The notes beneath the pieces were generated by a model. That model was given only the letters and a program-made list of their open reading frames with translations, made no database searches and was not told the origin of the DNA. Shown here one piece after another: positions 1 to 64,000 of a stretch of DNA of 64,000 nucleotides (the stretch's first letter is position 1; each line of letters starts with the position of its first letter). The stretch covers positions 7,564,001 through 7,628,000 of the forward strand of contig OX597827.1 in assembly GCA_951406725.2 (NCBI GenBank), given 5' to 3'. The stretch is from Octopus vulgaris (lineage: Eukaryota). The position numbers and the translations under genes are program-made.

Positions 1-1422
1 CCACCACCACCACTTGACAACCAGTATTGGTGTGTTTACATTCCTGTAACTTAGTGCTTCAGCAAAAGAGACCGATAGATTAAGTACCAGACTTTACAAG
101 AAATAACAAGTACTGGGGTCAATTTGTTTGACTTAAATTTCTACAAGGAAGTGCTCCAGCATGGCTGCAGTCTAATGATTGAAACAAGTAAAAATAGAAA
201 ATAAAAGGATATATATTCATGTAATATCCTGTTTATCACATTTGTATATAATTGTATATGATAAGAGCTTTCACTGCAGGAATAGTCAAATGAGAAAATT
301 CTCTATTTAGATTTGAGTAAATTCACATTTTGCTTTGGGTTGTGAGTGACGTCATTAGATCATAGAATGCATGTGTTTCTGCATCATTCCCCATCATCAG
401 CTATGAAAGCTAATACAGTTACTCACAGCCCAGTGGAAACAGGCGCATAGGATGCCTGCTGGTGTGTGAATGGCCTGGTCAGGCTAGACTTGAATAATTA
501 ATGTTACACATAAGTCATGTGTAACATGTTCAATGATAATTGGCCATCTTGTTATTGTGTGGGAAGACAAACACAGACACAATGACATACACACACACAC
601 ACATATTCACATACACACAGATGTATCGAATTCATTCATAAGGCATTGGTTGGTCTGGGCCTATAGTAGAAGACAGTTGCCCTAGCTGCTGTGCAGTGAG
701 ACTGAACCCCAAATCATGTGGTTGCAAAGTAAGTTTCTTAACCATACAGTCATGTCTGTTGTGCAACCCCGAAATTGGACCAATATGGTAATAACGAATT
801 TTTTAGAGATTTCTATCGGTTTGTTTCGAGGCGCATAAATTATAATGGTTATCAACAATTTTTTGTTTCGGCATATTTGGCATTAGAATTTTTCTTCTGC
901 CCTTATCTTGTAAATTATATATATACATATATATATATATATACACAGACATAGATGTATACACATGCACACACATGTGTATATGAGGAAATGAGAGAGA
1001 GAGAGAAAGAGAAAGAGTTTGGGATTTGAACTAAGGATGTAAAAGACGGCTACTAAATACTGTAAGGCATTTTGTCAGAGTCACTAGAATTCCAGCTATA
1101 CTAACACCCACACTTGTTAATTTCATATTAATAATAACATTAATGAAAGATTAATATTAATTGTATAATCTCACAAATTAAGTTGGTTTGAATTAAATTA
1201 TTTTCTCTGCTTTTATGAATTCACTTAGAATCTTAATTGAACAAACAGTAAATTCCATAAAAAAAGGTTAAAAAGAATAAAATAATTAAAGAGGAAAATT
1301 CCAATAAATATAAAGTGTTTGGTTATTTTATATCCTATGTCTTATGTCAAAGAGTATTTTTCTTCAAATATTTCTGTTACTTCTTATCTTTAACCTAAAA
1401 CTACTTTTCTTTTTTTTTTCAG

Positions 1423-2690
1423 ATTAATTTGCAACATCTATCTCTGTATTCTGAAATAATGATTTACAACAATTGTTTTAGTAATCTGTAGGTTTTTTTT
1501 TTTAACATTCTTTATTTAAAATTTTTTTTTAATGAATTTTTCCTTAATTAGAATTTAAGTGGAATATTGATGAAAGCTGGAGATAGATAAAAATTTTGGA
1601 TTGGACTTTATTTTCTTGTTTGAAAACTTGATACGAAACAATAAAAGTGAACAGATGTAACAAAATAAATAAATAAATAAATAAATAAACAGTCATTTTA
1701 AGACTGAATCTAAAAGCATTGCAAATATTCTCACAAGGAGTGTCTATGCAGTGCCTTGACCTGCTAGAAATAACAGTCAAATCTTTTTTAATTGCATCCT
1801 TCCATATTAGAAAAAAAAAGGAAAGATAAATTAGTAAATTCCGCCGAGGTCGACTTTGCCTTTCATCCTTTCGGGGTCAATAAATTAAGTACAAGTTACG
1901 CACTGGAGTCGATGTAATCGACTTAATCCCTTTGTCTGTCCTTGTTTGTCCCCTCTGTGTGTAGCCCCTTGTGGGCAATAAAGAAATAAGATAATGAACA
2001 AGCAAAACACTTGGCGTCATTCAAGAATATTTACTAATTAAAGAATATTTAATTTATAATTAAAAATATAAACATAGTGCAGAGGAGTTATGCTCTTTTA
2101 TTTGTTTCAGTCATTAAATCTGAAAAGAATTTAAAAATTATAAAAATATATGTGACAGTCATGGTTGGAATGCTTTTTATCATAGGTCTGCTTACTGGAT
2201 TAGGATTGAAAATGAAGTTAAACAGCAACAGCAACAACAATATCAGTGAGTCATGGGACAACTACAACAACCCATCCCAAAACTTTAGGCATTGCAACAA
2301 AGACTCAAGGGATGATAATGTTGAACTTAATACACTATGTTTGAAAAAAAAAACCATGATAATTCTGTCATGTGGCCTCTTCCATCAGAGTTGATTGGAT
2401 GCAAAACAATAACATGTGACAGTCACATTTGATCAAACCTTACAGTTGAATGGATCAATATTTCATATTATATCAATATCAGTTTTACTGCAATGTGCTT
2501 TTCAGTAAGCTCAACCAAACCTTCAATGACTCAGATTATCTCGCTGCAAATAGATGCCAAATGGCAGCATAAGTCAATGATAACGTTTCCTTCAGATGGC
2601 AGATCTATGTTGAAAATCCTTCTATAAACAAGTAACAAGCAAATGGAAAGCCTCGCAGAGTATCTTCTCTTTTGAATTCTTAATGTTCTG
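1423..2690 (+). pseudogene. Possible decayed type II membrane / secreted glycoprotein gene
   Basis: Polypyrimidine tract plus AG at 1421-1422. Fragmentary frames ...RSVYAVP*, hydrophobic IYVTVMVGMLFIIGLLTGLGL, then Cys- and N-x-S/T-rich pieces (NISESW...; WPLPSELIGCKTITCDSH; FYCNVLFSKLNQTFNDSDYLAANRCQ), broken by stops, a poly-A frameshift near 2345 and a SINE at 1836-1992. Confidence 0.3.
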
Positions 2691-3145
2691 TGGTAAATTC
2701 TGTTATCAGAGCATTGGAAAGACATTATTTTATGATCTCATAGACAAATGTTAATCTATAACTAACATAAAGATTAATATGTTCAGTTTTTATCTTGTCT
2801 TTTTTTATGGTCAGTGGCAGAAGAGTAACACCGATGGCCCTTTCAGAGACTTTGACACTGAGTGGGGATGGGGGATGTAAAGTTATCTTCAGACCCTGAG
2901 ATCTGACCCAAATATTTACAACAAAGTGTCAAGTTCTCCACTAAAGGCTCTGAAGGGTCAGGTTATGGCATTTCTCTGGAAGATGGTCTTAGATTTCTCA
3001 TGGGTTTGCACACAATTTTTCTTTATCAAATTAATGTAATACATCTTATATTATAATGCTTTCTGTTACCCTTTATTTTTATCTATGCCTTTTTTTTATA
3101 TATCTATTTATATGTCTTTTTTGCTTTTTCTTTTTTCTCACATAG

Positions 3146-3323
3146 ATTAGCAACAATATTCTCTGTATTCTGAAATACTTATTAAGAACAATCGTTCTAG
3201 TAATTATTAGCTTTTTTCTGAATTTTTTTTCTTAAGTGGAATATTGATGCAAGATGGAGATATATAAAAATCTTAGATCAGATCGATTGCATTTCCTAGA
3301 TTGAAAACTTCGTATGAAACAAG
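3146..3323 (+). repeat. Diverged duplicate of 1423-1640
   Basis: Shared blocks in the same order: tctctgtattctgaaata, ttaagtggaatattgatg, ggagata.ataaaaat, ttgaaaactt...gaaacaa. Both copies follow a T-rich tract ending in AG. Confidence 0.7.
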
Positions 3324-4997
3324 GTTTTGGTCAACCAGTGTCTGTAGCAGCCAACACTTGCCCCATGTTCCATATAGTAAGATCAAACTGGAACCCACTT
3401 CATTGAGAAAATAACATCTCAACCACACAGCTATACCTGCAACCAAATATTATATCTGATTTAATGCAGTGTTGAGAAGATGAGAAATATATCTTCCCCT
3501 TGACAAGAAACTGGTTTAACACAAATAGTTCTACAAGCTAATAAATAATCTAATTCCATAGAATAAAGCTCAGCTAACAAATTGGTTGTGGTTGGCTATA
3601 TAGTTGATTGTATTGACCTTATTACATACCTGTGATACACCAACTTCCTATGCAGCGAAAGATTTATTTCTCATCTTAACACTTCATTAAATCAGAGATA
3701 AGCACTGGTTCTATTGATCTTTCACTTTGTTAAAGATTAACTTTTGTCTGTTGGATCATTAAAACATCAATAATGACTTTCTGATGTTCTGATAATAGAA
3801 TCTACTGCAGAATGTTTTATTGAGTCCAGAGAAATGAATTACAAAGTTAACCTTTGACCATTTCATGATTTGAACTTTTTGATGAAGCAGCATAAAAAAA
3901 CTTAATACTGCAGAACATTTAGTATGAACTTTGTAACAGAAACAAAAAAAAAAAAACAAAACAAAATACACATTAAACAGGCTCAGGCGTGGCTGTCTGG
4001 TAATAAATTTACTTTCTAACAACATGGTTTCAGGTTCAGTCCCACAGCATGGCACCTTGGAAAAGTGCTTCCTACTATAGCCTCAGGCCAACTAAAATCT
4101 TGTGAGTGGATTTGGCTGATGGAAACTGAAAGAAGCCCATCATGTGTGTATGTGTGTGTGTGTCTTTGTGTCTGTGTTTGTCCTCCACCACCACTTGACA
4201 ATAGGTGTTGGTTTGTTTATATCTCCGTAACTTAGTGGTTTGGCAAAAGAGACCAATAAGGATAAGTCTTTACACAAAAATATAAGTACTGAGGTTGATT
4301 CGTTTGACCAAAGAACTCTTCAAGGCAGTGCCCTAGTATGGCCTCAGTCTAATTGAATGAAACAAGCAAAATATTTGAACTTTATGAATTGTCTTCTTTC
4401 TACTCCTTAATTTCAAATTCAAATTTCTAATTCCACCTTGTGTTGCGAGAGAATGGCTATTTCCCTTGTTTCAACAACACTTGCCAGAGGGAATCCCATG
4501 CATTCCATATTTAATTGGCAGAATTGTTAAAGCAGCAGACAAAATTCTAAGCAATATTTAGTTACTTTACCTTTTATTATGAGTTCAAATCTCAGTGGTG
4601 GCTTACTTTTTCGTGATTACAGGTCAATAAAATAAAGTGCCAATCAAATACTAGATCAATGCAACTGATTGTACCATTATTTTCTTATATCCCTCCTTGT
4701 ACTTATAACAGAAATTGCTGTAGAGTTCTGTTATTTCTCTCATTACATTTTAAGAGTTTTTTTTTTTTTATTTCTTCATATGATGTCAAAAATTTGAGAA
4801 ATACTTTGTGCTTAAAGCAGATTCATATAAAATATTTAAAATATTTAAATTTTTATTTTATCTTACATAAATAACTTAATATTATAATTATTCTAAACGA
4901 TATTTATTTATCATGTAATTTTATTTCAGATCTCTATTCTATGAGTTTATCTAGTAAAGTTCTTGTTTCTGCACTTCATGCACACATGCTTACACAT

Positions 4998-5081
<84 letters not shown>

Positions 5082-5927
5082 ACATGCTCACACACACGTA
5101 CTCACACAGAGTGAGATCGTATTTTATACTGAAATATTTTATCGACATGTTGATTTATTATATGAGACATTCATAGTTTATTCTGATTATAAATTTGTCC
5201 ATATTTTCATATGGCATTAAAACAAGGTATTTTTGGTTTTGTTTTTCTTCTAACGACTTCTATTGATCTTCTGTTGAAATGGCACACAAGATAAAACTCA
5301 AAGGCTACAGGTCATAGAAATAAGCGAGCATACTGGGGACCATGCCAAGTTCATTAACTTAGTTTCGAGTTGCATAGCTTCCCTATTCCCAAACCCTTGA
5401 AATCACTAGTTCTCATGTCATGCCATTACGGCCGTTCAAGACAGAAAGAATAATTGAAAGCTACACGCACACTTGAAAGAAAAAAAGACTTCATTAAAAT
5501 AATGGCAATTTTGGTCCAATGCGCCATTGTTCGGAAGCTGAATATAGCTGCACTTTATGTATAATTTCATTTCATTCAAAAGTTTTCTCGACAAATATTT
5601 AACACACTATATTTCCTTTGACTATTTTATTTCTGGTTCTGATATGAAAGGTCATGACATGAAAAGTTTCTGCTGAACATATTTTGCTTCCTAACTGGAG
5701 CTGATGTCATTTTTTTTCAACTGCTAATACTACTGAGACAGGCTTGAGTTTTCATGTATTCTCTTTATAATACTTATGAACTTGAATAGGTGTATTGCAA
5801 AGATGTCTGCATGATACCATGGGCAAATGTAGCTCTTATCATAGCCTCACATTGACCAATACTTTGTGAAGTGAATTTGGTAGATAAAAATCGTCCAGAA
5901 GCTTACCATATGCATTTGTGTAAGTGC

Positions 5928-5979
<52 letters not shown>

Positions 5980-7350
5980 GCCTTGACCATCGAAATGTGG
6001 AGTAGATGAAACAAAGGCGACTGAAGAAGGGGAATTTTCCTTGTGTTATTTGTCCTGTACTCTATTTTTTCATTGTTTAAGAAAAATGTCCAGTTCCTTG
6101 GTTTTGTGTTTATGTTTTCGTTTCTCATTGTGTTCGACGTTTTTTTGGTGTCCTGTACCCATATATGCATGTATGTATACATGTAGAGGTAGGTACGTAC
6201 ATATATGTATGTATATATGCATATGTTTTATTTATTTATTAATTTATTATATATATATGTGTGTGTGTATGTGTGTATATATGTGTGTGTGTGTACATAT
6301 AAATTTTTTTATATATCCTTTGCAAAGCTGTGCCAGCTTTGCACCACTGAATCATATGAAACTCTACCTTCCAACTATTACTTAATCAAGATTCACAATT
6401 AGTCTCCTCTTAAAGGCAAAGGATATCTAAAACTATAACATACTTTAATTGTATTACTTTTCCAACGAAGCAATAACTTACCGAAGGTACACCCCCCCCC
6501 ATTTCCTTGTAATGTATTAGTATAGTTGTATATAATTTTAATACCAATTGCATTCTCTCACATTGCTTTTATTTTCTCGTTTTCTATTTTCATTCACATA
6601 TACAGTTACTTCCTTCATCATGTTTGCTGCTACATAAATCAATAATATATTACCAATAACAACTAGTCCATTTCAAACTTTCCTACATGGTAATAATATC
6701 CCAGAGAGACTTTACTGTTGTATCCCATAAACATAGAACTTTGATCTAAACAAAGTTTCACCTTTTACCCTATTAATCTAATAATTTAAACCGAGATACA
6801 TTTCCCTCTTTATTTTTTAATTCATATAATTATTCAGCTCTCAATCGTATAATTAGTTTAGCTTTATAAATTTAACCCAATTTATTTCGTTTTCCCCTAC
6901 AAACAGTTACTAACTATCTCTTGTTCATTTGTTTTTCTTCAACAGAACAACCTTAAATTATTTCAGGTATCTTCATTCATTGCAACATTTCTTTCTTTAA
7001 GGTATTAACAACAGTTTACAATATCTTCTTATCGCAATAAGTTTCATAGTACATCTTCTTATGCCAACTAGAAACTATTTTAGTTTTTTTAATGTCTACA
7101 TTATTTCACTAAAATTTATGTGTCATTAACTCTTCTAGAATCTAAAAATACTAGTTTCTACTTATGGTTTCAGACCAACATTTTTGCAAAACAAATTTTA
7201 AAATATGAAGTGTGTGTGTGTGTGTGTGTGTGTGTATACATACATTCAAAAATATATATATATCTGAATGTATGTGTACACACATATGCGCACGCATTCA
7301 CACACACACACACATATGCTTATATATACATACATATGTGTATGTGTGTT

Positions 7351-7383
<33 letters not shown>

Positions 7384-7385
<2 letters not shown>

Positions 7386-8035
7386 AGGTTGTTCCAGGAA
7401 GTTCTGAGCGTTTTTCAATATGCAAAAAGAGATATAAGTAATTGACTTATAGATAAATTTTATTCCATTATTATTAATGACCTATGCCCTTTGCTCATCT
7501 ATCAGGCTATTTAAATGTTCCATCAGCATAAAATTTGACTGGTTTATAGTGAGAGATGCATCCTAGCTTCACTAGGTGTTCATGAGATGTACTTTGAGAA
7601 ACTTCCAGCTTCTCTGCAAGTTCTCTAGTCATGATATTTGAGTTTTCTTTGATTTTTGTCTCGAAAACATCTTCAGCTCAATTTTGAAGGTCTTCCACTG
7701 TGACTGTCATCTTCCAAGCAAAACTCTCCACCTTTAAATTTTGCAAACCAGCTTCGAACATCGTAAACTTCACAAATGTTTTTGCAAGTCTTTGCAGCAT
7801 TTTCTCCTTTTTCGAAAAAAGGATGCGAAAATGGAATTTTTGGTTATTCATTTCAAATGTCAATAAAGAGTATCCAGAATGAAAGATACATCTATTTTTA
7901 GTCAGGAATAAAGAAGAGATGCACTACTACTTCAGGCAATGCCAAAGTTTTAGCTGTGTTACATATTCCAGGGATGTTCAATGAAGCGCTAAAAGATTTA
8001 GCTTAAAAATGTTCAGAACTTTCTGGACAAACTAA
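7384..8035 (-). mobile_element. Internally deleted mariner (Tc1/mariner) element
   Basis: ~31-bp imperfect TIRs (ttaggttgttccaggaagttctgagcgtttt / aaaaatgttcagaactttctggacaaactaa) flanked by TA. Frameshifted transposase N-terminal HTH on the minus strand: MNNQKFHFRI.../FEKGENAAKTCKNICEVYDVRSWFAKFKGGEFCLEDDSHSGRPSK. Confidence 0.85.
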
Positions 8036-8124
8036 TATATATGTATGTATGTGTGTTTAAACAAAATAAATATTAGCTACAGAAGTAGTATTAAAACCAA
8101 ATGACAATTTTTATATCCTACTAT

Positions 8125-8520
8125 AGGTGCAGGAGTGGCTGTGTGGTAAGTAGCTTGCTAACCAACCACATGGTTCCGGGTTCAGTCCCACTGCGTGGCA
8201 TCTTGGGCAAGTGTCTTCTGCTATAGCCCCGGGCCGACCAATGCCTTGTGAGTGGATTTGGTAGACGGAAACGGAAAGAAGCCTGTCGTATATATGTATA
8301 TATATATATGTGTTTATGTGTCTGTGTTTGTTCCCCTAGCATTGCTTGACAACTGATGCTGGTGTGTTTACGTCCCCATTACTTAGCGGTTCGGCATAAG
8401 AGACTGATAGAATAAGTACTGAGCTTACAAAGAATAAGTCCCGGGGTCGATTTGCTCGACTAAAGGCGGTGCTCCAGCATGGCCGCAGTCACATGACTGA
8501 AACAAGTAAAAAAAGAGTAT
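8125..8520 (+). mobile_element. tRNA-derived SINE family A (~400 bp, internal (TA)n(TG)n)
   Basis: A box TGGCTGTGTGG, B box GGTTCAGTCCC, tail ...cagcatggccgcagtc...tgactgaaacaagtaaaa. About 20 copies occur in the window. Confidence 0.9.
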
Positions 8521-8589
8521 ACTTAATGTGAATGTATTGTTCAAAAACACTGAATTAGTGTAGTATTCATCTTAAGGGTTCATCTAATA

Positions 8590-8830
8590 TAGTGCTAAGT
8601 GGCACAGGCATATTGCTAGCAGAAAATAATTGTCTAGCATGGGTTATGGAACTGCTAGATTATGTAATTTCAGTGTAGATGTTGACAGTGGGAATTGGCT
8701 AGCATGCAGTGGGTGGATACCTGCTACTGATGAAGTACCTATATGCTGAAATCCCATGACCTAGCAGGTCTATTGCCCTTGCTGGACAATTCCCATCCGC
8801 AAGTGATATGTTTGTTTCTTAGCACTTTAT
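8590..8830. mobile_element. Degenerate foldback element / MITE
   Basis: Nested inverted matches: agtgctaag/cttagcact, aattgtctagcatggg/cccttgctggacaatt, ctgctag/ctagcag. Confidence 0.55.
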
Positions 8831-8932
8831 GTCAATATGAAAGGATCTCACACAGTGAATACCACAGTGATATGATGTTCTAACAATACTTTTATGTTAA
8901 ATAGGATATAAAGTTTGCTACACACACACACA

Positions 8933-8984
<52 letters not shown>

Positions 8985-9113
8985 CATACACGCACACACA
9001 CGTATGCATGCATGCGCACACACATACACACATACATACATACATACCCTTTTTTTAACCCTTTCTTTAAAAAATCAATTTTGTTACTTGAAGACTTATC
9101 TATTCTATTTTGC

Positions 9114-9512
9114 ACGCAGGAGTGGCTGTGTGGTAAGTAGCTTGTTTACCAGCCACATGGTTCCGGGTTCAGTCCCACTGCGTGGCACCTTGGGCAAATG
9201 TCTTCTGCTATAGCCTCGGGCCAACCAAAGCCTTGTGAGTGGATTTGGTAGACGGAAACTGAAAGAAGCCCGTCGTATATATGTACATATATATATGTGT
9301 ATGTGTGTGTGTGTTTGTGTGTCTGTGTTTGTCCCCCTAGCGATGCTGGTGTGCGTGTGTCCCCGATACTTAGCGGTTCAGCAAAAGGGACCGATAGTAT
9401 AAGTACTGGGCTTACAAAAAGAATAAGTCCCGGGGTCGAGTTGCTCGATTAAAGGCGGTGCTCCAGCATGGTCGCAGTCAAATGACTGAAACAAGTAAAA
9501 GAGAGAAAGAGT
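9114..9512 (+). mobile_element. SINE family A
   Basis: Same head, body and tail as 8125-8520. Confidence 0.9.
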
Positions 9513-10556
9513 GATAATATATCTAAGATCTTTGTGGCACAAGCATTTTGTTTACACTTGTCTTTTGAAATCTGACTCCCTCCTGGTTACCATTTTTCAC
9601 AGTTTCATAATTCCTTCTAAGTGTAATTATTTAGCTGTTTCTATTGTAGCTAAAATCCTATAATTTGTTCTCTTTTTGAATTCCATGCATTTATTTACAG
9701 ATTGTGCTTCCTATTGACTCATCAGATTTTTTTTTTTACACAGATGCATTTTCCCTAATAGTATAATTTGTATGTTATTCAATTTTCACTTAAAATTACT
9801 ATTTTTATCCAAAACCAATGTTATCATTATCATCATTTTATATCTGCTTGCCATATTGGCATGGGTTGGATGAGACATCACATTCAGCTTATTTCTCTCT
9901 CTAAGTTACAGCCCTTCTAAATGGGTCTGAAGATGACATCTCCCTTTTTAAATTTAATAATACCTCAGCTGAACATATTACAAATTGCTTTTAGTAACAA
10001 CTGGTAATTCACTCTCAACAGATTCGTCAGAAATCATCCTCTATAAGAATTTGTTTTGCATTGCATTTTATCTTCTTTGCCTCATAATTCATACAAACTA
10101 CATGCAGTAATTTCTTAGCTTGCACGAAATTTTATCAGCATTAATCTTGAAATATTATAAACCTAAACTAGAAATCTTACCTACTCAATGATGCAGTTAG
10201 AATATATTTCTTTAACTCTCTTACTGTATTCATCTTCAAGTAGTTGCTTTCATCCTAACAATTTTAAAAGTAACCATACAATTTAATCTTATTTTAAATG
10301 AGTGAGTTTATAAAGCAACTGGTTTTAACACATACTGTTGAATACACTTTTGTTTATCATAAAGTCTCTCTTTCTCCCTCTCTCTCTGTCTATCTCTCTC
10401 TACACATGTTTTCAGATGTCAACAGTCATACCAAAATCAGATGATTTTTTTCTGCTATTTGATCCATGACTGAAACCCTTGACAGGTACAAATGTATGTA
10501 TGTGTGTATGTATACACATATATGACTGAATGAACAAACAGAAGAAAAAAGGTTAT

Positions 10557-10980
10557 AGGCGCAGGAGTGGCTGTGTGGTAAGTAGCTTGCTAACAAACCA
10601 CATGGTTCCAGGTTCAGTCCCACTGCGTGGCATCTTGGGCAAGTGTCTTCTGCTATAGCCCCGGCCCGACCAATGCCTTGTGAGTGGATTTGGTAGACGG
10701 AAACTAAAAGAAGCCTGTCGTATATATGTATATGTATGTATATATGTGTGTGTGTGTTTGTGTGTCTGTGTTTGTCCCCCTAGCATTGCTTGACAACCGA
10801 TGCTGGTATGTTTACATCCCCGTCACTTAGCGGTTCGGCAAAAGAGACCGATAGAATAAGTACTGGGCTTACAAAGAATAAGTCCCGGGGTCGATTTGCT
10901 CGACTAAAGGCGGTGCTCCAGCATGGCCGCAGTCAAATGACTGAAACAAGTAAAAGACTAAAAGAGTAAAGAGTAAAGAG
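10557..10980 (+). mobile_element. SINE family A
   Basis: Full-length copy with (taaagag)n tail. Confidence 0.9.
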
Positions 10981-12685
10981 TAACAACTCAACAGAGTAAA
11001 AGTATCTTAGCAAAGAGAACATTACAACTGTAGCTACATGTAATAAACTGTTAACCCATTCAGCCTCATCAGCTTAAATGTTGATTATAAGAGAAGATTT
11101 CAGATTTCCATGTCATTTTTAATGAAATAACTTGTCTGTAAAGTTTTAGTTAACTTCGAAGACAATGAAACATTTTGGGAAATTTAATAAAATTATTAAA
11201 TTTGTCATTTATTAAGAATCTTTTGTTATATTCGGAGCATAACAAAAGATTCTTTAAATTATCATAAGAGGTTTTAATTTAAATATGAATGGTTGAAAAT
11301 GAACCGTTCATTTGAGAAAACCAAGTGCTGTCTTAGGTGGGTTGGTTGGTTGGTATCAAAACAGTTATATAAATCAACATTATAAGACTTTTTGAAACAT
11401 TAGACAGAGTCAAATTTTGTGAATAGTTTCCAGATAATAAGCATTATGTTTTAAACATCTCACTTGAAAAGATGAACATTTTGCAACATGTGAAACATTT
11501 ATTAAGTTATGACACAATTTCCAATATTTAGAAAAAAATATTGAATAAAAAAAAAAGAAGGTAACAGCACATAAGTAAAAGCTAGAATCAATGTAGTCTT
11601 GGACAACACCTTGTTTTCTATGATACTTAAAATGTTATTGTTGTAATTTGTTGTATCTTTGGTGGGTGATTATGCTAATAATAAACACATGCACTGGTTC
11701 TAGTTCACTTCTTTTATAATAATTAGTCAATTGGTTAATCATCAGTTGTTTGATTAATCATTCTGTCAGACAGACCTGAATTAGACCTGAAGTACAAAGG
11801 GCATGACACATATGTGGTCAAGAATGGTATGAGAAGATTGACAAACCTAGCTGATTGATCGATTGATTGACTGAGCAATTCAAACAATCGATTAGTCAAT
11901 TAGCTTAAGTGCTAACAAATTAACTTATAATAATAAAAGAAGTGAAACAGAACCAGTGTGTGTGTGTTTATGGCATAATGATCCAACTAAGATATAACAA
12001 AAATATGTCACAACATGTGAGTTCACATTAAGAATCTTGCAAGCCAAATACAAAAATGAAATGTAATTGTTGTGAATTAAATCCAGGACTAGTTCTGACT
12101 GACTAAGCATTCTGGCCATGACCATCCCATCATTTTTTTGAACCCTGAATATCTAGCACTATATTATTCAATATGTTATTTCATTTTTGTTTCTGTTTTG
12201 AAATGGTAGGATATGATTACTGAAAGCCTTCTGTTATTTCTAACAATGTAAGTCACCCTGTAGGGTTACATAATTGGTTTAATTATGTCTTAGCTTCGAT
12301 TGTAGGTGTTAACACTACTGTTTTGACTACTATTTGAAGAACACATAGTCTTGTGAAGTAACTGTGAATTTTGCAGCTTTAAACTGAAAATTCATCAGCA
12401 TCTGATATCATATTTTAAGACCAATTTTTTTTTGCACACTGAATATCAAGGACTACATTATTCAATGTATCATTCCATTGTATTTTTTTAATATATTTTT
12501 CCAAACTGTAGAATATAATAACTGAAAGCCTTAGCTGTTATTTCTTGTGATGTGTTACCCCACTGGGTAATTATATTTTAGCTTCTATTACAGGGGTTAG
12601 CAATGTTATTTTGACATTTCAAGAACACATACTCTTGGGAAACAGTTTTGGATTTTGCAGTTCCAAACAGAAATCTATCATTATT

Positions 12686-12796
12686 TGACATTATTTCAGA
12701 TGATATACCCAACCCCCTACCCCAGCCTTCATCAGGTGTCTTGAGGAAATTTCGAACCTGGGTTCTCATTCCTAAGGTATTTTTCGATGTTATTAC

Positions 12797-12853
<57 letters not shown>

Positions 12854-12870
12854 CATTATTATTATTATTT
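12686..12870 (-). mobile_element. Partial copy of the (AAT)n / hammerhead-like element at 29860-30180
   Basis: Minus strand: (aat)n, ccttaggaatgagaacccaggttcgaaatttcctcaagacac-CTGATGA-aggctg...gggtatatcatct-GAAA. Confidence 0.7.
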
Positions 12871-13019
12871 TTTCCTTCTTTCTTCAAATTTTCTTCCGTT
12901 TCTCGCCGAGTGTTTTCCATACACCTAGGGCAGAGAAGGGCATTGTATATTATTATTATTATTATTATTATTATTGGCAGAATCATTAGCATACTGGATG
13001 ATGATGATGATTCTAGGAT

Positions 13020-13345
13020 TGTAAAGAAAAAGGACAAAAACAAAAATAATACAATCCCTTAAAATTTGAAATAGGAAGAATTTGGAGCATGAGAGCAGTA
13101 AAGGTCATGCCTATAATAATTGGTGCATTGGTCAGCAACAGTAATCAAAGATATAGACAAATGGCTGAAGGAGATTGGAATAGAATGCCCAATAGAGCTC
13201 CTACAGAAAGTTTGTCTCTTAAGGGACAGCAAGGATTATCAGGTGGGCTCCAAGCACTTGAAAGACAGCTGAAAACTGTAACCTGCTACCCACATAAATC
13301 CTATCAGAAATAAGACCAGACCTGAGCCAAACCAAAATAATAATA
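13020..13345 (+). mobile_element. 3' fragment of an RLE-type (R4/Dong-like) non-LTR retrotransposon
   Basis: Broken frame PLKFEIGRIWSMRAVKVMPIIIGAL.../DIDKWLKEIGIECPIELLQKVCLL resembles the restriction-like endonuclease C-terminus; ends in (taa)n. Confidence 0.6.
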
Positions 13346-13348
13346 ATT

Positions 13349-13532
13349 ACATACATACATGCATACATGCATACACACACACACATACAAACACGCAAGC
13401 ATACATACATGCATACATACATGCATACATACATACATACACACAGGTACATACATAATGTACAAACATACATACATACATACATACATACATACATACA
13501 TACATACACACATACACACATACATACACACA

Positions 13533-13566
<34 letters not shown>

Positions 13567-13850
13567 CATACATACATACATACATGCATACATACATACA
13601 TACATACATACAAACATACACCCATACATACATACATACATACATGCATGCATACATACATACATACATACATACATACATGCATGCATGCATACATACA
13701 TGCATGCATGCATACATACATACATACATACATACATGCATGCATACATACATACATACATACATACATACATGCATACATACATACATGCATACATGTA
13801 CAAACATATATACATATATACATACATGCATACATATGCACATGCATACC
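13349..13850. repeat. (CATA)n/(CATG)n microsatellite
   Basis: Direct reading. Confidence 0.95.
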
Positions 13851-14084
13851 AATATATCAGTGGCAGTCGAGGCTTCACTACATTGTTATTTCAAGTTTCC
13901 AATGCCTAACACTTATCATTAACTTGCATGCTATCCAAACCCGTGGAAATTCCATGGGCTTCATGGGAGAAACCCGAGAACTGTAGTTGCCTGTTGTTAT
14001 TGTGAAAGAAGAAATGACAACCAATAGCAGGCAAGATAGAGAAAGAGAGAGCATGAGAGAGAGAGAGAGAGACAGAGAGGAGAG

Positions 14085-14130
<46 letters not shown>

Positions 14131-14254
14131 AGGATGTAAGAAGAGGAGGAATTTGACAAGTGTTAGTTGAAGTGGTAACAGTGTTAGGAGTATATAAAGA
14201 ACGAAAAGAGAAATCCCAGCAAATCAATGTAGTTGTATTATCCATATGCACGTG

Positions 14255-14269
<15 letters not shown>

Positions 14270-14287
<18 letters not shown>

Positions 14288-14688
14288 AGAAACACACACA
14301 CACATACATACACTACATGCATATGCCACATATACGCACCCACAATACACATACACACACAGAAACACACACACACATACACACACTACATGCATATGCC
14401 ACATATACGCACCCACTATACACACACACACAGAAACACACACACACGCATACACACACTACACGCATATACCACATACACGCACCCACTATACACACAC
14501 ACATACACGCACTACACGCATATACCACATACACGGACCCACTGTACACATGCACACACAGAAACACACACATACATACACACACTACACGCATATACCA
14601 CATACACGCACCCACTATACACACACATACAGAAACACACACACACACATACACACACTACACGCATATACCACATACACGCACCCAC

Positions 14689-14725
<37 letters not shown>

Positions 14726-14908
14726 ACACTACACGCATATACCACATACACGCACCCACTATACACACACACATACAGAAACACACACACACACATACAC
14801 ACACTACACGCATATACCACATACACGCACCCACTATACACACACACATACAGAAACACACACACACACACACACTACACGCATATACCACATACACGCA
14901 CCCACTAT

Positions 14909-14941
<33 letters not shown>

Positions 14942-15350
14942 TACACACACTACACGCATATACCACATACACGCACCCACTGTACACACACACACACACA
15001 CACAGAAACACACACACACACACATACACACACTACACGCATATACCACATACACGCACCCACTATACACACACACACACACAGAGAAACACACACACAC
15101 ACATACACACACTACACGCATATACCACATACACGCACCCACTATATACACACACACACACATACACACACTACACGCATATACCACATACATGCACACA
15201 CACAGAAACACACACACACATACATACACTACACACATATACCACATACACGCACACATACATACACTACACACATATACCACATACACACACCCACTGT
15301 ACACACATGCACACACATGCACACACACACCACACATGCACATATATATT
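14270..15350. repeat. Minisatellite, ~55-65-bp CA-rich unit, roughly 17 copies
   Basis: Recurrent core cactacacgcatataccacatacacgcacccactatacac separated by variable (CA)n and cagaaa. Confidence 0.9.
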
Positions 15351-15379
15351 ACACACCCACGTGAACTACATGCGCACAC

Positions 15380-15421
<42 letters not shown>

Positions 15422-15486
15422 TGAGACTGTAGCAGTTCGTTGTGGCATTGATGTTTGTAGGTGATGTCGTGATGATTTTAATTAAT

Positions 15487-16345
15487 GGTGGTGGTGGTGG
15501 TGGTGGTGGTGGTGGTGGTGGTGGTGGTGGTGGTGGTGGTGGTGGTTGTGGTGGTGGTGGTGGTGGTGGTGGTGGTGTTGGGGGTGGCTGCGTTGGTGGT
15601 AATTTGTACAGAGTTGACGGAACAATTTATTTTTGTGGACTGATATTTTGTATGTTAATTCATAGAGAGAAAAAAAGAAAAGTCAGGCAAAAAGTACTGC
15701 ATGATTTAACATATATGTACCTTAGTGCAAGTAATTGCCATTAAGCAATGCAAGTCACCACCGCCACCACTACCACCGCCACTACCACCAACACCACCAC
15801 CACCACCACCACCACCACCACCACCACCACCACTGCCACCACCACCACCGCCACCACTCACCACCACCACCACCACCACCACCACCACTGCCACCACCAC
15901 CACCGCCACCACTACCACCACCCCACTACCACCACCACTACCACCACCACCACCACCAACACCACCACCACTACCACCAACACCCCCTACCACCACCACC
16001 AACACCACCACCACCACCACCACCACCACCAACACCACCACCACTACCACCACCATCACCACCAACACCCCTACCACTACCACCACCAACACCATTACCA
16101 CCACCACCACCACTACCATCAACACCACCACCACTACCACCACCACCATTACTACCACCACCACTACCACCACCACCAACACCAACACCCCTACCACTAC
16201 CACCACCACTACCATCAACACCACCAACACTAACACCACCACCATCATGACTGCCAGCATCAGACAAAAAACACAACTGTCTTAAACAACAAATAAAAAT
16301 CATCACCACCACCACCACTACCACCCACCACCACCACTACCACAC
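15487..16345. repeat. (GGT)n tract (15487-15600) followed by complementary (ACC)n tract (15755-16345)
   Basis: Direct reading; source of the poly-G/P/T/H ORFs. Confidence 0.95.
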
Positions 16346-16587
16346 CACATCATAACTACCAACTGCCTTCTCACAAACCCTATTTGAGATATTCCCTTTC
16401 GTGTGATGCAGCAGGAGTGGCTGTGTGGTAAGATGCTTGCTTCCCAACCACATGGTTTTGGGTTCAAGTTTACTAACTTTTAGAGGTTGCTTGCATATTT
16501 CTACATCATAATTTTTGTCAGTCTCACAAGTGATTTTTACATCACATGCACTTAAGCAGGTCCTCTCTAACTTATTACAAAACAGAA

Positions 16588-16985
16588 CCGAGTGGCTGTG
16601 TGGTAAGTAGCTTGTTTACCAACCACATGGTTCCTGGTTCAGTCCCACTGCGTGGCACCTTGACCAAGTGTCTTCTACTATAGCCTCGGGTCGACCAAAG
16701 CCTTGTGAGTGGATTTGGTAGACGGAGACTGAAAGAAGCCCGTCATATATATGTATATATATGTGTGTCTGGGTTTGTCCCCCTAGCATTGCTTGACAAC
16801 CGATGCTGGTGTGTTTATGTCACCGTTACTTAGCGGTTCGGCAAAAAGAGACCAATAGAATAAGTACTGGGCTTACAAAAGAATAAGTCTCGGCGTCGAG
16901 TTGCTCGATTAAGGGCGGTGCACCAGCATGGCCACAGTCAAATGACTGAAGCAAGTAAAAGAGTAAAAAGAGAGAGAGAGAGAGT
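16588..16985 (+). mobile_element. SINE family A
   Basis: Near full-length copy. Confidence 0.9.
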
Positions 16986-17147
16986 ACCAAAATTACCTGA
17001 CTACCTGTACTCTCTATAAAACATGAGAATAAGAACAGGATGGAAAAAGTTTAAGAAAGAATTTCCTCTCAAGGCTATGAAGACATTTCTTGTGTGATTC
17101 ATATAGATACAGCGTAATGCTACATGGTAATGAAACCTATGCACTGA

Positions 17148-17362
17148 CTCTCTTTACTCTCTTTTACATGTTTCAGTCATTTGACTGCGGCCATGCTGGA
17201 GCACCGCCTTTAATCGAGCAACTCGACCCCGGGACTTATTTTTTTTGTAAGCCCAGTACTTATTCTATCAGTCTCTTTTTGCCGAACCGCTAAGTGACGG
17301 GGACGTAAACACACCAGCATCGGTTGTCAAGCAATGCTAGGGGGACAAACACAGACACACAA

Positions 17363-17403
<41 letters not shown>

Positions 17404-17570
17404 TACGACAGGCTTCTTTCAGTTTCCGTCTACCAAATCCACTCACAAGGCATTGGTCGGCCTGGGGCTATAGTAGAAGACACTTGCCCATGATGCCACG
17501 CAGTGGGACTGAACCCAGAACCATGTGGCTGGTTAGCAAGCTACTTACCACACAGCCATTCCTGCGCCTA
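17148..17570 (-). mobile_element. SINE family A (inverted relative to the 16588 copy)
   Basis: Reverse complement of family A. Confidence 0.9.
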
Positions 17571-17749
17571 AATCCTACAGAGGATACATAAATGCTGTAA
17601 AAGAAACGAATATTCTCTACTAGGTGTGTAGAGCACATGAACAACAGAATACATACAAACTCACACACACACATATATGCAAGTGCATGCATGTTTACAT
17701 ACATGAATGTATACATACAATATATATAGGCACAAACACATACACATAT

Positions 17750-17978
17750 TTCTGTATTGCCCACAAGGGGCTAAACATAGAGGGGACAAACAAGGACAGA
17801 CAAAGGGATTAAGTCGATTACATCGACCCCCTTGTGTGACTGGCACTTAAGTTATCGACCCCGAAAGGATGAAAGGCAAAGTCGACCTCGGCGGAATTTG
17901 AACTCAGAACGTAACGGCAGACGAAATTTTTGCTAAGCATTTCGCCCAGCATGCTAACGATTCTGCCAGTTCGCCACC
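17750..17978 (-). mobile_element. SINE family B (Meta-domain-like)
   Basis: Reverse complement of ...gagttcaaattccgccgaggtcgactttgcctttcatcctttcggggtcgataa.ttaagt.ccag; the central block resembles the MetaSINE domain. Confidence 0.85.
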
Positions 17979-18024
17979 TTTCACACAAGCACATGCACAA
18001 TTTAGAGAATCTATTTATTTCGTA

Positions 18025-18537
18025 CAGCCTCGCCTGGCCCCTGTGCCAGTAGCACGTAAAAGCACCATCCGTTCGTGTCCGTTGCCAGCCTCGCCTGGCC
18101 CCCGTGCTGGTGGCATGTAAAAGCACCATCCACTCGTGTCCGTTGCCAGCCTCGCCTGGCCCCCGTGCCGGTAGCACGTAAAAGCACCATCCGTTCGTGT
18201 CCGTTGCCAGCCTCGCCTGGCCCCCGTGCCGTTGGCACGTAAAAGCACCATCCACTCGTGTCCGTTGCCAGCCTCGCCTGGCCCCCGTGCCGGTAGCACG
18301 TAAAAGCACCATCCGTTCGTGGCCGTTTGCCAGCTCTGTCTGGCACCTGTGAAGGTGGCACGTAAAAAGTACCCACTACACTCACGGAGTGGTTGGCGTT
18401 AGGAAGGGCATCCAGCCATAGAAACACTGCCAGATCTGACTGGGCCTGATGAAGCCTTCCAGCTTCACAGACCCCAGTTAAACCGTCCAACCCATGCTAG
18501 CATGGAAAACGGACGCTAAATGATGATGATGATGATG
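18025..18537 (+). mobile_element. RTE-type retroposon 3' end carrying a 61-bp tandem array
   Basis: Units start at 18025, 18086, 18147, 18208 and 18269; then ...aggaagggcatccagcc...cccatgctagcatggaaaacggacgctaaa(tga)n. Confidence 0.7.
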
Positions 18538-18574
18538 AAGAATCAACAGCTCAATATATGCTTGCATGTATGTA

Positions 18575-18614
<40 letters not shown>

Positions 18615-19334
18615 TGCGTGGTGTGTGTGTAAGTAATCTTCATGTGTATCTTGCAAAAGGAAAAAGAACAGACCTCCAATCATAGGATCTGAACCATTTA
18701 TCTATCACTTGCCAAGCAATTGTACGTTAACACCTCCAACATAGTCAAAATAAAACAGAAAAATCTTTTTTTTTTACTTTGGCACATGAGGAAAAATTTA
18801 TACTGTACCTTGTCAGGTACCACTAACTTAATTAAAGAAAAACCTTCATAAATATCCTGACTCTGAAGAGTAGGATAAATGAGGACACATCTTTGATCTC
18901 TTTTGGGAAACATATTCTGATTAGTGAAATTACAGAATGAGGGATAACTTGCTTTAGATAACAAAAGTAAAACGAACGACATGGACACGATGGTGTAATT
19001 TTGAGAGAGATTTAAGCTAGCGTTAATTCAACAACAAAGGCAAATTGCAAGGATGAATCGAGGATTGAGACTAGATTTACTTTTTTGATGTCTGCTATCC
19101 CTCATTAGTTAGCAAGCTAATCATTCCAAGCAGTGGCTAATTCAAGTCTATATCATAAATAAATGTTCGTAAATTCCATCACTGTATTTGCTCAGACTTC
19201 AGGCTATGGGGGAGACGTTAATGATATTTCTTCTTTTTTCTTTTTTTGTTGAAAACATGTTTATGGTAAGACATAAACTTTTGATAATATAACAAATACA
19301 TGCATACACATATACAAGGTACAAGGACTCAGAC

Positions 19335-19417
<83 letters not shown>

Positions 19418-19644
19418 GATCGCCATGTTAATTCGCTAGCCTCTGCACGCATTTTTTTTCTCTCCTTGCTTCTTTCTGTGTTTCTTTTCTGTGTATCTTT
19501 CTGTTGAAGAGCGTAGGCTCGAAACGTAAAAGACTTGTTTTATTTCTATTCCTGAGCACCATACTAATACAATTGTTTGTTTGTATTCCACCTGCCTTCA
19601 TCTTTTGTTTATTTTCATAAAGCTTCCCGTTATCTGTCTATCTG

Positions 19645-19704
<60 letters not shown>

Positions 19705-19975
19705 CCTACCTACCTATCTATCTATCTATCTGTCTATCTATCTATCTATCTGTCTATCTACCTATCTATCTATCTATCTACCTACCTGTCTATCTGTCTG
19801 TCTGTCTATCTATCGCCATGACAGATTGTTAGCCACTACACACATTTCTTTTCTCTCCTTGTTTCTTTTTGTGTTCCTTTCTGTGGAAGAGCGTAGGCTC
19901 GAAATGTAAAATACTTTTTCTATTCCTGAGCGTTATACTAATACATCTGTTTGTTTTGTACACCACCTGTCTTTC
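19418..19975 (+). mobile_element. Two related Penelope-like terminal fragments with minimal hammerhead-like motifs
   Basis: Direct repeats 380 bp apart containing ctgt.gaagagcgtaggctcgaaa.gtaaaa, flanked by (TATC)n. Confidence 0.6.
19496..19533 (+). ncRNA. Minimal type I hammerhead-ribozyme-like motif (core variant)
   Basis: Stem I UCUUU/AAAGA; core CUGUUGA-A; stem II GAGC(GUAG)GCUC; GAAA; loopless palindromic ACGU stem III; cleavage triplet GUA. Confidence 0.5.
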
Positions 19976-20033
19976 TGTCTCCCTCCCTTTGTGTTCACAC
20001 ACACATCCACACACCCACCCACACCCACACACA

Positions 20034-20066
<33 letters not shown>

Positions 20067-20332
20067 GCACGCACATATATAGTAGGCATGTGAAAGAAGC
20101 ATTGTGAATTAAACAAACATTTTGAAGATATTTTGTCTTAGTCATGACTTCCAAAGTATTTCAGGGTTGGCTTCCAAGCAGTTTCAAATTTATTCATCTT
20201 TCCACTAGAGGGCACCATGAGATGACTTTTGGTGATTTGATACCTATTGCCTAAAGCAAGGATGTTCTCCGTGGCAAACTACAATAAAAACAACTTCTTA
20301 CATCCCAAATTTATTTGAACTGATCTAAATGT

Positions 20333-20386
<54 letters not shown>

Positions 20387-20526
20387 GTTTAACGTCTGTT
20401 TTCCATGCTAGCATGGGTTGTTTTAAAAAAATGTTTGCTTTCATAATTTACTTATTGTCACTCCTATTGCTTAAATTTATAGGAAGCTGTTTCGTGTTAG
20501 AGTAAATAGAAAGACATATATATATG

Positions 20527-20950
20527 TCGCAGGAGTGGCTGTGTGGCTGTGTGGTAAGTAGCTTGCTAACCAACCACATGGTTCTGGGTTCAGTCCCACT
20601 GCATGGCATCTTGGGCAAGTGTCTTCTGCTATAGCCTCGGGCCGACCAAAGCCTTGTGAGTGGATTTGGTAGACGGAAACTGAAAGAAGCCCGTCGTATA
20701 TATGTATATATATATATATATATGTATGTTTGTGTGTCTGTGTTTGTCCCTCTAGCATTGCTTGACAACCGGTGCTGGTGTGTTTACGTCCCTGTCACTT
20801 AGCAGTTCAGCAAAAGAGACCGATAGAATAAGTACTGGGCTTACAAAGAATAAGTCCCGGGGTCGATTTACTCGACCAAAGGCGGTGCTCCAGCATGGCC
20901 GCAGTCAAATGACTGAAACAAGTATAAAAGAGTAAAAAGAGTAAAAGAGT
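20527..20950 (+). mobile_element. SINE family A
   Basis: Full length; small duplication gtggctgt in the head. Confidence 0.9.
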
Positions 20951-21734
20951 ATATATATACATGATTGGCCATGTTTTTTTTCTCTTTGTAAGGGAGCTTG
21001 TGTTGACTGCAACCAACAACAACCAGAGATAGGTAAAGAAACTAAATAGCACTAGTTATGCCTTTTCCGTGCATAGAAACATGAATTATATGTGTGTGCT
21101 TGTCTGTATGAAGTGTGTGTAAGTACATGAGTGTGTGCTTGTTTGGGTATTTGATTGATTCAACTATCTTTCTGTCCATCCATCTTAATGCTTATCTATC
21201 TATATGCACACACACACACATACATATGCATATATATTTATGAATGTATATATTCATATAAATATATATATATCCTTAAATATATACATAAGTAATGCAT
21301 GACTGCATGCGCATTTATATAAATATATTCATTCATACATATATAGAATATATACATGCATAGACGCATGAATATATAGGTGTACATACAATACATTCGC
21401 ATAATAAAAAATATTTATACACACACACATATATATATATATATGTTTGTATGTATGTATACATTCTGAACTAAAATGCAATATATTGAGTAGCATTTAT
21501 ATATATATATAAAGAAAAAAGACAGCAAATTTTAAAAAATCCTGAAAGGTACTGCCAGAACTTCCTGCAGGAAAGACCATTTAAAAGTATTATAGATTTT
21601 CAAATACAATAGCATCGCTAATGAGAGTAGGTTCTCACATTGACTTAGCACAGCTTTAACATTTCACACCCACCAAACTCCAGACTATATTCATTGTTCC
21701 TATGAGGTTGTTTATTACAGAAAGTTACAAATTG

Positions 21735-22335
21735 CCAACGAGTTGGTAGAATCGTTAGCACACCGGGTGAAATGCTTAGCTGTATTTCATCTGCTGCTAC
21801 GCTCTGAGTTCAAATTCCGCCGAGGTCGACTTTGCCTTTCATCCTTTCGGGGGTCGATAAATTAAGTACCAGTTACACACTGGGGTCGATATGAACGAAT
21901 TAATCCGTTTGTTTGTCCTTGTTTGTCCTCTCTGTGTTAAGCCCCTTGTGGGTAGTAAAGAAATAGGTATTTCATCTGCTGCTACGTTCTGAGTTCAAAT
22001 TCCGCCAAGGTCGACTTTGCCTTTCATCCTTTTAGGGTCAATAAATTAAGTACCAGTTACGCACTGGGGTCGATGTAATCGACTTAATCCCTTTCTCTGT
22101 GCTTGTTTGTCCTCTCTGTGTTTAGCCCCTTGTGGGTAGTAAAGAAATAGGTATTTCGTCTGCCGCTACGTTTTGAGTTCAAATTCCGCCGAGGTCGACT
22201 TTGCCTTTCATCCATTCGGGGTCAATAAATTAAGTACCAGTTACGCACTGGGGTCGATATAATCGACTTAATCCCTTTGTCTGTCCTTGTTTGTCCCCTC
22301 TATATTTAGCCCCTTGTGAGCAATAAAGAAATAAG
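21735..22335 (+). mobile_element. SINE family B, one head with three tandem bodies
   Basis: A ~185-bp unit starting gtatttc.tctgc.gctacg recurs near 21782, 21967 and 22151. Confidence 0.9.
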
Positions 22336-22477
22336 AATGTTATTCCTTGAGCAAGCAGACCATACATAAGTACTCACACATGTAAGAATTAGTCACTTTA
22401 TTATATGAAATATGTGAATAGAATAAGAAAATAGCTATCATCAATTATATATATATAAATCCTTAAATCCTTAAAAA

Positions 22478-22700
22478 TGTTTTAGCCTGAAGGCCGCGGC
22501 CATGCTGGGGCACCACCGCTGAATGAGCTACACTAATATGTGAATCCACCTCTGATACATGGAACTTGATCAACAAGGGAGTTCGATGCTGCTGCCCGCA
22601 TCTGCGTCTCCTGTCGTGAGGTAGGTTCATCTGGGACTCCCGACAAGAAGGGATCCAGTTTAGTTTTAAAGAAACCCATATATCCATTCTTTGGTGTATA
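22478..22700 (-). mobile_element. 3' end of a CR1/L2-group LINE
   Basis: Minus-strand frame FFKTKLDPFLSGVPDEPTSRQETQMRAAASNSLVDQVPCIRGGFTY*, then 3' UTR ggtggtgccccagcatggccgcggccttcaggctaaaac. Confidence 0.65.
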
Positions 22701-23544
22701 AACTCATTATAATTATATAGCTGTGCATGTAAGTATATAGATGTTGTGTGTACAATCTGCATGTATGTAAATATTGCATATATATATATATATATATATG
22801 AATGAATATATTCCTGTATATATGCATGCAGTCATCTATTACTTATGCATTTATCTAATACACTTCTGTATGTGTAAGTGCTATTAAAATATAATATGTT
22901 TATATTTATTGCATGTGAAAGGTAGTGAGCTGACAGGATTGTTGGCATAGCATATAGGGTAAAATACTTAGTGGTATTTCATCTGTCTTTATGTTCTGAG
23001 TTCAAATTCTGTTGAGGTTGAGTTTACCTTCCATCCTTTTGGGGTTGATAAAATAAGTACCACTTCAGTACTGGTGTTGATCTAATTGACTTACTGCCTC
23101 TAACCAAAAATTGCTGGCCTTGTGTCAGAATTTGAAAATAATATATATTGGGTGTGTCTACACATCATATACACATACACATGTACATATTTGTGTGTGT
23201 ATATATATATGTCCTGTTATTGCTATTCTTGTTTTTTATCTTTATTTTTTGCTTCTTGTATTTATATTCGTGTGGCATCGTCCGGTTTTCTGTCCCTGTT
23301 TCGTATACATTCGATCCTTTTTCCAAGAAATCTAATGCTTGTAGCTTAGTTTTTCCTTGGGGCTGGCCGGATCAGAGCGATATCAGGATTAATCAGCCGA
23401 AATTGCTAAGATGATCCGGTTCCCGACTGAAGATTAGAGGCTTCGAATGACCCGTCTGTTTTTTTGTGTCATCTCTTTGTGTGTTTTGCATTCTTGTCCC
23501 ATTTTGTAATTTTTATATATAATTTTTATACATATATATATATG

Positions 23545-23581
<37 letters not shown>

Positions 23582-23874
23582 CCAGAAATACATGTATACA
23601 CACACACACAAATTGCACCTGTAATTCAAAAGCCTAGTTGAATCAAACTGTATCATGCTGGTTCAGCTCCAGAGTTATATTAAAGGCACACATATCTGTG
23701 GAGTACTCAGCCACTTGAACAGTAATATATTTCTTTAAGGCCAAGGGATATGATTTCGCAGAAATTTGGTTGCCACTTCAGGCAAATTTAGCAAATGCAT
23801 CAATGCATATTTGCTGGTACTTATATGTATTTTTTTCTTAGTGTTTATTCATTGTAAAGATTTATCATTATATA

Positions 23875-24045
23875 GGCGCAGGAGTGGCTGTGTGGTAAGT
23901 AGCTTGCTAACCAACCACATGGTTCCGGGTTCAGTCCCACTGCGTGGTATCTTGGGCAAGTGTCTTCTGCTATAGCCCCGGGCCGACCAATGCCTTGTGA
24001 GTGGATTTGGTAGACGGAAACTGAAAGAAGCCTGTCGTATATATG

Positions 24046-24078
<33 letters not shown>

Positions 24079-24315
24079 GTGTGTGTGTGTATGTGTTTGT
24101 GTGTCTGTGTTTGTCTCCCTAGCATTGCTTGACAACCGATGCTGGTGTGTTTATGTCCCCGTCACTTAGCGGTTCGGCAAAAGAGACCGATAGAATAAGT
24201 ACTGGGCTTACAAAGAATAAGTCCCGGGGTCAAGTTGCTCGATTCAAGGCGGTGCTCCAGCATGGCTGCAGTCAAATGACTGAAACAAGTAAAAGAGTAA
24301 AAGAGTAAAAGAGAA
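23875..24315 (+). mobile_element. SINE family A
   Basis: Full-length copy. Confidence 0.9.
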
Positions 24316-24951
24316 TAACAAACAATGGTTATATTGTACTTCCCTGCAATACATAGCAAACATCTTTATGGATTACCTTCATAATAATGGTGAACCTTTT
24401 CTATTATAGACCAGCTAACTTTTATCACGTTTTTTAAAAGTATAATCTTTCAATTTTCCAAATTTTCAAATCTAACGGTATTACATCAGCAACAATTCAA
24501 GAAGTGCATATATCCTGTGTATTTTGGCTTAGATTCACAAATTGCTGATTCTATCTAACTCTTTTCAGTACCATATCTCAACAGCATGCTAGCTTGGTAT
24601 ATCACTAGTTAGGCATTTTGACATTTAACAGGCATTATAATGGGTTATTCAGCTAACCTAGGTAAATCTCAAAGGATGGTGTTGTTTTTATTGATTTTAA
24701 GTATTGTGCTTATTATATTTTCTGTGCAAGTATAGCTGACCTTAACATTGTTCTAAATATAGAGCTGCGATACTTATGATTTGTATGAAAATGTTTACTG
24801 GTGAAAGATTGGAAATTTTTTGCTCCGTTGGTCACTACGGTTTTTGTTAGAGTAGGGATTAAGCCAGATGATCTTTCTTATTCTGGTTCAGTTCATTTGT
24901 GTACAAGGGAATATATGCGTACGACTGTATGCACATATATGGGGGTGGGTG

Positions 24952-24993
<42 letters not shown>

Positions 24994-25560
24994 TACATAC
25001 ACATATATGCACATATATATATGTATGTATGTATATATACACATATATACATACATATATATATAAATACATACACATATATATATATATATTTATATAT
25101 GTATGTATGTATGTATGTTTGTATGTATGTATGTATGTATGTATGTATGTTGTATGTATGTATGAATGTATGTATGTATGTATGTATGTATGTATGTATG
25201 TATGAATGTATGTATGTATGTATGTATGTATGTATGTATGTATGTTTGTATGTGTGTATGTATGTATATGTATATGAATAGTTATGTATGTAAATAAATA
25301 CATAATTATATATAAATATTTGTGTGCATGTGTGCTTATATGGCAGTTCGTGATTTAGCGGTTATGGTGTAGTACTCGTGATTGTGAGATTGTGGTTTCA
25401 GTTTCTAGTCTGGGCATTGCATTGTGTTCTTGAGCAAAACACTTCCCTTTGCATTGTTTCTGTCCATTCACCTGACAAAAATGAGCAATCTTGCAACAGA
25501 TCCTATACTGGAGAGAATATATACACCATATACTGGAGGGAATATATACACCATATACAA

Positions 25561-25790
25561 GGCGGCAAGCTGGCAGAAACGTTAGCACACCGGGCGAAAT
25601 GCGTTGCCGTATTTCGTCTGCCATTGCGTTCCGAGTTCAAATTCCGCCGAGGTCGACTTTGCCTTTCATCCTTCCGGGGTCGATAAATTAAGTACCAGTT
25701 ATGCACTGGGGTCGATGTAATCGACTTAATCTCTTTGTCTGTCCTTGTTTGTCTCCTCTGTGTTTCGACCCTTGTGGGTAGTAAAGAAAT
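25561..25790 (+). mobile_element. SINE family B
   Basis: Full length; atatatacaccata occurs on both sides (TSD-like). Confidence 0.9.
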
Positions 25791-25848
25791 ATATATACAC
25801 CATAGAATCAAAGAAACTGGCCTTATTGGCCTATAGCTTGGGATGAAT

Positions 25849-25882
<34 letters not shown>

Positions 25883-26309
25883 ATATAAACAGAGTTAGCA
25901 GCTGTAGTAACTGACTAAAGGATAAAATATCCGTAGGTACTATCGGTATCTGATACTGATATATGTCGAGCACACCATATATGTCAAGAACAGGTAACAA
26001 TAGGATAAGCAAAAGTTTATCAGGAACCAATGCAAATAATTAGAAAATGGGGAAAAGCATAGATTATCCAGTACATCAATAGGACCACATTTAACTCTTC
26101 TTTACTAATACAAAGCAAGACATAACAAAGCTAACAGCTGTTTCAGATCAAAGTTTTCAGAACGCAGTCTATACATAAATGTGAGGATAAAATTCTTCAT
26201 CTTCATAGGGCATTTGAATTAAGGCAACTGATCTTCATCTGAGTGAAAAACAAGAGCATACAATATAAATGAAAGGGAGAAGGAAGAGGTAAGAAAACAT
26301 GGTTTAGAC

Positions 26310-26528
26310 CAGTGGTTTTCAACCAGGGTTCCGTGGAACCTTAGGGTTCTGCCAGTACAGTCCAGGGGTTCCGCAAGAAGTTACAAAACTGCTAAAATCA
26401 GCAGTAATTTTTAATTCTCCTGCGCAGATATGTGTGCATAAGACTACTAAATTATTGCACAGGTGTTCCTCGAGCCAGTGGAATGTTTCCTTGGGGTTCC
26501 GCTCCAGCAAAAAGTTTGAAAAGCACTG
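26310..26528. mobile_element. hAT (Charlie-like) MITE, 219 bp
   Basis: TIRs cagtggttttcaa / ttgaaaagcactg; perfect 8-bp TSD gtttagac at 26302-26309 and 26529-26536. Confidence 0.9.
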
Positions 26529-26991
26529 GTTTAGACAAATAGTCTAAAAGCCCAAAACGTTAAGTGGAGTGAAAGAGGTGATGTGTCAAATGGTCTGTCT
26601 TGAGCCTATTCAGACAAGGCAGAGTCCACTACTCCCCAAATGTAACTGCAATTATTTTCTTCAAGATGTAGAACAAGAGACAAAAAAAATGGAAATATTC
26701 AAAAAAAAAAAAAAAAAAAGAAAGTAAATGGAAGAAGAAAGAAAGAAAGAATCAACTCCAGAACAAGTACTTTATTCATCATCACCTAAATGATGAAAGG
26801 TAAAGCAGGCTCCCGGAGTATTTGAACTCAGAGATCAGCAAACCAGAACAAATACTATGTATTCAGATGTGATTGAAACTTTGACATCAAACTCATAAAT
26901 GCCTAAATCAATTTCACAGTTTTTGAATGTCTGTGCGTCTGCTAGAGCTGTAATTGTTTTAGTTTCAACACACAGCCAGATCAAGGAAATA

Positions 26992-27102
<111 letters not shown>

Positions 27103-27124
27103 ATAGATGTATATATATATATAT

Positions 27125-27450
27125 ACTCTTTTACTCTTTTACTTGTTTCATTCATGTGACTGTGGTCCATGCTGGAGCACCGCCTTTAGTCGAGCAAATC
27201 GACCCCAGGACTTATTCCTTGTAAGCCTAGTACTTATTCTATCAGTCTCTTTTGCCGAACCGCTAAGTTACGGGGACGTAAACACACCAACATCGGTTGT
27301 CAAGCGATGTTTGTGGGGACAAACACAGACACACAAACACACACACACGCATATACATATATATACATATATATGACGGGCTTCTTTCAGTTTCCGTCTA
27401 CCAAATCCACTCACAAGGCTTTGGTCGGCCCAAGGCTATAGTAGAAGACA
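27125..27450 (-). mobile_element. SINE family A, 5'-truncated
   Basis: Reverse-complement tail and body; head missing. Confidence 0.85.
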
Positions 27451-28429
27451 CATATATATAAATTTATATAAATAAGGATAAGATCGTTATTTAAATACCG
27501 ATCTTATCAGGTGATCAGCATGGGAATAAAAAACTTCAAATGTTATAATTATTATTAAAATTATAATTTAGGGTATCTAAGATAAATTGCCTGTTTAAAG
27601 CATTTTTGCAGCATTAAGGCCAGTAACATGAAGAGTATACAATCACTTTCCTCCAAATTTGCAACAAACATCAATCAAGCTTATCAAATTGCTGCTAACT
27701 GAAAAAAATTTCCAATGTTGACTATGGCTCTGCAAAAATGCATATTAATCAGATTTGAGTATACTGTCCTGGGTTATTATCTTTGTTTCAGGCCATTTTG
27801 TGACTATGAAATATTGACACTACTCATGCAATATAAGTAGCGTATAATATTTCATGAAAACCTTTTTTGTCCAGTTTGGCAGAGGAAATGAGAAGAACAT
27901 TAAAATTTTTGTCGGCGCCCTGTTGATGCTTCATGTTACCATCCCACACATCACCAGGCTGTGTGTGTAGCAATTGGGTAAAGGCACCACAAACCCATTC
28001 ATCCATTCTCCAGAACTGCCCTGTTGATGTTTCAGATTTTCAGCCCTGTGCAACACAGCATGGCCTGGCAGCATGTCTGCTTTCTGTGTCATCGATGTCT
28101 GAACTGTATAATGCAAAACGTTCGCACAAAGAGACAAAACTGCTGTTGTGACTCACAGCCATTTGCGTTTGACCGCTTCCGGAAGCTACGCCTACCATCT
28201 GCAATTAGTCCCCACCCACTGTGTTCCCTCCCACTTTAGTCACACGAGTAAACACAGGGTGTCCCAGAATTAATGATGATTTGAGTAAAATTGGATGCAT
28301 TTTTTAAAAAACTCACTTTTATTTATGTTTAGCATGTTCAATACATATTAAAAGTGTATAAATTTTGACTTTTGTTTACAATTTTATTTTCATTCCTGTT
28401 GGACCCCTCTTATTTCTCTATGACAGCCT

Positions 28430-28933
28430 TTTTTCAATTTGGCAGCAATCATTTTCTTTACCTCCGTCCCCAAGATAGAACAATCATTTAGCTGTGTCCA
28501 TAGCTTACATTGGATACATCTTATGGAGTTTCTACCTACACTTTTCCTACAGATCGAGCTGAGCCATCTACCTGAAGGGTGTTTGCCTTCCTGCTTTCTA
28601 GGACTTTGTTTTTGCTACCTTGACTCTAAGGCCCATCGATCCTAAATCTTGCTTCCACACCTGAAATTTCTTCTCTAGTTCTGGTAGTGATTCTGCTATA
28701 AGGGCCACGTTATCCATGTAGAGGAGCTCCCAGGGGCAACCTGTCTTGAATTCCTGTGTTATTGCCTGGAGAACTATGATGGATAAGAGGAGGCTGAGGG
28801 CTGATCCTTGGTGGATCCCTATGTCTACCTGGAATTCTTCACTATACTCATTGTCAACCCTAACCTTACTAATGGCACCCCAGTATTGGGCCTGTACAGC
28901 CCTTATTAACCATTCGTCAATCCCTAGTTTCCG
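28430..28933 (-). mobile_element. RTE-clade LINE reverse transcriptase fragment
   Basis: RKLGIDEWLIRAV...GIHQGSALSLLL...ELLYMDNVALIAES, matching degenerate GxxQG and YADD motifs. Confidence 0.85.
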
Positions 28934-28962
28934 CACATATACATATATTCAAACACATACAT

Positions 28963-29039
<77 letters not shown>

Positions 29040-29097
29040 CATCAGCATCATATATTTGTACATACCCGACACATACAGAGAGAGACACACACTCACA

Positions 29098-29167
<70 letters not shown>

Positions 29168-29335
29168 GAATGACTCAGTTTACTTGGAATGTGGTTACTT
29201 AAGCAGGATTTTTCTTTTCATCATGTTATCTTATCATTATTAATCCTTTATATATTCGTACCCTATTTTGCCCTATCCTAGCTTTTTATGAAACATGACC
29301 TGAAAAAACCCCCAAAAAAAGACCACTGAGAAAAT

Positions 29336-29371
<36 letters not shown>

Positions 29372-29859
29372 CACAATCTCATATACGTGTATATGTAGAT
29401 AAAAAAAAAAAAAAAGAGAAGGGGTTTCGTGTAGACAAAGAAGGATTACAAAGCCTGATTAAATCATTAATTGACAGATGGGTAGAAATTTAATCATCGG
29501 CTGATACATCCACTAAAGTAGGTCCTGGAGTAGGTATGGTTAGCTAGTATGATACAGAATATTATGCTTATCCCCTGCCCCTACTTACAGCGTGAAATTC
29601 ATCGAAAGATGGTTTTAGAAAGCGTTACTCTTATCAATATTATAAGGTAATAGGTGCAGACACGGTGGTGTGGTTAAGAATCTAGCTTTGCAGCCATGTG
29701 GTCTCGGGTTCAGTCCCACTTGAGCAAATGTCTTCTATTATAACCTCAGGTTGACCAAGGTATGTGTGTGAATTTGGTAGGCATAAATTTTTGAAGTCCA
29801 TTATGTTTTTGTGTGTGTATATATATATATATAGTAAAATATAATTGCCAACTATATGT

Positions 29860-30180
29860 GGCAGTCCCATAGAGGATGATGCTAGTGTTGTTTTAGCCCC
29901 AGGAGAACATATGGCATAGTGGTTAAGAGCGCAGGCTACTAACCCCAAGATTCCGATTTCGATTCCAATCAGTGACCTGAACAATAACAATAATAATAAT
30001 AATAATGATAATAATAACATCAAAAAAAAAACCTTAGGAATGAGAACCCTGGTTCGAAATTTCCCCAAGACACCTGAAGAAGGTTGGAGGGTATATAAGC
30101 CGAAATGATGTATTAACAACAAACAAGATGAGGACAAATATCCATCGAATGTAAATAATGTAAATAATGTAAATAATGGT
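29860..30180 (+). mobile_element. tRNA-headed element with (AAT)n and a hammerhead-like motif, inserted in a degenerate family A SINE
   Basis: A box tggcatagtgg, B-like box gatttcgattcc, (aat)n, gacac-CTGAAGA-a-ggtt...agcc-GAAA at 30069-30105, tail (tgtaaataa)n. The tail recurs at 59940-59997. Confidence 0.65.
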
Positions 30181-31123
30181 GCTGGTGTGTTCAAATTCCT
30201 GCCAAGAGAATAAGTAGCAGGCTTTAAAAAAAAAAGTACTGAGGTTCATTTGTTTAAAGAAACCCTTCAAGGCAGTGCCCTAGCATGAATGCTGTCTAAT
30301 GAATGAAATAGTAGATGAAAGGGAGTATTTTATGCTGTTGTGAGGATGGATTGATCACCAATTTTATCAGGGTTGTGGTGTTAGATGTGTGTTGCATTGT
30401 TGAAGACCATCATGTGGTTTAGCTGGCCGCATGTATAATAAATGAAGCAGCTCGCAAACTCTTAACTTTTAGCATATTTATTGCAGGACATGATTTACTG
30501 CATTGGCTGTTTACAAAAGAAAGATGCTGATAATATATAACTGCTGACTAGAATGAGAGAACCATACTGTGTCTTGTAGAAGGCTATAGCTGTGGTATAT
30601 CATGTGTGGGTGTCTGAAGTTGTTTCTTTCTCCAGGTGGTCTGGTCTTTGTAGTCTGCCTTCTGTGAATGCCAAAGGGGGTCTACACAAATGACTGAGTT
30701 CATCTGGTCAGTGGTCTAGTCTGCTGAGGCTGTCTGGCTGTGTTGGGTACCAAACAGTTTTTATAGGGTGAAAAGAGGACAAATTTAAAAGCATCTAAGG
30801 AACTATACCACACCACACCACAACTTCATGCAGACTGGTAGAATTTATAGATCATTTACATGAAACTCATGATTCCTAATTGAATATCTTGCAGTTGGAG
30901 TTTGAAGTCTTATACTGTGATTATTCAAATTGCTAGAAACAGCAGTTATATCTCACTCAAATCGTAACTTATTATTTAAGAAAAAAAAAAAACAGACAAA
31001 ATGGAAAAGTCATCTTATATATAGTGTACCTGAAAAAAATTACTAGCTGATTATGGCTTGGACACTTTTCATTATCGGTTAGCTAAGTACAGCAACAACA
31101 ACAATAACAAAAGCAATAACAAT

Positions 31124-31560
31124 ACTCTTTTACTCTTTTTTACTCTTTTACTTGTTTCAGTCATTTGACTGCGGCCATGCTGGAGCACCGCCTTTAATCG
31201 AGCAAGTCGACCCTGGGACTTATTCTTTTGTAAGCCTAGTACTTATTCTATCAGTCTCATTTGCTGAACCGCTAAGTAACGTGGACATAAACACACCAGC
31301 ATCAGTTGTCAAGCAATGCTAGGGGGACAAACACAGACACACAAACACACATACGCACATATATATATATATACATATATACGACGGGCTTCTTTCAGTT
31401 TCCGTCTACCAAATCCACTCACAAGGCTTTGGTCGGCCCGAGGCTATAGTAGAAGACACTTGCCCAAGATGCCACTTGCCCAAGATGCCACGCAGTGGGA
31501 CTGAACCCGGAACCATTTGGTTGGTTAGCAAGCTACTTACCACACAGCCACTCCTGCACC
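31124..31560 (-). mobile_element. SINE family A
   Basis: Full length; internal duplication cacttgcccaagatgc. Confidence 0.9.
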
Positions 31561-32059
31561 TGAATACTACTACAACTAATTCTACATCTACAACTACAAT
31601 TTAAGATAGCAACAATAAAAAAACAAAAATAAGCAACTGAATATATAATGCCAACATACATAAACACACACTGCTTTATACATACATTGCTATTACACAC
31701 ACAACTCATAAACACCATATTGCTATACACAATATATACACACAAAGGCAGAAAGAAAGCCTCAATAAGGGCCATTCAATCAGCTAGAAATAGCAGCTAG
31801 ATTACCTTCAGTTCATTCCATAGCATCAGTAATGTTACGTTAGATAATACAGTATGAGAAAATTTATGATTGTTAGGAATGGTCATATCTGGAATGCCTT
31901 TGATCATAAATCAGTATGATCGATGTCAAGCTGGGGTTAAACAACAACAACAACAGCAACAACAACATGAGCACAAAGAAATCAGTCAGAAACTGTCACA
32001 AAGGAACTCATTAAGCTATGTCTACACATGTAGCATACTATGCAAAAAAAAAAACCCAC

Positions 32060-32480
32060 ATGCACACATGTATAAATGCACAGACACATAAATACAGATA
32101 CACAAATTCACAGGCACATACTTACACATGAACACACTCTTTCATATTGACACACAAATGTTCATACACACACATGTACACACGTACATACAGATACATG
32201 CACAAACATAGAAACATACATACGCACACAGATTTTCAAACATATATATTTGAGCACACACACAAACACACACATGCACACATATGTATAAATGCACAGA
32301 CACATAAATACAGATACACAAATTCACAGGCACATACTTACACATGAACACACTCTTTCATATTGACACACAAATGTTCATGCACACACACGCACACATG
32401 TACATACAGTTACATGCACAGACATAAAAACATGCATACGCACACAGATTTTCAAACAGATATATTTGAGCACACACACA
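32060..32480. repeat. 216-bp tandem duplication
   Basis: tataaatgcacagacacataaatacagatacacaaattcacaggc... at 32071 and 32287. Confidence 0.9.
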
Positions 32481-32485
32481 CACAT

Positions 32486-32523
<38 letters not shown>

Positions 32524-32897
32524 ACTCACATGTATTCACACGTGCACACACATACGCAAAAACACATATACATACATATAAAAGTTCATTATTTGTTTTG
32601 CCAGTAAATGAGGAGCATTGAATATTTGAAAACTAAACAGATATATTGAGATCAATGAACAGTTCACAGGCTTCTGATGAAAGACTTTGATACATATAAC
32701 AAATTAATTAATTAAATGATAATTAATTAATTAATTAAGAAGTGAATAATGATTACACTTAGTGTTTATCATTGTCAAAGATTACTCCCAAAATATACAC
32801 TCAAACATGCACACATACTCACACACATACATACATGTGCACACACACACATTTTCCTAGTATGTGTTGATGTGTGGGTGGATGTGTGTGTGTGTGT

Positions 32898-32930
<33 letters not shown>

Positions 32931-33330
32931 AATATATATATATATGAAACACATTCGCTTTATCTCTACAGATATTTTATGAGACCCTACCAGTAATTAA
33001 CACACACATGCACACACACACACGCATGCACGCACACACATACACACACAGACACACATATATAGAGAAAGATATGTATATGAAATATTAAATATACATA
33101 TATCTACATTAAATATATTATATCCTCTATCCACTGTGTATGCCTAAAATGATTCATTTATGTATACATACATACAAATACACACACACATATACACACG
33201 ATATATACATACATCTGTGCGTGTGTATATATATAAATACATATATGTGTGTGTCCATTTCCTGAGCGCCTATTAATAATAATACTGTAATTGTTCCCTT
33301 GTTGTTGTTTTTTTGTTTCCCGTTTGGATT

Positions 33331-33361
<31 letters not shown>

Positions 33362-33964
33362 AATTAGAAAAAAACATCTTTTATCAATTCAAAATGAAAA
33401 ATTAAATTACACCATCTAGAAAATTACATATAATAGGAAGATTAAACATAAGATAAAAAATATAACGATGATTAATTATATATATAATTATTATATATAT
33501 ATATATTACTTGTTTCAGTCATTAAACTGTAGTCATGCTGGAGCACTGCCTTGAAAAATTCTAGTTAAATCAGTTGAGCCCAGTCAACTGATTTTAACCT
33601 GGGGCTTACTCTATCAGAGCCATTTGCTGAACCACTAGGTTACAGGGATGTAAACATGCTGAAACCAGTTGTCAAGCAGCAATGGGGGACAAACAAAGAC
33701 ACAAAGACACACTCATATAAATACAAGTTTCTTTCAGTTTCTCTCTACCAAATCCATTTACAAGGCTTCCCTCAGTCTGAGCTTATGCAATAGTAGACAC
33801 TTGTCCAAGGTGTCAAGCAATAATACTGAACTTAGTAAGAAACTGGAAAATGCAATATACTATCTTTATTGGACTATATCATGCATGCAAAGATACATAC
33901 ATAGACACAGACACACACACACACAACTGCTTCAAAACCTCCAGCTGATATATCTGGATTACAA

Positions 33965-34495
33965 CTCTCTTTACTCTTTTACTCTTTTACTTGTTTCAGT
34001 CATTTGACTGCGGCCATGCTGGAGCACCACCTTTAGTCGAGCAAATCGATCCGGGGACTTATTCTTTGTAAGCCCAGTACTTATTCTATCGGTCTCTTTT
34101 GCCGAACCGAACCGCTAAGTGACGGGGACGTAAACACACCAGCATTGGTTGTCAAGTGATGTTTGGGGAGAACAAACACAGACACACAAACATACACGCA
34201 CATATACATACATACATATATACATATATACGACGGGCTTCTTTCAGTTTCCGTCTACCAAATCCACTCACAAGGCATTAGTCGGCCCGGGGCTATAGCA
34301 GGAGACACTTGCCCAAGATGCCACGCAGTGGGACTGAACCCGCAACCATGTGGTTGGTTAGCAAGCTACTTACCACACAGCCACTCCTGCGCCTATAAAT
34401 ACAATACATATATATCCATATATACGACGGGCTTCTTTCAGTTTCCGTCTACCAAATCCACTCACAAGGCTTTGGTCGGCCCGAGGCTATAGTAG
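33965..34495 (-). mobile_element. SINE family A plus adjacent partial second copy
   Basis: Full copy 33965-34395, then repeated body segment 34420-34495. Confidence 0.9.
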
Positions 34496-34785
34496 ATTTA
34501 TACCAATAGTAATTGGAGGAATTGGTTTTGTAAGTAAAATGCCTGACTGTCAGTCTGGATAAGCTTGGATCTTCAGAAAAAGAAATCAACCAACTGATTC
34601 ACACACATTACAGAAACGGTCTGTAAGCAGAACAGGGATACTCTGCAAGACCCTTCTCAGGCTTAAAATCTGACATCGTTTCCGTTATCTACATTCTGAA
34701 GATGGAGACTTATATCTTTGTTAGAAACCAGCACCTTCCACAAGGGAAGAATTTAAATGATTAAAAGCAGAGGACACCATATATG

Positions 34786-35090
34786 TTTGTTTGTTCCTTC
34801 TCGAGCCATGCCTGGCTCATAAGGGCCGGTTTCCCGGTTTCCTTGGTGTATAGGTTCCCCACCTGGACAGGATGCCGGTCCATTGCAGATGAGCTGCAAG
34901 ATGCAGGAGGAAAGAGTGAGAGAAAGTTGTGGCAAAAGAGTCAGCAGAAGTTCGACATTACCTTCTGCCGGAGCCGTGTGGAGCTTAGGTGTTTCGCTCA
35001 TAAACACACGCATCGCCCACTCTGAGATTTGAACCCGCGATCCCTCGACTGCGAGTCCGCTGCTCTAACCACTAGGCCATGTGCCTCCAC
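34786..35090 (-). mobile_element. SINE family C (tRNA-Arg-like head), tail type 1 with V-SINE-like block
   Basis: Head gtggaggcacatggcctagtggttagagcagcggactcgc...gggttcaaatc; body gcaatggaccggcatcctgtccaggtgggg. Confidence 0.8.
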
Positions 35091-36075
35091 AGACATATAT
35101 GCATACATACTTACATACACACATACACACATACATACATACATGCATGCATGCATGCATACACATACATACATACATACATACATACATACACACATAC
35201 ATACATACATACATACATACATACATACATACATACATACATACATACATACATACATACGTAATGTATATAAGTTAATACTGCTTCTGTTTGTGCTTCA
35301 AATGGTGTCATTTTATACATGTTTGTGTGCATGGGTGTACATACATACATACATACATATATATATGTGTGTATGTGTGTGTGTGTGTGTCTGACTCATG
35401 GGAAAGTGGATGTTAGGACAATGGTGACAATTTTGATGATGATGATGATGTGTGAATGCATATGCATATATCTATATATATATATATGCATTTATATGTT
35501 TATGTATGTTCATTATCTGTTTGTTTAAAACTAAGTTAATGGGTGGCTGATGTGTTTGATGTGATGTTAAAATTAGCATTCTGATCAAGCAGAAGTTAAT
35601 CTTTAAGGAATGGGGAGGGAGAGAGATGTATTATTAGTGAAATGATATTTAAATACATACATATATATACATATATATAAATCAGATGGACAGACTTGCT
35701 TATTAACTGGTGGTCTAATCCTTCAATAATCTCCGTGGCTGTTGTCATGATAATAATACCATTATAAGGAAATTGAAATACATAATAATATATCATCAAA
35801 CTTAATCTGGCATAATTTACAATAGTAATAGTAATGGAAATTCACTGGTAGAGACCAGACTCCAATAGTATTGTGAAGCAACTGAATAAAATATAATAAG
35901 TACAATACTGGTGTTTCACTGCAGGTCATCAGGCAGAAATTGTTGTTTAATTTAAGTCAGCCCTAATCATACTAACTTATGATTAAGAGGAATGAAATAG
36001 CAGTCATGAGAGTATCTCTGTGCTCGGGGTTTAAGTCTCAATGAGGTCAATTTTACCTTTCATTCTTTTGGGAAT

Positions 36076-36488
36076 ACTCTTTTACTCTTTTACTTGTTTC
36101 AGTCATTTGACTGCGGCCATGCTGGAGCACTGCCTTTAGTCGAGCAAATCGACCCCGGGACTTATTTTTTGTAAGCATAGTACTTATTCTATCAGACTCT
36201 TTTTGCCAAACTGTTAAGTTATGGGGACGTAAACACACCATCGGTTGACAAGTGATGTTGGGGGGACAAACAGAAACCCATAAACATATACACACACATA
36301 CATATACATATATATATACATACATACGATGGGCTTCTTTCAGTTTCTGTCTACCATATCCACTCACAAGGCTTTGGTCGGCCCGAGGCTATTGTAGAAG
36401 ACACTTGCCCAAGGTGCCATGCAGTGGGACTGAACCCGGGACCATGTGGTTGGTAAGCAAGCTACTTACCACACAGCCACTCCTGCAT
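36076..36488 (-). mobile_element. SINE family A
   Basis: Reverse-complement full copy. Confidence 0.9.
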
Positions 36489-37246
36489 CTATATTGATGA
36501 AAATAAATGTACCAATCCGGGACCGTGGATTTGGTGTGACTGAAATGTTCAGGCGTGGTAGTCTGGTCGAGAAGCTTACTTCCCAACTAAGTGGTCTTGG
36601 ATTCAGTCCCACTGGGTCATATCTTCTACTATAGCTCTGGGCCAACTAAAGGTTTGTGAGTGGATTTGACAAAAAGAAACTGAAAAGAAACCTCTTGTAT
36701 AATGTGTGTGTGCAATGTGTGTGTGTGTGTTTGCATACATGTGTGTACACGTGTATGTGTTTACATGTACCTTTATCCGGCCATTATATGATGCTTGTAA
36801 AGAAGCATCACCAACATACAAGCAACGTTGTTCATTTCCAGTCTGCTGTGTAAAACATATCAGGCCAAGGGGAAATATTACTTTGCTTGGAAAGAAATTA
36901 GGGTTGGTATCAGGAAAGGCATCCAGCCATATAAAATCTGCTTCAATAAATTCTGTCCGACCCACGCAAGCATGGAAGAGCATATGTTAAAAGATGATGA
37001 TTATAATAACGATGATGTAAGAATGTCACGCTGATGCCTTGTGGTATTTGTCCTGGTTCTACAGTATTAGGCTTATGCTGTTCAGTTTAGCAACAACATC
37101 AAGTAGTTTGGGTACCTTTAGCACAATCCGTTATGTTGTCATCAGCTCTTGAAGATTCCATGGATTTCTTCGAAACTAATTATTTTCCATCTATAAAAAA
37201 TATCTTGTTTCATAAAATGTTCAATTTTTACCCTTGAGTTATGATT

Positions 37247-37535
37247 GTGGAGGCACATGACATAAGGGTTAGAGCAGCGGACTCATGGTCGAGAGATCAT
37301 GGGTTTGAATCTCAGACTAGTCAATGCGTGTGTTTGTGAGCAAAACACCTAAGCTCCACGCAGCTCCGGAAGAAGGTAACAGAAAACTTCTGCTGACTCT
37401 TTCGCCACAACTTTCTCTCACTCTTTCCTCCTGCATCTTGCAGCTCACCTGCGACAGACCAGCATCCCGTCCAGGTGGGGAACCTATACACCAAGGAAAC
37501 CGGCCCTTATGAGCCAGGCATGGCTTGAGAAGGAG
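37247..37535 (+). mobile_element. SINE family C, tail type 1
   Basis: Inverted homologue of 34786-35090. Confidence 0.8.
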
Positions 37536-38631
37536 AATGGTTTATGATAACCTAAGACTAGAAGTTTTAAGACTTTCGAAATAAGTAAGCAAATAAATAA
37601 ATGTATATGCATATTCTATGTACCTGCTTCCGTATTCCTTAACTGCAAATTCAAACTTTTAATCCAACTAAATATAAAGAAATGGTTATCTCCTTGGTAC
37701 TATCTGTCTGCTCGGGGGCTCCATGCATTTAAATCAAGACCATTCATTATTACTTGATAGAAGAATTTTCTCTTCATTATGTTGCAAAGATATTGCTTAC
37801 TAATGATTTTCAATATTGGAGAAAGCCTCAGATTTGGTAGGAGAGAAAAAGTCAATTATATCAACTCAATATTTGAATGCTACTTTATATTAATATCCCT
37901 GCAGGGATGGAAAACAAAGGTTACCTCAGCTAAATTTGAACTCAAAATGTAAAGAGCTGGAACAAATGCTGCAAGAAATTTTGTCCAATGCCATATTAAA
38001 TTCTACCAAACGTTATTTTAATAAACCTTTCCTAACTCTCGACAGTCTATAAATCAAAATATCTGGACATTGCATCTCATTAGAAATATAGTCATGTGAG
38101 GGTTAAAGCTCATTACATTTTTCATCTTTTTAATTTGCTAAGTGTTGAGGTGGGGGCAGAGTCCAATGCTTTTGCAGGACCTTTCACACTGATGTGATAA
38201 ATGCCATTGATATTTCACTTAAATTAAGGCAGCGAGCAAACAGAATCGTTTGCATGCCAGGTAAAATACTTGGTGCCATTCTGTCCATCTTTATGTTCTG
38301 AGTTCAAATTGCATGGAGGTTGGCTTTGCCTTTCATCCCTTCCAAAGCTGATAAAATTAGTACCAGTTGAGCACTAGAGTCGTTGTAATCAACTTACCCA
38401 CACCACCTAAATTGCTGGCCTGGTGTCAAAATTTGAAACCAATTTTTCACTTAAATTGTTGTAAGCTATTATCTGCAGAAAAGACATGAGCAGAAAGAAA
38501 TTTCTAGAAACTTGACATTTTTGACAGGAAGGACTGTACACAGGGATTAAAACAGGGCCTGGTGTGGTTGAACATAACATGGGTGACAAGAGGAGATGTA
38601 AATGAATTAGGTATAGCTCTGAGCTGGCAAA

Positions 38632-38866
38632 GGCGGCGAGCTGGCAGAAACGTTAGCACGCCGTGCGAAATGCTTGGCGGTGTTTCATCTGCCGTTGCGT
38701 TGTGAGTTCAAATTCCGCCAAGGTCGACTTTGCCTTTCATCCTTTCGGGGTCGATAAATTAAGTACCAGTTACGCACTGGGGTCGATGTAATCGACTTAA
38801 TACCTATGTCTGTCCTTGTTTGTCCCCTCTATGATTGTTTAGCCCCTTGTGGGTAATAAAGAAATA
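38632..38866 (+). mobile_element. SINE family B with TSD-like flanks
   Basis: taggtatagctc(t/a)gag occurs upstream (~38608) and downstream (~38865). Confidence 0.9.
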
Positions 38867-39828
38867 GGTATAGCTCAGAGGATGTGACATGAGACAGCCA
38901 ATCTCTGAAGATCAGAAACCATTTTAGCAGCAATAGAAGAGACAGAGGGAGGAAACATCAGGTCAATATTTTACAGCAAACATGTTGTAGATATCTTCCT
39001 TAGTAATACCAGGGTGGAGTTCCCACCATTTCCAGTATCGCAAGTTTCACAAAAAGCAAGTATATTATTCTAATGGTAAATTGATTTCAAAGCACTCCCA
39101 CCTCTATTCTAGTGCCTGGTTGTCAGTATTTCAAGCAGTTTTGTTGTTTTGCCCCCGGTCAGTACTGGTCATTCAGATCTATGAACAAACGGCATTCTGT
39201 CCTTTTTTTGTTTCCCAAATGCTGTGTATCTACGATTGTATGTCTTCCTTTTTAAAGACTGATTTCAAATCAGACTCTGTTATTAGTTGTAGGTTAAATA
39301 ACTGCAAAGAAGCTCCCTTGTTAGCGCTAAAAAGCCCTGGATATCACATTTCTCCTATATTTATCCTTTGTCGTCAATAGAACTAAATACCAATAGAGAG
39401 AAAGCCAGTGATTACATGATCCAATTGACTCTATTCATTCTGTTGTTGTTTAGCCCCAGGTCAGCCACAATCAAGTAAACCTCTGATCAAAGATATTCAA
39501 GTCCTGATGATGTCTTCTTGTATATCTGAGACTACATTGTTCTGTGTGTATTTGACATTTGACATCCACCCAAATACTGGAGTAATTCCATGGCATTATG
39601 GGTTTAATAGCACACTTGCTAAATATAAAAACTGACCAGAAAGGCATACACACATACATGCATGCAAGTGCACACACATGCACGCATACACACACACACA
39701 CATACACACTCACAAAATGGACCCAGGATTTCATTCATGATTGTAAAACAAACTTATTAACAAAACAGCTATGTCTGCATCCACTTAATATCTACATACA
39801 TATAGGGACATTAAAACATAAACATGTG

Positions 39829-39903
<75 letters not shown>

Positions 39904-39945
39904 ACATAATATACATATATATACAGACAGACATATATATATACA

Positions 39946-39987
<42 letters not shown>

Positions 39988-40019
39988 TGAATATACACAT
40001 ACATACATACATATACATA

Positions 40020-40035
40020 TATACATTCATACATT

Positions 40036-40067
<32 letters not shown>

Positions 40068-40263
40068 TACATACATACAAACATACATACATACATACAA
40101 ACATACATACATACATACAAACATACATACATACATCCATACATACATACATACATACATACATACATACATACATACATACATACATACACACATACAT
40201 ACATACATACATACATACATACATACATACATACATACATACATACATACATACATACATACA

Positions 40264-40290
<27 letters not shown>
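40020..40290. repeat. (CATA)n microsatellite
   Basis: Direct reading. Confidence 0.95.
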
Positions 40291-40299
<9 letters not shown>

Positions 40300-41564
40300 T
40301 ATATACACACACACATATACACACACACATTATGGTCAAATGGTTAAGAAGCTAAGAGGTTTGTTTCACAACCACATGGTCTGGCATTCAATCTCATTGC
40401 ACAGCAGTTTGGGCAAAAGTAATTTTCTTTCATAAATATGAATCTGTGTGTTTGTGTTAGTCTTCATGGTTATATGTGTGTCTCAGTTTTTATATGTGTA
40501 TATCTCTATGTGTCTTTTTATACATGTGTGTGTGACTAAGGTGTAGTTATTATCATATCAATATCCAAATATTGGATTTACACTTAGGTACAAGGACAGC
40601 AATTTTGTAGGAGGAGGAGGGTAAGGTGATTACATCGACCCCAGTACTCCACTGGTACTTATTTTATCGACCCTGCAAGGACGAAACGCAAAGTCGACCT
40701 TGATGGAATCTGAACTCAGAATGTAAAGACTAACAAAATTCTGTAAGCATTTCATTTGGAGTGCTAATGATTCTGCCAGCTTTCCACCTTAATTAATAAC
40801 CAAATATTAAATATATATATATGTATATATATTATATATATAAATCTCTATCAGTTATGGTAATGAGTATTTCAATTATTTGCTCAATTGCACTAGCTGT
40901 TCATTTAATTATCATAAAACGTGTCTGAATATTCCTCAGGCACATGTACCCTTAGTGTAAATTCTCAGTGAGAATTTGTGTAAAATTGTGTGCCTAGAAT
41001 GGCACTTTGAACTATACACACAGTCAGAGGTGTAGCTAGAAAATGTGTAACCCGGGCAGTCTCTGCATTTGTCCCGCCCCAACTGTCTCCTATACAGACA
41101 TGTACAATAGACGCAAAAATACCACCACCATAAATGCATTGTCCAAGGTAGACTGCTCCTTCACCCTATCCTCTTAGCTACACTACTGGATAGAGAAGGA
41201 GGATAAAGCTCCTTCCTGAGTCATATTGATTCATAGGGCTACTTTACTGGTTTCTGAAGTGTATATATTCTCTCCTGGATGGGACACTAGTCCATTGCAG
41301 GAATACTCACTTTTGCCAGCTGAGTGGACTGGAGCAACACAGTCCATTTGTTGGGCTTTCAAACATTGTCCATGTGCGTTAATTACCATGTCCTTCACAC
41401 TGATTGAGTTAAACTGATGCTATGGTAAAAAACCTTTACTCAAGGTTTCACATGGTGGTATTGAACCTGAGATCTCATGACTAAAAAAGCAAACTTCTTA
41501 AACATTCACCTGATATCCATACAATAAAATTATTCAAAAATGTCTCAAAAGTAATTTCTTTTTT

Positions 41565-41571
41565 ACTTACA
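41565..41571 (-). other. Candidate splice donor in the 3' UTR (AT|GTAAGT)
   Basis: Minus strand reads aaaaatacat|gtaagtaaaa, a consensus intronic donor hexamer about 72 nt after the stop codon. Confidence 0.4.
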
Positions 41572-41642
41572 TGTATTTTTCTTTTCAGAAAAAATTCCTT
41601 CCAGAAATGATTTGTCTCTTGCTGAAGTTGGTAAGATTATAA

Positions 41643-41902
41643 TTAAGAATAATTATTCGGTATTGGCGGAAGTGGTTTTGATAAGAATGTATTGCCACCA
41701 GTTGATTTTGTTGATGGTTGCTTCTGAATTTGAGTTGTTTGTCTTGGGTTACTGCTAATACTACTACTATTGCTGTTACCAATTTTAAAAGACTTTAAGT
41801 CGACTGTGTTATTGTAGTTGGTCGGCTGATGAGGATTGCTTAAAAAGAAATTTCTGGAATCTGCATGATTTGAAGACCTTGTGTTGTGGTCATTTCTAAA
41901 AC
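41643..41902 (-). CDS. PCDH: Stop-containing coding exon of the same protocadherin-like tail
   Basis: Acceptor ttaatttatttatttcag|GT (exon starts 41902). The phase-1 join T|GT gives an open frame CFRNDHNTRSSNHADSRNFFLSNPHQPTNYNNTVDLKSFKIGNSNSSSISSNPRQTTQIQKQPSTKSTGGNTFLSKPLPPIPNNYS, then TAA at 41645-41643. This frame is absent from the ORF track and was found by hand translation. Confidence 0.75.
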
Positions 41903-42226
41903 CTGAAATAAATAAATTAATATGTGTGAATAGATAAATAAAATGATATAAAAAAAATAGAAGAGTAACAAAATTTTAAAAAGCAGCACGAAATATTTTT
42001 CTTGAATATTTAAAATTTTTTAAAGAAATCATATTTGAAGAATATATAAGACATAGCTGTGTGGTTAAAAAAGGTTGCTTTGCAACCATGTGGCTTTGGG
42101 TTCAGTCCCACAACCTGGTACCTTGGGTAGTAAGTGTCTTTTACTGTAGCTTTGGGCCAACCAATGCCTAGTGAATGAATTTGGTAGATGGAAACTCGTT
42201 GGAAGACCTTTGTGAATGTGTGTGTG

Positions 42227-42271
<45 letters not shown>

Positions 42272-42540
42272 ATGTGTGTGTTTGTGTGTATGCATGTGCG
42301 TGTGTGTGTGTGCATGTGTGTGTGTGTGTGTGTGTGTGTGCATGTGCGCATGTGTGTATGTGTGTGTGTGAGTATGTGAGTATGTGTGCATGTGCCTGTT
42401 TTTGTCCCCATTTCCACTGCTTGACAACCAGGGCTGTTTGTATCTCCATAATTTGACAGTCCATAAAGTTTAACAGGATAAGAACCAAACTTTAGAAATA
42501 AGTACTAAGAGCAATTTGTTCAACTAAGAAACCCTTCAAG

Positions 42541-42908
42541 GGTCAACTCTTCCAGAGGTAAAGGTGATGCCTTAGATAGAAATGATTACAGAGATATCAA
42601 ATTGTTGGATCAGGTGATGAAAGTTACAGAGAGGGTCATAGCCCAACAAATTAGGGAGAAAGTTAGTCTAGATGAGATGCAGTTTGGTTTTGTGCCAGAG
42701 AGAAGTACCACTGATGCTATTTTTCTGGTAAGGCAGCTGCAGAAGAAGTGTCTACCCAAAGACAAACCTCTGTACTTGGCTTTTGTTGACATGTAGAATG
42801 CCTTTGACAGGGTCCCTGATCCCTTAACTGGTGGTTAAATGCAGAAACTAGGGATACATGAGTGGTTGGTGAGAGCTGTACATATCATGCATGTATAGGG
42901 ATGTTGTC
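42541..42908 (+). mobile_element. RTE-clade LINE RT fragment
   Basis: GKGDALDRNDYRDIKLLDQVMKVTERVI...EMQFGFVPERSTTDAIFLVRQLQ...LYLAFVDM*NAFDRVP. Confidence 0.85.
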
Positions 42909-43004
42909 CCTACTTACCACACAGCCACTACCTATGCGTATATATATATATATATATACTAGAGAGAGAAAGAGAGAAATAGTGTGTGTGTGTATATATG
43001 TATG

Positions 43005-43056
<52 letters not shown>

Positions 43057-43064
43057 TGTATATA

Positions 43065-43111
<47 letters not shown>

Positions 43112-43611
43112 GTATGTATGTATATGTATATATTTCTAGTCTGTCTTCACAGTTCTGAAGTTGAACCACACCAGCACCTCTTCCAATTAAACAAAACATA
43201 TGTCTAACACCAGAAGAGTTGCATTGTCTACACAGACGAGTGTTATTCAACTTCAGTGTAGATAGGCCAACAAATACTACCTCAGCCATCACGTCTATAC
43301 ATCTGTCAATATTTAGAGTAAATTAAATGAACTATTATGAAAGAGCCAATTTTACCATCTAAAGACACACAAAACAGTTAAATTTACTTTTCATTTATCA
43401 GTTGAGATGTCAGATTTGAACAAATATTTCAATAAATAAATAAAAATTCAATTTGATATTTTTTCTGTGTGTTTTTAGATGAGAGGCTAAAATGACTCTT
43501 TCACCATGTAATTGTTTCAGTTTTTTCCATAGTCGTAGATTAAGTCACTTTCCAGACAAGCACAGTACCAGCATTAGAATTATAATAATTTTTATGTCTA
43601 TTTTCTGTATC

Positions 43612-44062
43612 AGGACAATTACCCCATTAGGACAATTATCCCACCAGGACAATTACCTCCTATAGGACAATTTCACCCAATGACAACTACCTCCTAGGAC
43701 AATTACCTATTTCTTTATTACCCACAAGGGGCTAAACACAGAGGGGACAAACAAGGACAGACATAGGTATTAAGTCGATTACATCGACCCCAGTGCGTAA
43801 CTGGTACTTAATTTATTGACCCCGAAAGGATGAAAAGCAAAGTCGACCTCGGCAGAATTTGAACTCACAACGTAATGCAGACGAAATACCGCTAAGCATT
43901 TCGCCCAGCGTGCTAACATTTCTGCCAGCTTGACAATTACCCCCTCTTGGTTAATTACCCTCTCTCCAATATATTAAGAAGTTTTAAATCATCATTTGTT
44001 GTCTTCTGAGCCAATTGTCATTGGTGAGGGTGATTATTGTCTATAGTGGGCAAATGTCCTAG
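43612..44062. mobile_element. MITE-like element with ggacaattaccc subterminal repeats, interrupted by a family B SINE (43707-43930, minus)
   Basis: About 6 copies of ggacaattac/cc on the left; inverted-like attgtc and atgtcct on the right. Confidence 0.55.
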
Positions 44063-45323
44063 ACTCCTATTTTCTCAGGTTTGCAAGTTTTGGATAGATG
44101 TTCTCCAACACTGGTTTGTCATTTATTGGATTTTTTAAAATCTCTTTTATGAAATTTAGCATCAGGAGATCAGCTTTCACCATTTCACTTCTGCCCATGT
44201 TTTCATCAATTTTCCTCTACCGGTTCCTTCCACATATATTTTTTGGCCATTTTATACCCTCTATCATTATTAATACAAGTTTATATTTAGTATAACTGAC
44301 ATAAATAAATTAAAACCATTTCTCTTTACAGCTTTCTACTTCTTCAAATACCCCCAAACAAATACGAAAAGCTACATGAATCAACATAATTTGGTTGATG
44401 CTGGATTAAGCTTATAATCTGGAGAAATGTTTTTACAGCTATGTCTGTAGAAAGTAGCATTCAATAATAAAAGAAATTTGAAAACTACATTTTGATAAAA
44501 ATATACTATAATCAGAATTTTTAAGAATTTTCTAGACAGAGGAGACATAAATAATTGCTTTGTTTTAGTAAAATTAATGAACTAATTGATAAGCAGCTTT
44601 CATTTTAGTATACATGTATTATATATCTGTACCTATGCAACCATTTCTCAGACAAACTACAGCTGATAGAATATTTTTCTCTCTACTAATTTGTGCCATG
44701 TTGCTCAAGCAGACTAACTTTATAACTCTAGTTGCCCATGTTTACATCATTTTTTTTTCAACTTTCATTCATCCACTGTGCTTATATCTCTCACCACCAT
44801 GTAGTATTAGTGTTTGTATGGAATGATAAATACATGAAATATTTTATACAAAGAATCATTTAATACTCTCATTATGATTTCCATCACATGCTTTTTAGGA
44901 AACCTACTCCACTACAGCAAGACTGCTATGCCTAACAGTGGATTTTACTTGGTCACTTGACCTTCAATAGATAACAGCCAAATATCCCTCTTTTTATATC
45001 ATCTCTATCATCTTTAAAATGGTTATGCAAAAATATGGACTAGTGTCATGGTTGGTATGGTTTGAGCATTGGTCAATTCAATGAGGACATGCCAGGGGCT
45101 AAACAATGGCAATACCAAGAACAATAACATCACTTGATGATTTATTGTGAATGTTGATTGATATTGATTGAAAATTGCCAAATGTGAACAACTTTAATTA
45201 ATGTGGTAAAGTAAAAATAATTTTTTAATCTTTTGAAAATATAACCATAATAAGAACAAATGCTATAAATTAACGAGAATTACTCTAAGAACACACAAGG
45301 GAAAGAACTCTTGAAATTTTAGA

Positions 45324-45524
45324 TACTCTTTTACTTGTTTCAATCATTTGACTGCGGCCATGCTGGAGCACCACCTTTAGTCGAGCAAATCGACCCCGGG
45401 ACTTATTCTTTGTAAGCCCAGTACTTATTCTATCGGTCTCTTTTGCCGCACCGCTAGGTGATGGGGACGTAAACACACCAGCATTGGTTGTCAAGCAATG
45501 CTAGGGGGACAAACACACACACAT

Positions 45525-45575
<51 letters not shown>

Positions 45576-45741
45576 TACAACAGGCTTCTTTCAGTTTCCG
45601 TCTACCAAATCCACTCACAAGGCATTAGTCGGCCCGGGGCTATAGCAGAAGACACTTGCCCAAGATGCCATGCAGTGGGACTGAACCCAGAACCATGTGG
45701 TTGGTTAGCAAGCTACATACCACACAGCCACTCCTGTGCCT
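45324..45741 (-). mobile_element. SINE family A
   Basis: Full copy. Confidence 0.9.
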
Positions 45742-46309
45742 AAAAGTTGAACTAAAATTGACTGGAGAAATGCTGATTAAGAGGAGAAAGTCTGATCACT
45801 CATTGCTATGACAACAACTCCAAATATATTTTGGTTTTATCAAACCTTCTCAGTAAAAAAACCACTGAACAAAAAGAGGATTTAGTTTTTAGATTGAAAA
45901 CGATTCACTGATTTAGTGAGTTTAAATAATGACATAAATAATTTTTCTATGTGTACATATTGCATGGAAAACATATAGTTAAGTGCAGTTTGCAATACTT
46001 AATGTGGTGAGCTACAAATTAGTTCCAATTAATTAAAGCTGTATTGGAAAGAAAAGTCATTAATATTAATGAAAATTATTGCTTAAAAGAAGGGAGAAAC
46101 TGCAGGAATTTTAATTGATCGAAAATTGGTCAGCAGGTGGTAGAAGTCTGATGAAAATGTGACCAGAGTTATTATGATAGTTACCACAAAACATATTCAT
46201 CGATCAGTGTAAACTAAATTATTTTCTCATATATAAACTGATTTTTGCAATGGTGTATAGTAATATTCTTGCATAAAAGCAGAAACTTTGTTTACTGATC
46301 CATCAATTT

Positions 46310-46623
46310 ATATATTTGCCTGTTTGTTTGCCTGTCTGCCTGCCTGTCTGCTTGCCTGTCTGTCTGTTTCTCTGTCTGTCAGTCTATCTATGTATCTGTC
46401 TATGTATGTATGTATGTATCTATCTATCTATCTACCTGTCCGTCTGTCACTGTATCTGTCCATCTGTCACTGTATCTGTCTGTCTGTCTGCTTGTCTCTC
46501 TCTCTCTCCCTCTTTCTCTCTATCTACCTATCTATCTGTTTGTCTGTCTGTCACTGTCTGTCTATCTATCCATCCATCCATCCACCCATCTATCAATCGG
46601 TCCATCTGTCTGTCTGTCTGTCA

Positions 46624-46683
<60 letters not shown>

Positions 46684-46725
46684 CTATCTATCTCTCTCTA
46701 TCTATCTCTCTATCTATCCAGCCAT
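46310..46725. repeat. (TCTG)/(TCTA)n compound microsatellite
   Basis: Direct reading. Confidence 0.95.
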
Positions 46726-47108
46726 AGCTAGATAGATAGATAAGCATTTCTCTCTCTTTCTCTGTATGTGTATGTGAGCATATATGTGTGTGTGTGTGTG
46801 TGTGTCCGTCTGTCCATGTGAATATGTGTATGCATGTATGTTTGTATGTGTGTGTATGTGAGTCTATGTGTATGTGTGTGTACATATATTCATACATACA
46901 TACACACACACATACATACGTAAATATATTATAGAAGCATTTCCATTATTAGCCATTCTTCATTCATCAATATTGTTCTCTATACTCAGATGTTGCATTG
47001 GTCATCTCATCTCCTCTTTCATATCCCCAATGGACCTCCACACTATCTCCCTCATGCACTATACCTGCTTCTTTCTGTCTCTCTCCCATTCCTGCACCTT
47101 ACACAAAC

Positions 47109-47148
<40 letters not shown>

Positions 47149-47909
47149 TGTCCTCTCCCTGTCAGCCATATCATCATTACTATCTGTTACTAGCATCTCT
47201 GCACCTTCTCCAACCCGTGCTCCATGCTCCACTGGCCATCTTCCACCCTATTCCATCCATCACCTATTTTTATCCATCACCTCTTCCATCCATCACCTCT
47301 TCCATCCATCACCCCTTCCATTTACTCATCAGCCCTGCCCATTCTTTACAGATGTCACCTACACCCCATTTCTCTTATCTCTAACCCCCTCCACCATACA
47401 CTCTTGAAAGCCCCTTCCTACATACATTCCAAGCTTCTCTGTCCCCACTCAATACCGCTCACCTGATACAGAGAGGTGCTACCTGGACATGTAACCATCA
47501 CAATTTATCGTTTTGAAGAAACTACTTAGTTCATTGTCACTTTCCCCTAAATGTGAGGAGCCATGTGGCCCCTTACTCTACCCCAATTCTTTCTCCCAAA
47601 CCCTAACACCCACCGAGTATAAAGACTTTGCTTTTGCAGACTAGCAACCTGAATGGTAGCCTCACTGATGCCAGTGGCATGAAAAAAAGGTACCAAGTAC
47701 ACACTGTAAAGTGGTTGACATTAGGAAGGGCATCCAGCAGTAGAAACCCTGCCAAAGCAGTACCGAGAGCACAATGCAGTCCTTGAACCTATTAAATTCA
47801 TTAGATAGAGTTGAATTCATCTCAGCATGGAACATGGATGTCAGATGATGAAGTTGATGATGGTGACGACAATGATGATGATGACACATACATATACATA
47901 CATGTATGT

Positions 47910-47950
47910 ATAGATAGATAGGTAGATAGATAGATAGATAGATAGATAGG

Positions 47951-47994
<44 letters not shown>

Positions 47995-48130
47995 GAAATA
48001 GATAGATAGATAGATAGATAGGTAGGTAGATAAATAGATAGATAGATAGGTATATCGATAGATCGATAGATAGATAAATAGACAGACAGATAGATAGATA
48101 GATTGATAGATCAATAGATTGATCGATTGA

Positions 48131-48166
<36 letters not shown>

Positions 48167-48195
48167 CAGATAGATAGATATATAGATAGATAGAC

Positions 48196-48247
<52 letters not shown>

Positions 48248-48263
48248 TAATAGATAGATAGAT
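47910..48263. repeat. (GATA)n microsatellite
   Basis: Direct reading. Confidence 0.95.
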
Positions 48264-48944
48264 ACACATAACATGCACATGCATATATATATAGGTGTTC
48301 ATGTGTGTATTATGAATGTATGTATGTATGTTTGTTTGTATATGTGCATGAATGTATGTATTGCATGGATAAATGCATAAAACTTAAGTACACAGAAAAG
48401 CAACACAACAAGCCATCAGCTTTTAAAGAATAAGCAAACACTACACCATCTATTGAGTACTCTTACTCATTTTCATGCATGTATGCACACACATACACAC
48501 ACACACACACACATACATATTCATATACACACATATGTATGCATGTGTAAAGTGGGTCTTCACACACATGATGCAACAAGCAAAGAAGTTTTAATTAACG
48601 AAGATTAAATAAATTAGGAATTGATATGAATATTTAATGGTACTTTAGTCATTAGCTGGATGTAATCCCAATGATGAATTTAAATGTTGCATAAGTAGGA
48701 CCCAATAAAATAAATACTGGACAAAATACCAGGGCCAAAACTATTGACTTAATTCATAGAAGGGGGTACCCCAGCATGTTTGCAGTCCAATGACTGGAAA
48801 CAGTGAAAGACATGAAGAATACTGATATTTTGTTGCTTACAATGATAGGGGGGGGGGTCCAGTTGATCCAATCAACAGAACACCCTGCTTGTGAAATTAG
48901 CATGCAAGAGGCTGAGTACTCCTAAGACATGTATGTACCCTTAA

Positions 48945-49390
48945 CCCTTTCGTTACCGTATTTATTTTGAGATGCTCTGTGTTTCTTTCAATTATTTTAA
49001 ATATAACAAAGAATTTAGTAAAATAACTTAGCTATCATTAAGCTAGTATTAGGAATATAAATTGCAACTAAGGTTTGGTGGTATATTTTGATGCAAAACT
49101 TATGAAAACAAGACATTTGTACTACAGAGCCAAAGGAGGTTTTGGCCGGGTTAGTAACGAAAGGGTTAAGCCTTTCATTAACAACCCGGCTGAAACCGAC
49201 TCTGGCTCTGAGTACAAATGTCTTGTTTTCATAAGTTTTGAATTAAAATCTTCCACCAAACCTTAGTCACAATTTATGTTCCTAACACTAGCTTAATGAT
49301 AACTAAGTTATTTTACTAAATTCTTTGTTATATTTAATAGTAATTGAAAGAAACACAGAGCATCTCAAAATAAATACAGTAACGAAAGGG
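48945..49390. mobile_element. Inverted dimer of a 221-bp piggyBac-type MITE
   Basis: TTAA(48941) - ccctttcgttac...gtaacgaaaggg(49165) - TTAA - (49170) inverted copy ...gtaacgaaaggg(49390) - TTAA. It sits at the TTAA of a degenerate minus-strand copy of the family C body seen intact near 63830-63850. Confidence 0.9.
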
Positions 49391-49623
49391 TTAATGTAGT
49401 TCTCAGGGAGGTTCAGTACGATACAGAATGTGACAAGGCTGGCTCTTTGAAATACAGGTACTACTCATTTTTGTCAGCTGAGTTGACTGGAGCAATGTGA
49501 AATAAAGTGTCTTGCTCAAGGACACAATTCATCACTGGGTAACAACCTCATGACCTGATGGTCATACAGCAAATAACAAACAATCAAAGTTCCGTTTTGC
49601 TATAAGAGAATGTAACTAAACCA

Positions 49624-49852
49624 TACTCTTTATTCTTTTACTCTTTTACTTGTTTCAGTCATTTGACTGCGGCCATGCTGGAGCACCGCCTTTAATCGAG
49701 CAAATCGACCCCGGGATTTATTCTTTTTGTAAGCCCAGTACTTATTCTATTGGTCTCTTTTGCCGAACCGCTAAGTAACGGGGACATAAACACACCAGCA
49801 TCGGTTGTCAAGCAATGCTAGGGGGACAAACACACTCACACAAACACACACA

Positions 49853-49890
<38 letters not shown>

Positions 49891-50055
49891 TACGACAGGC
49901 TTCTTTCAGTTTCCGTCTACCAAATCCACTCACAAGGCTTTGGTCGGCCCGAGGCTATAGTAGAAGACACTTGCCCTAGGTGCCACGCAGTGGGACTGAA
50001 CCCGGAACCATGTGGTTGGTTAGCAAGCTACTTACCACACAGCCACTCCTGTGCC
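49624..50055 (-). mobile_element. SINE family A
   Basis: Full copy. Confidence 0.9.
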
Positions 50056-50154
50056 ATGTGTCTCTAGTTTTTGTAATTGCTGTGTATCATCATAAAGACA
50101 TCTCAACCGTGATTATTGAGTCACTTTAGAAGTATCAGAAATCTCCCTATCTAC

Positions 50155-50755
50155 TCTTTTTTTTTTACTCTTTTTACTTGTTTCAGTCATTTGACTGTGG
50201 CCATGCTGGAGCACCGCCTTTAGTCGAGCAAATCGACCCCAGGACTTATTCTTTGTAAGCCTAGTACTTATTCTATCAGTCTCTTTTGTTGAACTATTAA
50301 GTTACGGGATCGTTAACACACCAGTATCAAGCAATATTGAGGGGACAACCATAGACACACAAACACACATACATATATATACGATGGGCTTCTTTCAGTT
50401 TCTGTCTACCAAATCCACTCACAAGGCTTTGGTTGGCCCAAGGCTATAGTAGAAGACACTTGCCCAAGGTGTCACAGAGTGGGACTGAACCCGGAACCAT
50501 GTGGTTGGTAAGCAAGCTACATATTTGTTTATTGCCTACAAGGGGCTAAACATAGAGGTGACAAACAAAGACAGACAAAGGGATTAAGTCGATTACATCG
50601 ACCCTAGTTTTGTAACTGGTACTTAATTTATCGACCCCGAAAGGATGAAAGGCAAAGTCAACCTCGGTGGAATTTGAACTCAGAACATAACAGCAGACGA
50701 AATACTGCTAAGCATTTCGCCCGGTGTGCTAACGATTCTGCCAGCTTGCCGCCTT
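50155..50755 (-). mobile_element. SINE family A (50155-50520) with a family B SINE (50522-50755) inserted in its head
   Basis: Family A ...agcaagctac is interrupted by family B and resumes as taccacac near 50758. Confidence 0.8.
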
Positions 50756-51016
50756 ACTACCACACAATGCCATCTTTATTGTTTTAGTGTCCATGTTTGC
50801 AGGTGTTGAATGGAGCTTATTGAAGCAGATATTCCACTGCCAGATGCCCTTCCTGTCACCAACACTTACCTATTCCTAAGAAAGATAACATTTTTCCATG
50901 CTCATACATGCTTACACAGAATATTGGAAATGAATGACATTGCTTATATGACAGTGACACTCATTTACAACTATCATGCAATATCAAGGCAATGAGATAC
51001 AAGCATGCACACACAC

Positions 51017-51171
51017 GAGTGGCTGTGTGGTAAGTAGCTTGCTAACCAACCACATGGTTCCGGGTTCAGTCCCACTGCGTGGCATCTTGGGCAAGTGTCT
51101 TCTGCTATAGCCCAGGGCCGACCAATGCCTTGTGAGTGGATTTGGTAGACAGAAACTGAAAGAAGCCTGTC

Positions 51172-51229
<58 letters not shown>

Positions 51230-51435
51230 TTGTGTGTCTGTGTTTGTCCCCCTAGCATTGCTTGGGGTGTTTTACATCCCTGTAACTTAGTGGTTCGGCA
51301 AAAGAGACCGATAGAATAAGTACTGGGCTTACAAAGAATAAGTCCCGGGGTTGATTTGCTCGACTAAAGGCGGTGCTCCAGCATGGCCGCAGTCAAATGA
51401 CTGAAACAAGTAAAAGAGTAAAAGAGTAAAGAGTA
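51017..51435 (+). mobile_element. SINE family A
   Basis: Near full copy about 550 bp from the donor of the 151-nt exon. Confidence 0.9.
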
Positions 51436-51987
51436 TATATATAAACACTCATACACACACACACACGCACCACACACATACACACATGTACATATATGAA
51501 TATTACTGTTAATAATTTACAATGATTTCAGTTTTGACTGCTATCTTTAGCATGCTGATGCTACAAGTAGTACCCTTCATTATTAATACATACACACACA
51601 CACACTCACACACACACACATACACCCCCCCCCACACACACACGTATATATGTTAAATGTGTATGACAAACTTCTTTCACTTTCAATCTTCTAAATAGAC
51701 ACAGAAAGCTTTAGTTGGCCCAGGTCTACAATAGAAGATACTTGGCCAAAGTGCCACACACTGGGACTGAACCTGAAACCATGTGTTTGTGAAGCAAAAT
51801 TCTCATCCGCATAGTCACATGCGTGCTTGTATATGGTGGTAAAACATTAAAGCAAATTTGACTGCCATTTCTAGCAAATCTATTTAGTATGACTGTATAG
51901 ATAAAGACCACCACATTCACTTGCATTTGTAATTTTTTAATCATGCAGAACAATTAAATACATGACAGAAATAACATTTCCACATAC

Positions 51988-52138
51988 ATGGTAGTTCTTC
52001 ATAATATCCAGTATCTGCTTCACTGCCCCCATGTCCACTGTCTGTGAAAGAAGACATCGTTGACATTTCAGAGAAATGATCAGTTGCTGTAGCTAAATGT
52101 CCTTTTTTATTGTCTTTTCCATGACTTATTTCCGTCAC
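51988..52138 (-). CDS. PCDH: Internal coding exon of a protocadherin-like cytoplasmic tail (candidate constant exon)
   Basis: Acceptor ttttttctcccggtttcag|GTG (exon starts 52138); donor CCAT|gtatgt (intron starts 51987). 151 nt, phase 0 in, phase 1 out. Encodes [58 protein letters not shown] resembles the delta-protocadherin CM1 motif (DSGHGDS[ED]). Confidence 0.8.
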
Positions 52139-52245
52139 CTGAAACCGGGAGAAAAAATTGAGAAAACCAAATAACATCAAGAAATGTGTTTTTATGCAAA
52201 ATGTACAACAATGAAGTGCAATTTTTATTTTGTTTATTCATATAT

Positions 52246-52304
<59 letters not shown>

Positions 52305-52357
52305 GTATATATATATGTATATATATATATGTATATATATGTATATATATATATATA

Positions 52358-52391
52358 TAGCGGACGTTAAAAGATGATGATGATGATGATG

Positions 52392-52432
<41 letters not shown>

Positions 52433-52483
52433 AATATATGTGCGCTAGCATGGAAAGCGGACGTTAAAAGATGATGATGATGA

Positions 52484-52524
<41 letters not shown>

Positions 52525-52582
52525 CATATATATATATAAATATATGTGCGCTAGCATGGAAAGCGGACGTTAAACAATGATA
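52358..52582 (+). repeat. Triplicated RTE-type tail interleaved with (TA)n
   Basis: gcggacgttaaa...(tga)n occurs three times, twice preceded by gctagcatggaaa. Confidence 0.8.
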
Positions 52583-52590
52583 TATATATG

Positions 52591-52627
<37 letters not shown>

Positions 52628-53100
52628 GTATATTCTTTTTTTTTGTGTATTACCATCATGAGCACTTTTACTTGGAGGTTAACATTTGTCATTGATATAA
52701 ACAAGCACTTTATAAATAAATACTCTGTTATAATGTACGAATAAATAAATATATGGGGTTTTCATTTCTATAAGGGTTTAGTTTTGCTGTGAAATTAGAG
52801 GCATAAAAGCCTTTTTGGCATCTTGAAAATTCATCTTCTTTCATATGCATGTATACACATATACATACGTGTGTGTGTGTGTGTGTGTATGTGTGTGCGA
52901 GTCAGTGTGTGTGTTTGTGTGTGTGTGTATACACGTGCATATATATACACATACACACTTATATACATATATATATATACACACACACACATTTATATAC
53001 ATATATATATTTATGGGTATGTGTATTTGTTATATTATCATTATATATTTTATGTATTTAAATGTTTGTGTGTGGATACATACATACATACATACATACA

Positions 53101-53136
<36 letters not shown>

Positions 53137-53639
53137 TATATATATGAATATATTATTATATAGATATAATTATAATTAAGAGTACTGAGAAACAGCACCT
53201 ACATGCTAGAAATAGATGTCAAAAGATTCAAAATAGCAACTTCATATTACACTCCATTAGCACAAGGCTGAAAGTAGGCAAATAAATATAATTGATTTAG
53301 TAAAATTTTGAGGTTAATTCCAGATTGTCCACTTTCTTGTTTAGTAATACAAATTACTTTACTGTCATCAGTAGAATATACTAAAAGTACATAAATATAA
53401 ATATATATACATACTCATGCAAATACATTCATATATACACAAATATAAACATATATCTACACTTATATATTAGGCAAATCCAATTATTCATCTCAACCAC
53501 GTGCATATTTGATCAAGATAATACTGCAGTAAATATCTGGACCAGAATGAAATTGTATTTGCGTTGTATATAAGTTTAGATATATGTATATATTTCTATA
53601 TATATGAATGTGTTTGTATGGGAATGTATGTATATATTA

Positions 53640-54052
53640 CTCTTTTTCTCTTTTACTCTTTTACTTGTTTCAGTCATTTGACTGTGGCCATGCTGGAGCA
53701 CCGCCTTTAATCGAGCAACTCGACCCTGGGACTTATTCTTTTGTAAGCCCAGTACTTATTCTACCGGTCTCATTTGCTGAACCGCTAAGTTACGGGGACA
53801 TAAACACACCAGCATCGGTTGTCAAGCAATGCTAGGGGGACAAACACAGACACACAAACACACACGCGCATATATATATATACATATATACGACGGGCTT
53901 CTTTCAGTTTCCGTCTACTAAATCCACTCACAAGGCTTTGGTCGGCCCGAGGGTATAGTAGATGACACTCGCCCAAGGTGCCACGCAGTGGGACTGAACC
54001 CAGAACCATGTGATTGGTAAACAAGCTACTTACCACACAGCCACTCCTACGC
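53640..54052 (-). mobile_element. SINE family A
   Basis: Full copy. Confidence 0.9.
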
Positions 54053-54279
54053 GTATATATATATATACCATATATACTCAACTGTAAAACACCCTTGCCT
54101 ATATGATGCACGCCCAACTAACAAGGTTCAGATCGGAAATTTTATCATTGACCTGGCTATAAATCACAGTGGTGTTTTTGATGTTGGAGAGCAAGGTTCA
54201 ATTAGGAATCATACCAACATAGTTGTTGTTTTTTCTCTTCATGTTAACAAATAACATGGTATCGAATTAAAACAACAGC

Positions 54280-54922
54280 CGGGGTAAGTTTTGTACTGTC
54301 AGCCATACAAGACCAAATTGCAGAGAAGTGGGCCTTGTTACTCCCTGTAGTTTTTTTTTACTGAAATTGTGTTTTTTTCCTTTAACATTGACTGTTTGTG
54401 TTCCAACCATATCGAAAAAAGGGATGTCTCATCCATATTACTGATTGCTTCCAAGGCAAACTCAGGGCTTTTTTGTAGATCTATTACATACCAATGGAAG
54501 GAATCAACTTTGCTCTCTACATCAGTGGGTAATTTCTGTGTGATATGAGTACTCTGTCTCAGATTGTGGTGCTTCATAAACCTTGTACATCAGCAGGGGA
54601 TGCTTTAAAGTCAGATATACCAGGTTCTTTAGTCACTTGGAGAGCCCACGATCAAATGATGTTTCTTGTGACAAGTCCATTTTTGAGTAGTTCAGTCACC
54701 CACTTTCTCAAAATAGTCACCACTGGGACTAATTCCTATCCTAATTTTCTTTAACATTTTAATGTCAATGGATTTAATTTTCTCCTCTTTCACACACCAA
54801 TCCCAGACCATTTTTCCTGAGACACCAAGTTGTCTTTCTGCAGCTCGATTCAAATATTACTTTGCATATTCAATAACTTTCACCTTGAAAGTGATATCAT
54901 ACGAATTCTTCTTTCTCTTCAT
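54280..54922 (-). mobile_element. Decayed pogo-superfamily transposase (BrkDBD-like N-terminus plus DDE start)
   Basis: MKRKKNSYDITFKVKVIEYAK*YLNRAAERQLGVSGKMVWDW... and ...FALEAISNMDETSLF. A diverged second piece lies at 56790-56965. Confidence 0.75.
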
Positions 54923-55307
54923 GTTAACAAATAACATGGTATTGAATTAAAGAAAGACAGGTATTGAATTAAAGAAAGACAGGTAGGGTACAAAAACAAA
55001 CAAGAATTAAACTCACTTTTAAAAAATTAATTGTTTATTTCATACTAACTGAAGTAAAGAAATATATAAAGAAATATCCAAAGATTGTCTTCTGTGTATT
55101 TTTCAGCTGCGGAATTAGCAATTTAGGTTTTTCCGGCTATTCAAAGTGTCAGAACTTCAGACATGGCTTGTATCTAGAAGATATCTGAAGATTTTTTATA
55201 GGATGCGCTTATAAGTTGAACCCCCAACTTTAGATACCAGGTATACATGGTATATATATATATATATACATATATATATGAACAATATTCCCTCGTATTA
55301 TTATTAT

Positions 55308-55339
<32 letters not shown>

Positions 55340-55379
55340 TACACACACATATACATACATACATACATATGTGTGTGTG

Positions 55380-55427
<48 letters not shown>

Positions 55428-56412
55428 GTATATATATATATATATATTCATACATATATATGTATATATATTATATATATAAATATATATATATATTGTG
55501 TATATGAATATATACACATATATATTATATTATATAGATCATATATATGTATGCATGTATGTATGTATGTATGTATGTATGTATATTAGTCAGAAGAAAG
55601 GGCAGCATCCTTGACCTTTTTTTTTTGCAGATCCTCCAATTCTAGTGGGAAGAAGAGAAGAAATTATCCTCAGACAAGATATCTGGCATGAATGCTTAAG
55701 ACAGAGTGGACTCTCCTAGAGACCCCTAAAGGCCCCTAAAGGCCTGGTCAAATCAGGCAACAGCTTAAGCTTCCTCATGAATAAAAAAAAAAAATCTACC
55801 ATTTTTATTGACATCAAACAGTTCATAAGGATTCACTCACATTTCTTTCCCAAACTGCTAATGATATTAGCTGAAGGCAACATATTAAAAATGTAAACAA
55901 ATATGTGCTTCAGCACAAACTCATTTGTATAATGGTACAAGGTTGCAGGCCAGACAATAATTACTAGTTGTCTGCAGAACAAACAGTTCTCATTCAGTTG
56001 TTCTTTGCTTGTTATGTTAGCCGTAACAGCTGGTGTTCTTAGATATGAAGAATTGTTTCTAGAAAATTATATATTCTGATCTGATATTCAGATTTGACAA
56101 AAACAATTTTGCTTGTTATGAAAGATCAAACAGAAAATTAGATTTTAATATTTGAAGGTAGAATTCCTGTTGGAATTTGTAATCAAAACCAAATCATCAA
56201 CTCCAACAGTTCTAAATCTACTGCTACTCCATAGTGTAGCTGAATGGTTGACAAGTTTATTTCATGATCACGAGATTCTGGGGTTAATTCCACAGCATGA
56301 TATCTTTGGGCATATGTCTTTTTTCAAAGACTCAAGTTGATATCCAAGCATTGTGAATGAAACTAGGTGGGAGGAAGCTGTTTAAAAGCTTATCAGAAAA
56401 ATTATATCAGTA

Positions 56413-56648
56413 AGGTGGTGAACTGGCAGAAACGTCAGCACACCGGGCGAAATGCTTACCGGTATTTCATCTGCCGCTACGTTCTGAGTTCAAATTCTGC
56501 CGAGGTCAACTTTGCCTTTCATCCTTTCGGGGTTGATTAAATAAGTACCAGTTATGCACTGGGGTCGATATAATCGACTTAATCCATTTGTCTGTCCTTG
56601 TTTGCCCCCTCTGTGTTTCGCCCCTTGTGGTCAATAAAGTAGTAAGAA
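56413..56648 (+). mobile_element. SINE family B
   Basis: Flanked by the TSD-like aattatatcag on both sides. Confidence 0.9.
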
Positions 56649-57004
56649 GAATTATATCAGGGATTTAAAAGTCCAGCCTAGCTACATCGCAGTAATTTCC
56701 CCCCAAGAATTATGCTGAATACTCGTGTCTGTAGAATACTAAACCACTTACATGCTAATTCAATAAAGAGTTATATTTTTTTTCCATTAACGTTGACTGT
56801 CTGAGTTCCAACCATATCGAAAAAACAGGACGTCTCATCCATATTACCGATTGCTTCCAAGACAAACTCGTGGCTCTTTTGTAGATCTATTACATACCAA
56901 TGGAAGTAATCAACTTTGCTCTCTACATCAGTGGGGTAATTTCTGTGTGATATGAGTACTCTGTTGACTGAGTAACTGCATAAACATCATCAAAACTTGT
57001 GGGT

Positions 57005-57207
57005 ATCTCTTTTACTTGTTTCAGTCATTTGACTGCGGCCATGCTGGAGCACCGCCTTTAGTCGAACAAATCGACCCCAAGACTTATTCTTTGTAAGCCC
57101 AGTACTTATTCTATCGGTCTCTTTTGCCGAACCGCTAAGTGACGGGGACGTAAACACACCAGCATCGGTTGTCAAGCAATGCTAGAAGGACAAACACAGA
57201 CACACAA

Positions 57208-57260
<53 letters not shown>

Positions 57261-57425
57261 TATGACAGGCTTCTTTCAGTTTCCGTCTACCAAATCCACT
57301 CACAAGGCTTTGGTCGGCCCGAGGCTATAGCAGAAGACACTTGCCCAAGATGCCACGCAGTGGGACTGAACCCGGAACCATGTGGTTGGTTAGCAAGCTA
57401 CTTACCACACAGCCACTCCTGTGCC
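57005..57425 (-). mobile_element. SINE family A
   Basis: Full copy. Confidence 0.9.
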
Positions 57426-57740
57426 TATTTATTTATTTATTTATTTATTTTTTTTCTCCACTCTTTTCTCTTACCTTAACCCACATCTCTTAGCACAAAA
57501 TGGCTTGTCCACTTTAAGTCTCATAGTCTGGTGAGCTGCATGGCAACTGCTCTAGTGCTGGTGACATGAAAAAAAAAAGCATCTAGTACACACTGTGGAT
57601 GGCATTAGAAAGGCCATCCAGCCATAGAAATCATGTGAAAACAGTCACTGGAGCACTCCTTGTCTCCTTGGACCCAACAGATCCTTTCAAATCATCCAAC
57701 CCATGCCAGCATGGAACAAAGATGTTCAGTGATGATGATA

Positions 57741-57783
<43 letters not shown>

Positions 57784-58128
57784 CAGTTGAGAATGGTAAG
57801 GTATTTGGTATCTGAATCAGCAGAATTGGTGCAAGAAGTGTGTTGAGGTCAAAAAGAGTTATCTCTGAGGGTATTGAGTTCATAGAAAACAGAGCTAGGG
57901 TAGACGTATTTTGGTGTAGAAGGAAAAATTGTTACACAACTGTTTGTTACAATAAGATTTTGGTAAGCAATTTGAGACAGGAGATAAACCTTGCAGAATA
58001 TGAAAAAGAAACTTTCAAGCAAAGTCACGCTTGCTAATGTTCAGTTGAAGGATGTGAATGTTTAAGAGAATGTACAGTCCAGACACATCCTCAGAAAAGA
58101 AGAGGAAATATGCAGTATACATATCATA

Positions 58129-58432
58129 TGTGGAGGCACAATGGCCCAGTGGTTAGGGCAGCGGACTCACGGTCGTAGGATCGCGGTTTCAATTCCCAGA
58201 CCGGGCGTTGTGTGTGTTTATTGAGCGAGAACACCTAAAAGTTCCACGAGGCTCCGGCAGGGGGTGGTGATCCCTGCTGTACTCTTTCACCACTCTTTCT
58301 CTCACTCTTTCTTCTGTTGGCCTGCTCGCTTAGCCAGCGGGGTGGCGTCATTCGAAGGCTAAAACAATGCAAATGCATTGTGACCAGCGATGTGTAACAA
58401 CATCTGATGGTCTGGTCAGTCACGTGATCACA
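58129..58432 (+). mobile_element. SINE family C, tail type 2
   Basis: Same tRNA-like head as type 1, different 3' part ending ggtcagtcacgtgatcac. Confidence 0.8.
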
Positions 58433-60544
58433 TAGCATATATATGTAATATACAGAACAAGGAAGACTTAGAGTTATGGTGTGCGTGATATGTGCCTCAG
58501 AATAAAATACGTTATGTGATTTGCAAGCAACCATACAGATTAGTGCCCTGCATTGAGGTTGAAGCAAAATTCATTGATTTAAAAGTGTAAGAATTGTCCA
58601 GCAACTTTTTTTGTCATTCTTCCTAGAATTCTCAGAAATGGTTCTTGTTATTATTTAGCCCCAGGTCAACCTCAGTGGAGCAGAACAATAGACACACATG
58701 TTCAAACCATGACTACCTCATGTTTTTCAGGCACAAATTAACTGGCGCTACATTCTTTCATTTCATATAATGTATGATTTCCTTTCTTTAATATGGTACG
58801 GTGGGATTTTTGAGGGAGATTTGGCTGTTTTTGTAGCAGATCCAAGGATGGTTTACTGATTTCCTTGTTGGTTTGATGTTTGTGAGATATTATGAATGTT
58901 TCTTAGAGAAATTGAAAAGGAAATCAAGTCTCATAATCAGCTTCACTGGACACTGATTCACTTCCTATATCAATCAAAGGAAGTTAGTAACCTTGGATGG
59001 GTTACTTGATATTCTGTGCTCACTGGAAAGGAACACTAATCATGAATTATGAAGAGGAAAATGTGAAATTTGAACCCTTTTGATAAGTCTTTTTCTCAAG
59101 AATTTTCAACAGATTCATGTTCCCTTACTATCATGGAAACTTTTCCAATAGGTTTTCTCTGAATTTCTATGGATCCAGGGCAGGTAAAAGACTAGGAAGC
59201 ACTATGTGAAAAACCTATGTTATCTTCGACAAGGTACCTTATGAATTCCTTGCAACAAATTAAACAACACGGGCAGTAGATTTACAGAGTTGATAGCACA
59301 GCAGAAAATGCTTTTGCAATATTGCTCTGGTTCTTTGGGTACTGAGTTCAAATCCATCAGAAGTTAACTTTGCTTTTAAGCTTATTACAGCATTTATTCT
59401 TTAATGTCTATTTTTCTATGCTTGCATGGGTCAGATGGAATCTATTGAGACAGATTTCCTTGGCTGGATGCTTTTCTTGTTGCCAACCCATACCCATTTC
59501 CAGGCAAGGTAATATTTCTCCATGGCTAGACATGTTTCTCATGGAAGACTGGAAAGGAACAACATCATGTGTATGAGTTATACTTGTTTTTTACCATCAT
59601 GTGCATCTATCAAATCTACTCACAAGGCTTTGGTTGGTCTGGGCCTATAGCAGAAAGCAATTGTCTAAAATGCCACATAGTGGGATTGAATCCAAGATCG
59701 CACGGTTAGAAAGCAAACTTCTTAACCACATGGATAAACTAAAGTACTGGTCAAGTTTAATGCATTAGTAGGATTGTTTGTACATCAGGTAAGATATCTT
59801 GTGATACTTGTTATAGTTCTTTGATTTCTGAGTTCTTGGGTGATGAACTTAAACAATTCATCACCCAGTTTATAACTCTCATTTGGTTCCTGGGTACTTT
59901 AGCAAAGTTCCACTTTGTTGCAAGCATTCAATTCAAGTTCAAACAAGATGAGGACAAATATCCGTCAAATGTAAATAATATGAATAATGTAAATAAAGCT
60001 TTTATAGTTTTACTTTTTGTCAGCTCTTTTACAATCAAATAAACTACAAGAATCACATGATGAAGTGTGAGCTAATATACTTTAATTAGAGAACACTGTC
60101 CCACAACCATTATTTTAATTAGTTAATTAATAATTAATTAATAATTACACTCATAGTCCAGAGAAATGATAATAAAATTTAATGATTAAATCTGATTGAG
60201 AATAAGGATGATAGCACCAAAATCTAAATTATGAAATGAAATTAAAGCACTATATTGAAATAGACCCCTCCCATACACACATGTGCATATGTGTACACAC
60301 TCACACACAGATGCACACGTGCACACATATGCGCACGAGCACACATATTCTATTTGTTTGTGTCTATGTTAATTGTTTATGCTAGCTAGCTGAAGTTGTG
60401 TTTTTGTGTCGCCTATCTCTTGCTTAGCAGGAAACTGTAACACCATTATACAGCTTGTGAATATCACAGTGAGACTAAATACACACAGGGAGTACTGTGT
60501 GAGCAAAGTAGGGAGCTTCTGTATGGACGTTTGACTTGCTGAAA

Positions 60545-61087
60545 TCAAAATCGAAGTCGATCAACATCAATGGAAATTGCGGCTGTGATACCAGTACCGG
60601 TGACAAGTAAGCGAACCATCCGATTGTGGCCGTTGCCAGCGCCGCCCCGACTGGTCTCTGTGCCGGTGGCACGTAAAAGCACCGTCCGTTCGTGTCCGTT
60701 GCCAGCCTCACCTGGTCCCCGTGCCGGTGGCACGTAAAAGCACCATCCATTCATGGCCGTTTGCCAGCCTCGCCTGGCCCCCATGCCGGTGGCATGTAAA
60801 AAGCACCATCCGTTCATGGCTGTTGCCAGCGCCGCCCCGACTGGCCTCCGTGCCGGTGGCACGTAAAAGCACCGTCCGTTCGTGTCCGTTGCCAGCCTCA
60901 CCTGGTCCCCGTGCCGGTGGCACGTAAAAGCACCATCCGTTCGTGGCCGTTTGCCAGCACCATCTGGCACCTGTGCGGGTGGCACGTAAAAAGCACCCAC
61001 TACACTCGCGGAGTGGTTGGCGTTGAACCGTCCAACCCATGCTAGCATGGAAAACGGACGCTAAATGATGATGATGATGATGATGAT
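60545..61087 (+). mobile_element. RTE-type 3' end with ~60-65-bp tandem array
   Basis: Same unit family as 18025-18537 with a ~190-bp higher-order period (gccgccccgactgg at ~60641 and ~60831); (tga)n tail. A related minus-strand copy is at 61943-62225. Confidence 0.75.
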
Positions 61088-61382
61088 GTGCCCTAACTCA
61101 ACAGTTTGATAAATTAGATATCATCAAAATAAGTATTAGACAGAAATATGAACTAGAATCAATATTGTTGACTGGAATCTGTGAAGGTGGTGCTTAGCCA
61201 CAGTCTAATGACTAAATCCAGTGAAAGAGAGTAATATAGAATCACTTGAAAACAGAGAAAACTGTGGTGCTTCAGAACGTGATGTAAGAGAGAGTATTAA
61301 AGAGCAGACAAATAAATGTCATCTATGCTTATACAAATATTTGCAAATACAATGTGAGTGTTTTTTTTATGTGTATATGTAT

Positions 61383-61757
61383 ATTCTTTTACTCTTTCAC
61401 TTGTTTCAGTCATTTGACTGTGGCCATGCTGGAGCACTGCCTTTAATCGAGCAACTCGACCCCGGGACTTATTCTTTTGTAAGCCCAGTACTTATTCTAT
61501 CGGTCTCTTTTGCCGAACCACAAAGTGACGGGGACAAAAACACACCAGCATCGGTTATCAAGCAATGCTAGGGGGACAAATACAGACACACATACGACGG
61601 GCTTCTTTCAAGTTTCCGTCTACCAAATCCACTGACAAGGCTTTGGTCAGCCCAAGGCTATAGTAGATGACACTTGCCCAAGATCCCACGTAGTGGGACT
61701 GAACCCGGAACCATGTGGTTGGTAAAGAAGCTACTTACCACACAGCCACTCCTGCGC
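61383..61757 (-). mobile_element. SINE family A
   Basis: Copy lacking most of the internal microsatellite. Confidence 0.85.
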
Positions 61758-63619
61758 ACAGATATAAATATATTTGTGCATGTAAATAACTATACTTAAA
61801 TATATATGTAGAGATATCTAAATCCTAAATGTGCATTGCATACATACACAAATGTATTTACACAAATGTATATTGATAAGGTGGGACATTTGAAGAACTA
61901 TTTCTTTCAGTGTTGAATGTAATGTCTAGTTTTCATTAGTTATCATCATCATGATCATCATCATCGTTTAACGTCCGTTCTCCATGCTAGCATGGGTTCG
62001 ACGGTTCGACCGGGGATCTGGGAAGCCAGAAGGCTGCACCAGGCTCCGGTCTTATCTGGCAAAGTTTCTACCGCTGGATGCCCTTCCTAACACCAACCAC
62101 TCCGTGAGTGTAGTGGGTGCTTTTTACGTGCCACCTGCACTGGTGCCAGGTGAGGCTGGCATCGGCCATGGTCGGATTGGTGCATTTTACATGCCACCTG
62201 CACGGAGGCCAGTCGAGGCGGCACTGACTCACCATATTCTCACAAGATCCAATTTAACTTTTATCTTTCCAGGGTCCATATATTTTAACTTAACCAACTG
62301 CTTCCTACTTCAAACTTTTTGGGCCTTATGCCAGCATGGGCTGCAAGGCCAATGACCAGCATAGATTAACTGACCATTCAACTAGTTGTGAATCAAAAAG
62401 GTGGATTGTCTAATGACACTAGTTAGAAACAGTCTTTTTTACAAACACAGTAAAAGCACACGTAACATAACAAGACATCCTTCTTTATACATGGGAGGGG
62501 TAAAGCAAACAAGTAAACAAAAAAAAAAAGGAAAAGAAATACAAAAACAAAAGCATATTTTTTTCTTCATTTTCGTCTTATTTTTTTTTATTTGTAGAAT
62601 TCTTGAAAGTACAAGATTAAAAACACATTTTAATTGTGTTTGTTGTTCTGTAAAGAACATCTTAACCTTGATTCTTTTCTCCTGTGATTCCCTTTTGACA
62701 CAAATGTCTTCCATTCATTTGGAGATCGTGAAAACAATTTAAGGTGTACTCGGGCATACATACATTGACAGCTATAACAACACCCCCTCCCTTTCCCAAC
62801 CAGTCTTCAACACTCGTTTCAGGTCCTTCTCCTTCTCCTCCTTCTGTTACTGCCTTCACTTTTGCACTTCTCAATAGTCCTGACACATCCCTTCAAAAGA
62901 AATTTTCACAGGATTACGCTGACAAAGCCGAAATGAAAGGTTCGTGGATTGGAGCTCTCCTCACAATCCACTGATCAGGAAATGTTACTGTAATGTCATT
63001 TCCTCACACATCCATATAATTGCTTCATATTTTTATTATTATTTTTAATTCAGTGATAACATCAAACACGACAATTTGTGTGTTTAGTCTCCTTTTCATT
63101 TGTTTGATTTTTTTCTTTTATTTGTTTCAGACTGTGGCCATGCTGGGGCAACACCTTGAAGAATTTTTAGTGAAATGAATTCACCCCAGTACCATTTTTT
63201 TTTAAAGCTTGGAACTTATTCTATTGGTTTCTTTTGCTGTACTGCTAGGTTACAGAGAAGTAAGCACACCAACACCAGTTATCAAGCAGTCGTGGGGCAT
63301 AAACACAGATACAGAAACACATACACACGTAGATATACCTGTATACACACATACACACACATATATATGATGGGCTTCTTTCAGTTTCCAAATCAATTCA
63401 CAAGTCTTTGGTCAGCCAGAGGCTAAGGGAGAAGACACTGGTCTAAGGTGTCACACAGTGGGACTGAACCTGGAGCCATGTGGTTGGGAAGCAAGCTTCT
63501 TGCCACACAGCCATGCCTGCATCCATTTTCTTGAAATTTTTATGACAAGAAAATAATTTGAAACCTTTTTTTAGTGTGTGAATCTTTATATGCAAAGATA
63601 TCAGGGAGTAGGAGTGTGT

Positions 63620-63960
63620 CATAGGATCACGGTTTCGATTCCCAGACTGGGCGTTGTGGGTGTTTATTGAGCGAAAACACCTAAAGCTCCACGAGGCTCC
63701 AGCAGGGGATGGTGGTGATCCCTGCTGTACTCTTTCACCACAACTTTCTCTCACTCTTACTTCCTGTTTCTGTTGTACCTGTATTTCAAAGGGCCGGCCT
63801 TGTCACTCTCTGTGTCACACTGAATATCCCTGAGAACTACGTTAAGGGTGCACGTGTCTGTGGAGTGCTCAGCTACTTACACGTTAATTTCACGAGCAGG
63901 CTGTTCCATTAATCGGATCAACCGGAACCCTCGTCGTCGTAACCGACGGAGTGCTTCCAC
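63620..63960 (+). mobile_element. SINE family C, tail type 3
   Basis: Shares ggtttcgattcccagac.gggcgttg...ctttctctcactct with the 58129 copy, then diverges (...gagaactacgttaagggtgcacgtg...cgtaaccgacggagtgc). Confidence 0.8.
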
Positions 63961-64000
63961 CACCTGAGTATAATTGTGTTTGTCTGTTTTACATGTTTTG

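Follow-up and report, generated by a model that had tools for sequence, protein, structure and literature searches.

Do two small minus-strand exons in a 64,000-nucleotide stretch of Octopus vulgaris DNA (the window) form a constant region shared by many upstream ectodomain exons, as the original prediction proposed, or do they belong to a single gene? Had octopus possessed such a region, the published contrast with vertebrates would have been overturned. Both belong to a single complete octopus protocadherin gene of three coding exons and 929 amino acids (gene A; Table 1), as its coding exons 2 and 3, and very probably serve that gene alone. The gene is already annotated and the whole-gene-duplication layout already published; the exon-level evidence confirms the published contrast with vertebrates, and the gene itself is of little consequence as it stands.

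Table 1. Gene A, its tail motifs and the ectodomain exon E. Seven-digit positions are on contig C14, all others within the window.
Feature	Position	Strand	Details
Coding exon 2	51988..52138	-	151 nt, entered in phase 0 and left in phase 1; 50 residues and one further base
Coding exon 3	41643..41902	-	260 nt including stop TAA; acceptor ...TTTCAG; final coding exon in the main isoform
Intron 2	41903..51987	-	10,085 nt; GT-AG; phase 1
Intron 1, 3' part	52139..64000	-	full intron 69,827 nt, remainder beyond the window
Ectodomain exon (exon 1, gene A)	G000:C14:7,688,344-7,685,966	-	outside the window, 69.8 kb upstream of exon 2
CM1-like core DSGHGGSE	52019..52042	-	from exon 2 translation and matches to zebrafish and oyster stretches
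YYEELP	51989..52006	-	end of exon 2; tyrosine motif found family-wide
KPLPPIP	41658..41678	-	near the C-terminus; proline motif found family-wide
Annotated alternative 3' splicing	41571..41779	-	predicted in database model P0122
Ectodomain exon E	7,943,276-7,940,811	-	good donor

The two minus-strand exons are genuine, in frame and spliced, as judged from the window translation, assembled contigs and a database protein: the predicted canonical splice sites, matching phases, intron of about 10 kb and tail of about 136 residues agree with the coordinates, the contigs and protein P0121. Exon 2 lies between the acceptor ...TTTCAG and the donor GTATGT, and its joining to exon 3 gives a 136-residue tail that includes DSGHGGSE. 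Contigs were aligned to exon 2 and its flanks (51760-52240), and in 4/4 runs one contig of 99% identity or more covers exon 2 only, i.e., in spliced form, and extends 150-760 nt past both ends of the exon. The 51988-41902 joint, which had been proposed as a check, was read from loose ends: those on the donor side (two runs, among those listed) match exon 3 at 29/30 letters, and an upstream loose end in run X5 (one of the four runs listed) matches the 3' end of exon 1 at 30/30. None of the 24 runs available is on record as RNA, which counts neither for nor against; the four aligned are RNA by prediction, and X5 is labelled with another organism code; contigs also drop rare variants, and rare splice forms are invisible in them.

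A large first exon with a phase-0 donor had been expected beyond position 64000, and the scan upstream found one for gene A on the same strand: 793 codons for a signal peptide, six cadherin repeats, a transmembrane segment and 78 cytoplasmic residues, followed by a phase-0 GT donor. Translated together, the three exons reproduce P0121 letter for letter over its 929 residues, so that the tail (its last 136 residues, one residue off P0001) is that of an octopus protocadherin, as predicted. Annotations of three Octopus species show this 929-residue pairing of ectodomain and tail, and Argonauta P0002 joins an orthologous ectodomain (84%) to an orthologous tail. Gene A is listed as “putative protocadherin beta-18” (XP_029644517.1, CAI9732444.1 and XP_014774862.1, identical or near-identical 929-residue proteins); “beta-18” is an automatic label. 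Pfam recognizes PF08266 (Cadherin_2-type EC1) at residues 20-103 and five PF00028 stretches, five inter-repeat linkers back the six EC repeats, and a hydrophobic peak at about 689-711 marks a single transmembrane segment. With a non-classical cytoplasmic tail added to these features and the signal peptide, gene A has the architecture of the expanded coleoid protocadherins. By analogy with its family, its product would be a Ca2+-dependent neuronal cell-recognition molecule that may adhere homophilically; neural enrichment has been reported for octopus protocadherins at the family level (PMC6339937).

What kind of tail is this? DSGHGGSE had been taken for the CM1 motif of delta-protocadherins, and the resemblance of the core holds: seven of its eight residues match zebrafish and oyster protocadherin stretches in a supplementary alignment (PMC6339937), both within cytoplasmic tails and with Ser-rich residues just before. 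The likeness is limited to these eight residues, here labelled a CM1-like core. One alternative is that DSGHGGSE resembles vertebrate CM1 through chance or convergence, in a tail without homology to those of delta-protocadherins. Several results favor it: Pfam gives nothing for exon 2 or exon 3 at E<=1; a profile of 11 exon-2 copies finds 20 proteins among 1.84 billion, and among the 10 looked up the six with names are all octopod and no vertebrate protein was identified (the other four are unnamed); and neither CM2 (CWMP or GHSDxCW) nor RRVTF occurs in any of the 170 proteins compared, gene A included, in keeping with a report that vertebrate-like motifs are absent from octopus protocadherins (PMC6339937). 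We nevertheless consider it rather unlikely, given the eight-residue core behind Ser-rich residues in both zebrafish and oyster tails, the invariance of D33 and G35 in 10 octopus paralogues, the placement in a small exon after a large first exon, as for CM1 in Pcdh10, and an expected count by composition of 4e-7, for a pattern chosen after seeing the sequences. This alternative bears on the motif alone and does not conflict with a tail private to gene A.

The DSGHG core, YEEL and KPLP are absent from the motif table of PMC6339937, whose published scan overlooked the CM1-like core in octopus tails. Among the 170 proteins compared, YEE[IL] is present in 71 and KPLP in 43. pYEEI is a ligand of Src-type SH2 domains, and RPLPPLP a class I ligand of Src-type SH3 domains; YYEELP resembles the former and KPLPPIP the latter, suggesting putative functions of the same kind. 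The disordered tail may signal via three short linear motifs, namely the degenerate CM1-like core, YEEL as a phosphotyrosine site and KPLPPIP as a proline site. Judging from the motifs, it is possible, if tentative, that they together dock an SH2-SH3 protein, e.g., a Src-family kinase or adaptor. They give a testable idea of octopus protocadherin signalling, of possible specialist interest.

Is the tail within reach of other ectodomains? As predicted for the roughly 12 kb upstream, no cadherin exon lies in 52139-64000, nor in the rest of the window (tblastn with the ectodomain over 474 kb, giving three places, all outside the window). In the 564 kb around it (C14:7,384,001-7,948,000, containing no N), the minus-strand order of ectodomain exons and numbered tail exons is E, C, 2C, 3C, B, 2B, 3B, A, 2A, 3A (window), D. 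The 97 kb from the tail of gene A to that of the next gene hold one ectodomain exon only, and upstream no tandem ectodomain exons without intervening tail exons were seen: there is one, then the next gene's exons 2 and 3. The two next genes upstream, B and C, own exons 2 and 3, and complete private tails appear in database models P0059 (the Argonauta orthologue of B) and P0187 (C). Because these neighbors carry their own tail exons, it is most likely that those of gene A do not serve as a shared constant region; and because they repeat the unit of ectodomain, exon 2 and exon 3, the cluster grew by whole-gene tandem duplication. Gene A is a full gene of several exons in a one-chromosome cluster of genes that point the same way: at least 25 exon 2 paralogues are on the same contig and strand, and 142 of 145 PF08266 matches, among the matches listed, are on C14. 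These maps rest on about 0.8 Mb of examined stretches plus the matches listed.

Protein comparisons agree. A query with the tail (residues 794-929) found it in two of 129 candidate proteins, both with a gene A-type ectodomain (the Argonauta orthologue included), and among 128 proteins compared exon 2 identity exceeds 56% only in those with the gene A ectodomain. One tail set on several different ectodomains was not seen among the 129 candidates or in the single contig per run, where rare forms are invisible. The original prediction had held that use of only one upstream exon would speak against sharing, and one is what contigs and gene models show; its squid precedent is contradicted by Albertin 2022 (PMC9068888), which states that in cephalopods (squid, octopus) several first exons are not spliced onto a common set of last exons and that their protocadherins arose by full gene duplication.

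A second alternative is leaky sharing, in which the tail is mainly gene A's, and read-through from B, C or E sometimes skips their own tails and reaches the 52138 acceptor, giving in-frame chimeras. Genes A, B, C, D and E are on the same strand, head-to-tail, and each of the five donors examined around the window is in phase 0, so that cross-gene splicing would stay in frame; in addition, rare forms would escape the contigs, and no tail exon for E was found in the 77 kb below it. This last negative is weak, since the exon-2 HMMs miss divergent tails: they overlooked 2C (recovered by tblastn with P0187) and the seven-codon last exon of array c (recovered by comparing units). The best database protein for E reaches at most 64% identity (search within 444-1416 aa). 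Leaky sharing seems improbable all the same: database models give B and C full tails of their own, the splice would need to run past the end of a gene as well as exon A, the 129 candidates include no chimera, and each run gives a single 99%+ contig spanning well beyond exon 2. Still slimmer is the prospect that read-through joins ectodomain exons of upstream genes, chiefly the apparently tail-less E, to downstream tails including gene A's, as a leaky, incipient variable/constant system among full genes. That exons 2 and 3 are the constant region for an upstream array of variable ectodomain exons, as in vertebrate Pcdh-alpha/gamma, is extremely improbable, and the genome layout refutes it: the large single ectodomain exon, small 3' exons and long first intron do resemble the vertebrate layout, but non-clustered mouse Pcdh10 has the same one, there is no array, the tail exon is itself multi-copy, and PMC9068888 rejects such an arrangement in squid as well as octopus.

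In the preferred reading of a private tail, the ectodomain exon 69.8 kb upstream joins exon 2 in phase 0, and exon 2 joins exon 3 in phase 1. Gene A is a member of the expanded octopod protocadherins, with six EC repeats, several exons, a same-direction cluster and no structural difference. According to PMC9068888, PMC6339937 and PMC9795677, these are whole-gene tandem duplicates on one chromosome, expanded independently of the vertebrate clusters; published trees put octopus protocadherins in their own clade. Vertebrate non-clustered delta-2 protocadherins (e.g., Pcdh10) are alike in their six EC repeats, the single large first exon that encodes ectodomain, transmembrane segment and proximal tail, the small 3' exons private to each gene, a core resembling CM1 and C-terminal splice isoforms; unlike them, the octopus gene lacks CM2, limits its CM1 likeness to eight residues, has YEEL and KPLPPIP, and lies within a large cluster. 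The clustered Pcdh-alpha and Pcdh-gamma of vertebrates share the clustering on one strand and one large six-EC ectodomain exon per isoform, but their variable exons splice to shared constant exons, whereas the octopus has tail exons per gene. Promoters in these vertebrate clusters are chosen stochastically by way of CTCF/cohesin looping.

Tandem arrays elsewhere repeat this pattern: in five sampled, a tail exon of its own accompanies 24 of 25 ectodomain exons (the exception, in array b, has none in the 5 kb examined), and at 80.0-80.2 Mb an exon-2 copy lies 2-6 kb downstream of 22/22 EC1 matches listed. Array members vary roughly over EC2-EC3, whereas the part that runs from EC5 through the tail is near-identical. 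Different ectodomains with identical C-termini (33/7140 pairs) were taken as a sign of sharing, a reading rejected when the tail proved to be at least 23 near-identical genomic copies; the tails are near-constant because the copies are near-identical, not because exons are shared. Such arrays come close to the variable/constant protein design of vertebrates but share no exons, which may interest specialists.

At the 3' end, the 4 kb below the stop contain no AATAAA polyadenylation signal, only five ATTAAA. Simple and dispersed repeats occur throughout intron 2. The annotated P0122 isoform removes a GT-AG intron within exon 3 (41779-41622), continues in a 51-nt exon (41621-41571) that has a donor too, and in this model loses KPLPPIP.

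The two minus-strand exons in the window (2A and 3A) are the real, spliced and annotated tail of one protocadherin gene. Joined over a 10,085-nt intron, they yield 136 residues including DSGHGGSE; the splice sites and in-frame translation confirm the two-exon, roughly 136-aa tail with an intron of about 10 kb that was originally predicted. The remaining window sequence is AT-rich, non-coding and full of repeats: it has 95 stop-to-stop frames with at least 100 aa, not one of them cadherin-like, and tblastn with the ectodomain as query found no match within the window. The window itself spans 7,564,001-7,628,000 of contig C14. The large cadherin first exon with a phase-0 donor anticipated beyond position 64000 is present as exon A, in the single cadherin frame in the next 120 kb (7,688,374-7,685,882 of the same contig, C14), with an ATG at 7,688,344; its codon 793 is followed by a phase-0 donor at 7,685,966, and intron 1 takes up 69,827 nt before exon 2A. 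Exons A, 2A and 3A together encode a 929-aa protein, the same as P0121 in the database, with Pfam matches to Cadherin_2 at 20-103 and to five Cadherin stretches, and no Pfam family match on the tail. The P0001 cluster contains 929-aa models from Octopus sinensis, O. vulgaris and O. bimaculoides, and Argonauta P0002 joins an orthologous ectodomain (84%) to an orthologous tail (68%); the gene and its layout are already known.

Sequencing runs from four studies, one run each, were aligned to window positions 51760-52240 as contigs only, presumed to be of RNA, a form of data in which rare splice forms are lost. Each run gave one contig at 99%+ identity over 51986-52142, extending about 150-760 letters on each side in sequence unlike that of the introns. 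The donor-side loose ends (runs X5 and X11) are exon 3 in 29 of 30 letters, and the acceptor-side end in X5, the sole run with upstream letters displayed, is the 3' end of exon A (30/30). Tail residue 60, Ser in the window and P0121 and Thr in P0001, P0123, P0125 and both loose contig ends, is a simple allele or species difference.

Tail exons, neighboring features and sampled arrays (window positions, or C14 where indicated)
Feature	Location	Strand	Description
Exon 2A	52138-51988	minus	151 nt; pyrimidine-rich AG acceptor, GTATGT donor
Exon 3A	41902-41643	minus	260 nt; AG acceptor, terminates in TAA
Alternative 3' splicing of tail	41779-41571	minus	annotated model P0122, from annotation alone
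116-aa frame	28598-28948	minus	reads as non-LTR reverse transcriptase fragment
Ectodomain exon E (L086)	C14:7,943,276-7,940,811	minus	intact, phase-0 donor
Array	C14, 7.08-7.11 Mb		own tail exon 4/4
Array	C14, 80.01-80.05 Mb		own tail exon 6/6
Array	C14, 80.47-80.51 Mb		own tail exon 5/5
Array	C14, 79.17-79.22 Mb		own tail exon 4/5; one with just 5 kb examined below; one copy frameshifted
Array (L073-L077)	C14, 81.36-81.41 Mb	plus	own tail exon 5/5, a 7-codon last exon

The original prediction also proposed that this tail is a constant region shared by a protocadherin cluster; instead, it is most likely used by one gene only. The exon-2 peptide has at least 25 matches on C14 (among the matches listed, all on the minus strand at 1.5-7.6 Mb), and exon 2 is therefore a per-gene exon family. 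Ectodomain exons (A-E) and tail exons run 5' to 3' over 564 kb with no N in the order E, C, 2C, 3C, B, 2B, 3B, A, 2A, 3A, D; below D there is a further copy of exon 2, at 7.309 Mb, the intervening 70 kb being outside the sequence examined. The Argonauta orthologue of B (P0059, 91%) and the model of C (P0187, 99.9%) each terminate in their own tail, so that four of the five local ectodomain exons, all except E, have a tail of their own. A search with residues 794-929 among proteins of 510-1626 aa matched two of 129 candidates, P0001 and P0002; among these candidates, the tail occurs on the gene A ectodomain and its Argonauta orthologue alone.

The wider cluster layout is whole-gene duplication. 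Five tandem arrays were sampled at 50 kb each (Table), two exons truncated by stretch ends being left uncounted, in a census of about 0.8 Mb of the 85-Mb contig whose tail profiles overlooked two kinds of divergent tail until other methods revealed them. At 80.0-80.2 Mb, an exon-2 copy lies 2-6 kb downstream of all 22 EC1 matches listed. The squid precedent put forward for a shared arrangement is contradicted by PMC9068888, the sole paper that a targeted literature search returned, which describes duplication of full genes in cephalopods and denies that several first exons are joined to common final ones; in other literature listings, no title reported shared exons in a cephalopod. The accessible text of PMC9795677 describes protocadherins as tandemly duplicated on one chromosome, and that of PMC13218726 adds nothing further on exons.

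A rival to private tails is rare in-frame splicing of ectodomain exons onto other genes' tails. Every donor checked is phase 0, and cross-gene splices would therefore stay in frame; the overlooked tail kinds, the census coverage and the display of the upstream partner by X5 alone also count on its side. So does exon E, which has a donor; we found no in-frame ATG ahead of its signal-like stretch, the 77 kb below it gave no tail exon (with profiles that had missed divergent tails elsewhere), and no database protein exceeded 64% (search range 444-1416 aa). Of the local ectodomain exons, E is the strongest candidate to be a pseudogene, to end in a short divergent tail or to share truly with gene C. 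Set against the neighbors' own tails, cross-gene splicing is nonetheless very improbable.

The array design is one of variable recognition repeats over a near-constant base. Amino-acid identity within each of four arrays (7.08-7.11, 80.01-80.05, 80.47-80.51 and 81.36-81.41 Mb; L023-L027, L058-L067, L073-L077) is lowest over roughly EC2-EC3 (alignment columns 130-350), where three arrays have 78-87% and the fourth has 90-96%; EC1 is at 82-99%, and columns 460-680, about EC5-EC6, at 99-100%. At least 23 exon-2 copies at 80.0-80.2 Mb are 96-100% alike. This pattern likely arose by gene conversion; EC2-3 is the specificity region of vertebrate protocadherins. One array member, L071 (C14:79,206,534-79,209,089, minus), is broken over four frames and is either a pseudogene or a product of assembly consensus errors; further short open frames occur in the arrays among the matches listed.

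From family knowledge, the protein would be a Ca2+-dependent neuronal recognition molecule, its tail a putative low-complexity segment working via short motifs. DSGHGGSE resembles a zebrafish stretch that we take to be CM1. Seven of its eight residues are as in zebrafish and oyster protocadherin tail stretches in the available part of the PMC6339937 supplement; that paper, as far as accessible, gives CM1-3 as not found in O. vulgaris. The full pattern occurs in 6 of 170 collected proteins, all gene A and orthologues, and a looser core in 23, with CM2 and RRVTF in none of the 170. A tail profile search gave 20 matches; of the 10 with source checked, six were octopod, four had no name and none was identified as vertebrate, and two matches inspected resemble chance repeats. 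Because of the likeness, weighed with these counts and the profile search, DSGHGGSE is probably homologous to CM1. Among 120 relatives, Y[EDQ][ET][ILV][PAS] occurs in 69 (shuffled mean 0.6) and KPLP within the last 45 residues in 33 (shuffled 0.08); these resemble the pYEEI SH2 and RPLPPLP class I SH3 ligands, respectively (consensus from the part of PMC11842026 available), suggesting that the tail may offer two-point docking to a Src-type SH3-SH2 protein. The genes at 81.36-81.41 Mb, in which the 7-codon last exon replaces the exon-2/exon-3 tail in all five units, therefore lack all three motifs.

In mouse Pcdh10, one large exon carries the ectodomain, the TM and the proximal part of the tail, and CM1 and CM2 are on small private exons, according to the accessible part of PMC9040349. 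Octopus gene A is like it in having C-terminal isoforms, known here from annotation alone: P0122 loses the proline motif KPLPPIP via intron 41779-41622, and P0124 terminates 7 residues past exon 1.

The 116-aa window frame (Table) reads like part of a reverse transcriptase from a non-LTR retroelement. Dispersed repeats in high copy number, which look like the short interspersed type, lie at 51760-51805, 9146-9448, 17818-18496, 60545-61097 and many more window positions; the piece at 51762-51803 is matched by dozens of contigs per run, and two database models, P0022 and P0035, have a related repeat incorporated in their tails.

Follow-up and report, generated by a model that had tools for sequence, protein, structure and literature searches.

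PMC6339937 describes the signalling of cephalopod protocadherins as unexplored and reports two analyses in which no intracellular motif of the vertebrate kind was detected. The locus considered here raises the question of what the cytoplasmic tail of one such octopus protein might bind. The window (the whole stretch of DNA that was analysed, 64,000 nt from Octopus vulgaris) carries, on the minus strand, the last two coding exons of a 929-aa protocadherin, here called A and B; CAI9732444.1, XP_029644517.1 and XP_014774862.1 are accessions for this same octopus gene. The features discussed are as follows.

52138-51988 (-): exon A, the penultimate coding exon; 151 nt, or 50 codons plus 1 nt; residues 795-843
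52019..52042 (-): DSGHGGSE block, a third conserved island, resembling the delta-protocadherin DSG motif; rank 4 of 210 windows
51989..52003 (-): YEELP, closing exon A, a candidate SH2 ligand that also fits the YxxPhi pattern; second of the 210 windows
41903..51987 (-): phase 1 intron of 10,085 nt between exons A and B
41643..41902 (-): exon B, the last coding exon, with a Ser/Asn/Thr-rich linker, the PxxP motif and the stop
41658..41678 (-): KPLPPIP, which fits the class I PxxP pattern and lies 11 residues short of the C-terminus; first of the 210 windows
41622..41779 (-): GT-AG segment in exon B, 158 nt, removed in the database isoform P0007 (CAI9732443.1)

That the protein is a protocadherin, as the initial annotation held, is borne out by the Pfam matches of P0004 (Cadherin five times, plus Cadherin_2) and by a hydrophobic, presumably transmembrane, helix beginning at about residue 690; the six to seven cadherin repeats, the single helix and a tail unlike those of classical cadherins are all as found in that family. 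No Pfam family was detected on exon A or exon B, and a search of solved structures gave no meaningful match (best E 0.54). The atlas matches are cadherin tails, all below 0.9, and serve as a lead only. The exons in the window are identical to the O. vulgaris protein record: exon A, bordered by an AG acceptor and a GT donor and running from phase 0 to phase 1, matches P0004 and P0006 at 100%, with contigs bridging both its ends, while exon B is identical to residues 845-929 of P0006. Contigs from four of four runs (a sample of the 24 listed, one per study from four studies) pass straight from the letters of A into those of B, the latter placed at 41871; no in-phase hidden exon within the 10,085-nt intron passed the filter used.

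The first exon falls beyond the window; a single large exon for ectodomain and transmembrane helix would agree with the junction preceding exon A and with read-through models, P0011 among them. A shared constant region of the vertebrate type was considered and rejected, with a single upstream sequence preceding exon A in all three runs that reach that far (contigs drop rare forms) and with each paralog having its own divergent tail. The likeness to the vertebrate constant region that had been proposed for this gene does not hold as gene architecture, in keeping with the finding that cephalopods are without shared final protocadherin exons (PMC9068888).

The 3' end of exon A encodes ...DTGYYEELP, with YEEL at 52003-51992 on the minus strand, its tyrosine being Tyr839, about 125 residues from the membrane, and the protein ends, in exon B, with ...LSKPLPPIPNNYS and a TAA at 41643. 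The two motifs thus lie one per exon, and the distance of about 80 residues originally given for them is accurate: 76 residues intervene, and the tyrosine is 80 from the lysine of KPLPPIP. The intervening linker is, as had been noted, rich in Ser, Asn and Thr (45%); its composition, with an order-promoting fraction of 0.18 (vs 0.33 for the ectodomain), suggests that it may be disordered, as proposed.

If these two motifs matter, they should be conserved islands in a drifting tail, an expectation set beforehand and upheld when 210 tail windows were scored against 11 paralog clusters with 47-53% ectodomain identity. KPLPPIP ranked first and GYYEELP second, while the 64 linker windows lay at background (mean z -0.04, best 0.95). 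Five of the 11 paralog tails have YEEL, against a mean of 0.024 on shuffling, and five have [KR]PLPx[ILV]P, against 0.002; none of 2000 shuffles came as high for either motif. Among the strict PxxP matches the basic position is Lys in four of five; the Arg form, found in one tail of the 11, is by itself not above chance (102/2000 shuffles). The paralog tail exons are barely alignable (23-40% identity to the query), the identity sitting in blocks of 5-8 residues. On the ectodomain tree the YEEL-type and PxxP motifs co-occur in six deep branches, 62-110 residues apart where both are present. Not all tails keep the pair: cluster c4 has RPLPPIP and CEKL in place of YEEL, c2 has YEEL but lacks a PxxP site, in c6 an additional residue interrupts the PxxP motif, and c8-c11 have no match of the [KR]PLPx[ILV]P form. 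The WIRS pattern (hydrophobic-x-T/S-F) was rejected as a conserved signal, being found in 2 of 11 tails against a shuffled mean of 2.6; this gene's own two matches are absent from the paralogs.

Between Octopus and Argonauta the motif residues of this gene are identical at 11 of 11 positions, and those of the linker at 53 of 76. Over four gene pairs the counts are 43/44 for the motifs, 165/289 for the linker and 2186/2680 for the ectodomain, a comparison that is partly circular, since three of the four Argonauta partners had been found with the tail profile. That profile, scored on 7992 candidates, gave 10 matches, all from Octopus or Argonauta; it failed to recover some of the sequences it was built from, and the missing squid and cuttlefish matches therefore do not show absence. 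Tail-only searches return just two clusters, P0004 and P0005, with this tail, and in the full-length search long cadherins make up 139 of the 150 matches listed (of 15,985), none of these with either motif; no sequence named as decapodiform came out of the tail-only, full-length or profile searches. Taken as sequence patterns, YEEL and KPLPPIP are a module that extends across the subfamily in both Octopus and Argonauta.

The third island, DSGHGGSE, resembles the acidic DSG block (CM1) of the delta-protocadherins over an 8-residue core and may correspond to it, though its acidic extension is short; DSG[HRKN]G occurs in 3 of the 11 paralog tails, and CM2 (GHSDxCWMP-like) is absent from all tails compared. 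DSGHGGSE aligns with DSGRGGSE of an oyster tail and, at seven of eight residues, with DSGHGDSE of a zebrafish delta-protocadherin (PMC6339937 supplement). Since it matches both, the core of this tail looks inherited, and the initial annotation's description of the tail as convergent is only partly right.

YEELP fits the Src-family SH2 pattern Y-E-E-I/L and is close to pYEEIP, given in PMC4140816 as the optimal Src-family SH2 sequence; KPLPPIP fits the class I pattern [RK]xxPxxP and resembles VSLARRPLPPLP, the Src SH3 ligand peptide of the same source. The proposed match to Src ligands therefore stands at both sites, except that the class I Src ligand has Arg at the basic position and this gene has Lys. 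The same text describes activation of Src by FAK through tandem SH3 and SH2 sites, and PMC6339937 repeats a link between alpha-protocadherin and Fyn. The reading to which we give a probability of about 50% is that phospho-YEELP and the class I PxxP site together dock a Src-family kinase. KPLPPIP, at the C-terminus, would bind the SH3 domain of the kinase weakly and with no need of modification; the kinase would phosphorylate the YEELP tyrosine, which would then bind its SH2 domain, so that the kinase would be held open at places of contact-induced protocadherin clustering. The linker, flexible and 62-110 residues long, would let a single kinase make both contacts or adjacent receptors make one each; isoforms spliced so as to lack the PxxP site would adhere but signal weakly. 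Counting against Src are the Lys that stands, in four of five strict matches, where an Arg would contact the SH3 aspartate, the uncoupling of the motifs in c2, c4, c6 and c8-c11, and the order and spacing of the two sites, which differ from those of FAK and p130Cas.

The same letters can be read in other ways. YEEL could be an unphosphorylated YxxPhi sorting signal for AP-2 or AP-3, with KPLPPIP binding an unrelated endocytic or actin SH3 protein and the tail mainly setting surface level and turnover, an account that is possible though doubtful. As a pattern YEEL fits this equally well, being Y-x-x-bulky hydrophobic in a cytosolic tail, with the preferred Leu and with acidic residues of the kind that the AP-3 mu subunit (mu3A) favours at X and the second X (PMC2133128); moreover, vertebrate clustered protocadherins are largely intracellular, their trafficking controlled by the tails (PMC3601302), and the motifs have been lost separately in c2 and c4. 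However, most paralogs retain E-E and the Pro after it, although such signals tolerate a range of residues at X (YEELP has both Glu and the +4 Pro, neither needed for sorting); in 5 of 11 clusters a YEEL-type motif is kept together with a class I PxxP, and YEEL lies far from the membrane. Phosphotyrosine abolishes mu2 binding (PMC2133128). The two readings could be one switch, with sorting when unphosphorylated and SH2 binding when phosphorylated. It is unlikely that the pair docks some other SH2 and SH3 protein, such as an adaptor (Nck, Crk, Grb2) or a Tec, Abl or Fer kinase. SH2 and SH3 specificities do overlap widely, the class I motif is of the Lys type, and c5 has a PxIPxK form resembling a Crk-type site, but YEEL lacks the +3 Pro of Crk and Abl sites and the +2 Asn of Grb2 sites. 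The printed optimum closest to it is that of the Src family (PMC4140816).

A further alternative takes as the conserved unit the longer block EMSTxSSxxDSGHGxSE...YEELP, an inherited module for serine phosphorylation or degradation in which the tyrosine would not be a separate SH2 site. In its favour, every window from 812 to 839 outscores the linker, DSGxxxS is similar to a beta-TrCP degron, DSG-x-G-x-SE is shared by the zebrafish and oyster tails, and a comparable block, SSG[RH]GS, is present in six long cadherins, presumably Dachsous-like (nine rows of 17, among the matches listed). Against this, c1, c3 and c5 keep YE[ET]L with the DSG block lost and c8 keeps DSGHG with the tyrosine lost, so the two parts are separable and the single-block account becomes very improbable. 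Neutral leftovers of duplication or gene conversion are already disfavoured and carry hardly any weight: conversion does occur in octopus protocadherin arrays (PMC9068888), but the identity is confined to short blocks of barely alignable exons and persists from Octopus to Argonauta.

Docking of a Src-family kinase might also be tuned. Database isoforms drop the PxxP site: in the P0007 model, removal of the 158-nt segment deletes KPLPPIP, and a donor at 41570 is likewise that of a database model. One paralog transcript record differs solely by a change of the motif tyrosine to cysteine; no letter differences are listed at this gene's own tyrosine codons in contigs of four runs (contigs drop rare variants). 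It is conceivable, though distinctly improbable as a whole, that in a subfamily of octopus protocadherins a two-exon Src-activation module sits on an ancient delta-type tail and has its strength set per gene and transcript by splicing (of the SH3 site) and A-to-I editing (Tyr to Cys), the gene of QBA31128.1 and CAI9732486.1 being the first candidate for such editing. Recognition identity in the ectodomain and signalling output in the tail would then be set separately, without the constant-exon design of vertebrates.

The three islands, of a few residues each, supply named residues and candidate partners, and the question thereby becomes one for peptide-binding and phosphoproteomics experiments. 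Src-type docking would offer octopus nerve-cell adhesion genes a way, open to test, of signalling to the cell interior, and if the Src-family link is true, tyrosine-kinase signalling receives input from both of the protocadherin expansions, which arose independently. The published view of octopus and vertebrate tails as having nothing in common would be softened by the DSG block. Were trafficking the only role, the result would be ordinary and still the first functional handle found on these tails.

Like this tail, p130Cas combines, within a flexible region, a site of the SH2 type with another of the class I SH3 type, its tandem docking sites for Src; in it and in FAK the SH3 site lies some 25-30 residues before the SH2 site. 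The octopus tail, with its two candidate sites, differs in belonging to a transmembrane adhesion receptor, in the reversed order of the sites, in their gap (80 in this gene, 62-110 overall) and in having Lys for Arg. FAK likewise has such a pair in a flexible region (PMC4140816). The other octopus clustered protocadherins, full-gene duplicates, have six cadherin repeats and a transmembrane helix in a large first exon, as this gene probably does, and likewise short tail exons; in the available parts of PMC9068888 and PMC6339937 the published patterns are of the ectodomain, the transmembrane helix and PP1 only, the three tail islands not being among them. The alpha-protocadherin (CNR) constant region likewise consists of protocadherin tail exons with short motifs tied to tyrosine kinases, binding Fyn (as cited in PMC6339937), Pyk2/FAK and, through WIRS, the WAVE complex (PMC7339444); the octopus tail, in contrast, is not shared among variable exons, and no sequence match to that region was found. 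The delta2-protocadherin tail, with CM1 and CM2 (PMC7339444, PMC9040349, PMC6769022), likewise carries a DSGHG-x-SE block on a downstream exon of its own and occurs in short and long tail isoforms; in the octopus tail the DSG is followed not by a GHSDRCWMP-like block but by YEELP and the PxxP site.

Two short ligand-like motifs, YEEL and KPLPPIP, lie in the last two coding exons of the octopus protocadherin, as follows:

52138-51988, minus strand: exon A, a coding exon of the protocadherin tail
52003-51992, minus strand: YEEL, in exon A
10,085 nt, GT-AG, phase 1: intron from exon A to exon B
41902-41643, minus strand: exon B, ending ...NTFLSKPLPPIPNNYS and then the stop codon
41678-41658, minus strand: KPLPPIP, in exon B
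41779-41622, minus strand: segment inside the last exon, spliced out in database isoform CAI9732443.1 (P0007), a database model

The O. vulgaris record CAI9732444.1 (P0006), a 929-aa protein that has six cadherin repeats and a single transmembrane helix, includes the translations of both exons without mismatch; records from O. sinensis and O. bimaculoides differ by a few residues, and the ectodomain of the Argonauta hians ortholog is 84% identical. The motifs are separated by 76 residues, 45% of them Ser, Asn or Thr, in agreement with the initial annotation, which had described paired motifs, one per exon, across a Ser/Asn/Thr-rich linker. No further protocadherin exons were detected when 12 proteins were tried against the 64-kb window, and exon B is its only long non-repeat reading frame. 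A short interspersed repeat in many copies and long microsatellites (e.g. 34160-34492 and 50974-51363) are found window-wide.

Splicing was checked over exon A in four runs out of the 24 listed, each from a different study; all four are assembled contigs whose RNA origin is a guess. The exon A donor leads into exon B letters (placed at 41871) in all four, and the three contigs reaching the upstream end of exon A carry identical sequence there, which, read by hand, codes for the residues immediately preceding exon A in protein record P0004. Given this agreement, the junction is real and one first exon is seen, with the proviso that rare splice forms get lost in assembled contigs. The paralogs have their own tails, each gene separately, and a passage of PMC9068888 describes cephalopod protocadherins as diversifying by whole-gene duplication, their final exons not being common property. 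The octopus tail is thus no constant region in the vertebrate sense, and the likeness to one that had been proposed is not upheld as gene architecture.

Among the best 150 of 15,985 matches in a full-length search, 139 are long multi-repeat cadherins with neither YEEL nor the PxxP motif; the other 11 are single-chain protocadherins (ectodomain identity 47-53%), all of which entered the paralog tests. Three representatives were swapped for longer or genome-derived members of their 90% clusters (P0167 for P0061, P0175 for P0088, P0187 for P0099); with the original ones, YEEL and the PxxP motif would each be counted in 4/11 tails instead of 5/11. One of the 11, P0155, is unable to show the motifs because of an apparent first-exon read-through. 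All 210 seven-residue windows along the tail were ranked without alignment: KPLPPIP comes top with a mean z of 2.98, followed by GYYEELP at 2.90, and DSGHGGS takes fourth place at 2.50, while the 64 linker windows average -0.04 and reach 0.95 at most, so that the motifs do behave as the conserved islands that had been envisaged. YEEL is present in 5/11 paralog tails (YE[ET]L in 6/11), [KR]PLPx[ILV]P in 5/11 and DSG[HRKN]G in 3/11, each with 0 of 2000 shuffles as high. Between Octopus and Argonauta, 11/11 motif residues of this gene are identical as against 53/76 in the linker; over four gene pairs the figures are 43/44 and 165/289, a total that is partly circular because three Argonauta partners came from a tail-profile search. 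The two motifs co-occur in six deep branches of an ectodomain tree (20 rows, base unresolved), 62 to 110 residues apart in 13 proteins; the named carriers are octopods throughout, and squid and cuttlefish records did not come up, the reach of the search being too limited to speak for those groups. The motif pair of this octopod protocadherin subfamily is real, spliced and strongly conserved.

In the CAI9732443.1 model KPLPPIP is lost along with 41779-41622, and among database models of paralog cluster c1 some have the PxxP exon and some lack it; that of cluster c2 stops shortly past YEELP. A strong donor, GTAAGT, lies at 41570 on the minus strand, 72 nt beyond the stop codon; the KPLPPIP form, if also spliced there, would satisfy the usual rule for nonsense-mediated decay. 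The two c2 records, QBA31128.1 (P0088, transcript-type) and CAI9732486.1 (P0175, genome-derived), differ at one of 852 residues, the YEEL tyrosine at 843, where the change to cysteine requires A-to-G. RNA editing is enriched in octopus protocadherins, according to a portion of 10.1101/714394, and editing of this candidate signalling site is possible; an allele or assembly error is as likely, because sister records in that series depart from their genomic counterparts too, at 1 and 9 positions, for other causes. The tail of the P0087 cluster (XP_052828994.1) has a quite different tyrosine-bearing design, with about nine repeats of SSSQFYFVLEPQNEW, their number varying among isoforms.

Full-text searching showed no paper on these tail motifs, and in one listing of 15 out of 29 papers cephalopods are not mentioned, though Albertin 2015, Wang and Ragsdale 2017 and the PMC9068888 supplement could show them; in the sections of PMC6339937 consulted, intracellular partners are described as unexplored and patterns are given for the ectodomain, TM and PP1 only. 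In an excerpt of PMC4140816 the SH2 optimum of the Src family is pYEEIP, VSLARRPLPPLP is a Src SH3 ligand, and FAK is described as activating Src via tandem sites; YEELP and FLSKPLPPIP agree with these patterns, the +4 Pro included. The main rival takes YEEL as a YxxPhi sorting signal, for which, in part of PMC2133128, Leu is preferred, mu3A favours acidic residues and mu2 is blocked by phosphotyrosine; sorting and Src docking could be two states of one switch. Docking of a Src-family kinase is the best single reading of the pair, with a probability, judged from pattern agreement, of about one half. The kinase SH3 domain would engage the PxxP site, the YEELP tyrosine would be phosphorylated and bound by the SH2 domain, and the kinase would open at clustered receptors. 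Against Src docking are the Lys in place of Arg in 4/5 strict PxxP matches, the site order and spacing in FAK and p130Cas, which are unlike those of the octopus tail, and the separate loss of the motifs (cluster c4 has CEKL with RPLPPIP; c2 has YEEL, then a stop). A WIRS reading of the tail fails, at 2/11 tails against 2.6 expected. Several paralog tails (P0167, P0187, P0223, P0141) have an extended WNLPxKNSF block before PxxP, degenerate in this gene, and in two of them FxSF fits the WIRS pattern.

A third conserved block, DSGHGGSE, of which the initial annotation made no use, may correspond to the CM1 of delta-protocadherins. In the P0144 tail it is kept as DSGHGWSE, with IDEM where YEEL would be and a YEEI gained across the first-second exon join. 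CM1-CM3 are reported absent in O. vulgaris in a section of PMC6339937, and passages of PMC7339444, PMC9040349 and PMC6769022 name CM1 and CM2 with no printed sequence. In the PMC6339937 supplement, 7/8 residues equal zebrafish DSGHGDSE and 7/8 oyster DSGRGGSE, the printed oyster alignment stopping before the region of YEELP and PxxP. In zebrafish GHSDRCWMP follows the block, whereas the octopus tail lacks it. Eight residues are thin evidence, but taken with the oyster match they suggest that the core of the tail is inherited and that YEELP and PxxP are additions to it.
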